From Bacilli bacterium (GTDB lineage: Bacteria > Bacillota_I > Bacilli_A > RF39 > UBA660), in NCBI GenBank assembly GCA_017525035.1, contig JAFXTH010000014.1, positions 7,650-71,649 of the forward strand: DNA of 64,000 nucleotides, written 5' to 3'. How positions within the stretch are numbered: position 1 is the stretch's first letter; the number at the start of each line of letters is the position of its first letter. Positions 1-64,000 of this stretch are shown here, piece after piece. Made by a program: the position numbers and the translations under genes. The notes below the pieces were generated by a model. It worked only from the letters and a program-made list of their open reading frames with translations, was not told the origin of the DNA and made no database searches.

Positions 1-2
1 AT

Positions 3-467
3 AACAATTCTTACTATCTAAATTATTCAATTAATAGAGAACGTGATGTTAGAGGATCAGAATTCTTAGATTATAGAGTTAAACCAACTAGTAAACAAGT
101 TAATATATATGGACATAATTCAAGAGATCCTAATGTTAAAGTAGCATTCTTAAAGCTTGAGAAGTTTTTAAAGAAAGATTACTTTGATTCTCATCCATAT
201 ATAATCTTGCAATATGATGGTGGTAAGTCTTTATATGAAATAAAAGCTATTAAAGAAATATATCAATCAAATAGAGAGCACATGTATGTTGATTTAAAGG
301 GTCAGACTTTCGTAAATCATGTTAAAGCTATGACTAGTAGTCCAATTTATTCTCGTAATGTAAGTTATGATGAAAATTCAAAAATATTAGTATTACAAAC
401 ATGTTCACATCACTGGGATAATGCATTTTATATAATAACTGCAGTTAAGTTAGATTATAAGTTTTAA
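3..467 (+). CDS. sortase-family transpeptidase (class B-like), 5'-truncated by window edge
   Basis: Frame is open from the window start and continuous with ORF 207..467. Translation shows FLDYR, NIYGHN (His motif) and VLQTC (TLxTC-type Cys motif). Confidence 0.65.
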   Translation, partial: NNSYYLNYSINRERDVRGSEFLDYRVKPTSKQVNIYGHNSRDPNVKVAFLKLEKFLKKDYFDSHPYIILQYDGGKSLYEIKAIKEIYQSNREHMYVDLKGQTFVNHVKAMTSSPIYSRNVSYDENSKILVLQTCSHHWDNAFYIITAVKLDYKF

Positions 468-841
468 TGAATGATAAAGTTATAAGTATTAATAAGAAGT
501 TAGAGTCTTTATCTAAATCTAAGTTTAGAAGTTCCTTTCACTTAAGAAAGTATATGATTTCTTATATAGATGAAAAGGGTATGGATGTTGTTAAAAGCCA
601 TGCTATAGATTTTGTTAATAATAAACTTTCACCTGCAAAGCCTGAAAACGATGGTAAACAGACACCAATGAAAGGGCATCCAGTGTTTATTGCAATGCAT
701 GCTTGTGGGTGCTGTTGCAGATCTTGTTTAGAAAAATGGCATAACATACCTAAAGGAAGAGAATTAACTGCTGAAGAAAAAGACTATATAATATCTTTAT
801 TAATGATATGGATAATAAGAGAATATAAAAAGAGTGCATAA
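467..841 (+). CDS. DUF4186 domain protein
   Basis: PENDGKQTPMKGHPVFIAMHACGCCCRSCLEKWH matches the conserved DUF4186 core as I remember it. The stop is followed by a terminator. Confidence 0.6.
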   Translation: MNDKVISINKKLESLSKSKFRSSFHLRKYMISYIDEKGMDVVKSHAIDFVNNKLSPAKPENDGKQTPMKGHPVFIAMHACGCCCRSCLEKWHNIPKGRELTAEEKDYIISLLMIWIIREYKKSA

Positions 842-851
842 CTCTTTTTTT
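827..851 (+). terminator. rho-independent terminator
   Basis: AAAGAGT-gcata-ACTCTTT hairpin followed by a T-run. Confidence 0.7.
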
Positions 852-878
852 CTTGTTATAATCTAATTGGGTGATGTT

Positions 879-1418
879 ATGATAATTCTTAAGAATGATT
901 TAAAAGGTGACTTAAATATTAGAACAGAGAAAGATTTTCCAGTAAAAGGAATAGAATTTGTTGATATTAATCCTTTAATTCTTAATAAAGATACTTTAAA
1001 TGAAATTACTGAGAAGTTTTATTTAGAATTAAAAGATAAAAATATTGACTATATTGTAGCTCCTGAAGCAAGAGGATTCTTATTTGGATCAATGGTGGCT
1101 TATAAGTTGAATGTTGGGCTTATTCCTGTTAGAAAGAAAGGTAAACTTGCTCCTAGCACTGTTGAAACAGGATTTGATTATGTTAAAGAATATGGAAAAG
1201 ATACATTAGAATTACCTAAACTTATTAATACTAGTTATGAAGGTAAAAGATTTTATTTACTTGATGATATATATGCTACAGGTAATACTTTAAAAGTTAT
1301 TAAAGAAGCTATAGAAACTTTAGGTGGTATAGTAGTAGGGGAAGGAGTAGTTATGAATATTAAAGAGTTAAATGATAATAAAGAATTATTCTCTTTAATA
1401 GACATAAATGAGGAATAG
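879..1418 (+). CDS. apt: adenine phosphoribosyltransferase
   Basis: FPVKGIEFVDI, APEARGF and the PRPP-binding loop YLLDDIYATGNT. Start moved to the ATG at 879 behind GGGTGA. Confidence 0.85.
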   Translation: MIILKNDLKGDLNIRTEKDFPVKGIEFVDINPLILNKDTLNEITEKFYLELKDKNIDYIVAPEARGFLFGSMVAYKLNVGLIPVRKKGKLAPSTVETGFDYVKEYGKDTLELPKLINTSYEGKRFYLLDDIYATGNTLKVIKEAIETLGGIVVGEGVVMNIKELNDNKELFSLIDINEE

Positions 1419-1419
1419 T

Positions 1420-1956
1420 ATGCATACTGAAATAGAAGAAAGAGCATTAGAAGTAGATAAAGAAAAGTTAATTAAGAAATTAGAAGAGTTAAAGGCAACA
1501 TTCGTTGGTGAATGGTTTCAAAAAAGATATGTATATGATTTTAATCCAGTAAGAGAAAATGAATGGATAAGATTAAGAGATACAGGTAAAAGTGTTACTT
1601 TAACTTATAAAAATGTTGAAGAAAACAGCATTGATGGTACTAAAGAATTAGAAATAGAAGTATCTAGTTTTGAAGATACTAATCAAATGTTAAATATACT
1701 TGGATATACAAGAAGAGCATATCAAGAAAACAAAAGAATAAGATATATATTAAATGACGTTGAAATAGATATAGATTCTTGGCCACTAATACCTACTTAT
1801 GTAGAATTTGAAGGAAAAGATATTGAATCTGTTAAAGAAGTAGAAAAACTACTTGAAATAGATGAAGAAAAGATTACAAGTCTCAATTGTCAAAGTATTT
1901 ATGAACAAATATATAATATCAATGTAAATGATATAAAAGATTTAAAGTTTGAATAA
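1420..1956 (+). CDS. CYTH domain protein (class IV adenylyl cyclase/triphosphatase family)
   Basis: N-terminal MHTEIEERA (ExExK-like acidic motif) and ~180 aa size. ATG 1420 sits behind AGGA. Confidence 0.6.
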   Translation: MHTEIEERALEVDKEKLIKKLEELKATFVGEWFQKRYVYDFNPVRENEWIRLRDTGKSVTLTYKNVEENSIDGTKELEIEVSSFEDTNQMLNILGYTRRAYQENKRIRYILNDVEIDIDSWPLIPTYVEFEGKDIESVKEVEKLLEIDEEKITSLNCQSIYEQIYNINVNDIKDLKFE

Positions 1957-1982
1957 TTGCTATTTTTTATAGCAATTTTTTT
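1955..1982 (+). terminator. rho-independent terminator
   Basis: AATTGCTAT-ttttt-ATAGCAATT hairpin plus T-run. Confidence 0.7.
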
Positions 1983-2019
1983 AATATTAATATATAATAA
2001 ACCACTAGGTGGGGTTTAT

Positions 2020-3681
2020 ATGGTAACAAACAAGACTTATTCATACGGAATTAGATATAAAGTTATTAAACTTGACGAAGATGAATACATTCTAAAGCCA
2101 GAGGCATTAGAAGGTGGATTATCTGATAAAATTGCATTTTCTTCTGATAATGGGATTTTCCCAATATTAAGAAATAAAAATAGTTTTACTAACAAATCTT
2201 TAGTTAGCAAAATATATTTTACTGATGAACTTGAGCAGATATATGATTATGAAGAAGATACAGATACATTAGGTCAATACTTTTATGCAGATCATGAAAA
2301 TACTCTTTTATATTGTAAGATAGATAAAGATGGGAACTTAAAAATATATGAAGTAAATCTTGATAAATATAAGAAGGGCCCAAGAGCAGTTAGTTATAGA
2401 TTTGATGAAGGAGAAACTCCTATTGCAATACTTAATGAAGCTGCTATTGATGATTTAGATGAAGCACCTGATTTAGAAACAGTAAAAAGAAGACTAGAGA
2501 AGTATAAAGCTTCATTGAAAGATATTGAAAATTGGGAAGAACAAGGAATTACAAGAGTTACTACTACTTATGATAAAATATCAGCAATAGATCTTAGAAA
2601 GACTGTAGAAGATGAAGATGATGAAGAAGAAGTAGAACAAGAAAGAGAAGGTAAAAAACAAGATGCAGTAGAAGTTGCGAAAACTGTTAATGCTATAAAA
2701 CAGGTAGAACCAGAAAGAACTTCAGATATATCGTATAAAGGATTATATGATGCCATTAGTAAAGAAGTATTAGGACATGATAAACAAATAAAAATAATTG
2801 CACGTAAACTTTATTTGAACCATATAGCAAAGTCTGGAAGAAAAGTTAAATCTATTTTAATAACTGGGCCTACTGGTGTTGGTAAAACGCAAACAGTAAA
2901 AGCAGCAGCAAGATATTTGAATGTACCATATGTATATGTAAATATATCTAAGCTTGTTGGTGAAGGTATAGTAGGAATCAAAGTTGAAGACAAACTATAT
3001 GAATTATTTAGAAAGAGTGGTAAAAAATTACCAATTGCTCAAAGGGGATTATTCTTCGGAGACGAATTTGATAAACTAAATTTCTCACAGTTAGATGTTA
3101 AAATGGCTGTTAGGCCATCACTTCTTAGCCTTACTGATGGTGAACCAATTGATGTTCCACAAATTAAAGAAGGACCATTTGATACATCAATGCTTAATAG
3201 AGTATATGGTGGTGTATTTGATCGAATTGAAGAAAAATATAGACATATGGGGTTTGGTGCTACAGAAGAAAAACTAGATGGGGAATTAACTGGTAAGAAA
3301 ATAAAAGATTTAATAATAGAAAAAGGATATTTTACTAGAGAAGAAATAAGTAGAGTACAAGTATTCTTAAGATATGGTAACTTAGATGCAGCGACTAAGA
3401 AACAAATACTATTGAATGTTGATGGAAGTTCATTAAATGATAAGATATTAAGATTTAAAGAAGACTTTGGTGTAGACTTAATTATTTCGGATGACTTTGT
3501 TAATGCATTTATGGATCAAGAAGTAACTGAAGAAGAAGGAATGCGTGATGTTGATACTTCTTTAGAAGAAGTTTTAGGAGAAGCAGAAGAAGAGTTATGC
3601 TTAGCACCTAAGAATAAATATAAAAGATTGATTTTAACAAGAAAAACAGTAGAAGATCCTACACAATTTGATTTAACATAA
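2020..3681 (+). CDS. AAA+ ATPase, ClpX/HslU-like ATPase module with a novel ~270-aa N-terminal region
   Basis: Walker A ILITGPTGVGKTQ and Walker B LFFGDEFDKL. Context (LNVPYVYVNISKLVGEGIVG) resembles ClpX. ATG 2020 sits behind AGGTGGGG. Confidence 0.65.
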   Translation: MVTNKTYSYGIRYKVIKLDEDEYILKPEALEGGLSDKIAFSSDNGIFPILRNKNSFTNKSLVSKIYFTDELEQIYDYEEDTDTLGQYFYADHENTLLYCKIDKDGNLKIYEVNLDKYKKGPRAVSYRFDEGETPIAILNEAAIDDLDEAPDLETVKRRLEKYKASLKDIENWEEQGITRVTTTYDKISAIDLRKTVEDEDDEEEVEQEREGKKQDAVEVAKTVNAIKQVEPERTSDISYKGLYDAISKEVLGHDKQIKIIARKLYLNHIAKSGRKVKSILITGPTGVGKTQTVKAAARYLNVPYVYVNISKLVGEGIVGIKVEDKLYELFRKSGKKLPIAQRGLFFGDEFDKLNFSQLDVKMAVRPSLLSLTDGEPIDVPQIKEGPFDTSMLNRVYGGVFDRIEEKYRHMGFGATEEKLDGELTGKKIKDLIIEKGYFTREEISRVQVFLRYGNLDAATKKQILLNVDGSSLNDKILRFKEDFGVDLIISDDFVNAFMDQEVTEEEGMRDVDTSLEEVLGEAEEELCLAPKNKYKRLILTRKTVEDPTQFDLT

Positions 3682-3704
3682 AAGTACCATGGGGTACTTT
3701 TTTT
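3681..3704 (+). terminator. rho-independent terminator
   Basis: AGTACC-atgg-GGTACT hairpin plus T7. Confidence 0.75.
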
Positions 3705-3755
3705 ATGCTATAATCATATTATTAGGGGCATTAATATCAGCAATAATAGAAACAT

Positions 3756-4082
3756 TTGCATCTAATGATACACTTGCTAAGTGAATACTTAAATGATGGT
3801 TATTATGCTTTAGGTAAATATTCAATTACTTGTTGTGCTGCAGATGCTGAGTTTGCTGGGTTTGTAGTAAAATCAGATACAAAACTAGATATGAACGAAT
3901 GGTATGAAGTAGTGGGAGTATTAGAATACGGAAAAGACAAAGATGGTTACAACATACTAGTAATTGATGCAGCAAGCATTACCAAAACAACTTCAAATGG
4001 TGAAAGCCAATATGTGTATACATGCAATAGCTATGGAGATGGCAGTTGCAAGGAAGTAACAAAATATGATTTAGAATACTAA
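3756..4082 (+). pseudogene. orphan C-terminal fragment of a DUF1980/TIGR03943-type protein
   Basis: YSITCCAADAEFAGFVV is the conserved CCxxDA C-terminal domain of TIGR03943 proteins. The usual N-terminal TM half and permease partner are absent, and there is an in-frame stop at 3747. Confidence 0.4.
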
Positions 4083-4118
4083 AAATATGTTAAAATAAAG
4101 TTGAAAGAAGTAGTGATT

Positions 4119-4814
4119 ATGGAATTATTAGAAATAAATCACCTAACAAAGAAATATGGTTCATTTAAAGCACTTGATGATGTAAACCTAAAAATAGCTA
4201 AAGGCAAAATAATTGGATTATTAGGAATGAATGGAGCAGGAAAAACTACACTATTAAAACTAATAAATGAATTATTAATACCTACTAGTGGAGAAATATT
4301 ATTCAAAGGAAAGAAATTAGGAATAGAATCTAAAAACGATATAGCATACTTATCAGATAAAGAATATCTAGATGAGAATATGAACGCTGTACAAATACTA
4401 AAGTTTTATAATGACTTTTATAAAAACTTTAATTATAAAAAAGCACTTAAATACCTAGATGAATTTGATATAGAAAAAAATAAAAAAATCTATAAAATGT
4501 CTAAAGGAATGAAAGATAAACTTAAACTAGTATTAGTAATATCTAGAAGTGCTTCTTTATATATAATTGATGAACCATTAACAGCAATAGATCCTATTAC
4601 AAGAGAATATATACTTGATATAGTGTTTAAAAAAATAGATAAGAATTCTAGCTTAATAGTAACTACTCATTTATTAAATGAGATGGAAAAAGTATTTGAT
4701 GAAATTATTGTTTTAGATAAAGGTAAAGTTGTATTAAATAAAGAAGTTAAAGATTTGAAGACTTCTATTAAAAGTATTTTAAGGAGGTATTCAAATGTTT
4801 TGGAAACTGTTTAA
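4119..4814 (+). CDS. ABC transporter ATP-binding protein
   Basis: Walker A GMNGAGKTT, signature MSKGMKDK and Walker B LYIIDEP. Confidence 0.85.
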   Translation: MELLEINHLTKKYGSFKALDDVNLKIAKGKIIGLLGMNGAGKTTLLKLINELLIPTSGEILFKGKKLGIESKNDIAYLSDKEYLDENMNAVQILKFYNDFYKNFNYKKALKYLDEFDIEKNKKIYKMSKGMKDKLKLVLVISRSASLYIIDEPLTAIDPITREYILDIVFKKIDKNSSLIVTTHLLNEMEKVFDEIIVLDKGKVVLNKEVKDLKTSIKSILRRYSNVLETV

Positions 4815-5493
4815 ATATGACTTTAAATCTGTTAATAAAGATTTAATAGCATTATATATATCATGTATAGTACTTTCTTTTGTAGTTATCTTTTGTGGTA
4901 ATAATAGTAATGATGCAATAATAGCAGCAAAGAAAGTATGTACGGACTTATCACTTGTTGGAATGTTTTTTCTAGTAATTATTCCTTTTTCTAAAGTATA
5001 TTTAAAAATAAGAAATAACTTATTTAGAGAAGAAGCATATTTATATTTAACACTTCCTATTAAAAGAGGAACATTATATGATTCTAAAGTATTAGTAAGT
5101 GTTCTTACTTTAATAATATCTTGGATAATACTAGGAATATGTTTTGTAAATGTGTTCTCAGGTAAGAATGTATTTTCTTTTGTATCAAAACTTTTAGATA
5201 ACTACACAGGAATAGAAAATAATATAGTATTTATACTTACAATAGCAGTTCAATTTTCTTTAATATTTATGTCTTTAATAACAGGACTAATATTTGGAAA
5301 TAAAAGAGATCATGCTAAAGACTTATTTTCATTTGTGTTTGGAGTATTAATATATCTAATAGTAAGACTATTGATTGGCTTTTTCTACGACTTAGATAAC
5401 AATATAATATCAATAGGAATAGTATTATTTGCAGATGTAATATTATATATATTAGGTAGATATGTTTACAGCAAAGGTGTAAATGTTGATTAG
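4795..5493 (+). CDS. multi-pass membrane protein, probable ABC-2-type permease partner
   Basis: Overlaps the ABC gene by 20 nt behind AGGAGG. Several hydrophobic helices. Confidence 0.55.
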   Translation: MFWKLFKYDFKSVNKDLIALYISCIVLSFVVIFCGNNSNDAIIAAKKVCTDLSLVGMFFLVIIPFSKVYLKIRNNLFREEAYLYLTLPIKRGTLYDSKVLVSVLTLIISWIILGICFVNVFSGKNVFSFVSKLLDNYTGIENNIVFILTIAVQFSLIFMSLITGLIFGNKRDHAKDLFSFVFGVLIYLIVRLLIGFFYDLDNNIISIGIVLFADVILYILGRYVYSKGVNVD

Positions 5494-5517
5494 AGCTTTT
5501 AATAAAAGCTCTTTTTT
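5492..5517 (+). terminator. rho-independent terminator
   Basis: AGAGCTTTT-aat-AAAAGCTCT hairpin plus T-run. Confidence 0.75.
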
Positions 5518-5544
5518 AATGTTATAATTACAATAGGTGGTAGT

Positions 5545-6660
5545 ATGGTAACAAAAAGACAAGAAGATTTACTCGATTTAAAATTAGATTTTCAGAAATT
5601 TGCGTGCAAAGCAGTTAACATTGCTTTTCCTTTAGTAGGTGTAATTTCCGAATATAAAAAGTTAAAAATAGTAAAATCAATGCATAGATATACTTATGCA
5701 AAACACACAGATATAGTGGGACAACCAGCACTTGTAATGGCAAAACCAGAAATAGATTATTCAAGAATTAAAAATAGAAAAGCTGCTAAAATAGTGGAAG
5801 AGTTTATAGGTGTTTTATCTAATCATTTTCCACCTGAGGTGTTAGATAATTTTTATAGAAATATAAATAATACAAAACTAGTTAAAAAGTTTTTCCACAG
5901 ATTAGTTCAAGATAATGGTGGGTTTTATGATCCAGAGCAAAAAGGTGGACCTATGATACAAGTAGAAGACTACTGTAACTTGTATCATGAACTATTTCAT
6001 CTAGCTAGTTCTATACTATTAGGAAACATATTTATATCAGGTTTTCAACAAGACGTAACAAAGGAAGACGGAAAACGTACTACAATTGGTTCAGCACTAA
6101 ATGAAGGCTATACTGAAGTAATGTCAAGAAGATATTTTGGATCTCGACATGCAATGTTAAAAGATGCTTATGTACCCCAAAGGATAATTTCAGAAAGACT
6201 AGAATATATTATTGGCAGAGAAAAAATGGAAGTGTTTTACTTAAGTGGTAATCTTAGTGGCCTAATAGAAGAATTAAAGAAATATGCAAGTGTAGAAGAA
6301 ATAATGTCATTCCTTTATGCGATGGATTTAACTTTATCTTCTCATGAGTTTAGTGATGAAGACTATGAAAAAAATCAAGGATTACTTAAAGTAATAAATG
6401 CTTTCTTAGTAAAAACTTTTGATAAAAAACAAACTATGAGAGTAGCAAATGGCGAAATTACTGATGAAGAAAGAATAGAAGAAAGTAAGGAATTCGTAAG
6501 AGGCATAATTACAGAAGCAACTATAGGAGGTCGTGTTTATGATGGACACTGCCAAGATTTAAGTTTTATGAAGATTATGCTAGGTATAGAAGGTGAATAT
6601 GAAACGCAGCAGATGCGTGATTTATTAGATTACGAAGAATCTTTACCAAGAAGTAGATAA
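5545..6660 (+). CDS. hypothetical protein with HExxH...NEGYTE (gluzincin-like metallopeptidase signature)
   Basis: HELFH at 5986-6000, then ALNEGYTE ~30 residues downstream. RBS AGGTGG. Confidence 0.45.
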   Translation: MVTKRQEDLLDLKLDFQKFACKAVNIAFPLVGVISEYKKLKIVKSMHRYTYAKHTDIVGQPALVMAKPEIDYSRIKNRKAAKIVEEFIGVLSNHFPPEVLDNFYRNINNTKLVKKFFHRLVQDNGGFYDPEQKGGPMIQVEDYCNLYHELFHLASSILLGNIFISGFQQDVTKEDGKRTTIGSALNEGYTEVMSRRYFGSRHAMLKDAYVPQRIISERLEYIIGREKMEVFYLSGNLSGLIEELKKYASVEEIMSFLYAMDLTLSSHEFSDEDYEKNQGLLKVINAFLVKTFDKKQTMRVANGEITDEERIEESKEFVRGIITEATIGGRVYDGHCQDLSFMKIMLGIEGEYETQQMRDLLDYEESLPRSR

Positions 6661-6663
6661 ATA

Positions 6664-6687
6664 AAAAAGCGAGTTATCTCGCTTTTT
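6664..6687. terminator. bidirectional terminator between convergent genes
   Basis: AAAAAGCGAG-ttat-CTCGCTTTTT, symmetric A/T runs. Confidence 0.75.
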
Positions 6688-7003
6688 AATTTTGTTCTGT
6701 ATTTAATTTATCAAGTAAATCCCCAATTCCATTAGAGTAGTCGCATATAGAGTTTTGAATTGAATTAACTAAAACAATTACTGCTTCAGCAAAATCATCT
6801 TCAGTATAATTATCATTATGAAGATCAAGTAATTCTTTATTAATAATCATTTCATTAGGAATATTAAATTCATTACACATATTATTTGTGAAAGAGGCAA
6901 GCATTTTTAATTGTTCATAGATAATGCTTTGCTTTTCTTTTAATGGTTCTTTTTTAAAATATTCCATATATTCTTCTAAAGTTTCTTTATCATCATTATC
7001 CAT
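6686..7003 (-). CDS. small acidic hypothetical protein
   Basis: 105-aa ORF with AGGTGA RBS, 4 nt after the upstream gene stop. Confidence 0.5.
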   Translation of the reverse strand: MDNDDKETLEEYMEYFKKEPLKEKQSIIYEQLKMLASFTNNMCNEFNIPNEMIINKELLDLHNDNYTEDDFAEAVIVLVNSIQNSICDYSNGIGDLLDKLNTEQN

Positions 7004-7007
7004 AGTA

Positions 7008-7475
7008 TCACCTAAATAATTTATCTAGTTGCTGTGCAACTTCTTCCTTTTTATCATTTTCTACTGTTATTGCATCAGTCCATAATTTATTAAATTTTTT
7101 GTGCTGCCCATTTAACTTAGACATAGTTCTTTTAAACTTACTCATTCCAAAGAATCTATGTTGAGCATTATATCTTGCGGCTAGAGCATGATCTGGTGTT
7201 GTTTGCCTTTCAGTACCTTGATAATAAGTATACATTCTACTTATTGGTTTTGGATTAGCTCTTTCCATTTTTGCCTCTCTAATTTCTTGTTGAAGACGAA
7301 GAATTCTATTTAATGCAGCAGTAGCCTTTTTTGGATCAGTGTACAAATCAGCATTAATTAATTCTCTAGTAGTAAACTCTTTAAATGGATCAAAAGCTCT
7401 TGTGTCTTTTCTTAAATCAAGTAATTCTTTTTGTGCAACCCATAACTGGTCTTCTAAATTTCTTAGATTTGCCAT
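7008..7475 (-). CDS. hypothetical protein (basic, helical)
   Basis: 155-aa ORF with AGGTGA RBS. First gene of a two-gene minus-strand operon. Confidence 0.55.
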   Translation of the reverse strand: MANLRNLEDQLWVAQKELLDLRKDTRAFDPFKEFTTRELINADLYTDPKKATAALNRILRLQQEIREAKMERANPKPISRMYTYYQGTERQTTPDHALAARYNAQHRFFGMSKFKRTMSKLNGQHKKFNKLWTDAITVENDKKEEVAQQLDKLFR

Positions 7476-7574
7476 TATATCACCTACATTTCTAATTCAA
7501 TTTTATCATACAACATTTGATTATTTATAAAAAATGTGGTATAATATGCAACATTATGTAAAGAGGGGATTATA

Positions 7575-8519
7575 ATGGCTAATACAATTGATTATGAACA
7601 AATGTGTAAAGATGAGTTATTAGAACTAGAAAAACAAGAACAAAGAGTAAATGAAACTCAAAGAGAAATTAGTAGACTAAAACTTGATAAGAAAACACCT
7701 AGTAAGGAAGTAATGAAAGAGGCAAGACAAACTGTTGTTCAAGAAGAACAGATAGAAGAAGATTCTTTTGAAGATGAAGTAGCATTCTATTTAAATAGTT
7801 ATAGACAATTAAGTGAAGACTTTTCAGAGGAAGAGTTAAGAGCAATACTTCCTAAAAAGAAACATCCAAAATATAAAGACATATTATTAAGATTATCTCT
7901 TGAATCAGTTAAAGAAATAAAAGAAGTTACAAACATGTTAAGAGATAATGATGTAACTGATGAAGAAGAAGAGATATGTTTTAAAGTAATGGATGCTGAA
8001 AAAAGAAAAATAGAGTTTATTAGATCAAGATTAGTACAAAGTGAAAAACAAGAAGAAATAGTAGAAGAAGAAAAGAATAATATTGTTCTTGTTCCAACGC
8101 TTTCTGGTAACATAAGAGTATTAGATGACTTAGAACATATTCCTAGTGAATACTATGATGGATTTAGAGAATTAATTAGCTCTATTGTTGATGGTACTTT
8201 TAAAGGTGTTAAAATGTTTGCAAGTAATAGTCAACTATTTGGAATAAGTGAAGTTAAAGCATTCAAAATAAGAGTAGTATTTACAAGACTTAGTAATGAT
8301 ACTTATGCCATTATAACAGCATTTGTTAAGAAAACAGATAAAGATAAATTATATAACGAATCATTAAATAATAAAGGTCGTGAATATCGTACACTTGAAC
8401 CTAAACTTAAGGAAAACTTAAACAACAGAGAGTTTATGGAAGAAAACGAAAAGAGTGTACAACAGTTATGGAATATATTAGCTCCTAAATCTGAAGCAGC
8501 AAGAAAGGAGTTGGTATAA
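7575..8519 (+). CDS. hypothetical protein: coiled-coil/acidic N-terminal region fused to a RelE/Gp49 (HigB)-like C-terminal domain
   Basis: C-terminal ISEVKAFKIRVVFTRLSNDTYAIITAFVKKTDKD resembles the Gp49/HigB toxin core (..ELRI....RI.Y.......I.LLHGF.KKT.KTP). RBS AGAGGGG. Confidence 0.4.
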   Translation: MANTIDYEQMCKDELLELEKQEQRVNETQREISRLKLDKKTPSKEVMKEARQTVVQEEQIEEDSFEDEVAFYLNSYRQLSEDFSEEELRAILPKKKHPKYKDILLRLSLESVKEIKEVTNMLRDNDVTDEEEEICFKVMDAEKRKIEFIRSRLVQSEKQEEIVEEEKNNIVLVPTLSGNIRVLDDLEHIPSEYYDGFRELISSIVDGTFKGVKMFASNSQLFGISEVKAFKIRVVFTRLSNDTYAIITAFVKKTDKDKLYNESLNNKGREYRTLEPKLKENLNNREFMEENEKSVQQLWNILAPKSEAARKELV

Positions 8520-10373
8520 ATGACATTACAAGAATTAGATCAAGAAATACTAAATAGAAAACAAGAATTAGAAGATCCAAGTAGAAAAGAAGCTTTGGAA
8601 TTTATGAAAAGTTTTCTAGATAAAAATAAAACTGATAATATTGCAGATTTCATTGATATAAATATATGGGAATTTATTAAATGTTCTTTATATATTAATT
8701 GTGATGAAAAAGATATTAACAAATATGATAGATTAATAGAACAATATAAAGACTTTTTTGAAAGTTTAAAATCATCTTCTATTGATAGTTTATTTGGAAT
8801 CTTTTTAGCATATTTAAATGCTGGTAAGATGAATGATTTAATTGACTACTTTAAAGCAGAAGGACTAGTAGCAGAATACAAATCATTAAGTTCATTAATA
8901 GATGTTAGTACTACCGGAACATTTAGAGTAGCACAAATAAAGAAAACTTTAAAAAATGATGGTGTAGATTTTATACCATTCTTGGAAGCATTAAGAACTA
9001 ATGGTTCTCAACTTATGAAAGAAATCTCATTCTACACAATATATAGCAAAGTACGTGAATCATTAAGCCATACAGTATTTGAAGTACATGCTAATCCAAA
9101 AAATCAAAGAGAATATGACGAAATAAAAGTTAATGTTCTTACAAGATATTTAGAGTATGATTATGATATACCAGCAATAGTAAATAAAATTGGTACTGTT
9201 AAAACGTATGCTAGCGAATGTGAAAGAATAGATAGAAATACTCAAAGAGAAATAACAGGAATGGATACTTCAAGAAAAGCATTAGAAAAAGAATTAAATA
9301 AACCATTTATAGTAATGTATAGAGAAATTATTAAAGGAATAAAAAGTCCTAAAATAAAATATCATTTCTTACATTACATAAGAGAACATAACGAAGCTTA
9401 TGCTTTAGAATTACAAGAAGAATTAAATAGATTAAAACAAGATTCAAAAGTATCTATACAAGCTTTATTAAATGATTTTGGAATACCAAAAGGTAGTTAT
9501 GATTATGAAACGCTTCCAACATATACAAAAGAAGAATTAAAAACTATCTTAAAAGTAATTTCAAATCTATCAATAAGTAATGAAGAGAAATTAAGAATAA
9601 TAAGAACAACATCTATTAATAGAATTAATTCATTAAAAGATTATTTAGATAGATCTATTTTATCAACAGAATATGTATCTAATAATACTTATATCTTAGA
9701 TGAAGATAGTAAAGAATTAGATTACTTTAAGGAAAACTTAAATATATTAAAATCTTTAAATATTCCATTACAAATATTTTCAAACTCTATTGGAATACTT
9801 ATGAGTGAATCATCAAGAATAAGAAATAATATTGATATTCTAAATACTTATAATCTTTTACCATCACTTCTTAAAACATCAGACTTTGGTTTCTTATTAA
9901 GTGATGATTTAGCACCAGTAATAGATAAATATCTAGAACTAGGTTTTGAAGAATATTTAGAAAGTGATTTAAACTTATTAAATAAAACAGAACTAGAAAG
10001 AATAGAAGTATTAAATACAATTGGAATACCAATAACAAGTCGTGAAGAATTAGAAAGATATTTAGATAAAGATTTCTTTATACCAAAAGAAGAAATAAAG
10101 AACTATTTACCAGATGATTTAAAATATGTTATTGAACCAACAAATGTTATTTCTAAAGAAAAATTAGAAGAGTATAAAGCAAGTAGTAGAGTATACGATT
10201 TTAATGGAATTAAAATATCAATTCAAAAAGTAAATAGATTAACTGATGAAGGTAAATCTTTATTCCAAGCAATTATTGATAACACTAATTTAACTGAAGA
10301 AGAGTTATTAGGAATTATAAAAATAATTCAAACAGATAAACCAATGGAATTAAAAAGAACTAGCGAAAACTAG
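8520..10373 (+). CDS. hypothetical all-helical 617-aa protein, translationally coupled to the upstream gene
   Basis: TAA-ATG junction at 8517-8522. Recurrent L-x3-(G/N)-I-P helical repeat motifs. No recognised catalytic motif. Confidence 0.6.
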   Translation: MTLQELDQEILNRKQELEDPSRKEALEFMKSFLDKNKTDNIADFIDINIWEFIKCSLYINCDEKDINKYDRLIEQYKDFFESLKSSSIDSLFGIFLAYLNAGKMNDLIDYFKAEGLVAEYKSLSSLIDVSTTGTFRVAQIKKTLKNDGVDFIPFLEALRTNGSQLMKEISFYTIYSKVRESLSHTVFEVHANPKNQREYDEIKVNVLTRYLEYDYDIPAIVNKIGTVKTYASECERIDRNTQREITGMDTSRKALEKELNKPFIVMYREIIKGIKSPKIKYHFLHYIREHNEAYALELQEELNRLKQDSKVSIQALLNDFGIPKGSYDYETLPTYTKEELKTILKVISNLSISNEEKLRIIRTTSINRINSLKDYLDRSILSTEYVSNNTYILDEDSKELDYFKENLNILKSLNIPLQIFSNSIGILMSESSRIRNNIDILNTYNLLPSLLKTSDFGFLLSDDLAPVIDKYLELGFEEYLESDLNLLNKTELERIEVLNTIGIPITSREELERYLDKDFFIPKEEIKNYLPDDLKYVIEPTNVISKEKLEEYKASSRVYDFNGIKISIQKVNRLTDEGKSLFQAIIDNTNLTEEELLGIIKIIQTDKPMELKRTSEN

Positions 10374-10382
10374 TTCTTTTTT
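10356..10382 (+). terminator. rho-independent terminator
   Basis: AGAACTAG-cgaaaa-CTAGTTCT hairpin plus T-run, overlapping the stop codon. Confidence 0.7.
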
Positions 10383-10384
10383 AT

Positions 10385-10402
10385 ATTTTCTATATAGAAA
10401 AT
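10385..10402. promoter_or_regulatory. perfect 18-bp palindrome upstream of the polysaccharide locus
   Basis: ATTTTCTAT|ATAGAAAAT, located ~30 nt upstream of a TGtTATTAT -10-like element. Confidence 0.3.
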
Positions 10403-10523
10403 TATAAATTGCTTGATTTTTTAAGACTTTTGTGTTATTATAAGCGGCGACAAGTCGTAAAAGGGGTAGTTGAATCTTTGGATACTAGTTTTTTTATGCG
10501 GTTTATTTTCGGGGGTTTTGAAA

Positions 10524-11207
10524 ATGAAGAAAGAAAGAAGAAACTGGACTTTTAGAAAGTCAGTTTATGGAGTATTCAAAAGATTTTTTGATATTCTATT
10601 ATCATTATTTGGAATTATAGTATCATCACCAATAATGATAATTGTAGCAATAGCTATTAAACTTGATAGTAAAGGGCCAGCTATATTTAAACAAGAAAGA
10701 GTTGGAAGATACGGAAAAGTATTTAAAGTTTGGAAGTTTAGATCAATGGCTGTTAATAATGATGTTCATGATTTTTCTATTAAAGATCAACATACAAAAG
10801 TAGGTTCATTTATTAGAAAGACATCATTAGATGAATTACCTCAATTATTTAATATACTTGTTGGTAAGATGAGTTTCATTGGTCCACGTCCATGGATACT
10901 TGATTATCATGAAAATATGACTGAAGAGCAAAGACATAGAAGCGATGTAAGACCAGGATTAACTGGACTTGCACAGGCAAAAGGAAGAAACAGTATTTCA
11001 GTGTTTGATAAAATTAATTATGATTTAGAATATATTGATAACTATAGTTTAGTTGAAGATATTAAAGTAATATTTATAACAATTAAAACAGTGTTATCAA
11101 AAGAAGGTGCAGATGCTGGTAAGAACGTTATTCAAAATGAACTTGAAGATTTAAGAACACAACAAATACCAGTAGCAGATATAAAGAATGCAGCAATTGC
11201 AAAATAA
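10524..11207 (+). CDS. initiating sugar-phosphate transferase (bacterial sugar transferase family, WbaP/EpsL-like)
   Basis: KRFFDILLSLFG, AIFKQERVG, KFRSM and DELPQLFNILVGKMSFIGPRP. Confidence 0.85.
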   Translation: MKKERRNWTFRKSVYGVFKRFFDILLSLFGIIVSSPIMIIVAIAIKLDSKGPAIFKQERVGRYGKVFKVWKFRSMAVNNDVHDFSIKDQHTKVGSFIRKTSLDELPQLFNILVGKMSFIGPRPWILDYHENMTEEQRHRSDVRPGLTGLAQAKGRNSISVFDKINYDLEYIDNYSLVEDIKVIFITIKTVLSKEGADAGKNVIQNELEDLRTQQIPVADIKNAAIAK

Positions 11208-11269
11208 GAAGAATAAAAAAATTAAACATAAATAAAAAGAAAATTAAAGGGGTTAAATTAGAAAACAAA

Positions 11270-11316
11270 AAGATACATTACATAATGCCCTATAACGCTA
11301 TGTAATGTATCTTTTT
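11270..11316 (+). terminator. strong hairpin terminator/attenuator inside the locus
   Basis: 14-bp stem AAGATACATTACAT...ATGTAATGTATCTT plus T-run. Confidence 0.65.
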
Positions 11317-11335
11317 ATGTATAGGGGGATTTGGT

Positions 11336-12451
11336 ATGAAGAAAGTATTGTTTACTGCTACAGTTGACTCACATATTTTGCAGTTTCATTTACCATTTTT
11401 AAAATATTTTAAAGAAAACGGATATGAAGTACATGTAGCAACAAATGGAAATGAAGAAATACCATATTGTGATGTAAAACATGTAATACCATTTGAAAGG
11501 AGTCCATTTAAATTAAATAATTTAAAAGCAATTAAAAGATTAAAAAAAGTATGTTTAGAAGAAAAGTTTGATATTATTCATACACATACTCCAATGGGAT
11601 CAGTAGTAACTAGATTAGCAGCAAAGAAAGCTAGAAAAAAATATAATACAAGAGTTATATATACAGCTCACGGATTCCACTTTTTTGAAGGTGCTTCAAA
11701 GAAAAATTGGTTGATTTTTTATCCAGTAGAGAAGTGGTTAGCAAAATATACTGATACATTAATTCTAATTAACCAAGAAGATTATCAATTAGCTAAAAAG
11801 AAGTTTTCAAAAAGATGTAAAGATATTCAATATGTTCCTGGAGTAGGAATAGATGAGGATAAATTCAATTTTGAAATGAATGATAAAGAAAAGAAAGAGT
11901 TGAGAGAATCAATTGGATTAAAAGAAAATGATTTTGTAATGATTTATCCAGCAGAGATTTCAAATAGAAAAAGACAAATATGGTTAATTAATACTTTATC
12001 AGAGTTAATGAAAGAACATAATGACATACATTTATTATTACCTGGAAAGGATTCTTTAAAAGGTAAATGTCAGAAATTAGTTGAAGATTTAAAATTAGAA
12101 AACCAAATACATTTCTTAGGATATAGAAAAGATATACCTAAGTTATTAAAGATATCTAATCTAGCATTATCTTCTGCAAATCAAGAAGGATTACCTGTAA
12201 ATATAATGGAAGCTATGTATGTAGGGCTTCCTATAGTAGCATCTAATTGTAGAGGTAATAGAGATTTAGTTGAAGATAATAGGAATGGTTATTTAGTTGA
12301 ACTAAATGATATTGAAAGATATATTAATTCAGTTAAGAATGTTTATGACTCAAAAGGTGACAATAAATTTGGAAAAGAAAGCAAGATAATTATCAAGGAT
12401 TATCTATTAGATAGAATAATGTTTTTTATTGAAAAAATATATGCGAGGTAG
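11336..12451 (+). CDS. glycosyltransferase family 4 (GT-B)
   Basis: C-terminal EGLPVNIMEAMYVGLPIVASNCRGNRDLVEDNRNGYLV (E-x7-E region). Confidence 0.8.
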   Translation: MKKVLFTATVDSHILQFHLPFLKYFKENGYEVHVATNGNEEIPYCDVKHVIPFERSPFKLNNLKAIKRLKKVCLEEKFDIIHTHTPMGSVVTRLAAKKARKKYNTRVIYTAHGFHFFEGASKKNWLIFYPVEKWLAKYTDTLILINQEDYQLAKKKFSKRCKDIQYVPGVGIDEDKFNFEMNDKEKKELRESIGLKENDFVMIYPAEISNRKRQIWLINTLSELMKEHNDIHLLLPGKDSLKGKCQKLVEDLKLENQIHFLGYRKDIPKLLKISNLALSSANQEGLPVNIMEAMYVGLPIVASNCRGNRDLVEDNRNGYLVELNDIERYINSVKNVYDSKGDNKFGKESKIIIKDYLLDRIMFFIEKIYAR

Positions 12452-12454
12452 TTT

Positions 12455-13624
12455 ATGAAACTTTTATCAGTATTAACGTACATTTATTTACTTTTTAAAC
12501 CTTATTATATTTTTAAATCAGGAAGTATTCAAATTAGTGATGTTTTTCTTTTGCTTGGGTTCATAGTATTATTAATGCTAAAAAGAAAAAAAAATATGAT
12601 TGGGCATATTTTGAATAAAAATAAATTGTACGTCATTTTTTTGCTTTTTGTCGTCTTCATTAACCTTATTTATTTTGTGATCTTTGAGGAAAGTAAATAC
12701 ATATTGTCATGCCTTTATTTTTTGTTTAATCTATTAGCTATTGTCATATTTTCTTTTTTATTTAGCGAAAATAAAAACTTTCCAGAAAAAATGAAAAGAA
12801 TCTTTAAGATAAATATAGTCATTCAACTATTGTTCTATTTCACTTCAATTGGCAGATGGTATGACAGTTCAAGATATATGGGGACTTTTAATGATCCAAA
12901 TCAATTTGGATATTATATCCTATTATCTATATTTTTCATATATATTATATCGGTGTATGACAAAGAAAAAAAATGGAATGTGTTCTATTACTTGATGGCA
13001 GCCTTTCTAATAATCAAAAGTTCTTCTACGGGGATGTTTGTCGGATTGCTAGTAATGATTGTCTTGTATATTATAGAGAATAGAAAAAGGATTTTCTACT
13101 TTTTCACTAAAAATATAATAGTGATAATAATTTCTTTGTTTGCAGTTTCAGCAGGATTATTTGCGATTAGTGATGGCAACAAATTATTTTTTACAGAATC
13201 TTTTAGCAAAATAAATGTGATGGATAGATTATTTCAAAAAATGGAGAGAGTGGAAAATATTTCATCTAATGATGGATACAATATTCTACAAGAGAGAGGG
13301 TTAGACCATTTATATATATATCCACAATATATGTTATATGGTGCTGGTGAAGGTAATTATGCAAGATTTGAACTGGTGTCGCATGAATGTGAAATACATT
13401 CAACACTTCCAGCAATTTTGTTTTATTATGGAATAGTCCCATTTTTGCTGATAGCATGTTGGATATATAAAAGAACTTACAAACTTAATAAACATTATAT
13501 GCCAGTATATTTAGCAATTATATTTGAAAGTTTTACTTTGCTAAATTACAGACAATCATTATTCTGGGTTGTATTTGTGTTCTCTGAATTTATAATCGAA
13601 AAGGGTGAAAAAAATGAAAACTAA
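12455..13624 (+). CDS. wzy: O-antigen/capsule polymerase-like membrane protein (Wzy/O-antigen ligase family)
   Basis: ~10 predicted TM helices and position within the polysaccharide locus. Contains an A9 tract at 12586-12594. Confidence 0.6.
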   Translation: MKLLSVLTYIYLLFKPYYIFKSGSIQISDVFLLLGFIVLLMLKRKKNMIGHILNKNKLYVIFLLFVVFINLIYFVIFEESKYILSCLYFLFNLLAIVIFSFLFSENKNFPEKMKRIFKINIVIQLLFYFTSIGRWYDSSRYMGTFNDPNQFGYYILLSIFFIYIISVYDKEKKWNVFYYLMAAFLIIKSSSTGMFVGLLVMIVLYIIENRKRIFYFFTKNIIVIIISLFAVSAGLFAISDGNKLFFTESFSKINVMDRLFQKMERVENISSNDGYNILQERGLDHLYIYPQYMLYGAGEGNYARFELVSHECEIHSTLPAILFYYGIVPFLLIACWIYKRTYKLNKHYMPVYLAIIFESFTLLNYRQSLFWVVFVFSEFIIEKGEKNEN

Positions 13625-14561
13625 AATTTGTTTAATTATTTGTTGGTTTGGAAAATTCCCAAATTATTTTGAATTATGGGAAAAAAGTTGTGGAAATAAT
13701 CCGAATATTGATTTTTTTGTAATTACAAATAACGATTATAAATCAAAATATAGCAATATTATTGCGTATAAGTTTGACTATAAAAAGATAAATGCTCTAT
13801 TGTCAAAAAAACTAAATTTAGATATAAATATTGAAAAACCATATAAATTTTGCGATTTTAAACCTGTTTATGGAATTGTTTTCTCAGATTATATAAAAAA
13901 ATATGATTTTTGGGGTCACTGTGATATGGATCAAATATTTGGTGATATATCAACATTTTTAAATGATAGCATTTTGAATGCATACGACAGAGTAAACCAT
14001 CTAGGCCATTTTACTTTGTATAGAAATACCTATCGAATAAATAATTTATATAAAGAAAATGGAGCAAAATTCGATTATAAAAAAGTTTTTACATCAAAAG
14101 AGAATTTTGCCTTTGATGAATTTTCAGGAGTAAATTTGATTTTTAACAAAAACCATATAAAAACTTATGAAATAAATGACTTTGCAGATATTGATGTTAA
14201 ACATAAAAGATATTTGGCAAATAACTTAAAAAACTATAATAAACAATACTTTGAATTTAATAATGGTAAGTTATATCAAGTTTTTTTTGAAAGACGATGG
14301 AAAAAAAAGCCATTACTATACTTGCATTTTCAAAAAAAACATCCTGTTATTTCAATTAAAGATTATCATTCGGTAATAAGAATTGGAAAAGAAGGTATCA
14401 CAGATGATTTTAATCAGTTAGATATCAATCGAAAGGGTAATTACTTTAGTGAAAAATTTGAAACAATACGTTATTATAATTCAAAAGTATGGGATTTTAT
14501 AAAAAGTAGCAATACTAAAAAAGGAATCTGGTTTATTCAAAAATTTGGAAGGGGAAAATAG
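13614..14561 (+). CDS. putative glycosyltransferase-like protein (capsule-locus family of unknown function)
   Basis: KICLIICWFGKFPNYFELW N-terminus recurs in capsule loci. Function is not established by anything visible here. Confidence 0.4.
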   Translation: MKTKICLIICWFGKFPNYFELWEKSCGNNPNIDFFVITNNDYKSKYSNIIAYKFDYKKINALLSKKLNLDINIEKPYKFCDFKPVYGIVFSDYIKKYDFWGHCDMDQIFGDISTFLNDSILNAYDRVNHLGHFTLYRNTYRINNLYKENGAKFDYKKVFTSKENFAFDEFSGVNLIFNKNHIKTYEINDFADIDVKHKRYLANNLKNYNKQYFEFNNGKLYQVFFERRWKKKPLLYLHFQKKHPVISIKDYHSVIRIGKEGITDDFNQLDINRKGNYFSEKFETIRYYNSKVWDFIKSSNTKKGIWFIQKFGRGK

Positions 14562-14562
14562 T

Positions 14563-15363
14563 ATGAAAAAGGAATTAAATTTAGAGGAAATTAAAAAGGC
14601 ATTGATTGAAATGCTAAGATACATCGATGAGATATGTAGAAAAAATAATATTGAATATTCCGTAATAGCTGGAACAATGTTAGGTGCTGTAAGACATAAA
14701 GGATTTATACCATGGGATGATGATATCGATATAGCCTTAACAAAAGATAATTATGATAAATTGCTAGATGTATTAAAAAATCAGACAGGGCGATATCAGT
14801 TATTTACCATTGATAAAACTAAAAATTATAATTTTACTTTTGCTAAGTTGGTTGATACAAAAACAATATTAATTGATGAAAAGAGTCTTAGGCCCATTGA
14901 GAATTATGGTTTGTATGTTGATATTTTTTGCTTTGTTAATACTTCTGACAATAAACTAGCAAGAAAACATCATTTCAATGAGATAAAAAGACTTAATTCA
15001 TTGATTACTCTCACAAATCCTAAACAAAAAGGAATTTCATTAACGAGAAAAATGTTGCGAAAAACGAAACGTTTGGTTTCTTGTTTTATTAGTAGAAAGA
15101 TATTAATAAATAGATTTGCTAAAGTTATTAACAAATATTACGGCAAAAAAACAAAATATATGGTTCCCATTTTCTTTGTTGCAGGTGTCGAAAATGAAAT
15201 AATTGATACGCCAAAAGAATATGTTGATTTAACTTTTGAAAATATAAAAGTAATGTCTTTTTCAGAGTACAAAAAAATATTGTCAAAAAAATATGGTGAT
15301 TATATGCAATTGCCACCAGAAGAAGACAGAGTTAATCATAAAATGATAGCTTATTATAAATAG
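14563..15363 (+). CDS. licD: LicD-family phosphotransferase
   Basis: AGTMLGAVRHKGFIPWDDDIDIAL and C-terminal YGDYMQLPPEEDR. Confidence 0.8.
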   Translation: MKKELNLEEIKKALIEMLRYIDEICRKNNIEYSVIAGTMLGAVRHKGFIPWDDDIDIALTKDNYDKLLDVLKNQTGRYQLFTIDKTKNYNFTFAKLVDTKTILIDEKSLRPIENYGLYVDIFCFVNTSDNKLARKHHFNEIKRLNSLITLTNPKQKGISLTRKMLRKTKRLVSCFISRKILINRFAKVINKYYGKKTKYMVPIFFVAGVENEIIDTPKEYVDLTFENIKVMSFSEYKKILSKKYGDYMQLPPEEDRVNHKMIAYYK

Positions 15364-15371
15364 GATATATT

Positions 15372-16889
15372 ATGAGACAGAAAAAATCATTTTATAATAT
15401 GATTGGTGCCATGGCTTCATACTTGGTATCAATAATTGTTAGTTTTGTATCACAATTATTTATAGTAAAGGTAATGGGAATTGAATATTCTGGTATCAAT
15501 GGTTTGTTTACTAATATTATTACAATTTTATCTGTTGCAGAGTTAGGCATTGGAGAGACAATCATATTTAAGCTATATGAACCTTTGGCTAAGGGAGACT
15601 ATAAAAAAGTTAGTGCTTGGTTATGCTACTATAAAAAATGTTATATGTACATTTTCTTTATAGTTATAGTAATAGGTTTAATTATTTGCCCAATAGTACC
15701 TATTATTGTTGGTAGAGTAAATTTTTCTGAAAATATATATTTGATGTATTTGATTGTTTTATTAGATGCAGCTTTTTCATATTTATTTTCATATAAGAGA
15801 TCATTAATATTTGCTGATCAACGAAATTATATTATAAACATAATACATATTATATATATTTTCTTCATGAATTTATTTCAAATTGCTGTTTTGATTTTGA
15901 CACACAATTTTTATTTGTTTTTGTTGATAAAAGTAATATTTAGAATATTACAAAATGCTTTGATAACTATAGTTGCAAATTTAAAATATAAATATATTAA
16001 TGAAGGCACACAACAAATAGATGCTAAAGAGAAAAAAGATATTTTAAATAGGATTAAGGCAATAATGTTTCAGAAAGTTTCTTTCGTTATTAATAAGGGA
16101 ATTGATAATATCTTGATATCTATTATGATAGGAATAAAAACTGTTGGATATTATAGTAATTATTTTCTAATTGTTGGTGCTGTTACTTCTGTTGTCTATC
16201 AACTCATATCAAGTTTTTCAGCTAGCATTGGTAATTTACTTACTGAGAATAATAAAGAGAAAAGTTATAATATATATAAAAAGATTAATATGTTAAATTC
16301 ATTTATAACTATCCTATGCATTACATTGTTTTCCAATCTAATTACGCCATTCATCACTATTTGGATTGGTGAAGAATATTTGCTACATAATATGATTATT
16401 GTGTCATTTTCATTATATATATATTGTGACAGTATACGAAGATCAATTACTATATTTAAGGAAGCATCTGGAATATGCATAGAAGACCGTTACATGTATT
16501 TATATATGACGATAATAAATTTGGTAACATCAGTTATGCTTTGCTACTTCATTGGTATTGATGGTGTAGTACTCGGTACATGTATAGGATATTTATTCTT
16601 AATTCTCTTTAGTTATCCAAAATATATATTTAAACCTGTGTTTGGAAAAAAAACACTTGATTATTATAAGATGAATCTAAAATATTTTATTTGCTTAGTC
16701 ATTATTTTTTTAATTAATTGGTTGATAGTTCAAAACTTCTCAATTTCAAATAATTATTTTCAGTTGATGGTAAATGCATTTATTGCAATAACTACAACTG
16801 TTATTTTCTTCTCAATTTGTTTTTGCAAGACAGAGGAAATTAAGTTTTATAAAAATCTTATTTTGTCGAAAATGCGAAGTGATAAATAA
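15372..16889 (+). CDS. wzx: oligosaccharide flippase (Wzx / polysaccharide biosynthesis protein family), copy 1
   Basis: ~12-14 TM helices. N-terminus is paralogous to ORF 30497..32011 (EY.G.NGLF.NI.T.LS.AELGIG..IIF). Confidence 0.75.
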   Translation: MRQKKSFYNMIGAMASYLVSIIVSFVSQLFIVKVMGIEYSGINGLFTNIITILSVAELGIGETIIFKLYEPLAKGDYKKVSAWLCYYKKCYMYIFFIVIVIGLIICPIVPIIVGRVNFSENIYLMYLIVLLDAAFSYLFSYKRSLIFADQRNYIINIIHIIYIFFMNLFQIAVLILTHNFYLFLLIKVIFRILQNALITIVANLKYKYINEGTQQIDAKEKKDILNRIKAIMFQKVSFVINKGIDNILISIMIGIKTVGYYSNYFLIVGAVTSVVYQLISSFSASIGNLLTENNKEKSYNIYKKINMLNSFITILCITLFSNLITPFITIWIGEEYLLHNMIIVSFSLYIYCDSIRRSITIFKEASGICIEDRYMYLYMTIINLVTSVMLCYFIGIDGVVLGTCIGYLFLILFSYPKYIFKPVFGKKTLDYYKMNLKYFICLVIIFLINWLIVQNFSISNNYFQLMVNAFIAITTTVIFFSICFCKTEEIKFYKNLILSKMRSDK

Positions 16890-16890
16890 T

Positions 16891-17871
16891 ATGAGAAGAA
16901 GAGGTTTAATATCCGTAATAGTACCAATATATAATGTTAGTGGTTGTGTTGAAAAGTGCATAGATAGTATAATTGTGCAGACGTACAGTGACTTGGAAAT
17001 AATTCTTATTGATGATGGGTCCACTGATGGCAGTGGTGAAATATGTGATAGATACGAAATGCTTGATAGTAGAATAATCGTAGTCCATAAAGATAATGGT
17101 GGGTTATCAAGTGCTCGAAACACTGGACTTAGTGTTGCTACAGGCGATTTTATATCTTTTGTTGATAGTGATGATTATTTAGAAAATTCAATGTTAGAAG
17201 AATTAAAAAAAAATATGGAAGAATTTGATTCAGACATATCAATATGTAATTTTTATTTTGTAGATAAAATGGGGAAAAAGAAAAATTTTCGATTTAGTAA
17301 AAATAATTTTGTTTCCTTTGGGAAAGATAAATTTGTAAATATTCAAAATCAATATGATTATCTAACTGTATATTCATGGAATAAATTATACAAAAAAATG
17401 GTATTTAGTAATATTAGGTATCCAGAAGGCAGAATATATGAAGATTCTTATGCTTTGTGTGATATTTTAAATAATGCCTATAGTGTATCATATATTTTAA
17501 AACCGCTTTATAATTATGTAAAAAGAGAAGATAGCATAACTAACTCTTTTGATACAAATCATTTTGATAAGATTGGTTCGTTTAATAAGAAAATAGATTT
17601 CTTTAATGATAAGGGTTACTTTGATTTAGCAAAAGAAGAAAAAAATAGGAAAATGACCTGTTTAATAATTAATCTTTCTAAAATAAAAAGATATGGTATT
17701 AAAGATAAAGAAATAGAAAAGAAATATTATCAAGAATTAGTTAATACTAATAAAGAAGTTAAATGGAAAGGTGCCACTAAGTATAATAAGTTTTATAAAG
17801 TATTTAGAAAACCTTCAATAAATATTCTAGCATGTTTGCTTAGAGTGAGAGATTTAATAAAGAAACAATAA
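16891..17871 (+). CDS. glycosyltransferase family 2
   Basis: ISVIVPIYN, LIDDGSTDGS and FVDSDD motifs. Contains an A9 tract at 17206-17214. Confidence 0.85.
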   Translation: MRRRGLISVIVPIYNVSGCVEKCIDSIIVQTYSDLEIILIDDGSTDGSGEICDRYEMLDSRIIVVHKDNGGLSSARNTGLSVATGDFISFVDSDDYLENSMLEELKKNMEEFDSDISICNFYFVDKMGKKKNFRFSKNNFVSFGKDKFVNIQNQYDYLTVYSWNKLYKKMVFSNIRYPEGRIYEDSYALCDILNNAYSVSYILKPLYNYVKREDSITNSFDTNHFDKIGSFNKKIDFFNDKGYFDLAKEEKNRKMTCLIINLSKIKRYGIKDKEIEKKYYQELVNTNKEVKWKGATKYNKFYKVFRKPSINILACLLRVRDLIKKQ

Positions 17872-17873
17872 TA

Positions 17874-17903
17874 AGACATAATCATAAATGATTATGTCTT
17901 TTT
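17874..17903 (+). terminator. rho-independent terminator ending the first polysaccharide block
   Basis: 12-bp stem AGACATAATCAT/ATGATTATGTCT plus T-run. Confidence 0.8.
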
Positions 17904-17962
17904 GTTGAGTTATTTTATCATTAAATATATAATAATAGTTAATTATTAGTATGGAGTTATTT

Positions 17963-20536
17963 ATGCCTAGAATTAGTAGTAGAAATTTTAAAAAAAATAC
18001 AATAGATATCATAGCTAAAAGGGCAGCATATATGTGCTCTAATCCAAAATGTAATAAACAAACAGAAGGACCAGCAGACAAAAAGACAATAAGTATAGGG
18101 GAAGCTGCACATATAAATGCCGTTTCAAGAAATGGTCCAAGATATGATCCGAGTTTGCCCGATGAGTATATTTCCAGTCAAGAAAATGGATTGTGGTTAT
18201 GTAGAGAATGTCATAAAAAGATAGATAACAAAAATGATAGAAGATATACTGTTGAACTTTTAAAGAGTTGGAAAGAACAGAGAGAAACAACAGCAGAAAG
18301 AAATCTTGGGATACCTAGGCCAACAATAGAACCATCAAATTATTCATATAATGAAATAGTAGATAATGAAAATATTAAGAGCAATGACGATAGTATTATA
18401 TTAACTAACAATTATAAACAAATAACAAAAGAATTGCTTAGTAATCTTAATGGTGTTGATGGAGAGTTAGCTAATTATATTTTTAATGACAAGACAAAAG
18501 AATATGAATCTGATTTAAACAATAGCTTAAGTTCTATTATTAAATGGTTTGTAGGGCAAAGAGATTTTCCAGTTAAAGATATTAACACTGTATATGATTA
18601 TTTTAATGCTGAAAAAATAAAAGTAAATAAGAGGGTTCTGAGTAGTAGAAGAAATGCTTTAATTAATTATTTCACTGGAAATATTGACAGTTCAAAAAAT
18701 ATTTATAGTAGATTGTATAACATAATCAATAAAAAAGATTATAAAGTTGATGACTGGATTTATGATGATTATCTTGTGGATGGTAGATTAATTATTGATA
18801 TTTTTGGAAAGGTTAATAAAAAGTACTATGACAATAAGTATGCAATTCAATTATCTATGCAGAAACATTACGTATTTTATCCTTACATAGATAAAATAGA
18901 AAAAGACATTTTTAATTCATCATTTAATAATACAATAAAATACAAGTATAAAAGAAGAAACACTTACTATTATGGAATGGGATTGGAAGGAATTTTCAAT
19001 GATATTCAAAGAGCAGTATTTATAACTATTATATATGGATCAATAGCTAATCTATTAAATATTAGAAATATGATGTCAAAAGTATTAATGATTTATGCTG
19101 ATAGATTAGATGATGATGAACTTTATGAATGGGCATTATTATTCTATGTTATGTGTGGTAATTATGATAACTACAAGTTAATATTAGAAAAAGTATCTTG
19201 TAAATATAGAGGACTAGAATCAGAAAGTTTTATTAGTCGTGTATTAAATTTGCGTAGTTCAATTACAAAATATACTGAAAATAATTTCGATATATTTATA
19301 TATGATACCTTTGGAAGATATCTTGATGATAAAAAATATGATATCTATGAAAGAAGAATATTGAAATTATTAAACAGCAATTATGTACCAGTTGTTAACA
19401 GTACAATTAAAAGTTTATATAGTAACATTCCAAGGTTTAAAAGAAAAGACAAACTTCTTGAATTCTTAAATAAGTATGTAAAAAAAGGTGGTTATAGGCA
19501 AGTACAAGAAGTTATAAAATATCTTAATTATAATGAACTGGGCGGCATTAATAAAAACTTACTAAAGGAAATAATCAAAAAGATAATAGACTCAAAAGAT
19601 TATTTAATAATAACTAATTTATTAGTAGAAATAAAGAAAATTGAAAAAATAAATGATTATGATGAAATTCTATTAAAAGAAAATACAGATGATAATCTCA
19701 TATATGAATTAAACAAAGATAATAAATTTACATCGAGAAAATTACAATTAATAGTTGATGAGTTATCAAAAAGGATTGAAGATAATATAATAACCGGTGC
19801 TGTGACAAGTTATTCGACAAATTATAAAATTTTGCCTAATTTTTTTGATAGAAGTAATAGTTCAAAAGATAGAATAATAACTGAAAATATTTTCCCACTA
19901 TGTGAAAAATGTTTATCTTCAAATAAAGTAGAATATATTGAGAAAATAAAATTATTAAGGACATTGATGTATATATTTTATTTTGATGAAAGATATAGTG
20001 ATAAAATAAAAGATATTGTATCTAAAACAGTTAAGGATAGTAATACTGGTATGTTTGATGAAGAAATAAGTGATGTATTTATAGAAGCCTATTTAATATT
20101 CTTTGACTATGTTTTTGGTGAAATTGATTTTATTGAGATGATAAGAAAATATATAGATATCTCTAATAATGAATATGTGTTTGAAGAAATAGGAATTGTA
20201 CTGGAGCATGTTTTAAAAAAAGAAAGTATAAATATTGAATCGAAAGAAATGTTAATATTATTTATACAACAAAAGATTAATTCGAATATATCAAGTGATA
20301 GAATTACTGCAATTAAACTTACAAGATACCTATATAATACTGAATTATTCGATGAGATATACGATGTTTTATATAGTAGATCAATTGACTCAAGTTACAA
20401 TGAAATGAGAACAATAATGTCAGTTGTAAACGAGTTGGATAAGAGAGACAAAAAAATTAAGGCAATTTGTTATAACTTAATTAATAATAGAAATTATAAT
20501 ATCAAATATATGGGGAAAAAATATTTAAAACAATAA
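17963..20536 (+). CDS. HNH (His-Me finger) nuclease domain fused to a ~750-aa helical region of unknown function
   Basis: CSNPKC...EAAHINAVSRNGPRYD...NGLWLCRECHKKIDN (about 18020-18235). The rest has no recognisable motif. ATG 17963 sits behind GGAG. Confidence 0.6.
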   Translation: MPRISSRNFKKNTIDIIAKRAAYMCSNPKCNKQTEGPADKKTISIGEAAHINAVSRNGPRYDPSLPDEYISSQENGLWLCRECHKKIDNKNDRRYTVELLKSWKEQRETTAERNLGIPRPTIEPSNYSYNEIVDNENIKSNDDSIILTNNYKQITKELLSNLNGVDGELANYIFNDKTKEYESDLNNSLSSIIKWFVGQRDFPVKDINTVYDYFNAEKIKVNKRVLSSRRNALINYFTGNIDSSKNIYSRLYNIINKKDYKVDDWIYDDYLVDGRLIIDIFGKVNKKYYDNKYAIQLSMQKHYVFYPYIDKIEKDIFNSSFNNTIKYKYKRRNTYYYGMGLEGIFNDIQRAVFITIIYGSIANLLNIRNMMSKVLMIYADRLDDDELYEWALLFYVMCGNYDNYKLILEKVSCKYRGLESESFISRVLNLRSSITKYTENNFDIFIYDTFGRYLDDKKYDIYERRILKLLNSNYVPVVNSTIKSLYSNIPRFKRKDKLLEFLNKYVKKGGYRQVQEVIKYLNYNELGGINKNLLKEIIKKIIDSKDYLIITNLLVEIKKIEKINDYDEILLKENTDDNLIYELNKDNKFTSRKLQLIVDELSKRIEDNIITGAVTSYSTNYKILPNFFDRSNSSKDRIITENIFPLCEKCLSSNKVEYIEKIKLLRTLMYIFYFDERYSDKIKDIVSKTVKDSNTGMFDEEISDVFIEAYLIFFDYVFGEIDFIEMIRKYIDISNNEYVFEEIGIVLEHVLKKESINIESKEMLILFIQQKINSNISSDRITAIKLTRYLYNTELFDEIYDVLYSRSIDSSYNEMRTIMSVVNELDKRDKKIKAICYNLINNRNYNIKYMGKKYLKQ

Positions 20537-20548
20537 TTTGATAAAGAA

Positions 20549-20576
20549 GATATACCATTGGTATATTCTTTTTTTG
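20549..20576 (+). terminator. rho-independent terminator
   Basis: AGATATACC-att-GGTATATT hairpin plus T-run. Confidence 0.55.
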
Positions 20577-20598
20577 TTATCTATATGTAAACTTTTAT

Positions 20599-20627
20599 TT
20601 GAATTATATATTGTTCTTTAATATAAT
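20599..20627 (+). promoter_or_regulatory. near-consensus sigma-A promoter
   Basis: TTGAAT (20599-20604), 17-nt spacer, TATAAT (20622-20627). Confidence 0.6.
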
Positions 20628-20781
20628 AGAGGCGAGTAGTCTTATACAAGGATTTTTCAATGTTAATTGTGCTCTTAGACTAAGTTGGTTGTTTAATCAC
20701 AAGTTGGAAGGTTCTGTACAGGGAAGAGATGGTGCAATACCATCAATCTTTTATTTATGCCAACTAGAAGGAGTGATTTTT

Positions 20782-20859
20782 ATGAATTTTAATTTATCTA
20801 TAAGTATAGTAGTTAATGTTTTATTTGCTCTTTTCTCTTTTAGAAAATTCCTTGTATAA
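20782..20859 (+). CDS. 25-aa hydrophobic peptide (type I toxin-like or leader peptide)
   Basis: GAAGGAG RBS 8 nt upstream of the ATG. Peptide is MNFNLSISIVVNVLFALFSFRKFLV. The last codons and stop pair with the predicted mRNA 5' end. Confidence 0.4.
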   Translation: MNFNLSISIVVNVLFALFSFRKFLV

Positions 20860-20891
20860 GAGTATTCGTTGCATAGAAGGAGGATAAAATT

Positions 20892-21575
20892 ATGGATGAT
20901 GATAAATATAAAATTCAAAGAATATATTATCTGTTAGAAGGTATGAGGGATAGTATTGAACCACGTGACGACATAAATGTTGATAATAACACAGTAAAAA
21001 CATATAACATTTTATTGAATGATTTGATGAAGTGTACCGGTGAACCGTTTGAAGCATATAAGTTTGATGACAAAGACACACCATATGGTAGATATTTTTT
21101 ATATAGAATAAATCCAGTTATTAATTATTTAAAGCATATGCATATTGAAACATCTGAGTATCAAATAGAAAAAATAGGGGCATTGTACAAATCTCTTGAA
21201 GATAAAGAACTAAGAAAAAGATGTGAAGACATTCTTTTAGGAGATGCTGCCTTTGATAGAGCAATTAATCAAGCTACACAAGTTTTAGAAGATAGAATAA
21301 AGAAAAAAGCCAATTTATCTAGAACTCCTTTAACAGGGTTAAGCTTAGTTTCAAGAGCTATACACAAGGATTTAAATGAAACAATTATTAAATTAAGTGA
21401 TGAGCCAAATGTCCAAGAGGGTTATTCTAATTTATTTAAAGGAGTAATAGGTATTTACAGGAATCCTACGCATCATTCATTAACTTATAATTGTAGTCGG
21501 GAATATGCTTTAAAAACGTGTGCATTTATAGATGATTTATTAAAAGAAATAGATAAGGGGCAAGTGGTAAAATAA
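20892..21575 (+). CDS. TIGR02391 (Hypoth_Ymh)-type protein with HEPN-like R-N-x3-H motif
   Basis: C-terminal LFKGVIGIYRNPTHHSL...REYALKTCAFIDDLL. RNPTHH lies at 21459-21476. RBS GAAGGAGG. Confidence 0.55.
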   Translation: MDDDKYKIQRIYYLLEGMRDSIEPRDDINVDNNTVKTYNILLNDLMKCTGEPFEAYKFDDKDTPYGRYFLYRINPVINYLKHMHIETSEYQIEKIGALYKSLEDKELRKRCEDILLGDAAFDRAINQATQVLEDRIKKKANLSRTPLTGLSLVSRAIHKDLNETIIKLSDEPNVQEGYSNLFKGVIGIYRNPTHHSLTYNCSREYALKTCAFIDDLLKEIDKGQVVK

Positions 21576-21629
21576 TTATACTGTTAACTAAAATAGGCAT
21601 AATCATTTATAATTGTGCTTTTTCTATAT

Positions 21630-21652
21630 AAAAAAGAGCAGATTAACTGCTC
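21630..21652 (-). terminator. rho-independent terminator on the minus strand
   Basis: Minus strand reads GAGCAG-ttaat-CTGCTC followed by T6. Confidence 0.65.
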
Positions 21653-21771
21653 ATGAAAGGATGCTGTACTGTCCTATGTAAAAGTTCCCTATAAACGTGG
21701 ATTTGAGCAGGACAGGTATCTTTGAAAAACAAGATACATAGGGAACTCAAAACCGCCTTCAAAACTTTCAT
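21643..21771 (-). CDS. 42-aa peptide with hydrophobic N-terminus (candidate type I toxin) or structured small RNA
   Basis: Minus strand reads TATAAT...AAAGGAG-10 nt-ATG. Peptide is MKVLKAVLSSLCILFFKDTCPAQIHVYRELLHRTVQHPFMSS. The coding region is packed with inverted repeats and followed by a terminator. Confidence 0.35.
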   Translation of the reverse strand: MKVLKAVLSSLCILFFKDTCPAQIHVYRELLHRTVQHPFMSS

Positions 21772-21982
21772 TTTTATATTTCTCCTTTCATTAGTATTAT
21801 ATAATATTAAGTTACAAAACAAATAATAAAGCATATTAATAAATTACATTCTCAATATTTGCGACTAATTCTCAGTTTAAGAGATTGAAGTTCTTATGAC
21901 ACATCTAGTACTATTGAGTTGTAATTGATGTCTTGCATCTTATTTTTATAATAATATGCATGGTGTTGAAGTAGGAGGATTA

Positions 21983-24115
21983 ATGAAGTTAGAATTTTTA
22001 AAATTGAAAAAAGAAAATATTTTTTGTGATGATTTTAACCGTCTTAGTAGAAATAACATTATTGATTTTGATGAATCAAAAATAAATATTTTATATGCAC
22101 CAAATGGTGTCGGTAAAAGTACATTTTGCAAAACTTTAAAAGGTGATGGTGAGTTTGAGCTTAATTATAATGGGATATCTTATGACAATACTAATTGCAA
22201 TATCTTTCATATTATAAGTGACCAAAACAGCAGAAACATCATAGAAGGTGATGCTAAAGATTTTTTACTTGGTGATAATATTGTAAAAGAATTTGATTTA
22301 AGAGAGTGGCTTAATCAAAAGTTTTTAGATATATTTAATACACTAAAAGGTAGTTATAAAGATAAGTTAAACATAGCAAAAAAAACTGATAAGAAAATAG
22401 AATGGCTTGATAAAGATAGTGTGGAATTAGTTCAAAGAATAACAAAGAATGGCTCAAAACCAGCTGACATTGATTTAGATGATTATTTAAGTTATATATC
22501 TAGCTTAGAACAGGTGGAAATTGGTGAGTATGAAGAGGAAAAGTTAGAGTATATTAAAAATGATTCAAATACGGAATTGATAAACGAATTATTAAATATA
22601 AGGGATATAACAGGAAACGAAAAATTCTCAAAAATAGAACAATGCGATGATGCTGTGCTAATACTTAATAAGTATCATGATTTAACCAATTGTATTGTAT
22701 GTGATAACGAAAATATAAATGCTGATGACCTAATATCTTCGAAAAAGCAGCAAAAAGATGTTATAATTAATGGGCTTGATATTAGGGATAAAAACATATT
22801 AGATAGAATAATCAATAGAATTTCAGATGATGATGTGTTTGACATTAAGCACACTCTTACTAATGCTATAGTTACGGGAAGTATACAAGAAGTAAATGAC
22901 TTGTTGGCTACTATTAATTACTATAAAACGGTTTTTTCAAAAATATCAAACAATATATTAAAAAACTCAATTCCTATTGAATTTATTGAAAAATATAATG
23001 AATATAAGATTATGTTGAGCAATGAATTGAATTTTTCAGATGAAGATCTTCTTTTTATTGAAAAGTTTATAGCAGATAATATTGGTAAAGAAATAAAATT
23101 GTGCCGTAAAGATAAGAAAATAGCAATAACGCTTAATTCTGAAGATTTTTTAGGAGTTGAACGTCAGAACTTAAAATTAAGTTCTGGAGAACAAAACTTT
23201 ATTTCTTTGACCTTTGAATTGTTGAAAGCTAGAAATATGCAACAAGAAATAGTAGTAATAGATGATCCAATTTCAAGTTTTGATTCTATTTTTAAAAATA
23301 AGTTAGTTTTTTCAATAATAAAATTTCTTGAAAATAAAAACGTAATAATTTTGACACATAATATTGATTTAGTAAGACTTATTGAATATCAAAAAAAGGG
23401 TAATTATGGACTCTATATATTTAATAATTATGAAGGACAAGAGAATGGATTTATTAATATTTCAAATAATGAAAAAAATATTATGATATCTATTCCTGAA
23501 TTACTTAATTTTATTCGAGGAGATCAAATTGATAATGATATTAAAGATGAAAGAATGTTTCTGTACTCATTAATCCCATTTATGCGTGGTTATGCAAATT
23601 TTATTGGCGATTGTGGTAGTAAAAACTTATTAAATAATCTTATGCATGGATATAAAACAGAAATAGTTGATTTAACAGCAATATATAATTCATTTTTTTC
23701 AAAAAAAAATAATAATAACTATAGTATTAGTGTTAGTGATTTGCTTTCAACTGATATTAATACTATTCCAGTAATAATTGATAATGAAAAGTACCCACTT
23801 TTAAATAGAGTCTTATCAAATAATTTTGTTTATTTGTTTTTAAGGCTTAAAACTGAAAAAACTTTAGTTGATAAATATGTTATAAATACCAATCATAAGG
23901 ATCAGTTGGCAAGTATAATTTATGAAGCCTTTAAAACTGACACACCAGATAATATTAAGATGAAAGTCTTCTTTTTTTCGAAGAAGACATTGCTTAATGA
24001 GTTCAATCATTTTGATGGTAATATGAACATATTCCAACCTGCAATTGATATTTCTGAAAAAATATTAAATAAAGAAAAAAGTGAAATAATTGATATGTTG
24101 AATTCTTTATTATAA
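21983..24115 (+). CDS. AAA_13-type ABC ATPase, RloC/PrrC-like (candidate anticodon nuclease)
   Basis: Walker A APNGVGKST, a long insert containing CIVC (22691-22702), signature LSSGEQ, Walker B VVIDDPISSFD, and a ~230-aa C-terminal domain. ATG 21983 sits behind AGGAGG. Confidence 0.55.
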   Translation: MKLEFLKLKKENIFCDDFNRLSRNNIIDFDESKINILYAPNGVGKSTFCKTLKGDGEFELNYNGISYDNTNCNIFHIISDQNSRNIIEGDAKDFLLGDNIVKEFDLREWLNQKFLDIFNTLKGSYKDKLNIAKKTDKKIEWLDKDSVELVQRITKNGSKPADIDLDDYLSYISSLEQVEIGEYEEEKLEYIKNDSNTELINELLNIRDITGNEKFSKIEQCDDAVLILNKYHDLTNCIVCDNENINADDLISSKKQQKDVIINGLDIRDKNILDRIINRISDDDVFDIKHTLTNAIVTGSIQEVNDLLATINYYKTVFSKISNNILKNSIPIEFIEKYNEYKIMLSNELNFSDEDLLFIEKFIADNIGKEIKLCRKDKKIAITLNSEDFLGVERQNLKLSSGEQNFISLTFELLKARNMQQEIVVIDDPISSFDSIFKNKLVFSIIKFLENKNVIILTHNIDLVRLIEYQKKGNYGLYIFNNYEGQENGFINISNNEKNIMISIPELLNFIRGDQIDNDIKDERMFLYSLIPFMRGYANFIGDCGSKNLLNNLMHGYKTEIVDLTAIYNSFFSKKNNNNYSISVSDLLSTDINTIPVIIDNEKYPLLNRVLSNNFVYLFLRLKTEKTLVDKYVINTNHKDQLASIIYEAFKTDTPDNIKMKVFFFSKKTLLNEFNHFDGNMNIFQPAIDISEKILNKEKSEIIDMLNSLL

Positions 24116-24179
24116 AGTATATGTTCACTTGTGTATACATTCGTTTTTCTATGTTATTATCTTTTTGAGGTGACCAATT

Positions 24180-24788
24180 ATGACCAATATATTATTACAT
24201 TTCAATATAAGAGTTGTCTATAATCAGTTTAAAGATAATGAGACTGATACTAATTATGATATTAAAGAGTTTATTGATTCTAATATGACATTAAAAGAAT
24301 CTATTGATTATATTTTTAACTTATATAATATTAAATTATCTAAAGAACAAAAGAAACATAAGTATACTAATTTACCTGAATATATATTTGGATGTTTTAG
24401 TTCATCATCTTTTGATTATAATGAAGATGAAGTTATGAACACTAAGATAGGTGTGCTTGAAGAATATTTTAAAATATCTGAAAGAATACTTTCTATACAT
24501 TATGTAGATGGTATTGGTGGTACTCTTGGAGAAAGTGAAGGAATAATATATTTTTTTCATACAAGAGAAAAAGATCTTCATAATACTCCACATATTCATT
24601 GCTGGTATTCTGGTGAAGAGTTTAGAGTGAATCTTAAAACTTTAAAGATAATAGATGATTCTTTTAAATCAAGAAAAAAGACTAAACTAGCTATGGAAGT
24701 AGTTACTAGAAATAAAGATGAATTTATTAGAATATGGAACTTAGCAGTAGTGAAAGGTCTTCCCTTTGAGTTTAAGGGAGAAATATAA
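24180..24788 (+). CDS. DUF4160-like domain protein with a ~110-aa N-terminal extension
   Basis: IYFFHTREKDLHNTPHIHCWYSGEEFRVNL resembles the DUF4160 core (..F....H.PPHFHA.Y.g.e..). Confidence 0.4.
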   Translation: MTNILLHFNIRVVYNQFKDNETDTNYDIKEFIDSNMTLKESIDYIFNLYNIKLSKEQKKHKYTNLPEYIFGCFSSSSFDYNEDEVMNTKIGVLEEYFKISERILSIHYVDGIGGTLGESEGIIYFFHTREKDLHNTPHIHCWYSGEEFRVNLKTLKIIDDSFKSRKKTKLAMEVVTRNKDEFIRIWNLAVVKGLPFEFKGEI

Positions 24789-24837
24789 GAAAGTTATATT
24801 TTAGTAAAATTTAATATATTTAACTTTGAATATTTAG

Positions 24838-24877
24838 AAGTACTAAGAAGAATTAATATTTTTCTTAGTACTTTTTT
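24838..24877 (+). terminator. rho-independent terminator
   Basis: 12-bp stem AAGTACTAAGAA/TTCTTAGTACTT plus T-run. Confidence 0.75.
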
Positions 24878-24953
24878 ATTGAATTTAATAAATTGCTAGT
24901 TTGTAATACTTTTGATATTGAATTATTATTAGTTCCTAAGAAGGAGAAGTAAG

Positions 24954-25751
24954 ATGAATAACATAGAAATTAATAATAGTTTATTTGAAGATATTAAACA
25001 TGTTGATGAAGAAGGTAACGAATATTGGAATGCACGAGAACTAAAAAATGTGCTTGGATATGTTCAGTGGAGAAGGTTCAACGACGTAATTAATAAATCT
25101 AAAGATGCATGTAAAAATAGTAATTACAATGTGGTAAACCATTTTGCCGACATTGGCAAAATGGTTAAGACTGGAAATTCAATAAGAAGAATTTTGGATT
25201 ATAAATTAACTCGATATGCTTGCTATTTAATTGCACAAAATGGAGATAGTAGAAAACAAGTAATTGCTCTTGCTCAAACATATTTTGCAATACAAACTAG
25301 AAAACAAGAACTTATTGAAAAAGAATATGAGTTGTTAACAGAAGATGAAAAAAGACTATATCAGAGAAATTTAACAAAGAAAGGGAATTATTCTTTAAAT
25401 CAAGTTGCTAAAAATGTTGGTGTTAAAAACTTTGATAAATTTCATAATGCTGGATATAAAGGTTTGTATAATGGTGAAACGGCAAATGATATTGCTAAGC
25501 GTAAAGGATTAAGATATAGAGAAGATATTTTAGATAATATGGGAAGTGTAGAATTAGCTGCTAATTTATTTAGAATAACACAAACGGAAGAAACTCTTAA
25601 GAATAAAAAAATAAAAGGTGAGAACAATGCTAGTAAAACTCATAATAAAGTTGGTAAAATAGTTAGAAAAGCTATTAAAGATGCTGGTGGAACAATGCCA
25701 GAAGACCTGACTACGCCTGATAAGAGTTTGAAAGAATTAGGGAAAAAATAA
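24954..25751 (+). CDS. dinD: DNA damage-inducible protein D (DinD family)
   Basis: WNARELKNVLGY..W..F..VI.K....C, KLTRYACYLIAQNGDSRKQVIALAQTYFAIQTR. Confidence 0.7.
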   Translation: MNNIEINNSLFEDIKHVDEEGNEYWNARELKNVLGYVQWRRFNDVINKSKDACKNSNYNVVNHFADIGKMVKTGNSIRRILDYKLTRYACYLIAQNGDSRKQVIALAQTYFAIQTRKQELIEKEYELLTEDEKRLYQRNLTKKGNYSLNQVAKNVGVKNFDKFHNAGYKGLYNGETANDIAKRKGLRYREDILDNMGSVELAANLFRITQTEETLKNKKIKGENNASKTHNKVGKIVRKAIKDAGGTMPEDLTTPDKSLKELGKK

Positions 25752-25777
25752 TATACGTTAGAATAGTATATGTTTTT

Positions 25778-26251
25778 ATGTTCATAATAATCATGGTGAT
25801 TATTATGGAACCTTATTTAAATAATCTTGCTTCTTCTCAAACATTCTTGACTATTATCTCTGGTACTTTTGTATATATCTTAAGTCAGTTCTTTATGGAG
25901 TTTATAATTGTACCTAGGAAAGATTATAAAAGAGTAAAAGAAAAGATTATATATCATGTTAAGATGTATTCACTGTATTATTTAAATCCTTATGATTTAA
26001 ATAATACAAATAATAATACTAGAGATAAAGCTGAATACGATAATGCTAGTCGTGAGATTAGACAAGTAGGGGCAGAACTATCTAGTTATATTGGTCTAAT
26101 GAGTAAGATTAGATTTATTAGAAGAAAAAGATTATTAAAAGTACAAGATGCTTTAATAGAATTATCTAGAGGGTTTATTTATAGGAAGAATAATCCTATT
26201 AAAGATAATAAAAGAGTTGTTAAGATTATTGAAGATAATTTATACAAATAA
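25778..26251 (+). CDS. small membrane-anchored hypothetical protein
   Basis: One N-terminal TM helix (LTIISGTFVYILSQFFMEFIIV). Start is ambiguous (25778/25793/25805). Confidence 0.45.
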   Translation: MFIIIMVIIMEPYLNNLASSQTFLTIISGTFVYILSQFFMEFIIVPRKDYKRVKEKIIYHVKMYSLYYLNPYDLNNTNNNTRDKAEYDNASREIRQVGAELSSYIGLMSKIRFIRRKRLLKVQDALIELSRGFIYRKNNPIKDNKRVVKIIEDNLYK

Positions 26252-26273
26252 AGATGTCATGTTGACATCTTTT
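26252..26273 (+). terminator. rho-independent terminator
   Basis: AGATGTCA-tgt-TGACATCT hairpin plus T-run. Confidence 0.6.
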
Positions 26274-26317
26274 ATTCATGTTTGTATTATAGTAAGTTAT
26301 CTTGGAGTGATTGTTAT

Positions 26318-26800
26318 ATGAAAGAATATATTATTGATTATAGTAAAAGAAATATAGAATTAGAAGAAGAGAAGAGTAAAAGTATTATTAAGGGTTGCAG
26401 TACTTTAGTACTTCTTAATGCTTTATTACTTATTCCTTTAGTAATTGCATTTTTAGAATTATTAAAGATTGATGATATTAGACTTTTTACTATCATATTT
26501 GGATTTACTATTATTGGTTTATTAATAGCAAGTATTATACTAGCTCTTCTTGGTTTAATACTTAATAAATCTTGTTTTACTAGATCTGGTAAATCATTAC
26601 TTAACTCATTATCTAAGAAAGACACAAGTAAGAAAGAATACTTTTTAGATCAAACAATTAGTGATTTAGATTCAATTTATTTAAGAAAACATATAAATAA
26701 TAGTGTTAATAAAACATTCTTATTTATATCATTTTCTCTTAATTGTGCTGCTTACTTAGTTCTAATTGGGGCGGTTATTACTATTATGATTTTTATATAG
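26318..26800 (+). CDS. small multi-TM hypothetical protein
   Basis: Two central TM helices and one C-terminal TM helix. ATG 26318 sits behind GGAGTGA. Confidence 0.5.
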   Translation: MKEYIIDYSKRNIELEEEKSKSIIKGCSTLVLLNALLLIPLVIAFLELLKIDDIRLFTIIFGFTIIGLLIASIILALLGLILNKSCFTRSGKSLLNSLSKKDTSKKEYFLDQTISDLDSIYLRKHINNSVNKTFLFISFSLNCAAYLVLIGAVITIMIFI

Positions 26801-26821
26801 AGGTAAGAACCTCTTTTTTTA
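26799..26821 (+). terminator. rho-independent terminator ending the island
   Basis: AGAGGT-aaga-ACCTCT hairpin plus T7. Confidence 0.7.
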
Positions 26822-26876
26822 ATGATAAAAAAATGATACAATTAATATATAGTTAAACTTTTTAATGGAGGATGAC

Positions 26877-27680
26877 ATGAGTATAGATACAACAAGATTT
26901 AAAAAGAAAATAGATGACATGGACAAAGTTCATGAATTACAACTAGAATTACTATCTTTTTTTGATGATGTTTGTAAAAAAAATAATTTAAGATATTTTC
27001 TTGCTGGAGGTACGCTTCTTGGTGCGGCAAGACATAAAGGTTTTATCCCTTGGGATGATGATATTGACTTAGCAATGCCAAGAGATGATTATGAGAAGTT
27101 TTTAAAACTTGCTCCAACTCTTCCAGAAGAGTATAGAGTATTAATTCCTGCTAAAACTCCTAAGTTTCATTTAGTATTTGCTAAATTAGTTAACAAATAT
27201 TATTACAATGATAGAAAAGACTTAAAAGGAAAGTATGGAATTAGAATGGATATATTCCCACTTGATGGTGTTGGTAATGATGAAAAGACTGCTATGAAGC
27301 AAGCTAAAAAGATCTTATTTATTAAAGGAATATATTCGTTGTCATTTAGAGATAATATCTTTTCTAAGCTTTTATATATGACAAGAATTCATAAGTTAGT
27401 ATATAGAAGACTTGCTAAAGCATTTAATAAATACAATTTCTACGAAAGTAAGTATGGTGGAAGTATTGTTGGTGGCTTGAAAAGATATGATGAAATCTTT
27501 GAATATAAAGTATATAGTGAACCACTTCTAATGGATTTCGAAGGTAAAAAGTTTTCGGGTATGAAATACTATGATGAGTATTTAACTAAATTATATGGTG
27601 ATTATATGAAATTACCACCAAAAGAAAAACAAGTACCAGTGCATGATCTGGACATTTATGATATGAGGGAGAGTGAATAA
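26877..27680 (+). CDS. licD: LicD-family phosphotransferase, copy 2
   Basis: AGGTLLGAARHKGFIPWDDDIDLAM and YGDYMKLPPKEKQ. Paralog of 14563..15363. Confidence 0.8.
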   Translation: MSIDTTRFKKKIDDMDKVHELQLELLSFFDDVCKKNNLRYFLAGGTLLGAARHKGFIPWDDDIDLAMPRDDYEKFLKLAPTLPEEYRVLIPAKTPKFHLVFAKLVNKYYYNDRKDLKGKYGIRMDIFPLDGVGNDEKTAMKQAKKILFIKGIYSLSFRDNIFSKLLYMTRIHKLVYRRLAKAFNKYNFYESKYGGSIVGGLKRYDEIFEYKVYSEPLLMDFEGKKFSGMKYYDEYLTKLYGDYMKLPPKEKQVPVHDLDIYDMRESE

Positions 27681-27681
27681 T

Positions 27682-28422
27682 ATGAACATAGGTGTAATAT
27701 TTGCCGGTGGAGTAGGAAGAAGAATGAGGACGGTTGAGAAACCAAAACAATTTATTGAAATAAATAGTAAACCAATTATTATTCATACACTAGAACATTT
27801 TGAAAACAATGAAGAAATAGATGCAGTTGTAGTTGCATGTGTTAAATCATGGATACCTTATCTAAGAAAATTAATTAAGAAATATGGTATTAAGAAAGTT
27901 AAGAAAATTGTTCCAGGAGGAGATACTGGACAACTTTCTATATACAATGGAATATGTGCTGCTAAAGAAATAAGTACTGGAGAAGATGATATAGTTTTAA
28001 TCCACGATGGAGTAAGACCACTTATAAATTCAGAATTATTAAGTAAGAATATAGCAGCAGTAAAAGAACATGGTACATCAATTACTGCAGGTATAGTTAA
28101 AGAAACTATCGTCGTTATTGATGATAAAGATAATTCAGTTTGCCAAGTTCCAAATAGAGCTAACTCTAGAGTTGCAAAAGCACCTCAATGTTTTTACTTA
28201 AAAGATATTTTAAGTGCACATGAAAAGGCTATGAAGATGAAAAAATATGACTTTATTGATTCATGTACTTTAATGCAATATTTTGGTTATAAAATGTATA
28301 TGACTGATGGGCCTTATGAAAATATTAAGGTAACAACTCCAGATGACTTCTATACTATGAGAGCAATTTTACAAGTAAGAGAAGATAAGCAATTATATGG
28401 ATTAGAAGGAGAAGCAAAATAA
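27682..28422 (+). CDS. IspD/TarI-family sugar-alcohol-phosphate cytidylyltransferase
   Basis: IGVIFAGGVGRRM...KPKQF N-terminal nucleotide-binding motif. ATG 27682 sits behind GAGGGAGAG. Confidence 0.7.
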   Translation: MNIGVIFAGGVGRRMRTVEKPKQFIEINSKPIIIHTLEHFENNEEIDAVVVACVKSWIPYLRKLIKKYGIKKVKKIVPGGDTGQLSIYNGICAAKEISTGEDDIVLIHDGVRPLINSELLSKNIAAVKEHGTSITAGIVKETIVVIDDKDNSVCQVPNRANSRVAKAPQCFYLKDILSAHEKAMKMKKYDFIDSCTLMQYFGYKMYMTDGPYENIKVTTPDDFYTMRAILQVREDKQLYGLEGEAK

Positions 28423-29465
28423 TGTGGAATAACGAAATATACTTAAATGACATTGATATGGTTTTAAATACTAAAAGCATTGATTACAAGAAGTTAAAAA
28501 ACAAAACAGTTTTAGTAACAGGTGCTACTGGTATTATTGGATCATTAATTGTAAACACATTATTGATGGCTAATAAAAAGAAAAAATTAAATTGCAAAGT
28601 TATTGCAATGGTAAGAAATATTGAAAAAGCTAACAAGATGTATGAAGAGCAATTAAAAGAAGATTTAAACTTAAACTTTTTAGTTGGGGATATTAAAGAA
28701 AAAATTGACTGCAAAGATGCGGTTGATTATATCGTACACGCTGCATCAGAAACATCTAGTAAAATGTTTGTTAATGCTCCGCTTGAAATCATTGATACAA
28801 TTTTAATGGGAACAAGAAATGTACTTGATTTAGCAAAAGAAAAGAAAGCTAGTAAAACAATATTCCTTTCTACTATGGAAGTATATGGAAGACCTGAAAC
28901 AGATGAGAAAATTGATGAGAAACATTCTACAAACTTAATGACATGTGAAGTAAGAGATTGTTATCCAATTAGTAAAAGAACAGCAGAGAACTTATGTTTT
29001 TGTTACTCTAAAGTAAATGATATAAAAATAGATGTTTTAAGATTAACTCAAACATTTGGGCCTGGTGTTAGATATGATGATGGAAGGGTATTCGCTGAAT
29101 TTGCAAGATGTGCAATTGAAGGAAGAGATATAATACTTCATACTAAAGGAGAAACAAAAAGAAGTTATCTTTATTTAGCAGATGCAGTATCAGCAATACT
29201 TACTGTACTAACTAATGAAAAATCTAATGAAGTATATAATGTTGCAAATGAAGATACATACTGTTCAATTTATGAAATGGCTAATTTGGTTGCAAAAGGA
29301 CATAACATCAAAGTTAAGATTGAATTAGATGATATTGAAAAGTACGGATTTTCTAAAACATTACATCTAAATCTTGATACATCAAAACTACAACAACTAG
29401 GATGGAAGGCAACAAAGAGCTTAGAGGAAATGTTTGATAACTTGATTAAGACAATGAAGGAGTAG
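28422..29465 (+). CDS. NAD(P)-dependent SDR (epimerase/dehydratase/reductase family)
   Basis: VLVTGATGIIGS Rossmann motif and a Y-x3-K region (YPISKRTAE). TAATG coupling to the upstream gene. Confidence 0.75.
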   Translation: MWNNEIYLNDIDMVLNTKSIDYKKLKNKTVLVTGATGIIGSLIVNTLLMANKKKKLNCKVIAMVRNIEKANKMYEEQLKEDLNLNFLVGDIKEKIDCKDAVDYIVHAASETSSKMFVNAPLEIIDTILMGTRNVLDLAKEKKASKTIFLSTMEVYGRPETDEKIDEKHSTNLMTCEVRDCYPISKRTAENLCFCYSKVNDIKIDVLRLTQTFGPGVRYDDGRVFAEFARCAIEGRDIILHTKGETKRSYLYLADAVSAILTVLTNEKSNEVYNVANEDTYCSIYEMANLVAKGHNIKVKIELDDIEKYGFSKTLHLNLDTSKLQQLGWKATKSLEEMFDNLIKTMKE

Positions 29466-29470
29466 ATAAT

Positions 29471-30445
29471 ATGAAAAAAATACTAATTTTTGATACAGCT
29501 ATTGCTACAAGTAATATAGGTGATGAAATTATAATGGATGGTTGTAGGGAAGGATTAAAGGAAATTTTAGATAATGCTTTATGTTTTAGATTAGGAACGC
29601 ATATAGAAAACTTTTCTCCTATAAAAATGGTGAGAAACTGGAAAATAAAGGCAATATGCGATGATGCTGATTATAAATTTGTTTTTGGAACAAATTGTCT
29701 TGTCAATAGGTTGGGTATCCGAAGTCAATGGCAATTAAATAATTTTAATAAAAAAATGTATAAAGATGTAATACTAGTTGGAGTTGGTAGAATATGTGAT
29801 TTTGAAATGCCAAATAAGCATACATTAAAAATATACAAATCAATTTTTTCAAAAAAATATAAACATAGTGTCAGAGATGAGCAAACTAAAGAGTTACTTG
29901 AAAGAATGGGATTTAAGGCAATTAATACTGGTTGTCCTACACTTTGGTCATTTACAAAAGAAAAGTGTAAAAAAATTCCTCAAAAAAAAGCCAGCAAGTG
30001 TATATTATCAGTTTCAGGATATGCAAAACAATTTAATAGAGAAAAAGATCAAATAATGATAGATACTATAAGAAAAAATTATGATAAATGTTATGCTTGG
30101 ATTCAAACTTATAAGGATGAAAACTATTTAAAATCACTTGCTAATACAGATGATATTGAGTGTATTTATTCACTAAATAAGTTTAAGGAATTATTAAATG
30201 AAGGAGATATAGATTACGTAGGTACAAGACTGCATGGTGGTGTTTTTGCATTACAACATAATTGTAGAACAATTATTATTTCGATTGATGAAAGAGCAAG
30301 AGGTTTCCATGAATCAAATAATATTCCTATTTTAGAAAGAGATGAAATAGATAAATTAGATGATTTAATCAATAGTAATATAAAAACAAATATAAAAGTC
30401 GATTATGCAGCAATTAATGAATTCGTGTCTCAATTTAAAGTATAA
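29471..30445 (+). CDS. polysaccharide pyruvyl transferase family protein
   Basis: N-terminal ILIFDTAIATSNIGDEIIMDG and C-terminal GTRLHGGVFAL, typical of CsaB/WcaK-like enzymes. Confidence 0.65.
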   Translation: MKKILIFDTAIATSNIGDEIIMDGCREGLKEILDNALCFRLGTHIENFSPIKMVRNWKIKAICDDADYKFVFGTNCLVNRLGIRSQWQLNNFNKKMYKDVILVGVGRICDFEMPNKHTLKIYKSIFSKKYKHSVRDEQTKELLERMGFKAINTGCPTLWSFTKEKCKKIPQKKASKCILSVSGYAKQFNREKDQIMIDTIRKNYDKCYAWIQTYKDENYLKSLANTDDIECIYSLNKFKELLNEGDIDYVGTRLHGGVFALQHNCRTIIISIDERARGFHESNNIPILERDEIDKLDDLINSNIKTNIKVDYAAINEFVSQFKV

Positions 30446-30496
30446 TTATTAATGATATAAGAAATTTTTATTAAGAATAGAGTGAGGTGATAAAAC

Positions 30497-32011
30497 ATGA
30501 CCGAATCGAGAACCAAAAATAGTATTAGAAATATGGGCACTGGGATAGTAGTTCAAGTAATTAATATTATAATGGAATTCGTTGTAAGAACAGTATTCAT
30601 TCAAATGTTAAATGCTGAATACTTAGGTGTTAACGGATTATTTGCAAATATTCTTACAATGCTATCTTTTGCTGAACTTGGTATAGGTACTGCTATAATC
30701 TTCAATATGTATAAACCAGTTGCAGAAAATGATCAAAAAAAGATTAAAGCACTGATGAACCTTTATAAAAAAGCCTATAACATTATTGGTATAGTTATAT
30801 TTGTTCTTGGTTTATGTGTCATCCCTTTTATGGGATTAATAATTAAAGATGCACCTAATATTAGTGAAAACTTAATATTTATTTATATACTATTCTTAAT
30901 AAATACTTCATCTTCATATTTCTTTATATATAAAAGATCCATAATAGCGGCTCATCAAAAACAGAGTGTTCTAAATAATATAGATAGTATTTTTTATATT
31001 ATAAGAAGTATAGTAGAGATTATATTCTTAGTAATTACTAAGAACTTTGCAGTATTCTTAATAATTAAGATAGTTGCTACAATATCAGAAAACATAATAG
31101 TATCTCACAAGGCAGATAAGATGTATCCATATTTGAAAAACAATAACGAGAAGTTAGATAAAAAAGAAACTAAAGGTATTTTCGCTAATGTAAGATCTTT
31201 AATTGTATATAAATTTGGGTCAGTCATAATGGATGGTACTGATAATATATTAATTTCAAGCATGATAAATGTTGAGACAGTAGGTTTTTGTTCAAATTAT
31301 ACTTTACTTATAGGCTCTGTTAAGAATGTAATAAATTCAGCATTAAAAGGAGTTACTGCTAGTATTGGTAACTTGAATGCTGTTGAAAGTAAAGAGATAA
31401 AAGAAAGAGTCTTTTATCAATTAACATTCATTAACTACATAATATATTCATTTTGTACTATAGCATTTATAGTATTATTAACACCATTTATAAAGATATG
31501 GTTAGGAGGTAAGTATACACTAAGTCTTTTAGTTGTTATTTCACTTGCTGTTAGTTTCTTTATAACAGGATTAAGAAATCCCGGATATACTTATAGAGTT
31601 ACAATGGGACTATTTAGAAAAGGAAAGATAACACCTTATATAGGTGCAATATCAAATATTATTTTCTCTATAGTATTATGTCATTTTATTGGCTTAGCAG
31701 GAATATTTATTGCTACAAGTATATCTCAGTTATTATCTTATAGCTGGATAGATCCATATTTAATTCATAAATATGAATTCAAAACTTCAGTATTTAAATA
31801 CTTCAAAAAGTTTGTTATATATTTTGCAAGTTTTTCAGCAATAGCATTATTAACATATGTTATTTGTGATTTAATAGCAATAAAAGGAATTTTAGGATTC
31901 GTAATTAAATGCTTTGTAGTACTTTTAATACCAAACATTTTAAACTTATTGTTATTTATGAGAACTGATGAATTTAAACAAACAAAAAGAATGCTTAAAA
32001 ATATACATTAA
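30497..32011 (+). CDS. wzx: oligosaccharide flippase (Wzx family), copy 2
   Basis: Multi-TM protein, paralogous to 15372..16889. Confidence 0.75.
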   Translation: MTESRTKNSIRNMGTGIVVQVINIIMEFVVRTVFIQMLNAEYLGVNGLFANILTMLSFAELGIGTAIIFNMYKPVAENDQKKIKALMNLYKKAYNIIGIVIFVLGLCVIPFMGLIIKDAPNISENLIFIYILFLINTSSSYFFIYKRSIIAAHQKQSVLNNIDSIFYIIRSIVEIIFLVITKNFAVFLIIKIVATISENIIVSHKADKMYPYLKNNNEKLDKKETKGIFANVRSLIVYKFGSVIMDGTDNILISSMINVETVGFCSNYTLLIGSVKNVINSALKGVTASIGNLNAVESKEIKERVFYQLTFINYIIYSFCTIAFIVLLTPFIKIWLGGKYTLSLLVVISLAVSFFITGLRNPGYTYRVTMGLFRKGKITPYIGAISNIIFSIVLCHFIGLAGIFIATSISQLLSYSWIDPYLIHKYEFKTSVFKYFKKFVIYFASFSAIALLTYVICDLIAIKGILGFVIKCFVVLLIPNILNLLLFMRTDEFKQTKRMLKNIH

Positions 32012-32047
32012 AAAGGAAAAAGCAATTTAAACTTTTTCCTTTTATTT
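32012..32047 (+). terminator. rho-independent terminator
   Basis: 11-bp stem AAAGGAAAAAG/CTTTTTCCTTT plus T-rich tail. Confidence 0.7.
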
Positions 32048-32092
32048 TATTTTATTTTATGCTATAATATGAACGAATTTGGAAGTGGTAGT

Positions 32093-33499
32093 ATGAAAAA
32101 GATAAATATTATTAACTATACAATATTATCTATGACAATATTTTCTTTTATCATGCTTTTATTTTATGTTAATAGACTTAATATAATACCATTAAGATAT
32201 TGTTATATATTTACTTTTCTAGATTTCTTTTTGATATTATTTTCATTAATATTTAATAAGTTTGATAGCAAGATTATTAATTATATAGGTATGTTTATTG
32301 CAGTAGTTGTTTTATTAATGAATTCTTTTGGAATTTATTATGTAAAACACTTGGATAAATTTTTAGATAATGGATTTACTGGAGATATAGTTAGATCATC
32401 TACTTATTATTTAGTAACAAGTAAAAATAATAGTGTTGATAAAATAGATGATGTTGCATTTAATTCTAATGTTTATTATTTTAATTTAGGTGATAATAAA
32501 GAAGAAGCTTTTGCTAAAGTAGGTAATTACAATTATATGGAATTAAATGAAATGGATGACTTCTTTATTGGTAGTATCAATAGTGATAATTATCTATTGG
32601 TAGAAAAGAATAATTATAATTTAGTATTTAATGAAGTAGAAGGTTATAGTCAAGACAATTTTAAAGTTATATATGAATTTGATATAAAGACTTCTAGTAA
32701 GAGAAATGAAGAAGTAAAAGATGTTTACAATGTATTGATTTTTGGTAAAGATTTCCTTAATCAAAATGATTTAACACTGCTTGTTACAGTTAATACAAGA
32801 TCAAGAAAAGTATTATTAACAAGTTTTCAAAGAGATTATTATATTCCAACATATGGAACGCAATATAGTGATACATTAGCATTAATGACTCTTCTTGGTG
32901 ATGATACAGTTAGAAAGTCTGTTGGACAGTATCTTAATATTGATATAGATTATACTATTACCGTATACACAGATAATATTGTAGAAATTGTTGATATGAT
33001 TGGTGGAATTGAGTTTTGTTCTGATCAAGCATTCGTTACAAAGCATGCTAAAGTATTAGGTACATATGATGATTCCAAAGGTGATAAAGTTTATATTAGG
33101 AAAGGTTGTCAACATTTAAATGGCATTGAAACTCTTACTGTAGCAAGAGAACGTAAGGCTTTCTATAGAGCAGATAGCAAAAGACAAGAAAATTGTAGAA
33201 AAATACTTATCAGTATTTTAAGAAAGATAGCCAGTAGCAGTACACTTCTTAACTATACTTCTGTTCTTGATTCATTTAATGGGTTATATCAAACAGATTT
33301 AAATAGAACTGTTATAACAAGCCTTATTAGAGACATACTTAGCGATGGTGAGTATGAGATCGTAGAACAGTTTGCAGAAGGGTACAACACATTAGGAAGA
33401 AAGCATCAAAATAAATGGGGTGGTTATGTAACATACCCTAATGAAGAGTCTACGAAAAAGGTTAGAGCTAAGATAAAATCAGTTATGGCAGAGAAATAA
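32093..33499 (+). CDS. LCP (LytR-CpsA-Psr) family glycopolymer transferase
   Basis: LLVTVNTRSRKVLLTSFQRD, LNGIETLTVARERK and KRQENCRKIL. The TGCTATAAT promoter ends at 32066, so ATG 32093 is preferred. Confidence 0.8.
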   Translation: MKKINIINYTILSMTIFSFIMLLFYVNRLNIIPLRYCYIFTFLDFFLILFSLIFNKFDSKIINYIGMFIAVVVLLMNSFGIYYVKHLDKFLDNGFTGDIVRSSTYYLVTSKNNSVDKIDDVAFNSNVYYFNLGDNKEEAFAKVGNYNYMELNEMDDFFIGSINSDNYLLVEKNNYNLVFNEVEGYSQDNFKVIYEFDIKTSSKRNEEVKDVYNVLIFGKDFLNQNDLTLLVTVNTRSRKVLLTSFQRDYYIPTYGTQYSDTLALMTLLGDDTVRKSVGQYLNIDIDYTITVYTDNIVEIVDMIGGIEFCSDQAFVTKHAKVLGTYDDSKGDKVYIRKGCQHLNGIETLTVARERKAFYRADSKRQENCRKILISILRKIASSSTLLNYTSVLDSFNGLYQTDLNRTVITSLIRDILSDGEYEIVEQFAEGYNTLGRKHQNKWGGYVTYPNEESTKKVRAKIKSVMAEK

Positions 33500-33583
33500 A
33501 TTTAATAAAAATCATAATTTTAGTAGCAATTTTAATTTAATATGTATTATAATTATCTTATAGTAGGGTAGGGAAAAATTGGT

Positions 33584-33709
33584 ATGATTAAATTAATTAT
33601 TGGAGCGGTTATGATTTTAGCAATGTTATTTATTTATTCTTCGTTAGTAGCTGCTAAAAGAGCGGATGAAACAGAATATATAGAAGAGGAAAAATTAAAT
33701 TGGAAGTAA
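33584..33709 (+). CDS. 41-aa single-TM peptide (not in ORF track)
   Basis: MIKLIIGAVMILAMLFIYSSLVAAKRADETEYIEEEKLNWK. Followed by a TTGGAA-gtaa-TTCCAA hairpin plus T-run. RBS is weak. Confidence 0.35.
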   Translation: MIKLIIGAVMILAMLFIYSSLVAAKRADETEYIEEEKLNWK

Positions 33710-33804
33710 TTCCAATTTTTTCTTTACTTTTCAAGGGTTTAGTGCTATAATATAGGGCAATTTCAGGGGTTATATAAATTGAAATAATTAAGGGGGATTT
33801 ATTT

Positions 33805-35274
33805 ATGGAAGAAATTAATTTAAAAGAGTTTTGGGATTATTATAAAAGATATCTTGCTTTTGTAATAATCATGATTGTTTTAGCTGTTGGAGCAATGGTA
33901 TCTTATGACTTATTCTTAAAGAAACCAATGTATTCAACTTCTACAACAATATTACTTGTTCAAGCAGATGATAATAGTGGAAGTTCAATTGAACAAAATG
34001 ATATTGCACTTAACCAAAAACTAGTTTCTACTTATAGTCAAATAATTAAAAGTAGATTAGTAGTTAGTCAAGTAATTGATAACTTAGATTTAAATTATTC
34101 ATATAATGAGTTATCTGGAAGAATATCTGTTAAGGCAGTTGATGATACAGAAATATTAAAAATTACTGTAACTGATGCTGAAGGTGAACAAGCAATGAGA
34201 ATTGCTAATGAATTAAGCAGTGTATTCTCAAAAGAAGTTAGAGAAATATATAACATTGATAACGTATCTGTTATTGATGTTGCTATATTACCAACTGATC
34301 CATCTAACATTCATTTAGTAAAAGATATCATTATAGCTTTTGCTGTTGGATTAGTATTAAGTAGTGGTATAGTATTCGTAATATTCTACTTCGATGATAC
34401 ATTAAGAGATGTTGATACATTAGAAAAAGAACTTGAATTACCAGTTCTTGCTAAAGTATTTAAAACAAAAGAAGAATGTGAATTAATCGTTGATGAAAAA
34501 CCTAATTCACCAACTGCTGAAGGAATAAGAAACTTAAGAACAAACTTACAATTCTCATCAGTTGATGAAGATTTAAAATCAGTACTAATTACAAGTAGTG
34601 TACCTAGTGATGGTAAAAGTTATGTAAGTTCAAACTTAGCAATAAGTTTTGCACAAGCTGGTAAAAAAGTATTATTAATTGACTGTGACCTAAGAAAAGG
34701 AAGACAACATAATTTATTTAATATAAGTGGACATAAAGGTTTATCTAACTTATTAATTGGAGACATTAGTACTTACAATGATTATATTGTTAAAACAGAT
34801 ATTAAAAACTTATTCTTAATGTCTAGAGGAACAGTACCTCCAAATCCTAGTGAATTATTAAACTCTAAAAAGAATGAAAAATTAATGGATATCTTAAAGA
34901 ATCGTTTTGATATTATTATTCTTGATGGTGCACCAATTAGTGGATTATCAGATTCATTAATCTTATCTAAATTAGTTGATGAAACAATTATTGTTAGTTC
35001 AATTAACCATACACCAAAATCAGAACTTGTTAATGCTAAAAAAGCACTTGAAAACGTTGGAGCTAAATTAGCAGGTAGTGTTGCGAACCAAGTTGTTTCA
35101 AAACGTGGACAATATGGTGGTTACTATTACTACTATGGTGATCGTAAAGAAATCACTTCAAAAGAAGTTAGAGAAGCAGAAGAACATTTTGATGAAGTAG
35201 ATGAACAAGTTAATATCGTTAGAAAAATATCTACACCAAAGAAAACAAAAGAGAAGAAAGAAGAGTCTAAATAA
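33805..35274 (+). CDS. fused chain-length regulator (Wzz/CpsC-like) and BY-tyrosine kinase (CpsD-like)
   Basis: Two TM helices flank a Wzz-type loop. Walker A SSVPSDGKSYV, Walker B IIILDGAP, C-terminal Tyr cluster GGYYYYYGD. Confidence 0.85.
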   Translation: MEEINLKEFWDYYKRYLAFVIIMIVLAVGAMVSYDLFLKKPMYSTSTTILLVQADDNSGSSIEQNDIALNQKLVSTYSQIIKSRLVVSQVIDNLDLNYSYNELSGRISVKAVDDTEILKITVTDAEGEQAMRIANELSSVFSKEVREIYNIDNVSVIDVAILPTDPSNIHLVKDIIIAFAVGLVLSSGIVFVIFYFDDTLRDVDTLEKELELPVLAKVFKTKEECELIVDEKPNSPTAEGIRNLRTNLQFSSVDEDLKSVLITSSVPSDGKSYVSSNLAISFAQAGKKVLLIDCDLRKGRQHNLFNISGHKGLSNLLIGDISTYNDYIVKTDIKNLFLMSRGTVPPNPSELLNSKKNEKLMDILKNRFDIIILDGAPISGLSDSLILSKLVDETIIVSSINHTPKSELVNAKKALENVGAKLAGSVANQVVSKRGQYGGYYYYYGDRKEITSKEVREAEEHFDEVDEQVNIVRKISTPKKTKEKKEESK

Positions 35275-35981
35275 TGGTTGATATTCATAATCATTTATTA
35301 TATGGAATAGATGATGGTTCTAAATCAATTGGAGAAAGTATAGATGTACTTAAAGATTTAGAACAAGTTGGATACACAGATATTATTCTTACTCCTCATT
35401 ATATTACTGATAGTAGATATGATAGTTCTAGAGATAATAATTTAGAAAGATTAGAAATATTAAAAAAAGAAGTTAAAGAAAATAATATAAATATAAATTT
35501 ATATCTAGGTAATGAAATATTTATTGATGATAATATTTATGAATTATTAAAAGAAGACTTAATAAGTTCTTTAAATGATACTGATTATTTATTAATAGAA
35601 CTTCCATTAAGTGGAGAGTTCTCTGGATATTTAGAAGTATTTAAATATTTGATTCAAAAAGGATATAATGTTATTCTTGCTCATCCTGAAAGATATATAT
35701 CTTTCCAAGATGATTTTAATAAGATATATGAACTTGAAAATATTGGAGTATATTTTCAAAGTAATATAGATAGTCTTGTTGGTAAATATGGACCTAAAGC
35801 AGAAGAGATGATAATTAGATTACTTAAAGAAAATAAATTATCTTTCTTAGCTACAGATATTCATAGTAAAAAACATGACTATAATGTATGGAAGTTAGCA
35901 AAGAATAAAGCGCTTAGATATGTTACTGAAGAAGTATATAATGTATTAGTAAATGGAAATCCTAGCCAGTTAGTTGGTTAG
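35274..35981 (+). CDS. PHP-family protein-tyrosine phosphatase (CpsB/Wzh-like)
   Basis: MVDIHNHLLYGIDDGS and AHPERY. TAATG overlap with the kinase gene. Confidence 0.85.
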   Translation: MVDIHNHLLYGIDDGSKSIGESIDVLKDLEQVGYTDIILTPHYITDSRYDSSRDNNLERLEILKKEVKENNININLYLGNEIFIDDNIYELLKEDLISSLNDTDYLLIELPLSGEFSGYLEVFKYLIQKGYNVILAHPERYISFQDDFNKIYELENIGVYFQSNIDSLVGKYGPKAEEMIIRLLKENKLSFLATDIHSKKHDYNVWKLAKNKALRYVTEEVYNVLVNGNPSQLVG

Positions 35982-36014
35982 GATTTTTTATGCTATAATA
36001 ATATTGGTGATAAT

Positions 36015-36614
36015 ATGGAGAAGTTCTATTTTGAAGTTCCAACTTTAGAAAGAGAAAGAGATGCTAAAGAATATGTTGAAGAACACTTTAAATATAAATC
36101 CGAAATTGTTGGAGCAGGTGGGCTTAATAGAAAATATCAAGAATATACTTCGTGGCTTGAGTTTTTAGAAGATTGTAAAAATAGAAAGAAAAGTAATTAT
36201 GCTGTTCCAAATAGAACTTATTTCCTAGTAAGAGAAGGTGATAATAAGATCATTGGAATGTCTAATATAAGACTTGAATTAAATCAAAGTCTTGAGTATC
36301 TTGGAGGTCATATTGGATATGGTATAAGACCAACTGAGAGAAGAAAGGGATACAATAAAATTAATTTATATTTAGGACTTAAAGTATGTCAAAAGTATGG
36401 CATTAAAGAAGCGTTTTTGTTTAGTGAATCTGCTAATATTGCATCATGGAAAACAATGGAGAATCTTGGTGGAAAATTTATAAAAGAATTCTTTGATGAT
36501 AAGATTGTGAAAGTAAATGTTAAAGTATATTCATTTGATGTAGATAAATGTTTAGAAGATTATAAAGATCTATATGAAGAGTATTTAGATGATGATTATA
36601 TAAGAGGTGAATAA
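36015..36614 (+). CDS. GNAT-family acetyltransferase
   Basis: GYGIRPTERRKGY motif-A-like segment; size is typical of the family. Confidence 0.55.
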   Translation: MEKFYFEVPTLERERDAKEYVEEHFKYKSEIVGAGGLNRKYQEYTSWLEFLEDCKNRKKSNYAVPNRTYFLVREGDNKIIGMSNIRLELNQSLEYLGGHIGYGIRPTERRKGYNKINLYLGLKVCQKYGIKEAFLFSESANIASWKTMENLGGKFIKEFFDDKIVKVNVKVYSFDVDKCLEDYKDLYEEYLDDDYIRGE

Positions 36615-37144
36615 TGAAAAAATTAATTTTTATATTTTTATTTTTAGTGTTTTTAGTTGGATGTTCTAACAAAAGTATCGTAGGTACATGGTATTATGCA
36701 GTAGAAGATGAAGTTATATCAATTACTTTTAATTCTGATAATACTTGTGTAATTAGTGATTCTGATGGTAATTACGAGTGTACATATGATGATAAGACAA
36801 TTACAACAAAAACATCTGATTATGAATCAATAGTTAATTATGAAGTGTATGACGATTACATTGAAATTAAAGCAGAAATAATTGATGTGAGATTTTATAA
36901 AAGCGAAGAAGAAGCAAAAAAGTATGATGAAGAAAATCGAGTAACAGTTCCTGATGTTACTAACATGTCCCTTGAAGAAGCAGAAAGAGTATTAATAAAA
37001 TCTAGGCTAACTGTTGGGTTACCTATTCCTAAGGCAAGCGATGAAATAGAAAAAGGCCATGTTATTTATACATCGCCAGAAAAAGGAAAAAAAGTTAGTA
37101 GACTTACTGAGGTAATGATATATTACTCTAGTGGATCTGATTAA
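36614..37144 (+). CDS. lipoprotein with C-terminal PASTA domain
   Basis: Lipobox LVGC at the end of the signal peptide. VTVPDVTNMSLEEAERVLIKSRLTVG...GHVIYTSPEKGKKV is PASTA-like. Confidence 0.55.
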   Translation: MKKLIFIFLFLVFLVGCSNKSIVGTWYYAVEDEVISITFNSDNTCVISDSDGNYECTYDDKTITTKTSDYESIVNYEVYDDYIEIKAEIIDVRFYKSEEEAKKYDEENRVTVPDVTNMSLEEAERVLIKSRLTVGLPIPKASDEIEKGHVIYTSPEKGKKVSRLTEVMIYYSSGSD

Positions 37145-37247
37145 TATAAGTGTTAAGTATAAGAAAATAGTATTAAAAAATATTAATTAATATGTTATTA
37201 TGGTAGTGAAGATAGTACTGATATAAAGAATTAAGAAAGAGGTATTT

Positions 37248-38372
37248 ATGGTTTATTTGGATTATGCTGCTAATACTCCTGTTGATAAAGAAGTATTAGA
37301 AAAATTTAATGATGTATTAATAAATAGTTATGGAAATCCTAACTCAACACATCAAATGGGTAAGGAAGCTAAAGAGTTAGTTGATAATGCTACAGCTAAA
37401 ATAGCACTTCTTTTAGGTTGCGAGCCTGAAGAAATAATTTATACTAGTGGGGCAACTGAATCAAATAATTTAGCTATTCGTGGTATATGTGAAAGGTATA
37501 AAGATAGAGGAAGACATATTTTACTTAGTACACTTGAACATTCTTCTTTAATGGCTTCAGCTAATTTATTACAAGAAGAAGGTTTTGAAGTAGAAGTAAT
37601 TCCAGTACTTGAAAATGGTTTAGTAAATGTAGAAGAGTTAAAGAACATGATAAGACCTGAAACAATATTTGTTAGTGTTGTATCAGTTGATAGTGAGTTA
37701 GGTCTTGTTCAACCAATTGAAGAAATAGCAGCACTTTTAAAAAGATATCCTAATACAGTATTCCATACAGATGCATCACAAGCAATCGGCAAAGTTAAAA
37801 TAGACTATAGTAACGTAGATTTAATAACAGTATCTCCACATAAATTTTATGGAATAAATGATATTGGTATATTAGTAAAAAGAAAAGAATTAGGATTAAA
37901 ACCACTTATATTAGGTGGTAGAAGTACAACAGTATTTAGAAGCGGTACTCCTAATACAGCATCAATAGTAGCATCAAGTGTTGCACTTGAAAAAGCAATA
38001 GGTAACTTAGATGATAGATATGAATATGTCAAAAAATTAAATGAAGATGTAGTTGCATTCTTAGAAAATCATAGACAAGTTCATATTAATAATAATGATA
38101 AATCAGTTCCTTATACAATTAACTTTAGTGTAAAAGGAGTAAGTTCTCATAGGGTAGTAGATCTTCTTAATAGTAAAGGAGTTTACGTATCCAGTAAAAC
38201 TTCATGTTGCCCTTTAGAAGCTCCATCTAAGTTAGTATATGCTGCAACTAAAGACAATAGTTTGGCTGCTAGTTCAATAAGACTTAGCTTGTCTTACTTA
38301 ACTACAGAAGATGAAATATTAGAATTTAAAAGAATATTTGATGAAACATTAGATGATATAATGGGAGTTTAA
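37248..38372 (+). CDS. cysteine desulfurase (class V aminotransferase, NifS/IscS family)
   Basis: YLDYAANTP, GATESNN, PLP-lysine motif SPHKFYG and active-site loop SSKTSCC. Confidence 0.85.
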   Translation: MVYLDYAANTPVDKEVLEKFNDVLINSYGNPNSTHQMGKEAKELVDNATAKIALLLGCEPEEIIYTSGATESNNLAIRGICERYKDRGRHILLSTLEHSSLMASANLLQEEGFEVEVIPVLENGLVNVEELKNMIRPETIFVSVVSVDSELGLVQPIEEIAALLKRYPNTVFHTDASQAIGKVKIDYSNVDLITVSPHKFYGINDIGILVKRKELGLKPLILGGRSTTVFRSGTPNTASIVASSVALEKAIGNLDDRYEYVKKLNEDVVAFLENHRQVHINNNDKSVPYTINFSVKGVSSHRVVDLLNSKGVYVSSKTSCCPLEAPSKLVYAATKDNSLAASSIRLSLSYLTTEDEILEFKRIFDETLDDIMGV

Positions 38373-38373
38373 A

Positions 38374-39066
38374 ATGACAAGCGAATTACTATTAACAATA
38401 ATATTCTCGCTATTCTTTATAATTGGGGGATTAATAGTTATACGTGATGCAGGAGGAAGAGGAGCAGGTATCTTCTTTCTTTGCTTTGGTGTAATAATAT
38501 TAATTGGTGGAGCAATTTATAGTAAGATAGGTAATTATAACTTTTATAAGATATTTAAAGAATATGATGTAGAATACATTGGGGATGGACTTTATAGAAA
38601 AGGATCATTTGAATTCTATTTTGAAAGCGTTGGGGATTCACAGGTATATACTATAAAAGATTCTGATGATTATAACTTTAATCTACATTATGACATTATT
38701 AACTATTTAAGAAAGATGGACAAAGATACTTTAGAAAGCATATATAGTTACTTAAAGAGTAGTTCCAAAGAAAATGATGGACCAATTACTTTAACAATTA
38801 TTGAAAGAAATAAGAAAACTGAATTAACTTATGATATAATAAACCATGAATTTCGTCATAAAGTAGTTAAAATTTTTGAAGGAGATAGCGAAGATCCTAA
38901 TCCGGATTATAATCATTTATATAAAGATTATGAATTACATTTAAAAGAATATAATGAAGGTGATGAATCATTTGCTAAGAAATTACTTAAAGAACTATTT
39001 GATATTGATCCTTCTGAGTTTAAAAAGAGCACTATTTATAATGGAATAACAAAATACAAGTGGTGA
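38374..39066 (+). CDS. membrane-anchored hypothetical protein
   Basis: Two N-terminal TM helices. Start is 2 nt after the upstream stop. Confidence 0.5.
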   Translation: MTSELLLTIIFSLFFIIGGLIVIRDAGGRGAGIFFLCFGVIILIGGAIYSKIGNYNFYKIFKEYDVEYIGDGLYRKGSFEFYFESVGDSQVYTIKDSDDYNFNLHYDIINYLRKMDKDTLESIYSYLKSSSKENDGPITLTIIERNKKTELTYDIINHEFRHKVVKIFEGDSEDPNPDYNHLYKDYELHLKEYNEGDESFAKKLLKELFDIDPSEFKKSTIYNGITKYKW

Positions 39067-39070
39067 TAGT

Positions 39071-39901
39071 ATGGAAAGATATAAAGAAATAGAACAAAGT
39101 ATAATAAAAAAATATCGTAAAGATATTTGGAGTAAATTTGTTCGTGCTGTTCAAGATTATGAATTAATTAAAGAAAACGATAATATAATGGTATGTATTT
39201 CAGGAGGAAAGGATTCTTTCCTTCTTGCTAAATGCATTCAAGAAATACAAAGACACGGTAAGCTTCATTTTACCGCCCATTATGTTGTTATGAATCCTGG
39301 ATACACAGATAAGAATAAAGAATATGTTATTAAAAATGCAGAAACTTTGAATATACCTATAGAAGTATTCGATAGTGATATCTTTAATGTAGTATTAAAT
39401 ATGGATACTAAAAGTCCATGCTATATGTGTGCTAGAATGAGAAGAGGATACTTATATAGCAAAGCACAAGAGTTAGGCTGCAATAAAATAGCACTTGGTC
39501 ATCATTTTGATGACGTTATTGAGACAACACTTTTATCTATGTTGTATGGTTCTGAAATTAAGACAATGATGCCTAAGTTACATAGCGATAACTTTGAAGG
39601 ACTTGAATTAATTAGACCTTTATACTTAGTTAAAGAAGAATCAATTATATCTTGGGCAAAACATAATGACTTAGTTTTCTTAAACTGTGCTTGTAAGATT
39701 ACTGAGGGTGAGACTAGCATAGTTAAAGATAGTAAAAGACTTGAAATAAAGAAACTAATAAGTGATTTAAGGAAAATAAATAAAAATGTTGATTACAACA
39801 TTTTCAAAGCTTTAGACAATGTTAACTTAAATTGCATATTGGGTACTAAGAAAGATGGAGAGTACCATAGCTTTTTAGAAAAATATGATAAAAATGTTTG
39901 A
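39071..39901 (+). CDS. PP-loop ATPase, TtcA-family tRNA thiolation enzyme
   Basis: PP-loop CISGGKDS and SPCYMCARMRRGYLY. Lies in an operon with the cysteine desulfurase. Confidence 0.7.
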   Translation: MERYKEIEQSIIKKYRKDIWSKFVRAVQDYELIKENDNIMVCISGGKDSFLLAKCIQEIQRHGKLHFTAHYVVMNPGYTDKNKEYVIKNAETLNIPIEVFDSDIFNVVLNMDTKSPCYMCARMRRGYLYSKAQELGCNKIALGHHFDDVIETTLLSMLYGSEIKTMMPKLHSDNFEGLELIRPLYLVKEESIISWAKHNDLVFLNCACKITEGETSIVKDSKRLEIKKLISDLRKINKNVDYNIFKALDNVNLNCILGTKKDGEYHSFLEKYDKNV

Positions 39902-39958
39902 TTTATTCAAATTTGTAAGTTATTATATTAAGTAGACATTTTTATTGGGGGAATAAAT

Positions 39959-40375
39959 ATGAAAATTATGGGTAAAACAACAAGTAAGAAGCCATATGTT
40001 GGAGCAATAAGTAGCAGTGCCTTTTATGTAGGTGAATCTAAGACTTATGGATTAGAAAAAGTTGATTTAATAGTTGCTTATGCATTAGAAAATGGTATTG
40101 ATTTAGTAACTGCTTCTCGTGAGTTTGGAATGACTGATGAGAAAATAGATTTACTAAAACTTGTTTACGCAAGAGAACTATATAAAGATGGTTTAATTAA
40201 ACAAGGTAATGTTTATCTAAATAGTGTTGAAGAGTCTCCTAAAAAGACTGAATTAGTAAATGAAGTACTAAGCGAAGTTAGAAGAAGAAGACAATTCTAT
40301 CAACATAGACCTGTTGAAAAACCAGAAGTAAAAGTTCTTGTAAGACCAGGAAAAAGACGTATAGTTGAAAAATAA
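39959..40375 (+). CDS. hypothetical protein
   Basis: 138-aa ORF with GGGGGA RBS. No recognised motif. Confidence 0.5.
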   Translation: MKIMGKTTSKKPYVGAISSSAFYVGESKTYGLEKVDLIVAYALENGIDLVTASREFGMTDEKIDLLKLVYARELYKDGLIKQGNVYLNSVEESPKKTELVNEVLSEVRRRRQFYQHRPVEKPEVKVLVRPGKRRIVEK

Positions 40376-40397
40376 TAAAAAATAGTATATAATGAAT

Positions 40398-40532
40398 ATA
40401 GATTATCAAGAACGAGGGAGAGAATTAGCTCTATGATCTCGTACCAACCTGCATAAGCAAGGTGGTAAAGCTAATAACGATAATAATATATTGTTTATAG
40501 TAACTCCTTGATAATCTAGAAGGAGTTTTTTT
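40398..40532 (+). promoter_or_regulatory. SAM-I (S-box) riboswitch with terminator/sequestrator hairpin
   Basis: TTATCAAGA..GAGGGAGAGAATTAGCTCTATGA..CCAACC...GGTGGTAAAGCTAA..GATAA fits the S-box core. P1 is TTATC/GATAA. Terminator is AACTCCTT...AAGGAGTT plus T7 (40502-40532). Its 5' arm CTTGATAA can pair with the P1 5' strand as an antiterminator. Confidence 0.7.
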
Positions 40533-41612
40533 ATGAGAAAATTATTTACTAGTGAAGCAGTAACAGAAGGACATCCAGATAAGGTTTGTGACAAAATTGC
40601 AGATAAGATACTTGATGAAGCATTGAAGGTTGATAAAGATAGTCATATGGCTGTTGAAGCAACAATCAAAGATGATTTAGTATTAATCTATGGAGAATGT
40701 AATACTAAAGCAAAACTTAACTATGAGAAGATAGCTAAGTGGGTACTTAAAGATATTGGTTATAAAGAAAAATATAATGTCGTAGTTAAAGTATCTAATC
40801 AATCAAAAGAAATAGCAGATAAAGTTAATCAAGAAGAAGTTAAAGCAGGAGATCAAGGAATCATGTTTGGATATGCTTGCCGTGATACTGAAGAATTAAT
40901 GCCACTTCCTATTATGCTTGCAAATAAGATTTGTAAAAAATTAGCAGATTACAGAAAAAGTGGAAAAGATTATTTACTACCTGATGGTAAAAGCCAAGTA
41001 ACAGTAGAATATGTTGATAATAAACCAAAAAGGGTAGTAAGCGTTGTTGTTGCAACACAACATAAAAAGAATGTTAATCTTGATGATTTAAGAGTAGATA
41101 TTATTAAAAATGTTATTTTAAAAGTTATACCTAAGAAGTATATTGATAAGAATACTGAATTCTTAGTTAATGCTAGTGGTTCTTTTGTAGTAGGTGGTTC
41201 ATTTGGTGATTCTGGTACTACAGGAAGAAAAATAGTTGTTGACTCTTATGGTGGAGCAAGCCCTGTTGGGGGTGGATGCTTTAGTAGTAAAGATCCATCT
41301 AAAGTAGATAGAAGTGCAGCATATTATTCTAGATATGTAGCAAAGAATGTAGTAGCACATAAATACGCTGATATATGCCAAATAGAAGTAGCATACGTAA
41401 TTGGTTATAGTAAGCCAATATCAGTGTATATCGAGACATTTGGTACTAATAAAAAGCCAATGGAGGACATATATAAATATGTTAATGAAAACTTTGATTT
41501 TAGAGTGCAGAATATCATCGATGAACTTGATTTAAGAAAGCCAATATATTATGATTTAGCTTCCTATGGACACTTTGGTAGAAATACTACATGGGAGAAA
41601 ATATCTAAGTAA
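40533..41612 (+). CDS. metK: S-adenosylmethionine synthetase
   Basis: GHPDKVCD, GDQGIMFGYA and GGGCFSSKDPSKVDRSAAY. Confidence 0.9.
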   Translation: MRKLFTSEAVTEGHPDKVCDKIADKILDEALKVDKDSHMAVEATIKDDLVLIYGECNTKAKLNYEKIAKWVLKDIGYKEKYNVVVKVSNQSKEIADKVNQEEVKAGDQGIMFGYACRDTEELMPLPIMLANKICKKLADYRKSGKDYLLPDGKSQVTVEYVDNKPKRVVSVVVATQHKKNVNLDDLRVDIIKNVILKVIPKKYIDKNTEFLVNASGSFVVGGSFGDSGTTGRKIVVDSYGGASPVGGGCFSSKDPSKVDRSAAYYSRYVAKNVVAHKYADICQIEVAYVIGYSKPISVYIETFGTNKKPMEDIYKYVNENFDFRVQNIIDELDLRKPIYYDLASYGHFGRNTTWEKISK

Positions 41613-41623
41613 CTTTGATATTT

Positions 41624-41659
41624 AAAAAAAGACAACTAGACATTTAGTTGTTTTTTTTA
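41624..41659 (+). terminator. rho-independent terminator
   Basis: ACAACTA-gacatt-TAGTTGT flanked by A/T runs. Confidence 0.7.
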
Positions 41660-41720
41660 TGTGAGTTTATTTGCGTTTTTATCTTCATTAATATACAATT
41701 ATAATGAGAGGATATTAAAT

Positions 41721-42563
41721 ATGAATAATAACTATGAAGTAGAAAGTTTATATTTAGATACTGATGTTTTAGAGGTCTATAAAGAAGGCCTTTTTAAGGG
41801 TGTACAAGATCTTGATAATAATAGTGATGAAACCACTTCAAGTTTTGGTAAACTAGGTCAAAATAATATTTATAAAAACGGATTAAATAGAATACAAAAA
41901 GGATTATCTGAAACAAGAGAAACTTTATATAATTGTTTAAAAGTAAATGAAGAATATGTTGAAAGATTTATAAATTTAGAAAACAAAGGAAAAGCTATTG
42001 TACAAAATATAGATATTCCTTCTGAGTTTGCAGTGTCTAGTTCAACTAGAAATACTACTTATGGTGATACATCTATATCTAAAAAAGATGGTACTAGCAT
42101 TAATAAAGGTGTACTTGGATTAAGTAGTGTTAGTGAAGATGAATACGATAAAGAAAAAGAAGAATTAAAAGATATTCTTAAGGAAGAAAAAGAAGAATTA
42201 AAAGAAACTGAAAAATCTACTATCTTAAAAGAAGAACTTAAAGATGATTTAAAAGATATTGAAAATAGTGTAGATAATACTAGAAAAACTAAAGTTGAAA
42301 AAGTACAAGTAGATGATATTAATAATGCTACTAACAAAGATACTTTAGAAGAAAAGAAGAAAGTTAATATTGAAGAAGGCATTATAGCAAATCTTAAAAA
42401 AGATAAAGAAGATAATGCTGTAGTAGAAAATATTGAAATAGAAAATGAACAACCAGTTTTAAGAAAAATAGAAGATACTGAATTACCAACTAATCCTCAA
42501 GATGATGATAACGAAGTAGAAAATACTGAAGAAATAAAGGAGGATGAAGATAATGATAATTAA
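41721..42563 (+). CDS. acidic hypothetical protein, first gene of a T7SS-substrate-like operon
   Basis: ATG 41721 sits behind GAGAGGA. Helical N-terminal ~110 aa, then a Lys/Glu/Asp-rich low-complexity tail. Overlaps the next gene. Confidence 0.45.
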   Translation: MNNNYEVESLYLDTDVLEVYKEGLFKGVQDLDNNSDETTSSFGKLGQNNIYKNGLNRIQKGLSETRETLYNCLKVNEEYVERFINLENKGKAIVQNIDIPSEFAVSSSTRNTTYGDTSISKKDGTSINKGVLGLSSVSEDEYDKEKEELKDILKEEKEELKETEKSTILKEELKDDLKDIENSVDNTRKTKVEKVQVDDINNATNKDTLEEKKKVNIEEGIIANLKKDKEDNAVVENIEIENEQPVLRKIEDTELPTNPQDDDNEVENTEEIKEDEDNDN

Positions 42564-42861
42564 AGTAAGATTTAAAGATTTAGAAGAAGCAAAAAACTCC
42601 TTTAAAAGCAATTCAGATTTATTAAATGATGAAATAAATAAGATGATGGAACAATTACAAGTATTACAAGAAGTATGGAATGGTGGAGAAGCATCAAGTA
42701 ACTTTAATATTAAAGTTTCTAATTATTTAAATTACTTAAAGAAAATACCTAACATTTACAATAAAATGAGTAATGTTATGGAAACTATGAATAAGAATTA
42801 TCAAATTCTTGATTCTGATTATGCAGAATCTTTGAAAAAAGCGGTGATTGAACATGAGTAG
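42553..42861 (+). CDS. WXG100-family protein
   Basis: ~100 aa helical hairpin with central VWNGGEASSNF (W-x-G...A...F). AAGGAGG RBS. Confidence 0.65.
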   Translation: MIIKVRFKDLEEAKNSFKSNSDLLNDEINKMMEQLQVLQEVWNGGEASSNFNIKVSNYLNYLKKIPNIYNKMSNVMETMNKNYQILDSDYAESLKKAVIEHE

Positions 42862-43177
42862 TACAGTTATTAGTGATTATCAAAAATTTGAAAATGTTTA
42901 TGAAAACTTTGAAAATTCTTTAAGTAAAATAAATGATATATTTGAAAAACAAAATGCTATTATTGAATCAATAAATGAAACAGAAGTATGGACTAGTGAG
43001 ACACAAAAAGAGTTGTGTGCTAAGTATGATACTCTAAAAGGTAATTATGATACTATTGACACTAGTATTAATTCATTTATTAGTTTTATGAAGAAGACAT
43101 TAAATGATTATAAAGAATTAAATAATTCTAATATTTCTATTGCTGATTCAAAATCAAATGAGTTGGATGTTAGTTAG
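42854..43177 (+). CDS. WXG100-like small helical protein (partner)
   Basis: ~107 aa with central EVWTSETQKEL. Overlaps the upstream WXG gene by 8 nt. Confidence 0.45.
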   Translation: MSSTVISDYQKFENVYENFENSLSKINDIFEKQNAIIESINETEVWTSETQKELCAKYDTLKGNYDTIDTSINSFISFMKKTLNDYKELNNSNISIADSKSNELDVS

Positions 43178-43185
43178 GTGATATT

Positions 43186-45666
43186 ATGAGTGATCAAGAA
43201 TCAATAATTGGAGAAAATGGGGTAGATGATACTCCAAAAACATCATATCCATTTCAAGAGGTAATTCAAGGTAAGATAGAAGTATTAGAATCAAATGTTA
43301 ATAGCAATACAGCACAATATAATGTAGCGTTAGATGGGCTAAGTGAAGTAAATGCTAAATTAAATAGCGATAATATAGGGGCAGAAGAGAGAAATGCCTT
43401 AATGCAGCAAAAGACTGAATACACTAATACGATAAATAAGTATGAGGAAAGTAGAGATGTCTTAGCGGAAATGGAAAGAAAACTTTCTAGTGGAAAAGAG
43501 TTTACTAGAGAAGATGCAGCTAGAATAGAAAATGCTTCATCTACTTCTGTAGTAAAAGGTGCTCAAGAAGCTGCACCAACTAATCCATTTCAAGAGACAA
43601 TGCAAGGTAAAGTAGAAGTACTAAAAGCTAATGTTGAAAGTTCCGCAGCGCAATACCATGAAGCAGTAGGTAGAATGGGAGAAGTGGACGCCAAATTAAA
43701 TAGTGGTGATATAACTCCAAAAGAAAAAGATGCCTTAATGCAGCAAAAAATAGAATACACTAATACGATAAATAATTATGAAGCAAGTAGAGATGTCTTA
43801 GCGGAAATGGAAGGAAAACTTTCTAGCGGGAAAGAGTTTACTAGAGCAGATGCAGATAAGATCGAAGATGCTACAATGGCTCCAGCAATAAGGAGTACTA
43901 AAGAAACTTCAAATGCTGAATCTCAAACTAGATTTAATAAAGATGACTTTATTGTAGTGCATGATGAAGATGGAACAATTGTAATAGATAAACAAAAAAC
44001 AGATCCATTTCAACAAGCAATGCAAGGTAAAGTAGAAGTACTAAAAGCTAATGTTGAAAGTTCAATGTCACAATATGAAGAAGCTAAGCAAGGAATTGAA
44101 AATATAGATGCACAATTAGGTAATAGTGCTTTATCTCAAGATGAAAAAGATGCCTTAATGCAGCAAAAGATAGAGTACACTAATGCTATTAAAAATTATG
44201 AGTCAAGTAGAGATGTTTTAGCAGAAATGGAAGGAAAACTTTCTAGCGGGAAAGAGTTTACTAGAGCAGATGCAGATAAGATCGAAGATGCTACAATGGC
44301 TCCAGCAATAAGGAATACTAAAGAAACTTCAAATGCTGAATCTCAAACTAGATTTAATAAAGATGATTTTATTGTAGTGCATGATGAAGATGGAACAATT
44401 GTAATAGATAAACAAAAAACAGATCCATTTCAACAAGCAATGCAAGGAAGATTAGATGTATTGAAAGCTAACGTTGAAAGTTCAATGGCACAATATGAAG
44501 AAGCTAAGCAAGGAATTGAAAATATAGATGCACAATTAGGTAATAGTGCTTTATCTCAAGATGAAAAAGATGAATTATTATTACAAAAGATAAAATATGA
44601 AAATGCTGTTAAAAACTATGAGAATAATGCATCTATTTTATCAGAGATGGAGAACAAATTATTAAATGGAACAAAGTTTACAGACTCTGATTTAAATAAA
44701 ATTGAGGGTGCTACATCTACATCGGGTATATCTAGTTTAAAAGACTATACTGTTACTGATAATTCTGTATCCAACGATGTTACTTTAGGTAAGATAGAAG
44801 TATTGAAAGCAAACATTGAAGCTGGTACAGATGCTTACTATAGAGCAAAAAGTGAAATTGATGATATTAATTCTCGTCTTGGTAATCCAAAATTGACAGA
44901 AGAGGAAAGAGAAAATTTATTATTACAAAAAATACGTTATCAAAATACTATTGATAATTATGATCATAATATGCATATGCTAGAGTCTCTTGAGGAAAGA
45001 ATAGCAAAAGAAGGCTTAGAAGAGTCTTCTGAAGAAATTAATTTAATGATAAATGACTTTAGCCCTGTATCAACGTCAATCTTTAATGATTCTAACTTTG
45101 ATCTTAATTCTTATTTAGATGACTATTATGAATTGTTATTAGATTCAGGTTATGATAAGAAGAGTTATGAATTATTAAGCAGTATGAATTCTGCTATAAG
45201 CTTATTTGATAGTATATTTGATGGTAAAATGGGTTCTATGTTAGGTAGTGCATTTAATGCAAATAAACTTGTATATGAATATGTATTAGAAAGTGAAAAA
45301 GATATTTATACTTATGTAATGAACTCTTTGACTCCTGCAATGAGTGAAGTTCAAAAACTTGCAATTATTTTGGAAGGTAGAGCAGAATTACAAAAAAGGT
45401 TAGAAAAAGCAGAAACTGATCTTGCTAATCATTTAGTTTCTAAACCAGCACGTGTTTATGAAACATATACGGGAAATGATGGAAAAGAACACAAAAGAAA
45501 AACAGGAGCATTCAAAACTTGGGAAAATGATAGAACAAACATTGAAGAAGAAATAGATGAAATTAATAGACAATTAGAAGATATTAATGAAGAGGCAAGA
45601 ATAATTCTTCTTAAAATAGAAGAAAGTGACAGCCAGGTTATAGATTTTGGCACTTATGCATTTTAA
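43186..45666 (+). CDS. 826-aa tandem-repeat helical protein, putative T7SS substrate/effector
   Basis: Five PFQ..MQGK.EVLKANVE.. repeats followed by a unique ~215-aa C-terminal domain. Lies immediately downstream of two WXG-like genes. Confidence 0.55.
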   Translation: MSDQESIIGENGVDDTPKTSYPFQEVIQGKIEVLESNVNSNTAQYNVALDGLSEVNAKLNSDNIGAEERNALMQQKTEYTNTINKYEESRDVLAEMERKLSSGKEFTREDAARIENASSTSVVKGAQEAAPTNPFQETMQGKVEVLKANVESSAAQYHEAVGRMGEVDAKLNSGDITPKEKDALMQQKIEYTNTINNYEASRDVLAEMEGKLSSGKEFTRADADKIEDATMAPAIRSTKETSNAESQTRFNKDDFIVVHDEDGTIVIDKQKTDPFQQAMQGKVEVLKANVESSMSQYEEAKQGIENIDAQLGNSALSQDEKDALMQQKIEYTNAIKNYESSRDVLAEMEGKLSSGKEFTRADADKIEDATMAPAIRNTKETSNAESQTRFNKDDFIVVHDEDGTIVIDKQKTDPFQQAMQGRLDVLKANVESSMAQYEEAKQGIENIDAQLGNSALSQDEKDELLLQKIKYENAVKNYENNASILSEMENKLLNGTKFTDSDLNKIEGATSTSGISSLKDYTVTDNSVSNDVTLGKIEVLKANIEAGTDAYYRAKSEIDDINSRLGNPKLTEEERENLLLQKIRYQNTIDNYDHNMHMLESLEERIAKEGLEESSEEINLMINDFSPVSTSIFNDSNFDLNSYLDDYYELLLDSGYDKKSYELLSSMNSAISLFDSIFDGKMGSMLGSAFNANKLVYEYVLESEKDIYTYVMNSLTPAMSEVQKLAIILEGRAELQKRLEKAETDLANHLVSKPARVYETYTGNDGKEHKRKTGAFKTWENDRTNIEEEIDEINRQLEDINEEARIILLKIEESDSQVIDFGTYAF
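43249..45020 (+). repeat. five in-frame tandem coding repeats (336, 420, 420, 357 and ~240 nt)
   Basis: Units start at 43249, 43585, 44005, 44425 and 44782. Segments 43801-44027 and 44221-44447 differ at only 3 positions by eye. Confidence 0.9.
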
Positions 45667-45670
45667 TAAA

Positions 45671-45699
45671 AAAAATAGTGGATAAACCACTATTTTTTA
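45671..45699. terminator. bidirectional terminator between convergent genes
   Basis: AAAAAATAGTGG-ataaa-CCACTATTTTTT. Confidence 0.8.
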
Positions 45700-47493
45700 T
45701 TTGAATAATTCTTTTATCTTTTCCCAAAGGCTTTGTTCTTCTTTATTAATTAAATTAACAACTGTTACAGTACGTTCTGGTGCAGATATTCCATCAACTA
45801 TCATAATGATTTTTGATGTACCATCTGTTCCATTAGAAATGTCATCAAATGTTTTATAATTTGCACTTAGTTTTGCTAATGCTTTAACTTTTTGTTCAAG
45901 AGTTTTAACATCTCCATTAACAACACTGCTTATCTTATTAATTCCTTGACTATTAAATTGTTGAATTCCAGAATCTAGAGTAGAGATACCATTTTTTAAA
46001 TCTCCAGTTCCAGTGCTTAATGAACTCATTCCTAAATTTAATTCATTTAATCCACTAGTTAATTGTGATATACCTGCAAGTAATTGATTTAAGGAATCTG
46101 TAGTAGTTGTTTTTGCTTTTTCTTTTGCACTTGTTGCAACTTGTACTGCCACATTTTCGCTAACACTTTCTGCTGTAGATTCTGCAGTTGCCTTAGCTGT
46201 TTGTTCTGCTGTTGATATAGCAGTTGCTCTTGCAGTTTCTTCCATCAAAGTCATTGCTTGAAGAGCTGATTTGTACTGTGCAATTTGTGTTGCATAAGTA
46301 GAACATGTTGTTTGATTTTCTTCAGTTATTGTTTCACAGCTTTGTACTAATTGTGCAGTAATTCCATTTGCTTCAAGTTGTGAAATAGCCCCTTGAAATT
46401 GTTGATAAGTAGAACTTTGTTTTATTTGTGCTACAGCGTTAGCACCAATACCTGCTTTATATTGATCTGTGAATTTAGCATCAACACCTGCTACTGCTGA
46501 TTGTTTTGCTTGATTCTTAATATAAGATAAAGTTGTATTATCTATTGCAGCACTATTATCATTTTGTAATGCTTCAATAGCAGCACTTAATTTATTTTTT
46601 ATTTCGTTACTTCCTTGATATGCTGAATTAACTCCATCTTTGATTTTTTGAACTCCTTGACTAAGCTTATTAGCTCCTTCAAGTAATGCATTACTTCCAT
46701 TTTTAATTTTATTACTTGAATCAACTAAAGTATTAATAGAAGAATATATTCCTTCGAATTTATCAAATACTTGTAAGTCACTGCTGTCAATTAATTTTGG
46801 AGTAGCAAGAGCATAGATAGAGTTCAATTCAAATGAATCAGTATCAAATTCTATTGTAGCTGTATCCATTCCTTTTAAATTATTTATACCTAAGCTTTCA
46901 TATAATCCTGGAGTAGTTAATAATACGATTACACTGCTAGTTCCATTATTAATTACTTTTCCATTTGTTACATTTATATTTTTGTTTGTTGTATTTGGAA
47001 TTATTGTAGTAGTTGCTACAACAAATGGAGTATATAAAGTTTCATATTTACCATTTATATATACTGAATGACTATCGTTGTTAGTATATTTTAAAACCAT
47101 CTTAACAGTTCCTTTTTTACCTAACATATCTTTAATAGTAGTCTTTTCTCCATTTAAATAATATGTAATAGAAAGTTTTATTTGTAAGTCTTCTTTAGTA
47201 GTTCCTTGATAATAAATATCTTTTCCATTACTTTCCCAAGTTAAGTTTCCATCATCAATAGTATACTTTTCATTACCATTTACATTTTCAATGTTTTGAA
47301 GTCTAGTTTTATCTTTAGCTTTTTTACCAGTACCTTGTAAATGTTCTGAAATAATTACTTGATCTACTTGACCATTTGCTTCAAGTTTTGCATATATTGT
47401 TTCATCTTTAGTTAATGCCATAACTGGAATAGTCTGAAGTGTTAATCCAATGATTACTCCAATACACATTATTTTGTTAATAAAGTTTTTCAT
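45697..47493 (-). CDS. YhgE/Pip-like surface protein with X-X-X-Leu-X-X-Gly heptad repeats
   Basis: N-terminal TM/signal helix. NGSNALLEGANKLSQGVQKIKDGVNSAYQGSNEI and LLAGISQLTSGLNELNLGMSSLSTGTGDLKNGISTLDSGIQQF. TAATG coupling to the MMPL gene. Confidence 0.6.
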   Translation of the reverse strand: MKNFINKIMCIGVIIGLTLQTIPVMALTKDETIYAKLEANGQVDQVIISEHLQGTGKKAKDKTRLQNIENVNGNEKYTIDDGNLTWESNGKDIYYQGTTKEDLQIKLSITYYLNGEKTTIKDMLGKKGTVKMVLKYTNNDSHSVYINGKYETLYTPFVVATTTIIPNTTNKNINVTNGKVINNGTSSVIVLLTTPGLYESLGINNLKGMDTATIEFDTDSFELNSIYALATPKLIDSSDLQVFDKFEGIYSSINTLVDSSNKIKNGSNALLEGANKLSQGVQKIKDGVNSAYQGSNEIKNKLSAAIEALQNDNSAAIDNTTLSYIKNQAKQSAVAGVDAKFTDQYKAGIGANAVAQIKQSSTYQQFQGAISQLEANGITAQLVQSCETITEENQTTCSTYATQIAQYKSALQAMTLMEETARATAISTAEQTAKATAESTAESVSENVAVQVATSAKEKAKTTTTDSLNQLLAGISQLTSGLNELNLGMSSLSTGTGDLKNGISTLDSGIQQFNSQGINKISSVVNGDVKTLEQKVKALAKLSANYKTFDDISNGTDGTSKIIMIVDGISAPERTVTVVNLINKEEQSLWEKIKELFK

Positions 47494-49562
47494 TATATCC
47501 TTCCTTTCTTAAATCCTAAAGTTGTTTTAGTAATTATCTTGTCAAATATAATTAATATACTTGGTAGTACGAATATTACTACGGCCATACTTATGATTGC
47601 ACCACGTGCCATTAAAGTACATAGACAACCAATCATATCAATTGTTGATACTACACCAACTCCAAATGTTGCTGCAAAGAAACACATTCCTGAAACAATA
47701 ATTGAAGTTGTTGATGAATCAAGTGCAGATTTTACTGCTGCCATTTTATCCTTTTTATTCTTTCTTTCTTCTAAGTATTTTGTTGTTAGAAGTATTGCAT
47801 AATCTATTGTCGCTCCTAATTGTATTGTTCCAATTACTATGGATGCTACAAATGGAATAGGTGAGTTAGTAACATAAGGTATTCCTATGTTAATAAATAT
47901 TGCAAATTCTATTGCAGATACTAGAAGTATTGGTAATGAAATAGATTTTAATATCAACAACATGATTACAAATATTACTGCTATAGATGTATAGTTAACA
48001 TTTTTTAAATCTATGTCTGTTACTGTAACAAGATCTTTTGTTAATGGACCTTCACCTGCGACAATAGCAGTTTCATCATATTTATCTACAATATCATTTA
48101 CTATATCCAACTGTTCATTTAATTCATCTGTTGCTATATCATATATTGAACTTATTATTACCATTGTGTATTTATCAGTTTGATAAATATTTCTTAAGTT
48201 TTCTGGAATAGCTATTTCAGGTATTCCAAGTTCAGAAAGAGTAGATGCTGATATTACAGCATTTATTCCTTTAACTTCTTTTAACTCTTTAACCATCTCA
48301 TTAATCTTATAGTTTGGTACTGTTTTGTCTACTAAAATCATTGATTGTGACATCATGTTGTAGTTTTCTTGTAATGCTTTAGTAGCCTGTGTATAACCAT
48401 AATTTTCTGGTATTGAAGTATCAAGTTTGTAATATACAGGTGTCTTCTTTTGTGCAATGAATGATGGTACTAAAAGAATTATGAATATTACAAATATTGT
48501 TATGTAATGTTTTGTTGCAAAACTTTTAATATGTTTAAATTCTGGTAGTAAGTTTTTATGCTTTGTTTTTTCGATTTGCTTATCAAATACAAGAAGTAGA
48601 GCAGGGAATAATATTATTACACATATTAGTCCAAGAAGTACTCCTTTAGCCATAACTATACCGATATCAGCACCAAGTGTTAGTTGCATTGTACAAAGTG
48701 CTAAGAAACCAGCAATAGTTGTTAATGAACTTCCAAGGACTGAAGTAATTGTTTCTTTTATAGCTTTGCTCATTGCTTTGTCATTATTCTTTTCTTTTTC
48801 CTTTGCTGCTTCGTATTTGTGATATAAGAAGATAGAAAAGTCAGTTGTTACTCCAAGTTGAAGAACTGCTGCAATAGCTTTAGTTATATAGCAAATTTCT
48901 CCCAAAAATATATTAGTACCCATATTATAGATAATTGCTATTCCTATATTTAATATAAGAAGTATTGGTACTAAATAAGAATCAAGTGATATTTCTAGAA
49001 TGAAGATACAGCAGATAACTGCTACAACAATGTATAAAAGCATTTGACTATTGAATAATTCTTTCGTATCAAGTACCATGGCACTCATACCACCAATCTT
49101 GACACGTTCATCAGCTATCTTTCTCATTTCATCAACTGCATTAAGCGTTACATCATCACTTGTTGAGTTTTCAAATGTTATAAGTACCAGCTTTGTATTG
49201 CCTTTAGCAACCTTATCTTTTATTTCTTTTGGTAATACTTCAACAGGTATTGATGTACCTGTTAAATCATTAATACTTATTACATTAGTAACCCCTTTAA
49301 TTTTTCTAAAATCATTTTCTAGTTTAATTAGATCTTGATTAGCCATATTTTCCACAATAGTAATGGAGAAGGCTCCCATATGAAAATCATCAGTAAGGAT
49401 ATGTTCTCCTTTTAAAGTTTCAATATCGCTAGGAAGATATACCAATATGTCATAATTAACTCTAGTAGCAAAGTAACCAATGGCAGAAGGTATTAATAAT
49501 ATGAAAGATATTATTACTATTAACCATTTATTTTTGCAAATAAAATTTCCTAGTTTTTCCAT
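47493..49562 (-). CDS. MMPL/RND-superfamily membrane transporter
   Basis: Two repeated halves, each a TM bundle plus an extracytoplasmic loop; 689 aa. AAAGGAG RBS. Confidence 0.75.
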   Translation of the reverse strand: MEKLGNFICKNKWLIVIISFILLIPSAIGYFATRVNYDILVYLPSDIETLKGEHILTDDFHMGAFSITIVENMANQDLIKLENDFRKIKGVTNVISINDLTGTSIPVEVLPKEIKDKVAKGNTKLVLITFENSTSDDVTLNAVDEMRKIADERVKIGGMSAMVLDTKELFNSQMLLYIVVAVICCIFILEISLDSYLVPILLILNIGIAIIYNMGTNIFLGEICYITKAIAAVLQLGVTTDFSIFLYHKYEAAKEKEKNNDKAMSKAIKETITSVLGSSLTTIAGFLALCTMQLTLGADIGIVMAKGVLLGLICVIILFPALLLVFDKQIEKTKHKNLLPEFKHIKSFATKHYITIFVIFIILLVPSFIAQKKTPVYYKLDTSIPENYGYTQATKALQENYNMMSQSMILVDKTVPNYKINEMVKELKEVKGINAVISASTLSELGIPEIAIPENLRNIYQTDKYTMVIISSIYDIATDELNEQLDIVNDIVDKYDETAIVAGEGPLTKDLVTVTDIDLKNVNYTSIAVIFVIMLLILKSISLPILLVSAIEFAIFINIGIPYVTNSPIPFVASIVIGTIQLGATIDYAILLTTKYLEERKNKKDKMAAVKSALDSSTTSIIVSGMCFFAATFGVGVVSTIDMIGCLCTLMARGAIISMAVVIFVLPSILIIFDKIITKTTLGFKKGRI

Positions 49563-49610
49563 AAAAAAACTCCTTTCTTTATTGGATCAATAAATATAAT
49601 AGTTCTTAAC

Positions 49611-49646
49611 TGACCAAAAGTCAATAAAAATGTTGACTTTTAGTCA
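49611..49646. promoter_or_regulatory. candidate TetR operator overlapping both divergent -35 boxes
   Basis: TGACCAAAAGTCAA-8 nt-TTGACTTTTAGTCA (13/14 complementary). Each arm contains TTGACT, placed 17 nt from TATAAA (plus strand, 49656-49661) or TATTAT (minus strand). Confidence 0.55.
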
Positions 49647-49682
49647 TTTTCTTGCTATAAAGTATGTGAAGGAAGTGAAAAA

Positions 49683-50291
49683 ATGACCAAAACTGAGAAA
49701 AAGACTAAAAAAATAATAAATAAAGAAGAGAAGGAAAGAAAACTTTTAGAAGCAGCATTTTCATTATTTATTCAAAAGGGTGTTTATAATACTACCGTAC
49801 AAGAAATAGTTGATAAAGCAGGAGTAGCTAAGGGTACATTTTATTTATACTTTAAAGATAAATATGCACTTCAAGATTATTTAATTACTGACATATCAAG
49901 ACAATTATTTAGCAGTGCTATTAAATATGTTGATAAAAAAAATATAGTTAATTTCTATGATAGAATTATCTATATTATCGATTTCATAATTGATAAGTTT
50001 GTAGAAAATCAAGAACTGCTTGAATTTATATCTAAGAATCTATCATGGGGAGTATTCGGAGATAGAGTATCTAGCCTAGTAGATGATTCATCATCAGAAA
50101 TGCTAGATCTATTTAGAAAAGGTATTAAAGATAATAATATAAATATAGAAAATCCTGAACTTACTTTATTTATGATTATTGAACTTACCTCATCAACAGT
50201 TTTTAGTTCAATAACAATAAATAAACCACTTCCAATAAATGAGTTTAAACCTTATTTATATAAGAAAATTAGAAATATATTAAGTGATTAG
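49683..50291 (+). CDS. TetR/AcrR-family transcriptional regulator
   Basis: HTH segment AAFSLFIQKGVYNTTVQEIVDKAGVAKGTFYLYFKDKY. Confidence 0.85.
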   Translation: MTKTEKKTKKIINKEEKERKLLEAAFSLFIQKGVYNTTVQEIVDKAGVAKGTFYLYFKDKYALQDYLITDISRQLFSSAIKYVDKKNIVNFYDRIIYIIDFIIDKFVENQELLEFISKNLSWGVFGDRVSSLVDDSSSEMLDLFRKGIKDNNINIENPELTLFMIIELTSSTVFSSITINKPLPINEFKPYLYKKIRNILSD

Positions 50292-50347
50292 AAAGAGTAT
50301 TCTTTCTTTTTTTTTCTTTTGGCTTTATAATTATAAGAGGTGATAGT

Positions 50348-51121
50348 ATGAATGAGACGCTTAGAGGAATGATTAAAGGTTTAATCATTGCCGGTGTAAT
50401 AATGGGAGCTTTATATATCATTTCGTATAGAGTATGGCTTAATAAAAGTCTTGATGATTTAGTTGTCGAATACAAAGATGAAGGAATTAATCCAGACGAT
50501 CATAATCAAAAAGAAACAGTTGATTATAAAAAGTACTATGAAAAAGTAAATTATCAATTTGTTCAAAAAAACTTTGGAAGTGAATTTTATAAAATATATT
50601 ATGAAAATGCACCTTTTACAAATGAATATTATTTATTCTTAGCAGTTATTAATATAATAGATAAAGAAGCACAAAATAGTTGTGCATTTGCAAAAGAAAT
50701 AAATAGATTAGAAGTAGAAGCAAAAGTAAAAGAGTTATTTGGGCCAGTTGCTTTTATAAACACATCATTTGAAACTCAAGATAAAGGCTTAAGTATTATT
50801 TATAATGAGAATAGTGGAACTTATGCGATTAAGATAACAAAATGTAGAGATTATGATTATAGAAATGGTGGAATATATACTGCTAGTGTAGGTTATAGTA
50901 TAGAAATCAATATATTGTATATTGATGAAATAGCGTTATACTTAGATTATTCTTATGGTCCTAGTGGTAATTTGATATTTAATTATCATGCTAATTTAAG
51001 TAAGGATAGTGCAGTAATTGCTAATGATGTTGATAGAATAAATAGAGATAGTGTTACTAAATATAAACTAGTATTTGAAAAAGAAAATGATGATTATATA
51101 TTTAAAGGTGTTAGAAAATAA
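50348..51121 (+). CDS. membrane-anchored hypothetical protein
   Basis: One N-terminal TM helix (GLIIAGVIMGALYIISY). AGAGGTGA RBS. Confidence 0.5.
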   Translation: MNETLRGMIKGLIIAGVIMGALYIISYRVWLNKSLDDLVVEYKDEGINPDDHNQKETVDYKKYYEKVNYQFVQKNFGSEFYKIYYENAPFTNEYYLFLAVINIIDKEAQNSCAFAKEINRLEVEAKVKELFGPVAFINTSFETQDKGLSIIYNENSGTYAIKITKCRDYDYRNGGIYTASVGYSIEINILYIDEIALYLDYSYGPSGNLIFNYHANLSKDSAVIANDVDRINRDSVTKYKLVFEKENDDYIFKGVRK

Positions 51122-51130
51122 AGAAAACAC

Positions 51131-51159
51131 TTGAAAAATATAATTAATTGTAATATAAT
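51131..51159 (+). promoter_or_regulatory. consensus-like sigma-A promoter of the ileS leader
   Basis: TTGAAA-17 nt-TATAAT. Confidence 0.65.
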
Positions 51160-51164
51160 TTCAG

Positions 51165-51372
51165 TTATATTGAATGCAAATGACGAAGACGTAATTAAAG
51201 AAAAACTTTAAGAGAGCAAGTGTTTGGTGAGAACTTGTAAGTAATCTTTAATTAAGATCACTTCTGATGCTTTTTATGGATAAGATAAAAACGGTAACGC
51301 GTTATAGTTTTAAGAAGTAATTAAGGTGGTACCACGTGGAGTAATTCGCGTCCTTTTGGGGCCACCTTTTTT
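51165..51372 (+). promoter_or_regulatory. T-box riboswitch leader (probable Ile specifier AUC)
   Basis: AGAGA bulge and GGTGAGA distal loop in Stem I. AUC at 51244-51246 in the specifier region. T-box sequence AAGGTGGTACCACG at 51323-51336. Terminator AAGGTGG...CCACCTT plus T-run. Confidence 0.8.
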
Positions 51373-51397
51373 AATTATATAAATATAGGAGGGTTTT

Positions 51398-51625
51398 ATG
51401 GCAAAAATTAATTTTTACTATGGTAATGCTATTATGGGGTATAGATTATATACACCTGGATTATTAACAGCAAGATTTGGCGGAAGACTTGGAAAAGGTA
51501 AAACTGCCGATACTGCTTTTAAAGGTGAAAACTATAACCGTAATAAAAAGTTGTTAAAAACAACTTACAGAAGAAGAAGAAAAGTAGAAATAGCAAACGA
51601 TGGTTACGTTGTTAATACTAAGTAG
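51398..51625 (+). CDS. 75-aa highly basic hypothetical protein between the T-box leader and ileS
   Basis: Strong RBS TAGGAGGG. Ends 8 nt before the ileS ATG. Confidence 0.5.
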   Translation: MAKINFYYGNAIMGYRLYTPGLLTARFGGRLGKGKTADTAFKGENYNRNKKLLKTTYRRRRKVEIANDGYVVNTK

Positions 51626-51633
51626 GTGATAAT

Positions 51634-54600
51634 ATGTTTAAAGAATTAAAAAAAGGGAAAAATAGCGAAGTAGAAAAAGAAATAAGTGCATCTTGGCAAA
51701 AGATGAATATTCTTGAGATGACAATCAATAATAGAAAGGATTCTAAAAATTTTGTCTTTTATGATGGACCAGCTACTGCAAATGGTATGCCTGGTATTCA
51801 TCATATGCTTGCAAAATTATTAAAGGACGTATTTTGTAAGTATAAAACAATGCAAGGTAATAGAGTTCTTCGTAAAGTTGGATGGGATACTCATGGACTT
51901 CCAGTAGAAGTACAAGTAGAAAAAGAATTGGGATTCGAAGGAAAGACTGATATTGAAAAATATGGTATAAAAGAATTCAATGAAAAGTGTAGAGAAAGTG
52001 TTTGGAAAAATGAAAAAGCATTTAGAGAATTCACTGACTTAATGGGACAATTCATTGATCTTGAAAATCCTTATATAACTTATCAAAATTCTTATATTGA
52101 AACTGAATGGTGGATATTAAAGAAATTCTTCGATGCTGGATTAATCTATGATGGATTAAAGATACTTCCATATTGTCCAAGATGTGGAACAGGTCTTGCA
52201 TCTCATGAAGTTGCTCAAGGTTATGAAATGGTATCAGTTAATACAGTAACAGTTCCATTTAAATTAAAAGATGAAGATAACACTTATTTACTTGTATGGA
52301 CAACAACACCATGGACACTTTTATCAAATGTTGCAGCATGTGTTAATCCAAAAGAAAAATATGTTAAATGTTTATCTAAAGGATATAACTTTATAGTTGC
52401 AAAAGCACTTGCTAATAAAGTTCTTGGTGATGATTATGAAGTTGTTGAAGAATATGTTGGTAAAGATTTAGAGTATAGAGAATATGAACAATTACTTCCA
52501 ATACTTAAAGTTAATAAAAAGGCTTTCTATGTTACATGTGATGAATATGTAACTATGGAAGATGGTACTGGTATTGTTCATATCGCTCCAGCTTTTGGTC
52601 AAGACGACTATGAAGTTGGCCTTAAATATGATTTACCAGTATTAAATCCAGTTGATGAAAATGGATGTTTTACTGATGGACCATGGAAGGGAAGACTAGT
52701 TGTTGAAAAAGAACTAGAGCTTGATATAATCAAATATCTTGCTGGTGAAGACAAATTGTTCAAGAAACAAAAACTTGAACATAATTATCCACATTGTTGG
52801 AGATGTCATACACCACTTGTATATTATTCAAAACCTTCTATCTACATTAAGGTTACAGACTTAAAAGATAAAATAGTTAAAGAAAACAGTAAGGTTAATT
52901 GGTTCCCTGATTACGTTGGAGAAAAACGTTTTGGAAACTGGCTTGAAAACTTAAATGACTGGGCTATCTCAAGAAATAGATATTGGGGAACACCAATACC
53001 TCTATGGAGATGTGAATGTGGTCATGATGAGATGATAGGTTCACGTGCTGAACTTGTTGAAAAAGCAATAGAGAAGATTGATGAAAATATCGAACTTCAT
53101 AGACCTTATGTTGATGATGTACACATCAAATGTCCTAAATGTGGTAAGAAGATGACACGTGTAAAAGAAGTTATGGACTGTTGGTTTGACTCAGGTGCTA
53201 TGCCTTTTGCACAATATCATTATCCATTTGAAAATAAAGAGTTGTTTGAATCACAATTCCCAGCAGATTTCATATGCGAAGGAATTGACCAAACTCGTGG
53301 ATGGTTCTATTCATTAATAGTAATATCTACATTTGTAATGGGAAAAGCTCCTTATAAGAATGTACTTGTTAATGATTTAGTACTTGATAAATTTGGACAA
53401 AAGATGCATAAATCTAAAGGTAATGCTGTATCACCATTTGGATTAATTGAAAACTATGGTGCAGATCCAGTTAGATGGTATATGTTATCAGCATCTCCAG
53501 TTTGGACACCTTTAAAATTTGATGAAGATGGTGTTAAAGAAGTTCAATCAAAGTTCTTCAATACTTTGAAAAACACGTACACATTCTTCCAAATGTATGC
53601 TAATACAGATAAAGTTGATCCAAGAGAGTTTAAAGTAGAATATAAAGATCTAGAAGACATAGATAAATGGTTACTTTCTAAATATAACAAGTTAGTACTT
53701 GAAGTAACTAATTCAATGGATATTTATGATCCTAATAAAGCTGTTAAAGCAGTTAGTAACTTTGTTAATGAAGATTTATCTAACTGGTATATAAGAAGAA
53801 ACAGAAGAAGATTCTGGGGAAGTGAACTTGATAACAGTAAAAAAGCAGTATATCAAACTACATATGATGTATTATGTGGAGTATGTAAATTAATCGCTCC
53901 AATGGTACCATTTGTTAGTGAAGAAATATATACTAACTTAACTGGAGAAAAATCAGTTCATTTAGCAGATTATCCTAAGTATGATAAGAAAATGATTGAT
54001 GAAAAAATTGAAACTAAGATGGACTTAGTTCGTGATTTAATATCATTAGGAAGAAATGCAAGAGAAGAAGCAAAGATAAAAGTTAGACAACCAATTAGTG
54101 AAGTAGTACTTGATTCTAAAGTTAAGAAAATAATCAAAGAACTTGAATCATTAATTTATGAAGAATTAAATGTTAAAGAAATAAAATATGCTGATGATTT
54201 ATCAGAATACATGACATTCACAATTAAACCTAACTTCAAAGTTTGTGGACCAGTATTTGGTAAGAACATTAAAGAACTTACTGATAAACTAAATGCAATG
54301 GACCAAGAAACAATTATCAAATTATCAGATGGTGAATCTGTTAAAGTAACTCTTGATCAAGAATATGAATTAACTAGTGAAATGGTTGATATAAGAATCA
54401 ATTCTAAAGAAGGATTCAATGCAGCTAGTTCAATGGGTAACTTCATAATCCTTGATACAACATTAACTGAAGATTTAATTAATGAAGGTATTGCAAGAGA
54501 ATTAATTAGTAAGGTTCAACAATTAAGAAAGACTAAAGATTTTGATATAGTAGATAGAATAAAACTTTATTACGAAAAGAATGATGAGTTTGCAAAAGCT

Positions 54601-54732
54601 ATCAGTAAATATATTGAAATGATTAAAAATGAGACATTATCTGTTGAAATCACTGAAAAGTCTAATAATGGAGAAGTTATGGACTTAAATGGTTTATCAG
54701 TTAAAGTTGATGTTGAAAGAATTAAAAAATAA
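51634..54732 (+). CDS. ileS: isoleucine--tRNA ligase, type 2 (long, eukaryote-like form)
   Basis: FYDGPATANGMPGIHHML (HIGH region), KMHKSKGN (KMSKS), CP1 editing region; 1032 aa. Confidence 0.95.
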   Translation: MFKELKKGKNSEVEKEISASWQKMNILEMTINNRKDSKNFVFYDGPATANGMPGIHHMLAKLLKDVFCKYKTMQGNRVLRKVGWDTHGLPVEVQVEKELGFEGKTDIEKYGIKEFNEKCRESVWKNEKAFREFTDLMGQFIDLENPYITYQNSYIETEWWILKKFFDAGLIYDGLKILPYCPRCGTGLASHEVAQGYEMVSVNTVTVPFKLKDEDNTYLLVWTTTPWTLLSNVAACVNPKEKYVKCLSKGYNFIVAKALANKVLGDDYEVVEEYVGKDLEYREYEQLLPILKVNKKAFYVTCDEYVTMEDGTGIVHIAPAFGQDDYEVGLKYDLPVLNPVDENGCFTDGPWKGRLVVEKELELDIIKYLAGEDKLFKKQKLEHNYPHCWRCHTPLVYYSKPSIYIKVTDLKDKIVKENSKVNWFPDYVGEKRFGNWLENLNDWAISRNRYWGTPIPLWRCECGHDEMIGSRAELVEKAIEKIDENIELHRPYVDDVHIKCPKCGKKMTRVKEVMDCWFDSGAMPFAQYHYPFENKELFESQFPADFICEGIDQTRGWFYSLIVISTFVMGKAPYKNVLVNDLVLDKFGQKMHKSKGNAVSPFGLIENYGADPVRWYMLSASPVWTPLKFDEDGVKEVQSKFFNTLKNTYTFFQMYANTDKVDPREFKVEYKDLEDIDKWLLSKYNKLVLEVTNSMDIYDPNKAVKAVSNFVNEDLSNWYIRRNRRRFWGSELDNSKKAVYQTTYDVLCGVCKLIAPMVPFVSEEIYTNLTGEKSVHLADYPKYDKKMIDEKIETKMDLVRDLISLGRNAREEAKIKVRQPISEVVLDSKVKKIIKELESLIYEELNVKEIKYADDLSEYMTFTIKPNFKVCGPVFGKNIKELTDKLNAMDQETIIKLSDGESVKVTLDQEYELTSEMVDIRINSKEGFNAASSMGNFIILDTTLTEDLINEGIARELISKVQQLRKTKDFDIVDRIKLYYEKNDEFAKAISKYIEMIKNETLSVEITEKSNNGEVMDLNGLSVKVDVERIKK

Positions 54733-54762
54733 AAAAGGCTAAAAAGCCTTTTTTTTTTTTTT
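54731..54762 (+). terminator. rho-independent terminator
   Basis: AAGGCT-aaaa-AGCCTT hairpin plus a ~13-nt T-run. Confidence 0.85.
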
Positions 54763-54804
54763 AATTATGTTATACTTTTAATAGAATAAGAGGAGTGTGT
54801 GATT

Positions 54805-55725
54805 ATGGCTGTTACACCTGAATTAGAAAGACAAAAAGAGGATTTATATCAAGAAACACTTGCTAATGTAAAAGGTACTTTAAATGGAAAAATAATCAAA
54901 AATCCAATGTTTGAAGAATTATTCCATAAAGAATTTAATTACTTTTTATATAAAACAGCTGCTGTTAATTTTGATGTTATAATAGCCGATGATAAGAATT
55001 CTGTTTCTATTTCCAGCTATAGTCCAGTTGTTGATTGTAAACCTGAGTTTATTGGTAAAAATAAATCTTTTTTGAGAACAATCTTTAAATTAGATGAAGA
55101 TGATAATCTAATTTGTGATTTTAATCAAGGAACTCTATGCAATAGAGAAGATATTGAAAAAGATGGAACAAAAGTAGAACTTCATTACGAATCTAAACTA
55201 GAAACAAATTACTCGTATAGAGTTTTTGATAAAGATGGAATTCAAATATCAGACAATAGTTTCTCTGATGTATATCCATTTAATGATGAATATAGTGAAG
55301 TAGACTTAAGAGAAAGAATCATGTCTTCTTTCCATAAACCTGAATTTGTTATTAAAGGTTTTCCTAAAATACCAATTCATGTAATTAGGGCTACTGTTAG
55401 AAATACATATAGGAAATATGATACTTTAGGTATTATCCATTCTAATATGGGAATTGCCACAAGAGATGGTTATAAAGAACTATTATGCGGACTTTATACA
55501 TGCCATCCTGATAGACCAGAAATGCTTAGAGGATTTAATAGATTTGCTGAAGCTAAAGGTAACTCAAATAATGAGTTGCGATTCAAAGTAGTTGACGATT
55601 ATGCTACTGATATTAATGAAGCATATGAAAAGGCTACGAATGAATTTAAAGAAGCCTTTGATATAATGGATAGTAGTTCAATTAATAAGAAAACATATAA
55701 TGCAATAAAGGCTAAATTAGGATAA
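54805..55725 (+). CDS. hypothetical soluble protein
   Basis: 306-aa ORF behind AGAGGAG. No TM helix or recognised motif. Confidence 0.5.
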   Translation: MAVTPELERQKEDLYQETLANVKGTLNGKIIKNPMFEELFHKEFNYFLYKTAAVNFDVIIADDKNSVSISSYSPVVDCKPEFIGKNKSFLRTIFKLDEDDNLICDFNQGTLCNREDIEKDGTKVELHYESKLETNYSYRVFDKDGIQISDNSFSDVYPFNDEYSEVDLRERIMSSFHKPEFVIKGFPKIPIHVIRATVRNTYRKYDTLGIIHSNMGIATRDGYKELLCGLYTCHPDRPEMLRGFNRFAEAKGNSNNELRFKVVDDYATDINEAYEKATNEFKEAFDIMDSSSINKKTYNAIKAKLG

Positions 55726-55753
55726 AAATGAAACAATTTGTTTCATTTTTTTT
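55726..55753 (+). terminator. rho-independent terminator
   Basis: AAATGAAACA-att-TGTTTCATTT hairpin plus T-run. Confidence 0.8.
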
Positions 55754-55791
55754 GTTTGACAACCTTTCATAACTATTTTTGTTTTATAGCC

Positions 55792-55820
55792 TTGACCTTA
55801 TGTTTTTTAAGTCCTATAAT
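55792..55820 (+). promoter_or_regulatory. near-consensus sigma-A promoter
   Basis: TTGACC-17 nt-TATAAT. Confidence 0.6.
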
Positions 55821-55856
55821 GAAATTACAATATTAATAATTGAGAGAGGTTTGTAT

Positions 55857-64000: not shown

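Follow-up and report, generated by a model that had tools for sequence, protein, structure and literature searches.

The question raised by this locus is what occupies a break in a cluster of polysaccharide genes. The window, meaning the whole 64,000-nucleotide stretch analysed, comes from an uncultured low-GC Bacillota bacterium of the ruminant gut. As the sequence-only reading had stated, the sugar genes stop at a GT2 gene (16879-17871, PF00535 by profile search), closed by a 12-bp perfect hairpin and T-run (17873-17900) that form a bidirectional terminator, and resume with the second LicD gene (PF04991) at 26877. It had also described the break as free of sugar-related genes, and profile searches found no sugar-related domain in genes A to F. 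The stretch 17881-24825 is probably (roughly 0.7) one allele of a recombination-driven defence slot, with four autonomous abortive-infection-type modules (A, C, D and E) as its cargo. This reading builds on directly observed gene content, domain architecture, allelic replacement, junction homologies and a lack of conserved partners. The biochemical activities of the modules and their anti-phage role are predicted from family membership, PADLOC candidate models (PDC-S06, PDC-S13 and PDC-M68A) and genomic context.

All eight genes of the island are real, and the island genes lie on the + strand (Table 1). They are genuine rather than chance ORFs, as homologues exist for all of them and the 861- and 710-aa frames are intact in DNA of ~25% GC. 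Profile searches reproduced each family call made earlier: the HNH fusion with its helical repeats, the TIGR02391/HEPN protein, the RloC/PrrC-like ATPase, DUF4160 and DinD. A tRNA search found none in the island, and a domain scan of its eight ORFs detected neither an integrase nor a transposase; there is no convincing flanking direct repeat, as noted before, and no shift in GC content across the island.

Table 1. Positions of the features of the island and its anchors within the window.
Feature	Position	Strand	Basis
Left anchor: last ~170-180 nt of GT2 gene and hairpin	17701..17900	+	Homology to L172 and L008; hairpin call
Gene A: HNH nuclease, linker and alpha-solenoid	17951..20536	+	Profile hits; AlphaFold model
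Terminator-promoter module	20549..20627	+	Hairpin 20549-20575; promoter-like site 20599-20627; common to L172
Structured leader 5′ of C, with 25-aa ORF	20633..20868	+	Stem; folding energy
Gene C: Ymh/TIGR02391-family HEPN protein, predicted RNase toxin	20892..21575	+	PF09509; TIGR02391
Convergent 42-aa ORF	21643..21771	-	Ribosome-binding site; -10 box; terminator
Gene D: RloC-like ABC ATPase (AAA_13)	21983..24115	+	AAA_13; PDC-S06
Gene E: N-terminal domain and DUF4160	24180..24788	+	PF13711
Start of right anchor, with terminator hairpin ~24839-24872	24826..24872	+	blastn against L005 and L008
Gene F: dinD, conserved flank (PADLOC candidate PDC-S13)	24954..25751	+	NF008573; PDC-S13
Genes G and H: lineage-specific small membrane proteins, conserved flank	25805..26800	+	Hydrophobic segments

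Limits and exchange of the slot

The strain-variable part of the island is a 7-kb slot, 17881-24825. Three distinct alleles were recovered, all on metagenome contigs of one lineage, and they hold three different cargo sets at the same position; none is an empty slot. Contigs L005 and L008 carry a type II-A retron (NDT_II-A and RT_II-A) with a SocA_Panacea-domain gene, a cassette common to both even though their upstream sugar genes differ. L172 carries a PtuA/AriA-like ATPase and a 630-aa ABC ATPase. Both the domain content and this variable occupancy in close relatives, the comparison that had been proposed, back the earlier view of an accessory block of defence or conflict type. Its limits of 17.9-26.8 kb stood only in part: 17881-24825 varies in close relatives, whereas dinD, G and H (24826-26800) are, like the sugar genes that follow them, 95-98% identical in sister strains. 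By blastn, the window aligns to L005 and L008 from 24826 onward at 95-97%, and the homology of L172 resumes at 24664. The GT2 gene, proposed as a conserved left flank, is itself strain-variable save for its last ~170 nt. The slot sits where the strain-variable half of a capsule/exopolysaccharide locus meets its conserved half.

The junctions retain traces of exchange. The left anchor is 91% identical to L172:5639-5819. A second match is a remnant ORF of 71 aa in L008 (2495-2651), whose identity to the L172 copy is 93.7%. A hairpin followed by a promoter-like TTGAAT-17-TATAAT forms a terminator-promoter module, and the surrounding 20541-20634 is 79% identical to L172:5806-5898. This module lies 3′ of gene A in the window, but directly 3′ of the left anchor in L172, and 17881-20540 is an extra inserted module relative to that contig. 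The last 125 nt of gene E persist as a remnant in L172. Taken together, the remnants (~180 nt of the GT2 3′ end, the terminator-promoter module and the tail of E) point to homologous recombination. They show in part that cargo is swapped by this route, apparently between short conserved anchors: the GT2 3′ end would serve on the left and the terminator with dinD on the right. Cassettes would be bounded by terminator-promoter modules and exchanged without a dedicated recombinase.

The right flank begins with a conserved terminator hairpin 5′ of dinD. Gene F is a DinD protein (NF008573, 338 bits against a cut-off of 242; PDC-S13, 335 bits). It is found in all alleles, and is broken by a TGA stop in L172 and by an indel in L171. 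The two small membrane proteins recognised earlier were recovered as G (25805-26251, 148 aa, one hydrophobic segment) and H (26318-26800, 160 aa, three segments), for which profile searches gave no family match. From their conservation, dinD, G and H appear to be fixed neighbours of the slot and not cargo.

Defence hotspots with variable cargo between conserved chromosomal anchors are described for Pseudomonas aeruginosa, E. coli and Acinetobacter (PMC10250203, PMC10121019, PMC11723918). Similar to these core-genome hotspots, the slot has a fixed position, alternative defence cargo by strain, several unrelated systems side by side and no mobility gene. It differs in lying inside a capsule/EPS biosynthesis locus at a variable/conserved border, in its very short anchors (~180 nt on the left) and in its uncultured ruminant-gut host. 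A literature search on such placement listed no paper with the phrase ‘capsule locus’.

Predicted functions of the cargo genes

Gene A starts at 17951 (861 aa) or, by the choice of the gene callers, at 17963 (857 aa). Residues ~10-120 (or ~16-120) form an HNH domain (PADLOC PDC-M68A, 7e-25; CBASS-type HNH effectors, 1e-21; Pfam HNH_2, 20.1 bits, slightly below the cut-off of 21). This is followed by a disordered linker (122-155), and the rest of the protein (156-861) is a HEAT/ARM-like alpha-solenoid. The best Foldseek matches of its AlphaFold model (pLDDT 84.5) are the PP2A-A subunit, AP2 adaptins, SF3b and condensin Ycg1. N-termini vary across the family, being HNH, SMEK_N (P0039), a weak DUF4062 match or short; the solenoid contains an invariant polar cluster (R233, D273, D277, R279, N280, D314, R315, G363 and S364). 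PADLOC models gave no match for any of eight members without an HNH or SMEK domain. A is thereby a member of a rare and undescribed family, in which the N-terminal domains are swappable and the core has no PADLOC model.

HNH domains are also found on STAND/NACHT NTPases and on SAVED-HNH CBASS effectors, and the HNH of A is closest to those of CBASS effectors and nSTAND/NACHT proteins. Alternative nuclease domains, namely HNH, SMEK or DUF4365, occur on short-Argonaute partner proteins (PMC10810196). As in such swappable-nuclease immune proteins, the N-terminal nuclease of the A family (HNH or SMEK_N) is exchangeable while the large C-terminal module is conserved. Unlike them, A lacks an NTPase, SAVED or APAZ domain as well as a partner gene, and its module is a ~700-aa HEAT-like solenoid. 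The solenoid may be a sensor or scaffold, through which a phage cue would release the HNH DNase.

Gene C matches TIGR02391/Hypoth_Ymh (60 bits against a cut-off of 25) and, also above cut-off, PF09509. The Ymh family is grouped within HEPN (PMC3710099), and C contains the R-x4-H motif as R-N-P-T-H-H. Its homologues lie in assorted defence islands with varying neighbours. C is predicted to act as a Ymh-type HEPN RNase and toxin. It shares the motif and a defence setting with described members, and differs from them in being solo and in having an uncharacterised N-terminal domain of ~100 aa. The match to subunit B of PD-Lambda-3 is weak (E = 3.6e-5, HEPN part only), and none of the proteins of the island matched a PD-Lambda-3_A model.

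Two tiny hydrophobic ORFs had been described around C. Both are present, as candidate genes, but the 42-aa minus-strand ORF (21771..21643), which has a ribosome-binding site, a -10 box and a terminator (21652-21636), is not strongly hydrophobic and has no family match. The other is a 25-aa hydrophobic ORF (20782-20859) with a GGAG ribosome-binding site inside the leader of C. This leader forms a long-range stem (20633-20658 with 20843-20868, 88% complementary) and has a folding energy of -72.6 kcal/mol (z = -3.5). It has no match in Rfam and is not conserved 5′ of C homologues.

Gene D encodes 710 aa within a 719-aa ORF from 21956, and matches AAA_13 (53 bits against a cut-off of 36) and PDC-S06. 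Its model (pLDDT 87.8) has an SMC/Rad50-like fold, in which a helical insert bearing an invariant CxxC interrupts the ATPase head; an all-alpha C-terminal domain carrying R-x3-E-x50-H follows. G42xGK45, C237/C240, LSxGEQ (399-404), DD427-428, R621, E625 and H676 are invariant in 55 homologues. Foldseek matches are SMC/Rad50 heads, AriA and retron-associated ATPase chains, with no HEPN structure among the 50 listed. The C-terminal domain has no Pfam hit and no profile similarity to the Ymh family, and is a putative HEPN domain by motif pattern only.

RloC is a wobble-nucleotide-excising anticodon nuclease of Geobacillus kaustophilus (PMC2610378), and D was compared with the criteria of that report by motif pattern. 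Both have ABC ATPase motifs with a CxxC helical insert between the Walker A and signature motifs. The x50 spacing of D falls in the published x36-52 range, and D is likewise not linked to a restriction-modification locus. Differences are its size of ~710 aa, an asparagine rather than a serine before the histidine, an insert modelled as a bundle of shorter helices and not one long coiled coil, and its PADLOC class, the candidate PDC-S06. In the proposed mechanism, the Rad50-like ABC head and zinc-hook coiled coil would gate a C-terminal R-E-H ribonuclease, expected to cut tRNA anticodon loops.

Gene E has a C-terminal DUF4160 domain (PF13711, 50.7 bits, above the Pfam cut-off), preceded by an unassigned N-terminal domain of ~120 aa. 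The biology of DUF4160 has been described (PMC8198452, PMC12065111), and DhiT/DhiA is a DUF4160/DUF2442 type II toxin-antitoxin pair (PMC8198452). E differs from DhiT in this fusion and in its score (36 bits against an NCBIfam cut-off of 100). No DUF2442 gene lies beside it and the following 165-nt gap leaves no room for one. The toxin domain may instead be restrained by its own N-terminal extension. D and E may be co-transcribed, as the 64-nt gap between them has no called + strand terminator.

Proposed independence of the modules and competing explanations

The four cargo genes are read as autonomous modules, each presumably with its own regulation, because relatives of D, A and C have no common partners at the other loci compared. 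It is unlikely that they are instead addiction or stabilisation modules, or decayed mobile-element leftovers, hitch-hiking in a recombination-hot capsule region with no meaningful role against phages. HEPN and DUF4160 are classical toxin domains, dinD is decaying in sister strains, gene remnants mark the junctions, and the 25-aa hydrophobic ORF in folded mRNA resembles type I toxins. However, A and D have long unbroken frames in AT-rich DNA, with intact catalytic motifs, and the other alleles contain recognised defence systems, namely the retron and the PtuA/AriA-like ATPase. Mobile-element genes are absent, and no cognate antitoxin or regulator was identified for the toxin domains of C and E.

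Rather less probable is a single multi-gene system of A, C, D and perhaps E, in which D would sense a cue and activate A and/or C in trans. HEAT-repeat proteins pair with SMC ATPases in condensin and cohesin, and the likeness of the A model to Ycg1 recalls this pairing. In each contig with this allele the genes stand next to one another on one strand, D resembles in its fold the ABC ATPases of defence complexes built from several proteins (including AriA, LmuB and retron-associated chains), and a HEPN domain with an ABC ATPase follows the logic of PrrC/RloC. Nevertheless, in the 78 other (species) genomes with D relatives no homologue of A, C, E, F, G or H lies close to them, no neighbour is conserved, and any one neighbour recurs in 9 loci at most. 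For the A family, five other distinct loci were sampled; their neighbours differ, and the relatives adjoin AbiEii or a HATPase_c_4/HTH protein, or lie upstream of another dinD. Homologues of C, D and E were found neither by tblastn at three of these (L009-L011) nor among the called genes of L012 and L210; all five are on short contigs, so a more distant partner is possible. C-family loci elsewhere also have no D homologue. D has its own conserved effector-like C-terminal domain and matches the LmuB model at the P-loop only (21.8 bits), and A looks separately inserted relative to L172. Gene C, the convergent small ORF, terminators and promoter-like sites lie between A and D. The suggested ABC-three-component (Lamassu-like) link between the ATPase and the HNH-solenoid protein thus found no backing, and the preferred reading is still a slot of independent modules.

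A role in polysaccharide synthesis or regulation, such as phase-variable capsule control or membrane accessory factors, is highly improbable: the block lies on the same strand within the locus, G and H are membrane proteins and a 74%-identical match to H sits amid sugar genes elsewhere in L172 (14299-14694), but A to F are free of sugar-related domains, strong terminators isolate the block, and retron or ATPase cassettes replace the cargo in strains whose downstream sugar genes are the same.

Limits of the defence slot and its alleles

The locus is an allele of a defence hotspot inside the capsule locus. Seven protein genes lie between the GT2 glycosyltransferase gene and the second LicD gene. 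The sequence-only reading had described them as a nuclease/ATPase/toxin-like block at 17874-26821; that block is real, its domain content was rightly recognised, and every domain call was reproduced by profile searches. The limits are narrower than proposed. Homology to sister strains covers only part of the block, and the variable unit is therefore 17881-24825, containing the HNH-solenoid gene A, the HEPN gene C, the ABC ATPase gene D and the DUF4160 fusion gene E. Sequence comparison places dinD (gene F) and the small-protein genes G and H, with one and three hydrophobic segments, respectively, in the conserved flank.

Coordinates of the features of the locus and of the sister retron (window positions unless a contig is named)
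Feature	Position	Strand	Description
GT2 glycosyltransferase gene	end 17871	+	left neighbour of the block
Perfect 12-bp hairpin and T-run	17873-17900		directly 3′ of GT2
Gene A	17951/17963-20536	+	N-terminal HNH domain
Leader upstream of C	20633-20868 (~235 nt)		enclosed by a long-range stem of 26 nt; z = -3.5 relative to shuffles
25-aa hydrophobic ORF in the C leader	20782-20859		preceded by a ribosome-binding site
Gene C	20892-21575	+	TIGR02391/Hypoth_Ymh, above both curated cut-offs; HEPN motif RNPTHH
Convergent 42-aa ORF between C and D	21643-21771	-	has a ribosome-binding site, a -10 box and an intrinsic terminator at 21652-21636
Gene D	21983-24115 (710 aa)	+	AAA_13 ABC ATPase; PADLOC PDC-S06 match
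Gene E	24180-24788	+	C-terminal DUF4160 domain
Gene F (DinD)	24954-25751	+	NF008573; PADLOC PDC-S13
Second LicD gene	start 26877		right neighbour of the block
Retron region of sister allele	L005:4198-6401; L008:4205-6408

Looking up the exact proteins located the locus in contigs of ruminant-gut metagenomes and in one NCBI assembly, GCA_017545125.1; homologues of DinD and G with more than 90% identity led on to the sister strains. Variable presence in close relatives, put forward as a check in the sequence-only reading, was seen when the locus was aligned: three different cargoes occupy one position. The window's own allele is carried by contigs L001-L004 and L171, a second by L005 and L008 and a third by L172, with a right flank 95-98% identical and a left anchor of ~180 nt. 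The locus thus has the same position, the conserved flanks and the alternative defence cargo in related genomes by which a chromosomal defence hotspot is recognised. Relatives of dinD in 80 metagenome loci (at most 76% identity) yielded no further alleles, and none had G, H or LicD neighbours.

L005 and L008 are homologous to the window from 24826 on, 38 nt past the stop codon of E, and stay so beyond 35.7 kb at 95-97% identity; the shared stretch takes in the conserved terminator hairpin before dinD. To the left is another cassette, 96% identical between the two contigs, and the sugar genes left of it differ. It opens with a structured-looking non-coding stretch of ~270 nt, probably the msr/msd RNA. 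An NDT-like effector and a reverse transcriptase follow, and their matches to PADLOC NDT_II-A and RT_II-A (155 bits) identify this part of the cassette as a type II-A retron. Four further genes come after the retron, one with a SocA_Panacea domain. The third cargo, in L172, pairs a PtuA/AriA-like AAA_15/21 ATPase with an ABC ATPase of 630 aa that is not related to D. Possible further cargo at L008:2731-3913 is an additional SDH_protease-family (PF01972) gene with a 58-aa ORF, in the stretch that separates the left-anchor remnant from the retron.

The flanking DinD matches the NF008573 equivalog over its full length, with 337.6 bits (cut-off 242), and scores 335 bits with PDC-S13, a candidate defence class. 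In sister strains the gene is disrupted by a TGG-to-TGA stop (L172:9824-10621) or an indel of ~55 nt (L171:761-817), so it is dispensable in the lineage. A 74%-identical DNA match to H lies after an epimerase gene at L172:14299-14694, inside a called 168-aa gene (L172:14189-14695). As this match sits among the sugar genes while G stays beside dinD in L172, H appears to travel with the sugar genes.

Junctions and exchange of cargo

Remnants are present at both ends of the slot. On the left, 17701-17880, comprising the last ~170 nt of GT2 and the start of the hairpin, is 91% identical to L172:5639-5819; in L008 the anchor segment persists as a 71-aa remnant ORF. In L172 a terminator hairpin with a promoter-like TTGAAT-17-TATAAT module comes immediately after the anchor; its counterpart in the window, at 20541-20634 (79% identity), lies just past gene A. 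Compared with L172, gene A is therefore an additional module, inserted between anchor and terminator-promoter module. At the right end, the final 125 nt of gene E persist in L172 (L172:9534-9658) beside an unrelated ATPase cassette, a footprint of earlier recombination.

These junction remnants, together with the absence of recombinase genes, fit a mosaic exchange in which cargo would be swapped by homologous recombination between short anchors. An origin of the block as a mobile element was rejected. The absence of an integrase, transposase, tRNA or flanking repeat, already stated in the sequence-only reading, was borne out: the domain scan detected no integrase or transposase domain among eight island ORFs, the search for tRNAs found none in the window, and the repeat search gave no convincing direct repeat around the block. 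The window has ~25% GC from end to end, its composition shows no shift at the block, and nearly all genes between 467 and 45666 are on the forward strand.

The cargo genes and their relatives

It had also been proposed that ATPase D and the helical-repeat nuclease A act together with an ABC-three-component-like logic, and this was examined through the gene neighbourhoods of D, A and C relatives. Homologues of A, C, E, F, G or H were found by tblastn near none of the D relatives at 78 loci (E ≤ 1e-3 for C). When the neighbouring ORFs of D relatives were clustered, no family occurred in more than 9 of the 78 loci; the minority families include Dcm methylases, integrases and recombinases. Relatives of A at five other distinct loci have different neighbours in each: an HTH protein plus a further dinD (74% identical) on the downstream side in L009, a HATPase_c_4/HTH protein upstream in L011, AbiEii upstream in L012, and in L210 just one other called gene, a 175-aa ORF. 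No homologue of C, D or E was found in L009-L011 by tblastn or among the called genes of L012 and L210. Relatives of C occur in assorted defence islands without a constant partner, beside SLFN-type helicases, NUDIX, DUF6414, MazG-like, AAA_15/21, reverse transcriptase, Cas6 or ToxN genes.

ABC-three-component systems have been placed in the Lamassu family (PMC10586767). A does not match LmuA, and the LmuB match of D (21.8 bits) is limited to residues 16-59, around the P-loop; with no co-occurrence of A and D relatives, joint action of the two was not upheld. A split PrrC formed by C and D was rejected on the lack of C homologues near the 78 D relatives and on the other neighbours of C relatives. 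With no conserved partners and an LmuB match confined to the P-loop, reading the cargo genes as independent modules fits best.

Gene D was compared with the published RloC definition (PMC2610378), in which ABC ATPase motifs come together with a C-terminal Arg-X3-Glu-X36-52-His triad and a coiled-coil insert bearing a central CX2C zinc hook. D contains G42xGK45, LSxGEQ at 399-404, DD427-428 and H459, all invariant in 55 homologues, scores above the AAA_13 cut-off and has an SMC/Rad50-like fold. C237 and C240 are likewise invariant in the 55 homologues and, in the structural model (pLDDT 87.8), occupy a loop flanked by helices 213-230 and 247-264 within a helical insert at 98-367, where they would form a putative zinc hook. 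The triad is R621-x3-E625-x50-H676, invariant in the same set, with an asparagine before the histidine instead of the serine of RloC. It is C-terminal to the ATPase head, which is followed in the model by an all-alpha domain. The 50 Foldseek matches listed are all ABC/SMC-type ATPase structures, covering SMC/Rad50 heads and defence ATPases such as AriA and retron-associated chains. The C-terminal domain (residues 495-710) had no Pfam match and showed no similarity to the Ymh HEPN family by hhalign. By its motifs and model D would work like RloC on paper and is a candidate anticodon nuclease, possibly a member of the RloC clade proper. PrrC, which lies within type I restriction-modification (hsd) loci and has no coiled-coil insert, is a poor description of a protein whose neighbours are C and E instead of hsd products and which has a helical insert of ~270 aa; restriction-modification genes (Dcm, HaeIII) are near a minority of D relatives, 9 of the 78 loci at most.

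Relatives of D are widespread: at least 401 species genomes of bacteria and archaea have one, among them genomes of Bacilli, Veillonella, Vibrio, Klebsiella, Chloroflexi and Methanosarcinaceae. The relatives show 36-58% identity along their full length. No match was found to plasmids by tblastn, and IMG/VR gave three full-length viral-contig matches only. For all its clean RloC-like motif set, the family is annotated just as 'AAA family ATPase'.

Gene C scores 60.3 bits with PF09509 (cut-off 25) and 44.2 with TIGR02391 (cut-off 39.45), and the R-x4-6-H motif is present. The Ymh HEPN family comprises predicted RNase toxins, solo or fused (PMC3710099), and on these profile matches C is a Ymh-family HEPN protein and a predicted RNase toxin. 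Assignment to the two-subunit PD-Lambda-3 system is not borne out: the B-subunit model matches in the HEPN part only (E = 3.6e-5) and the A-subunit model matches no island protein. Relatives of C are ~230 aa long and 45-68% identical; its isolated N-terminal domain gave no Pfam match and a PDB sequence search nothing useful. The structured leader of C, with its hydrophobic ORF, recalls type I toxin mRNAs in layout. Rfam has no family for the leader or the C-D gap, conservation of the leader upstream of C homologues was not found by blastn or nhmmer, and neither the 25-aa nor the 42-aa small ORF had a Pfam match.

The DUF4160 domain of gene E is known as the toxin domain of the DhiT/DhiA pair (PMC8198452) and as an effector domain in Menshen NsnC proteins (PMC12065111). 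E is unlike a DhiT/DhiA pair in having an N-terminal extension fused to DUF4160, no accompanying DUF2442 gene and a score under the NCBIfam cut-off. The isolated extension matched no Pfam family, and a PDB sequence search with E returned nothing useful.

Gene A and the placement of the slot

Gene A is the most useful lead, as a rare family with an exchangeable effector domain and a solenoid core without a PADLOC match. Its HNH domain matches PADLOC PDC-M68A (7e-25) and CBASS-type HNH effectors (1e-21), and falls slightly below the Pfam HNH_2 cut-off. In the AlphaFold model (pLDDT 84.5, pTM 0.74) a disordered linker (122-155) joins the HNH domain to an all-alpha solenoid (156-861). The best Foldseek matches are HEAT/ARM solenoids, namely the PP2A A subunit, AP2 adaptins, SF3b, condensin Ycg1 and importins, with the low TM-scores expected of flexible repeats. 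Gene A has the make-up of neither a CBASS effector (HNH with a SAVED sensor) nor an Avs-like STAND effector (HNH with an NTPase). The PADLOC SAVED-HNH and 'Effector' models cover residues ~10-200 only, the rest being modelled as alpha-solenoid, and no search found an NTPase domain.

A word-indexed search gave three full-length relatives beyond the protein's own cluster and two HNH-only matches; an exhaustive profile search of 1.84 billion representatives gave 54 clusters at E ≤ 1e-30, some of them HNH-only. None was found in IMG/VR. Across 39 members the solenoid is conserved and the N-terminus variable. A and its closest relatives have HNH, and one member (P0039) has SMEK_N, which also matches the N-terminal part of a PADLOC model named for an Argonaute-associated REase class. 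Another (P0195) has a weak DUF4062 match under the family cut-off, and some others have a short N-terminus of 30-55 residues. HNH and SMEK are among the alternative nuclease domains of short-Argonaute partner proteins (PMC10810196). Eight members without an HNH or SMEK domain matched no PADLOC model. An invariant or nearly invariant polar cluster in the solenoid (R233, D273, D277, R279, N280, D314, R315, G363, S364, T366, R372) suggests a binding pocket. A appears to be a sensor-plus-effector protein, from a family that seems to be a novel variant of effector-sensor immune proteins.

At L009:1376-7287, in an organism less closely related, dinD (74% identical) again follows an A-family protein (38% identical) at a distance of a few kb, and the interval holds the HTH protein plus a DUF1016_N-like ORF. 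The arrangement may mark a similar slot or be coincidental.

Among the loci on which phages impose diversifying selection, capsule loci stand out. The slot lies at the border of the variable capsule half, where one recombination event could change both receptor and intracellular immunity. Defence hotspots of a similar kind are already known; among the papers listed by a literature search on the placement, none has the phrase 'capsule locus'. The most far-reaching reading, tentative at a probability of roughly 0.3, is that A founds an undescribed single-protein immune sensor class and that the slot, bordering the serotype-determining capsule region, lets one recombination change the phage receptor together with the intracellular defence repertoire. 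The HEAT-like solenoid of ~700 aa, with its invariant polar pocket, would recognise a phage component directly, without an NTPase, and would then unleash an exchangeable N-terminal effector, be it HNH, SMEK or the domain with the weak DUF4062 match. The slot is also a discovery site: whatever this lineage carries from the GT2-tail anchor to dinD counts as a candidate for defence.

Elsewhere in the window, two large ORFs of 826 aa (+) and 598 aa (-) at 43186-47493 are without a Pfam match and adjoin an MMPL-family gene at 47493-49562 (-). A SAM riboswitch (40400-40486), a T-box leader (51171-51358) upstream of the gene for an isoleucyl-type tRNA synthetase and an EssC-like FHA/FtsK protein (57494-62116) are together typical of Bacillota.

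Follow-up and report, generated by a model that had tools for sequence, protein, structure and literature searches.

The window, by which we mean the whole 64,000-nucleotide stretch of DNA that was analyzed, carries inside a glycan-biosynthesis locus an insert of ~9 kb (17.9-26.8 kb) of defense-type genes, opened by a gene that joins an HNH nuclease head to a large α-helical solenoid body (Table 1). Together with its eight neighbors, this HNH-solenoid gene splits a polysaccharide cluster, with a GT2 gene on one side and a LicD gene on the other. The reading frame runs from 17951 or 17963 to 20536; we consider the ATG at 17963 the likely translation start because a GGAG lies 6 nt upstream of it and public records annotate an identical product of 857 aa. 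The frame is not a chance one, as it spans 857 codons at 25% GC and has two full-length homologues (P0002 and P0003), each 38% identical to the window protein. The promoter-like site stands 30 nt 5′ of the start codon and is preceded by a hairpin that lies between the HNH-solenoid gene and the upstream glycosyltransferase gene and terminates the latter, while the second hairpin, immediately downstream of the stop codon, is absent from the listing of the consensus terminator scan. Judging by these sequence signals, which comprise a promoter-like site, a ribosome-binding site and a terminator on either side, the gene is an independent transcription unit. No recombinase was found in the insert, no CD-NTase, cyclase or Argonaute gene among the window neighbors, and no convincing att-like direct repeats flanking the insert; a search for an empty site through the flanking GT2 gene returned no useful syntenic genome.

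Table 1. Features of the HNH-solenoid gene and its immediate flanks, in window coordinates.
Feature	Position	Strand	Basis
Terminator-like hairpin, 12-bp stem then T run	17873..17900	+	sequence read
Promoter-like site TTGAGT-17-TATAAT	17905..17933	+	10/12 vs consensus, consensus match only
Ribosome-binding site GGAG, 6 nt 5′ of the ATG	17953..17956	+	read in sequence
CDS, 857 aa + stop: HNH head, linker, α-solenoid body	17963..20536	+	ORF scan, public gene calls
HNH / His-Me finger head, aa 1-117	17963..18313	+	PADLOC aa 6-118, PDB 9om4 aa 13-112, AF2
CSNPKC, aa 25-30: predicted zinc ligands C25 and C30	18035..18052	+	aligned to CSFPGC of 9om4
EAAHI, aa 47-51: H50 predicted general base, E47	18101..18115	+	aligned to GEIAHI of 9om4
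GPRYD, aa 58-62	18134..18148	+	read in translation
NGLWLCRECHKKIDN, aa 75-89: N75, C80, C83, H84, D88	18185..18229	+	alignment to 9om4
Flexible linker, aa 118-151	18314..18415	+	pLDDT < 50; poorly conserved, gapped alignments
All-α HEAT-like solenoid body, aa 152-857	18416..20533	+	AF2, Foldseek
Most conserved core of the body, aa ~190-370	18530..19072	+	alignment of 51 diverse members
Terminator-like hairpin and T run immediately 3′ of the stop	20539..20579	+	MFE -12 kcal/mol, z = -3.4

On the evidence of alignments and motifs, the head is an HNH (His-Me finger) nuclease domain of the Cap5/SPARHA type that carries all catalytic and zinc ligands. In PADLOC it matches the CBASS 'Effector endonuclease' (E 9.5e-22), SAVED_HNH (E 5.6e-19) and PDC-M68A (E 7.2e-25) models, and in the PDB the HNH-APAZ chain of SPARHA (9om4, E 7.3e-9), the latter in an alignment limited to aa 13-112; the Pfam HNH_2 score of 20.2 falls marginally under the gathering threshold of 21. 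The AlphaFold2 (AF2) model built from an alignment of 51 sequences predicts, at block pLDDT values of 66-90, a ββα core in which strands at aa 47-50 and aa 76-79 are followed by a helix at aa 81-87; an N-terminal helix (aa 11-20) precedes the core and a helix at aa 97-115 trails it. The preliminary description had placed a His-Me finger signature at about nt 18020-18235, and all four of its motifs (CSNPKC, EAAHI, GPRYD and NGLWLCRECHKKIDN) indeed lie at nt 18035-18229; the PADLOC and 9om4 matches and the predicted ββα core likewise uphold its reading of the N terminus as a true His-Me/HNH domain.

At the residue level, the four-cysteine zinc site is complete (C25, C30, C80 and C83), the CSNPKC motif is unchanged across three close homologues, and the clade of close homologues shows no substitution at C25, C30, H50, N75, C80, C83 or H84. 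E47 corresponds to the 'bridge' glutamate of SPARHA and Cap5, and N75 and H84 align with N71 and H80 of AcaSPARHA, where mutation of either residue abolishes nuclease activity (PMC12738770). The H53A substitution similarly kills MllaSPARHA (PMC12738770), and from the common GE.AHI motif, not by aligning the Mlla sequence directly, we infer that this histidine corresponds to H50. In both Cap5 and SPARHA, this HNH type is switched on by tetramerization (PMC12738770). The same type is also joined to STAND NTPases and TPR proteins (P0004-P0007) and is therefore a recurrent immune output module.

The 51-sequence AF2 model, with a mean pLDDT of 87.7 and a pTM of 0.77, supersedes an earlier one from a three-sequence alignment, in which the pLDDT was 60 and the HNH domain unfolded. 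It predicts the body to be wholly helical from aa 156 to 854, with about 35 helices and pLDDT values mostly above 90, and Foldseek matches it to HEAT/ARM solenoids only (PP2A-A, CAND1, AP-2 and importin), in keeping with the all-helical, possibly HEAT-like architecture and the Asn/Tyr/Ile/Lys richness that had been noted from the translation (I 12.6%, K 10.4%, N 9.7%, Y 8.7%). The similarity is to generic HEAT/ARM/TPR solenoids, with TM scores of at most 0.31 against the PDB and at most 0.35 overall including BFVD, and neither a specific structural relative nor DSR2 is found among the top Foldseek matches in these two collections. At the sequence level, the body has no Pfam match even at E ≤ 10 and none in NCBIfam, PADLOC or the PDB; a PDB search with the body profile returned nothing, and one with a profile from alignment A3 gave weak HEAT/TPR/NDT matches.

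Conservation along the body is uneven: it peaks at aa 271-390, and the C-terminal repeats are far less conserved than the core at aa 190-370. The core is marked by the motifs W195..G198..FP, R229..A232, W265..D269..D273-G-R275, P307..D310 and G359-S360, of which D273, R275, D310, G359 and S360 are invariant in the 51 diverse members, and at the family level by W..DD.L.DGRN, YP..DR and YGS(I)T(H) on an all-α body of ~700 aa. The window protein itself retains these five residues but differs from the consensus at three other positions of the core that are nearly invariant in the family (N276L, T362A and H363N). To judge from the alignment, this invariant core more closely resembles a functional site than it does a surface that varies for sensing, and since it is strongly conserved across a family of 238 or more clusters, the body is possibly more than a passive repeat scaffold. 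Because the core has this appearance and headless forms are common, the body may moreover act, or bind a ligand, in its own right, outside the main model proposed below. Two specific readings of the region, a Fic-like or terpene-synthase-like interpretation of the DD..ID.GRN motif and a hidden PD-(D/E)xK or P-loop fold at aa 120-370, were dropped for want of profile or fold support.

The preliminary description's verdict that the body is unannotatable holds for Pfam, NCBIfam, PADLOC and the PDB, but the body is no orphan: an exhaustive HMMER search recovered 238 representative clusters that share it. It was this search that revealed the family, and not a word-index protein search, which gave two full-length relatives with the whole protein and three proteins with the 51-sequence profile. 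We conclude from these comparisons that the solenoid body appears to define an undescribed modular family with interchangeable effector heads. The heads sit at the same N-terminal position and are swapped on the shared body: DUF4062 is found in 81 of the 150 best representatives and HNH in nine, and SMEK_N and metallophosphoesterase heads also occur. The Pfam DUF4062 match, with an invariant Glu, is present in 20 of 22 sampled heads of that type; the SMEK_N head (E 2e-21) is matched in addition by a model of a pAgo-associated REase, and the metallophosphoesterase head matches a CBASS effector model (E 1e-43). In a tree of bodies, the SMEK-headed P0009 nests within the window's HNH clade. Headless members are common, and in them a short N-terminal motif of ~20 aa replaces the head and recurs, at 12 loci, at the C terminus of an overlapping upstream ORF of ~55 aa with one transmembrane segment; by analogy, this pairing may mark the N terminus of the body as an output that acts by clustering. 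A Walker A motif occurs neither in the window protein nor in any of 153 body-family proteins, and no NTPase Pfam domain was found in the window protein or in the family proteins searched.

The family is patchily distributed and confined to metagenome-assembled genomes (MAGs) of gut and rumen Bacillota, with 28 + 12 loci among 185,579 species genomes. A genome-collection scan with the three-sequence body alignment gave no match, nor did tblastn of the body against phages and plasmids; in PLSDB neither the window body nor the DUF4062-headed P0037 and P0038 were matched by tblastn, and IMG/VR held no relative of the body. Where relatives do occur, and as far as simple ORF calling in an annotated sample of MAG loci allows, they adjoin Tyr integrases (9 loci) and Ser recombinases (8 or more loci), and genes for DpnII, type III R-M, Abi_2, YhcG nuclease, RT, Fic and AAA_15/21 proteins. 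The DpnII-family gene adjoins P0002, and a phage replisome-organizer gene lies near the relative at L089. No conserved partner gene recurs across the ~40 family loci. These variable settings, qualitatively rich in mobile-element and defense genes, stand against the consistently housekeeping contexts that the preliminary description had raised as a counter-possibility. Its expectation that homologues might co-occur with AAA_13 ATPases or TIGR02391 genes, on the other hand, was not borne out, as neither is present in the loci of the ~40 relatives, and the downstream genes of the window are therefore separate island cargo.

We favor, with somewhat better than even confidence, a model in which the window protein is a stand-alone, NTPase-less abortive-infection sensor-effector directed against phages or other invading DNA, and the body family is probably a new family of one-gene phage-defense proteins. 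Because the body matches nothing in PADLOC 2.0, the word 'defense' here derives from guilt by association and from the heads. The single-gene immune effector with a nuclease head and sensor body that had been suggested from the translation nevertheless gains support from the transcription unit, the contexts of the relatives and the swapped heads, from which we infer a defense role. In this model the body would serve as both sensor and regulator, and the HNH head would be a non-specific DNase that is inactive as long as the heads stay apart. Binding of a trigger by the solenoid, most plausibly a protein of the invader, would lead the bodies to associate and thereby gather their N-terminal heads into the dimer of dimers that forms the composite active site of this HNH subfamily. 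The activated nuclease would then degrade DNA and stop the infected cell.

The closest parallels for such a mechanism are Cap5 and SPARHA, which share with the window protein the HNH subfamily, with its N-terminal helix, CxxxxC...CxxC zinc site, GE.AHI and N...CxxCH..D motifs, and the arrangement of an N-terminal HNH domain before a C-terminal regulatory module. By analogy, head tetramerization followed by indiscriminate cleavage of double-stranded DNA would be expected here too. The window protein nevertheless has neither SAVED nor APAZ, no CD-NTase or Argonaute partner, and a 700-aa α-solenoid as its regulator. Accordingly, it groups with none of the corresponding systems: its CBASS models show no SAVED match past their HNH part and there is no neighboring cyclase; its SPARHA match covers aa 13-112 only and there is no Argonaute neighbor; and PDC-M68 is matched over model positions 3-112 of 253, the HNH part, with no other PDC-M68 component among the eight island proteins scanned with PADLOC.

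In overall design the protein recalls DSR2, a single-gene system in which a SIR2 NADase head is joined to a large helical HEAT-like body, which needs no NTPase to sense a phage protein. An N-terminal effector on a large all-α repeat body, encoded by one gene and free of an NTPase, is common to both and makes a functional analogy possible, although the window head is HNH rather than SIR2 and sequence similarity to DSR2 is undetectable, PADLOC having given no DSR model for any body. Avs/STAND-NLR proteins use the same HNH type as an N-terminal effector before C-terminal repeat sensors (P0004, P0005 and P0007), but they carry the P-loop NTPase that the body family lacks. The head found on most body-family members, DUF4062, is also that of Swarozyc and Evangelion, and has been experimentally shown to be an antiphage NADase activated via an auxiliary domain; in these single-gene abortive-infection systems, an auxiliary C-terminal region senses the phage and activates the head (bioRxiv 10.64898/2026.05.01.722283, 10.64898/2026.06.25.731849). 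The window protein differs from them in its HNH head and in the size of its body, a 700-aa solenoid, whereas the auxiliary region is a small winged-helix module in KpSwz and short in Eva01; furthermore, Eva01 homologues reside on 447 PLSDB plasmids, whereas no plasmid in PLSDB matches P0037, P0038 or the window body. A last comparison, confined to the headless relatives and not extending to the window gene, is with Bab/Agp, a validated amyloid-signaling Abi pair: the headless proteins resemble Agp, a non-NLR repeat protein with an N-terminal motif, and their tiny upstream protein, a hydrophobic helix with the same motif at its C terminus, resembles Bab. Neither the motif nor either protein is related to BASS11, Bab or Agp, and the amyloid likeness would be one of analogy.

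A broader and more tentative proposal, to which we give slightly less than an even chance, is that the solenoid represents an unrecognized family of NTPase-less, single-chain pattern-recognition receptors of gut and rumen Bacillota, a universal 'clustering platform' whose invariant D/R/D/GS core is a shared switch for at least five N-terminal outputs. These outputs would be an HNH DNase, a DUF4062 NADase, a SMEK/REase-like domain, a metallophosphoesterase and a short self-templating motif, the last of which would recruit the tiny membrane protein encoded directly upstream. Should these readings be correct, bacterial innate immunity would gain a new sensor scaffold, found in uncultured and little-studied gut Bacilli and Clostridia. 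The family would also amount to a natural effector-swapping experiment, in which one body is combined with a DNase, an NADase, either of two further hydrolase-type heads or a motif relay to a membrane protein, and which tests proximity or oligomerization as a common activation currency of abortive-infection effectors. Neither Pfam nor NCBIfam nor PADLOC 2.0 detects the family, so current defense-finding pipelines would miss it; its invariant polar core gives mutagenesis a concrete target.

That same core could instead be a ligand pocket. In this unlikely alternative, the body would be a receptor for a small molecule or nucleotide second messenger, like SAVED in Cap5, with D269, D273, R275, D310 and G359-S360 lining the pocket and the HNH head firing on the signal of another system. 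It is favored by the far stronger conservation of aa 190-370 than of the C-terminal repeats, five polar or small residues of that core being invariant in all head classes, and by the occurrence of HNH and metallophosphoesterase heads as modules of CBASS effectors; yet there is no cyclase, CD-NTase, TIR-signal generator or conserved partner at the ~40 family loci, Foldseek returned no ligand-binding fold, and to our knowledge all-α solenoids are not known as nucleotide-signal receptors. We also consider it improbable that the gene serves a mobile element as an addiction, exclusion or competition nuclease whose solenoid binds a protein of that element or of a rival. The integrases and recombinases beside the relatives and the phage gene near L089 would fit such a role, but the window's insert contains no recombinase, the neighbors are mostly defense-type genes, which likewise travel with integrases, and the mechanism overlaps heavily with that of the abortive-infection model.

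A restriction-like enzyme that reads DNA modification or structure, with a DNA-binding solenoid delivering the HNH domain as in Type IV HNH enzymes, seems more doubtful still. HNH domains are paired with DNA readers in many restriction enzymes (PMC12738770), and P0002 has its DpnII-family neighbor; however, Pfam searches found no SRA, EVE or McrA-N reader, the HNH domain is N-terminal and of the Cap5/SPARHA type activated by oligomerization, and in most members the body bears an NADase head, which would make no sense on a DNA-targeting module. There is little to recommend a multi-gene system that would also include the TIGR02391 (Hypoth_Ymh) and AAA_13/His-Me genes further downstream: these share the strand of the HNH-solenoid gene and fall with it within 4 kb, and in PADLOC the Ymh protein matches PD-Lambda-3_B and the AAA_13 protein PDC-S06, but the terminator hairpin and then a 355-nt structured spacer separate the HNH-solenoid gene from the next, and a Ymh or AAA_13 homologue is present in none of the roughly 40 relatives' loci. 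Finally, a housekeeping or cell-envelope role, suggested by the glycosyltransferase and LicD genes on either side, is scarcely credible for a patchily distributed gene with an intact catalytic HNH domain, which lies in an insert breaking that cluster and whose homologues, save for distant GT2 matches in L101, are found outside glycan loci.

The spacer downstream of the HNH-solenoid gene has no Rfam match. The 86-aa ORF at 20599-20859 is absent from public gene calls and was for that reason not accepted as a gene. As for the structure of the spacer, its long closing stem alone is unusually stable, and the inner 166 nt are not.

The HNH gene is a single open reading frame and looks, from its flanking signals, like a separate transcription unit, because terminators lie on both sides of it and a promoter-like site follows that of the upstream glycosyltransferase gene (see table). 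The protein is identical on five metagenomic contigs, as is its neighborhood; the host is an uncultured low-GC (~26%) gut Bacilli lineage, and a 1032-aa housekeeping protein finds its best match (86%) in a roe-deer rumen 'Bacilli bacterium' MAG. The latter protein, encoded behind a T-box leader, is probably an aminoacyl-tRNA synthetase, and the leader and an ordinary SAM riboswitch fit a Bacillota chromosome. GC content is 34-40% in the HNH-coding segment (window 18000-18200) vs ~23% across the remainder of the gene, which fits either the domain's amino-acid constraints or separate acquisition of the head.

Coordinates of features in the window and at loci of body-family relatives
Feature	Position	Strand	Remarks
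LicD paralogues, two	14545-15363; 26865-27680		
Gene set splitting the polysaccharide/teichoic-type biosynthesis cluster	17872-26864		nine genes, HNH gene to 172-aa ORF
Hairpin terminator of upstream glycosyltransferase gene	17873-17900		12-bp, at gene end
Promoter-like TTGAGT-17-TATAAT	17905-17933		after glycosyltransferase terminator
GGAG	6 nt 5' of ATG at 17963	+	
HNH gene CDS	17963-20536	+	857 codons
Four HNH motifs	18035-18229		aa 25-30, 47-51, 58-62, 75-89
Off-consensus codons	18788-18790; 19046-19051		N276L; T362A, H363N
Hairpin + T run	20539-20579		immediately 3' of stop codon; MFE -12 kcal/mol, z -3.4
Spacer fold, 246 nt	20628-20873	+	26-nt inverted-repeat arms 20633-20658, 20843-20868; MFE -67.4, z = -4.5
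TIGR02391/Hypoth_Ymh gene	start of 20892-24115		weak PD-Lambda-3_B match
AAA_13 ATPase gene, 719 aa	after TIGR02391 gene, within 20892-24115		weak His-Me finger match; PADLOC PDC-S06
DUF4160/DhiT-like gene, 202 aa	24180-24788		C-terminal 70 aa match DUF4160 and DhiT toxin model
DinD/Bro-N gene	24954-25751		PADLOC PDC-S13, E 7.5e-101; NCBIfam DinD, E 6e-101
SAM riboswitch	40400-40486		
T-box leader	51171-51358		5' of 1032-aa housekeeping gene
Mini-ORF, examples	L104:614-805; L093:1493-1666		
DinD/Bro-N homologues	L108:18-644; L111:472-1320; L002:6868-7289		62-74% identity
Fic/DOC + HTH gene	L120:7039-7953; L121:34-534		overlaps body gene start by 4 nt
Fic/DOC + HTH gene, third locus	L119:6962-7960		near body gene

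The N-terminal head (aa 1-117) is a bona fide nuclease domain of the Cap5/SPARHA HNH subfamily, which immune systems use as an oligomerization-activated output. Pfam HNH_2 is marginal (20.2 bits; cut-off 21), and the head is strongly matched by PADLOC models of immune HNH effectors: PDC-M68A (7e-25), CBASS 'Effector endonuclease' (1e-21), SAVED_HNH (6e-19) and SduA (2e-9). Several PHROGs of unassigned function match too; all four HNH motifs quoted in the preliminary description are present. The best solved-structure match is 9om4_A (E 7e-9), the HNH-APAZ effector of a SPARHA short-Argonaute system, where N75 and H84 align to N71 and H80; mutating both of these residues leaves AcaSPARHA without nuclease activity (PMC12738770). 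GEAAHI is the counterpart of the SPARHA GE.AHI motif, which holds an essential His (H53 in MllaSPARHA) and a 'bridge' Glu (PMC12738770), and C25, C30, C80 and C83 form a predicted CxxxxC...CxxC zinc site. These catalytic and zinc residues are all invariant among the three closest homologues, and a deep AF2 model places the beta-beta-alpha core at strands aa 47-50 and 76-79 and helix aa 81-87, with an N-terminal helix at aa 11-20; in SPARHA and Cap5 the N-terminal helix mediates HNH dimerization (PMC12738770). Judged by sequence, the nuclease is apparently intact in its active site and active. Elsewhere, the same HNH type is joined to P-loop STAND proteins and one TPR protein (P0004-P0007).

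A word-index search with the window protein returned only two full-length relatives (38% identity), and an exhaustive HMMER search with a profile of the body (aa 152-857) returned 238 representative clusters, 125 of them at E<=1e-10. Mapping the body in the best 150 of these 238 hits and clustering the preceding sequence yielded five architectural classes. Most common is a ~150-aa DUF4062-type head (81 representatives; Pfam DUF4062 in 20/22 sampled, best 1e-7) with weaker TIR/NDT/SLOG matches and an invariant Glu; nine representatives carry HNH heads, P0009 a SMEK_N head (E 2e-21, also matched by a pAgo-associated REase model) and P0107 a calcineurin-like phosphoesterase head (matched along 450 residues by a CBASS effector model, E 1e-43), and the remaining class is 'headless' (765-790 aa). 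In a body-only neighbor-joining tree computed without bootstrap, SMEK-headed P0009 falls within the window's HNH clade and a second HNH clade (P0010-13) neighbors the headless clade; these placements indicate that heads have been exchanged on closely related bodies.

Sequence searches with the body against Pfam, NCBIfam, PADLOC and PDB were empty, permissive thresholds included. A first structure model from three sequences was poor (pLDDT 60); one from 51 family sequences (pLDDT 87.7, pTM 0.77) has ~35 helices behind a disordered linker (aa 118-151). Foldseek returned generic HEAT/ARM solenoids only (PP2A-A, CAND1, AP-2, importins; E ~3e-4, TM <= 0.31), bearing out the earlier guess of a HEAT-like solenoid; BFVD gave zero significant fold matches. 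Ile, Lys, Asn and Tyr are abundant in the body, as first described. The modeled fold points to no specific functional relative. D273, R275, D310, G359 and S360 are invariant over every head class, and R229, A232, W265, D269, N276, Q294, P307, R311, T362, G451, R491 and K661 are at least 90% conserved. Sequence information is highest at aa 271-390 and falls to its minimum at aa 570-840, from which we read the conserved N-proximal region as a putative 'switch/hub' and the more variable C-terminal repeats as a candidate recognition surface; the polar core could serve in oligomerization, in docking of the head or as a pocket for a ligand. At three near-invariant core positions the window protein deviates from the family consensus (see table); its closest relatives retain N276 and T362.

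Headless members begin with a conserved Asn/Gly-rich motif of ~20 aa (...KMNNK...F.NNGDV(I/V)NGDK...), and in 12/25 headless genome loci (L091, L093, L098, L100, L103, L104, L106, L107, L109, L110, L113, L114) a ~50-60-aa ORF lies directly upstream, overlapping the body start. Its product comprises one hydrophobic Gly-zipper TM helix (IIIPLIAGFIGGSIGN), a basic linker and, at the C-terminus, the headless-body motif (F.NNGDVINGDK). Divergent motif variants pair up within a locus (L107, L113, L093, L110), with mean motif scores of 78 within and 59 between loci, the common variant being non-discriminating. Such gene-pair logic resembles amyloid/templating signaling by a receptor without an NTPase, as in E. 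coli Bab/Agp abortive infection, where a 109-aa membrane-targeting protein carries the same motif as its partner, a TPR protein outside the NLR class. The pairing independently marks the body N-terminus as the putative output position, which bringing N-termini together would fire whatever the physical mechanism; HNH (Cap5/SPARHA) and TIR-like NADase heads likewise need their N-termini brought together.

We lean towards a stand-alone abortive-infection protein, and infer a defense role in which the solenoid would detect an invader component, sensing would cause bodies to associate, the N-terminal Cap5/SPARHA-type HNH domains would form an active dimer of dimers, and this assembly would degrade DNA. 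That the body is instead a second-messenger receptor seems unlikely. PADLOC is blank for the body of each head class, and a Walker A motif is found in 0/153 body-family proteins. The window protein is outside CBASS, SPARHA, Avs/STAND, DSR2, Swarozyc/Evangelion and PDC-M68, because each fails a tested defining feature. Its mode of action would come closest to that of DSR2 or Swarozyc, in that an effector head is joined to a sensing body that lacks an NTPase. DUF4062 is a TIR-like NADase, which in the single-gene antiphage proteins Swarozyc and Evangelion is activated by a C-terminal auxiliary region (2026 preprints, bioRxiv 10.64898/2026.05.01.722283, 10.64898/2026.06.25.731849); those regions are short or winged-helix, unlike this solenoid body. 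Judging from the libraries and papers searched (defense catalogs up to 2023), neither the body family nor its set of heads nor the mini-ORF pairing seems to have been described before.

Genomic contexts were sampled at 28 + 12 loci, all in gut/rumen MAGs (Bacilli, 'Tenericutes', Erysipelotrichaceae, Clostridia). The settings are of mobile-element and defense type: Tyr integrases recur as neighbors (9 loci), and so do Ser recombinases, Abi_2, YhcG, Bro-N/DinD, Fic-HTH, type III R-M and AAA_15/21, past which lie housekeeping genes that differ by locus. Among HNH forms, L088 adjoins a serine recombinase, YhcG nuclease and reverse transcriptase, and L089 a tyrosine integrase and phage replisome organizer. 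That the protein is an element-selfish nuclease is just as unlikely as a messenger receptor. The window insert contains no recombinase and no convincing att repeats. PLSDB plasmids, searched with the window body and two DUF4062-headed members, hold no match to the body family. P0002 adjoins DpnII, DUF5677 and a serine recombinase, and P0003 is surrounded by unannotated genes. A restriction-like enzyme directed by DNA or its modification is rather improbable. A multi-gene system including the downstream genes is more doubtful again: the co-occurrence with AAA_13/TIGR02391 genes proposed earlier finds no support, no relative's locus having a homologue of the window Ymh or AAA_13 gene. Apart from the headless-class mini-ORF, the 28 + 12 loci have no conserved partner. 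The Ymh and AAA_13 genes are probably a separate two-gene defense candidate. A ~9-kb gene set inserted between GT2 and LicD genes of a polysaccharide locus opens with the HNH gene. A housekeeping or glycan role is scarcely credible.

The DhiT-like protein of this set carries an unannotated N-terminal extension of ~120 aa, and two further proteins lack annotation. The fold in the spacer 5' of the TIGR02391 gene has no match in Rfam and could be a structured leader, ncRNA or MITE-like insert; an 86-aa TTG ORF over it is probably no gene. DinD/Bro-N homologues lie by body-family genes at three loci, at two (L108, L111) immediately upstream of headless members, and may be common island cargo or a loose association. 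The Fic/DOC + HTH gene, which lies upstream of DUF4062-headed members at two loci and nearby at a third, may form an operon with the body gene in that subclade.

Follow-up and report, generated by a model that had tools for sequence, protein, structure and literature searches.

RESULTS

Organization of the locus

In the 64-kb window, by which we mean the whole stretch of DNA that was analyzed, a Ymh-type gene is preceded by a promoter and a short region in which a small open reading frame is enclosed by complementary ends. The features of this region, all on the plus strand and numbered from the first letter of the window, are as follows.

20570 to 20598, plus strand: 5' edge of the conserved unit, consisting of the T-run of an upstream terminator and an A/T-rich stretch before the -35 box
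20599 to 20627, plus strand: sigma-70/sigma-A-type promoter TTGAAT-17-TATAAT, with a predicted start near 20634-20635
20633 to 20658, plus strand: 5' arm of the closing helix P1, with a conserved core at 20635-20658
20668 to 20701, plus strand: P2 hairpin (UGUG/CACA plus UUAGAC/GUUUAA), from the RNAalifold consensus of five variants, 10 of 10 pairs invariant
20702 to 20765, plus strand: P3, in which AGUUGG (20702-07) pairs with CCAACU (20760-65) in the consensus fold, enclosing P3a
20722 to 20752, plus strand: P3a, a G+C-rich, terminator-like hairpin (GAUGGUG-CAA-UACCAUC) with the extension GGAAGA/UCUUUU, followed by a U-rich run
20767 to 20773, plus strand: Shine-Dalgarno (SD) sequence GAAGGAG of the mini-ORF, predicted to be mostly paired
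20782 to 20859, plus strand: mini-ORF of 25 codons, coordinates with the stop included, intact in five variants
20825 to 20834, plus strand: P4, the pyrimidine tract UUGCUCUUUU within the ORF, a predicted partner of the SD region 20767-20776
20843 to 20868, plus strand: 3' arm of P1, spanning the last codons and stop of the mini-ORF and forming the 3' edge of the conserved unit
20876 to 21575, plus strand: Ymh/TIGR02391 HEPN-like gene, the downstream cargo, with its SD GAAGGAGG at 20876-83 and ATG at 20892

The product of the downstream gene matches Pfam PF09509 (2.2e-16) and TIGR02391, and its motif R190-N-x-T-H-H195 is invariant among 25 Ymh homologues. The element ahead of it is single-copy within the window.

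The element is a bounded unit at a variable defense hotspot

Four further variants of the element were found beside that of the window, the five being 85-97% identical, with three different upstream and five different downstream neighbors among them. Every copy found lies at one chromosomal hotspot, which runs from a glycosyltransferase gene to a DUF4160 gene, and is flanked there by differing defense genes; at the flanks of the hotspot, namely, the DUF4160 gene on one side and the end of the glycosyltransferase gene with terminator X on the other, the loci match the window at 83-89%. The element itself is 93-97% identical in L045, L051, and L053, and is thus better conserved there than the flanking coding DNA, while the L050 element is as diverged as its flanks. 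This high identity could stem from recent strain-to-strain exchange instead of selection. In L045-type loci, the reverse transcriptase (RT) adjoining the element belongs to the Abi-P2 class (PADLOC, 8.1e-166). An nhmmer profile of the five variants revealed no additional copies in the window or in 54 loci, searches of phage and plasmid collections with the element (blastn) and the peptide (tblastn) gave no match, and neither did DNA patterns, exact or degenerate, that were looked for in viral and JGI metagenome contigs.

The sequence-only reading had placed a consensus promoter, TTGAAT-17-TATAAT, at 20599-20627, and it is present there. Matches to the promoter pattern are in general uninformative, with 76 found versus 78 expected in shuffled sequence; what supports this one is comparative data, since both hexamers and the 17-nt spacing are kept across all variants, including L050, in which seven of the first nine spacer bases are altered. 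L054 retains TTGAAT-17-CATAAT although its leader is deleted.

Homology with L039, L045, L053, and L050 starts at 20570-20572, upstream of which the genes and terminator hairpins differ, and its 3' limit among the variants falls at 20864-20866, at the 3' arm of P1. The conserved unit is therefore 20570-20866 of the window: a promoter followed by an RNA of approximately 235 nt that ends exactly at the 3' arm, so that the unit reaches 63-65 nt upstream of the left arm of P1 and 0 nt past the right arm. A MITE-like repeat of the Correia, ERIC, RUP, or BOX type was rejected, as the conservation is not bounded by inverted repeats and the copies found all lie at the one hotspot.

A scan of the window detected no terminator-like site from the 3' arm up to the start codon that follows it (20868 to 20892), and none was visible after the ORF in L039, L045, L053, or L050. 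The gap from the 3' arm to the next start codon is 23-30 nt in the window and L039; in the window, 23 nt separate the arm from the Ymh start codon and 8 nt from the Ymh SD. From the lack of a terminator after the ORF in any of the five contexts, we infer that the RNA should continue into the next gene.

The ends of the predicted leader RNA are complementary to each other

As had been claimed from the sequence, TCTTATACAAGGA at 20640-20652 and TCCTTGTATAAGA at 20849-20861 are exact reverse complements of each other. The end-to-end helix is larger than first described, with arms of 26 nt at 20633-20658 and 20843-20868 that are 88% complementary and make up the second-longest inverted repeat in the window. 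The -10 box ends at 20627 and P1 begins at 20633-20635; the predicted start at about 20634 thus coincides with the first pair. When the 5' arm is paired with the 540 nt that follow it, the best duplex has an energy of -32.8 kcal/mol, compared to -14.1 ± 2.1 kcal/mol in 1000 shuffles (z = -9.1), a value that none of 1500 random 27-mers drawn from the window reached. The complementarity of the two ends is far above chance. Folded as a whole, the 242-nt RNA has an energy of -63.2 kcal/mol (z = -4.34). In a sample of 2126 windows of 235 nt from both strands, it belongs to the four with the most stable folds, although its G+C content is lower than that of the others.

The complementarity is also conserved at related loci, P1 being retained in all five variants. 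Changes in its core only preserve or create pairs (C/U opposite G20860; U/C opposite G20636), and the position opposite G20639 is G, U, or C among the variants, i.e., a mismatch, then G-U, then G-C. L050, the most divergent copy, still yields z = -4.35 with a 19-bp terminal helix. A comparison of loci by folding and covariation, as the sequence-only reading had proposed, gave a consensus fold (RNAalifold, five variants) but no covariation, with 0 of 76 pairs doubly substituted; compensatory double substitutions are lacking because the copies are too similar (at least 85% identical). Support for the modeled structure comes from thermodynamics and from the distribution of substitutions. Mapped onto the consensus structure, variation affects 9 of 143 paired and 19 of 75 unpaired columns (p = 1.7e-4), all five single-sequence folds show the same trend (p from 0.0003 to 0.12), and invariant sites have a higher mean pairing probability (0.69) than variable ones (0.47; p = 4e-4). 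A branched fold is favored by four of the five variants; for the window, the rod-like MFE structure is one among several A/U-rich alternatives. A local hairpin, 20650-61/20703-14, was rejected as a conserved metastable structure, its 3' strand being deleted in L050 and a C-A clash being present in L039.

These data bear on whether the block might be a recombination scar or anchor that has no RNA function beyond the promoter and offers homology for cassette exchange at the hotspot, in which case an inverted duplication would have left the helix behind and recent horizontal exchange would account for the high identity. The lack of covariation is compatible with such a scar, as are the mosaic structure of the islands, which carry other conserved linkers between their variable genes (terminator X; a block at 21835-21886), and the different ways in which the element decays in L050 and L054. 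However, no inverted duplication is visible beyond P1: the whole element was rejected as a degenerate palindrome or inverted duplication, since its interior shows no such symmetry (p = 0.72), which is limited to the two 26-nt arms. Moreover, the changes in P1 are all pair-preserving, with one mismatch repaired stepwise, substitutions are scarcer at paired sites by a factor of three to four, and L050 retains its stable fold despite having diverged like its flanks. We therefore hold a scar to be quite improbable.

Inner helices and a terminator-like hairpin

The sequence-only reading had also noted CCAACT at 20760-20765 and AGTTGG at 20683-88 and 20702-07, and all three are present. In L050, the 5' strand of P3 is deleted, and the other AGUUGG copy (window 20683-88) is still available. 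Within P3, hairpin P3a is the sole terminator-like site in 20540-20960 (0.1 expected) and was also detected in L050. Its stem is identical in all six leader copies, L042 included, its loop differs in L050, and the GGAAGA/UCUUUU extension shows variation at one of its pairs in L050 and L042. The U-tract 3' of P3a is interrupted (AAUCUUUUAUUUA), and half of it falls within the extended stem. P3a could act as an attenuator.

Alternatively, the locus could encode an independent small RNA, either an RNA of approximately 115 nt ending at P3a (about 20634-20752) or the RNA of approximately 235 nt excised at P1, e.g., by cleavage of the duplex by RNase III, that would act in trans or on an island protein. 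A unit made up of a promoter and an RNA with mutually pairing ends is what such a gene would look like; its one terminator-like hairpin is found in every copy with a stem that never changed, substitutions avoid paired bases, and the part of the leader up to the SD occurs separately in L042. Against it stand the broken U-tract of P3a, the absence of an Rfam match at E ≤ 10, and the lack of a nameable target or partner, a fixed protein partner being unlikely because the neighboring genes differ in every context. We rate an independent small RNA as rather unlikely.

The mini-ORF is open and hydrophobic but lacks a coding signature

The ORF described previously runs from the ATG at 20782 to the TAA at 20857-20859 and encodes MNFNLSISIVVNVLFALFSFRKFLV; the GAAGGAG reported as its SD is found at 20767-20773, 8 nt ahead of the ATG. 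The unpaired probability of this SD is 0.02-0.04 in L039 and L045, 0.20 in L053, and 0.31 in the window, these being the four variants that retain it, whereas a 4-nt deletion destroys it in L050. The peptide has a GRAVY of 1.50, rising to 2.3 for its hydrophobic core (residues 5-20), and of 1.1-1.7 among the variants. The frame is open, with no frameshift or stop, in five full-length variants and hydrophobic in four of them, and most replacements swap one hydrophobic residue for another. Non-synonymous changes among the five variants number 10 and synonymous ones 2, with 3, 4, and 5 variable sites at codon positions 1, 2, and 3, respectively, and no third-position excess. The L039-type variant, which was the most frequently recovered, carries V10E, S8N, and A16T, placing a Glu in the hydrophobic core, and in L054 the leader is deleted and the mini-ORF rewritten. 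By these sequence comparisons, the 25-aa peptide is free of detectable purifying selection or a coding signature. It matches no peptide family in Pfam or NCBIfam (E ≤ 10 and E ≤ 1).

A different, real gene, which encodes a soluble protein of 75 aa, starts from the same leader, SD, and ATG in L042; this junction shows that the left part of the element works as a modular expression signal. We rejected the mini-ORF as a truncated remnant of this 75-aa gene, as ungapped peptide and DNA identities were not convincingly above those of shuffles (p = 0.02-0.44, only the L039 variant falling below 0.05), and the local alignment with L042 that is significant takes in the leader and SD and reaches no further than about 12 nt past the ATG. 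For the long form of L042, a 5'/3' helix was not significant (p = 0.43).

The sequence-only reading had likened the locus to a type I toxin-antitoxin system, and part of that picture stands, namely, the anatomy, the closing helix, and the paired SD, while a terminator, an antisense promoter, and purifying selection were not found. Under this explanation, the ORF would encode a 25-aa membrane toxin whose mRNA is silenced by the 5'/3' helix and SD sequestration, with an undetected antisense or overlapping RNA as the antitoxin, and an addiction module would explain persistence at the hotspot while the neighbors change. A small hydrophobic ORF whose SD and spacing are optimal, the prediction that this SD is mostly paired in every copy that retains it, a closing helix like those of the hok and AapA1 mRNAs (PMC5416894; PMC9841398), an ORF kept intact with largely conservative replacements, and an autonomous unit retained in a mosaic island all fit a toxin. 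Nonetheless, no terminator follows the ORF in any context, and a consensus scan of the window and L050, limited in its power, detected no minus-strand promoter-like site within the conserved unit; the single such match, 20918-20889, lies in Ymh-specific DNA that the other contexts do not have. The excess of non-synonymous changes, the charged core of the commonest variant, the loss of the SD in L050 and of the leader in L054, and the use of the same leader, SD, and ATG by a soluble protein in L042 likewise speak against a toxin. Described type I families (Fst, Hok, Ldr, TisB, Ibs, TxpA/RatA, and others) gave no match in Pfam, NCBIfam, or Rfam; an Rfam search of 19500-22500 on both strands (E ≤ 10) returned only noise, with no RNA or antitoxin family, and at the sequence level no described RNA family matches the element. 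Altogether, we regard a type I toxin as unlikely, though worth keeping in view.

The leader is not specific to the HEPN-like gene

The same reading had offered, as a fallback, a regulatory leader of the HEPN-like gene. A leader fits the data better than a toxin, but one specific to HEPN-like genes does not, since the downstream gene changes. A conserved leader or riboswitch of Ymh genes was rejected as well, the element being missing upstream of the readable homologues of 43-68% identity (L001-L009, L034/35, and L037), and blastn and nhmmer found no copies in L001-L038, of which the L038 sequence holds just 9 nt upstream of the Ymh start codon. The Ymh SD is predicted to be single-stranded (unpaired probability 0.96). 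It is predicted to be free with or without P1, and no obvious on/off switch for the downstream gene is therefore visible.

Two other kinds of RNA element were considered and rejected. The first was a retron msr-msd RNA, for seven island proteins scanned contain no RT domain and the element occurs without an RT elsewhere; the AbiP2-type RT of L045 has no tblastn match in the window and, being of the Abi-P2 class, is no retron RT. The second was a ToxI-like RNA of a type III toxin-antitoxin system, Tandem Repeats Finder (minimum score 30) having detected no tandem repeats in 20500-22000.

DISCUSSION

The reading that we favor, and to which we would give about an even chance, is that the element is a portable promoter with a structured 5' leader for whichever defense gene follows. 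In this model, 20570-20866 would be a self-contained transcription-start module in which a sigma-A-type promoter is followed by a structured leader RNA whose first transcribed bases pair approximately 200 nt downstream to form P1, closing a multi-branched fold that encloses P2, P3 around the terminator-like P3a, and P4, in which the SD of the mini-ORF meets the pyrimidine tract inside the ORF. The module would be resident at a variable defense-gene hotspot in a group of A+T-rich gut bacteria that are related to one another, staying there as its neighbors on both sides are exchanged, and because no terminator lies behind it, it would supply a promoter and 5' untranslated region (UTR) to the next gene, here Ymh. 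Some of its parts are dispensable, as L054 does without the leader and L050 without one helix strand and the SD.

The role of the fold is most likely post-transcriptional. A base-paired 5' end, possibly together with a ribosome held at the strong leader SD, may protect the mRNA from 5'-end-dependent RNases, and P3a may terminate a fraction of the transcripts. The mini-ORF would then probably be a translatable leader ORF or a by-product, not a selected toxin; that it is open and mostly hydrophobic is not demanded by a pure leader model and counts against the leader reading.

A more elaborate possibility, which we consider a long shot, is that the element is a plug-in control RNA for toxic defense effectors. 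Here the resident promoter would drive a leader with a four-way junction in which the last codons and stop of the mini-ORF lie inside the closing helix, so that translation of the mini-ORF opens or closes P1, or else the mini-ORF is in addition an addictive toxin. The stability or output of effector mRNAs (HEPN RNase, PHP-ATPase, and others) would in this way be coupled to the translational state of the cell, e.g., during phage takeover.

Defense islands are usually described gene by gene, and here it is a non-coding unit that forms the constant part of the hotspot: promoter, structured leader, and mini-ORF stay while strains swap protein genes, and in most variants they are better conserved than the coding DNA beside them. 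A leader that did govern the stability or output of the mRNA would give unrelated and potentially toxic effectors one regulatory handle in common, and it could help explain how newly acquired defense genes are expressed safely. Should the mini-ORF prove to be a toxin, it would represent a new type I family from uncultured gut Firmicutes with an unusual co-transcribed layout. The locus also illustrates how a type I signature that looks like a textbook case in one sequence can weaken when a handful of related loci are set beside it.

Several known systems share features with the portable promoter and leader that we favor. With hok/Sok and Helicobacter aapA1/IsoA1, it has in common a strong promoter, a small hydrophobic ORF, pairing ends, and an SD predicted to be sequestered, and the full-length AapA1 transcript is untranslatable owing to its fold (PMC5416894). 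Unlike these, it has no detectable antisense RNA gene, lacks its own terminator, shows no trace of a 3'-processing site, and encodes a peptide under no detectable purifying selection, and its RNA most likely runs into a defense gene. Like integron Pc/attI, attC hairpins, and the Vibrio VCR, it is a conserved non-coding block with a dyad that adjoins exchangeable genes and provides a promoter. In contrast to integron arrays, it is present once per island and not once per cassette, and no integrase or other recombinase was found among seven island ORFs scanned (17951-26800). An attC identity was rejected, since the interior is not palindromic, and a defining feature of attC is therefore missing. 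Its conservation is also asymmetric, unlike that of cassette junctions, because the promoter lies outside the left arm.

The STAB-SD of Bacillus thuringiensis cryIIIA is a 5'-UTR stabilizer in Firmicutes. As with STAB-SD and Bacillus subtilis hbs, the 5' end of the leader is predicted to be paired by a long-range helix, of 13-19 bp compared to 14 bp in hbs, and its strong SD could hold a ribosome that blocks RNase J1. In the hbs mRNA, the interaction that links the 5' UTR with the 3' UTR, together with a ribosome at a strong SD, controls the access of RNase Y and RNase J1 (PMC5737220). In the element described here, the 5' end finds its partner within the leader itself, where the mini-ORF ends, whereas in hbs the partner belongs to the gene's 3' UTR; and, unlike hbs and STAB-SD, the leader described here is a portable unit common to unrelated genes.

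Promoter, arms and mini-ORF

The element consists of a promoter and a predicted leader RNA of about 235 nt that includes a mini-ORF, with the following features in window coordinates (P2 to P4 as predicted by RNAalifold from five variants).

20599-20627: promoter TTGAAT-17-TATAAT
20633-20658 and 20843-20868: inverted-repeat arms, 26 nt, 88%
20640-20652 and 20849-20861: complementary 13-mers in closing helix P1
20668-20701: helix P2
20702-20707 and 20760-20765: helix P3 (AGUUGG with CCAACU), enclosing P3a
20722-20752: terminator-like hairpin P3a
20767-20773: Shine-Dalgarno sequence (SD) GAAGGAG, with ATG 8 nt further on
20767-20776 and 20825-20834: helix P4, SD region with UUGCUCUUUU, plus a hairpin within the ORF
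20782-20859: mini-ORF, 25 codons

The promoter, 13-mers, mini-ORF, SD and CCAACT opposite two AGTTGG copies, all described in the sequence-only reading, were confirmed when the sequence was read (20300-21200), and the arms exceed the pairing described there, forming the second-longest inverted repeat within the 64-kb window. The arm duplex has an energy of -32.8 kcal/mol, compared to -14.1 ± 2.1 when the targets are shuffled (z = -9.1), a value matched by none of 1,500 random window 27-mers. For the 242-nt RNA, the predicted folding energy is -63.2 kcal/mol (z = -4.34), which ranks it among the best four of 2,126 sampled windows despite a G+C content below that of the others.

Because promoter-like matches in this 25% G+C DNA are no commoner than in shuffles (76 versus 78), the promoter requires other support. 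Every copy retains the two hexamers at their 17-nt spacing; the hexamers persist in locus L050 despite an altered spacer (TATATATTG to AAAGCCATG), and locus L054 retains TTGAAT-17-CATAAT with the entire leader gone, its promoter fused straight to a rewritten ORF. This retention lends the promoter comparative support.

A constant unit in a defense hotspot

Since the frame holding the mini-ORF is open across 87 codons, its translation was searched against 1.84 billion representative proteins; the single match, a 75-aa call with 89% identity, corresponds to this frame in a homologous element. Copies gathered from the contigs of this match, and from contigs reached via a neighboring 75-aa gene family, gave five distinct full-length variants including the window, plus two partial forms (L042 and L054).

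Full-length variants: identity to window; mini-ORF peptide; upstream genes; downstream genes
Window; reference; MNFNLSISIVVNVLFALFSFRKFLV; HNH gene; Ymh, AAA_13
L053; 97.3%; ...LFLFRKFLV; 75-aa gene; protein of at least 505 aa
L045; 94.6%; MNFNFSISIVINVLFALFFFRKFLV; 184-aa gene, Abi-P2-type reverse transcriptase (RT), 75-aa gene; Ppl-like 775-aa ATPase
L039 type (five contigs); 93.3%; MNFNLSINIEVNVLFTLFFFRKFLV; RT, 75-aa gene; 280-aa protein, HTH, PDC-M43A/B
L050; 85%; MNFNFSISIVVNFWFSLFFFRNFLV; 75-aa gene; 361-aa protein

In the window the element sits in a defense-type gene block that interrupts a polysaccharide gene cluster and encodes an 861-aa protein carrying an HNH nuclease at its N terminus, after the element the 227-aa Ymh/TIGR02391 protein (PF09509, 2.2e-16), a 719-aa AAA_13 ATPase, a DUF4160 protein and a Bro-N/PDC-S13 protein. 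Every copy occupies the same chromosomal site, with the end of a glycosyltransferase gene and terminator X on the left (window 17700-17902, 84% identical) and the DUF4160 gene on the right (24134-24927, 83-89%). Across the window and L039-L054 this hotspot (window 17700-17906 / 24134-24927) carries interchangeable defense cargo (HNH, Abi-P2 RT, Ymh, AAA_13, Ppl-like, PDC-M43, AAA_15/21), and in L045-type loci terminator X (17867-17906) is duplicated, flanking the 184-aa, RT and 75-aa gene cassette on both sides. The 75-78-aa family (MNNNLILNQKVEEESIKIFNKFLEYVK...) is recurrent in defense islands (L041 741-968, L042 153-380, L043-L054), downstream of MazG-like genes and Abi-P2 RTs and upstream of SLFN-like helicases; it had no Pfam or PADLOC match.

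Homology to the window begins at 20570-20572, the T-run ahead of the -35 box, and ends at 20864-20866, the end of the 3' arm; these edges define the conserved unit as the promoter plus the RNA that the closing helix encloses. Identity of the unit in L045, L039-type loci (L051, L052) and L053 reaches 93-97%, compared to about 84% for the measurable coding flanks, which L053 lacks. The L050 unit has diverged about as much as its flanks. That the unit is a functionless recombination anchor, its similarity kept by recent exchange, is judged improbable. In L050, homology runs beyond the 3' arm (3277-3322 versus window 20867-20909) into what resembles a decayed Ymh SD and first codons, followed by a different 361-aa gene, which suggests that this lineage once had the element-Ymh junction too. 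Within reach of the searches made, the unit is confined to a narrow set of A+T-rich, uncultured bacteria of the gut; its unusual property is that of a constant, portable part of a defense hotspot.

The element is not specific to Ymh genes

The sequence-only reading had offered, as its alternative, a regulatory leader of the HEPN-like gene downstream, which is the Ymh gene. The upstream gene terminates in a hairpin and T-run (~20546-20578), no terminator-like site was found between the 3' arm (20868) and the Ymh start codon (20892), and the Ymh SD is predicted to be unpaired (0.96). The Ymh R190-N-x-T-H-H195 motif, invariant in 25 homologues, is by sequence consistent with a HEPN-type Rx4-6H site. 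Of 241 Ymh homologues, 13 with 43-68% identity had their upstream DNA inspected (loci L001-L009, L034/35, L037 and L038); L036 is the same organism (99.96% identity), and in L038 just 9 nt precede the start codon. The element was absent from all 12 loci with usable upstream DNA, with blastn also negative, and it is therefore rejected as a conserved leader of Ymh genes; the leader idea is favored in the form of a promoter/leader module that is not tied to Ymh.

Several other features were observed around these genes. A second conserved intergenic linker, TCTCAATATTTGAGACTAATTCTCTGTTTTAGAGA, with two short hairpins (window 21835-21886; L045 3403-3453; L053 724-760; L054 ~1580-1625), precedes ATPase-type genes (by Pfam, AAA_13 in the window, Ppl-like SMC_N in L045, AAA_15/21 in L054); it lies within ~15 nt after the element in L045 and L053, and the window has the Ymh cassette (20867-21834) in between. 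In L001, an Abi-P2-like RT (39-1292), 59% identical to the L045 RT, directly precedes the closest genome-derived Ymh homologue (1315-1992, 67%), which suggests a recurrent pairing of RT and HEPN-like genes. Just 5' of the Ymh homologues in L002 (~3940-3985) and L004 (~3930-3985) lies a conserved hairpin and T-run, GCGCTAGTACAGGC...TGTATTGCGC, whose faint likeness to the element's arms is possibly due to chance.

Conservation of the predicted leader fold

P1 is retained in all five variants, so the 5'-3' complementarity is conserved among these copies. Three positions of its core vary, each preserving or creating pairs:

20641, facing G20860: C or U
20862, facing G20639: G (mismatch), then U (G-U), then C (G-C)
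20865, facing G20636: U or C

In L050 the helix is continuous over 19 bp (overall fold z = -4.35). The consensus of the five variants is a three-branch junction closed by P1. P3a is found in 6/6 leader copies with an invariant 7-bp stem; L050 and L042 show variation in one pair of the extension, and L050 also in the loop. L050 further lacks GTTGGAAGGTTC, which makes up one side of P3 as well as of a competing local hairpin, and has lost four SD bases. A separate small RNA that either stops at P3a or is cut out at P1 is judged improbable.

None of 76 pairs changed on both sides among the five variants; thus, covariation is uninformative at this divergence. Variable columns were fewer in paired than unpaired positions of the consensus structure (9/143 versus 19/75, p = 1.7e-4), a test biased by deriving the structure from the same alignment; substitutions also avoid paired bases in all five single-sequence folds (p = 0.0003, 0.004, 0.004, 0.08 and 0.12), and the probability of pairing averages 0.47 where sites vary and 0.69 where they do not (p = 4e-4). 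A decayed palindrome in the element's interior was rejected (p = 0.72).

The mini-ORF and the type I toxin reading

By our own count, the mini-ORF carries 10 nonsynonymous and 2 synonymous changes across the five variants, with variable sites at codon positions 1/2/3 numbering 3/4/5, and hence no coding signature. It is not conserved above the leader (8/78 nt changed in L050), and in the variant recovered most often, Glu, Asn and Thr interrupt the hydrophobic stretch (GRAVY, 1.12 versus 1.50). In favor of the peptide, the frame is free of stops and frameshifts in every copy and replacements are mostly hydrophobic, but with about a dozen substitutions, chance alone could well have kept stops out. 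L042, in which the leader, SD and ATG are fused to an intact unrelated 75-aa gene, employs the SD and ATG for a real gene, so both evidently work as signals.

The sequence-only reading had taken this architecture as the hallmark of a type I toxin. The ORF, SD and 5'-3' pairing fit it: the mini-ORF is small and hydrophobic, its translation signals are strong, SD sequestration is predicted (in the four variants with an SD, its probability of being unpaired is 0.02-0.31), and 5'-3' pairing is shared with hok and AapA1 (PMC5416894). However, the unit has no terminator-like site of its own after the ORF and, in a consensus scan of the window and L050, no antisense promoter-like site inside it, matches no described RNA or peptide family, and shows no peptide constraint, so we do not file it as type I toxin-antitoxin, a reading we consider unlikely. 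A tidier small-protein or toxin candidate by sequence, in having its own terminator unlike the element, may be a convergent gene just past Ymh (21636-21790, minus strand), with SD GAAAGGAG and AUG, a 42-aa ORF (MKVLKAVLSSLCILFFKDTCPAQIHVYRELLHRTVQHPFMSS) with a hydrophobic N-terminus, an intrinsic terminator (21652-21636) and an RNA fold z of -3.5; it had no Rfam match and was not found in any other locus compared.

A proposed resident promoter and leader, and its precedents

With about an even chance of being right, we favor the element as a resident promoter and structured 5' leader for the following defense gene, a comparison that rests on five close variants. The sequence signals, unit boundaries, pattern of conservation and fold statistics are observed, and the transcript ends and the effect on stability are inferred from them. 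The leader would be cotranscribed with any defense gene coming next; protection of the mRNA would come from the paired 5' end and possibly from a ribosome on the leader SD, and P3a might attenuate transcription. The unit would be a variation on a known kind, either the structured leader or the type I-like mRNA architecture. STAB-SD elements are a second precedent for a protective leader. The closest experimental precedent is the Bacillus subtilis hbs mRNA, in which a 14-bp helix between the 5' and 3' untranslated regions, together with a ribosome that initiates on a strong SD, governs access of RNase Y and RNase J1 (PMC5737220).
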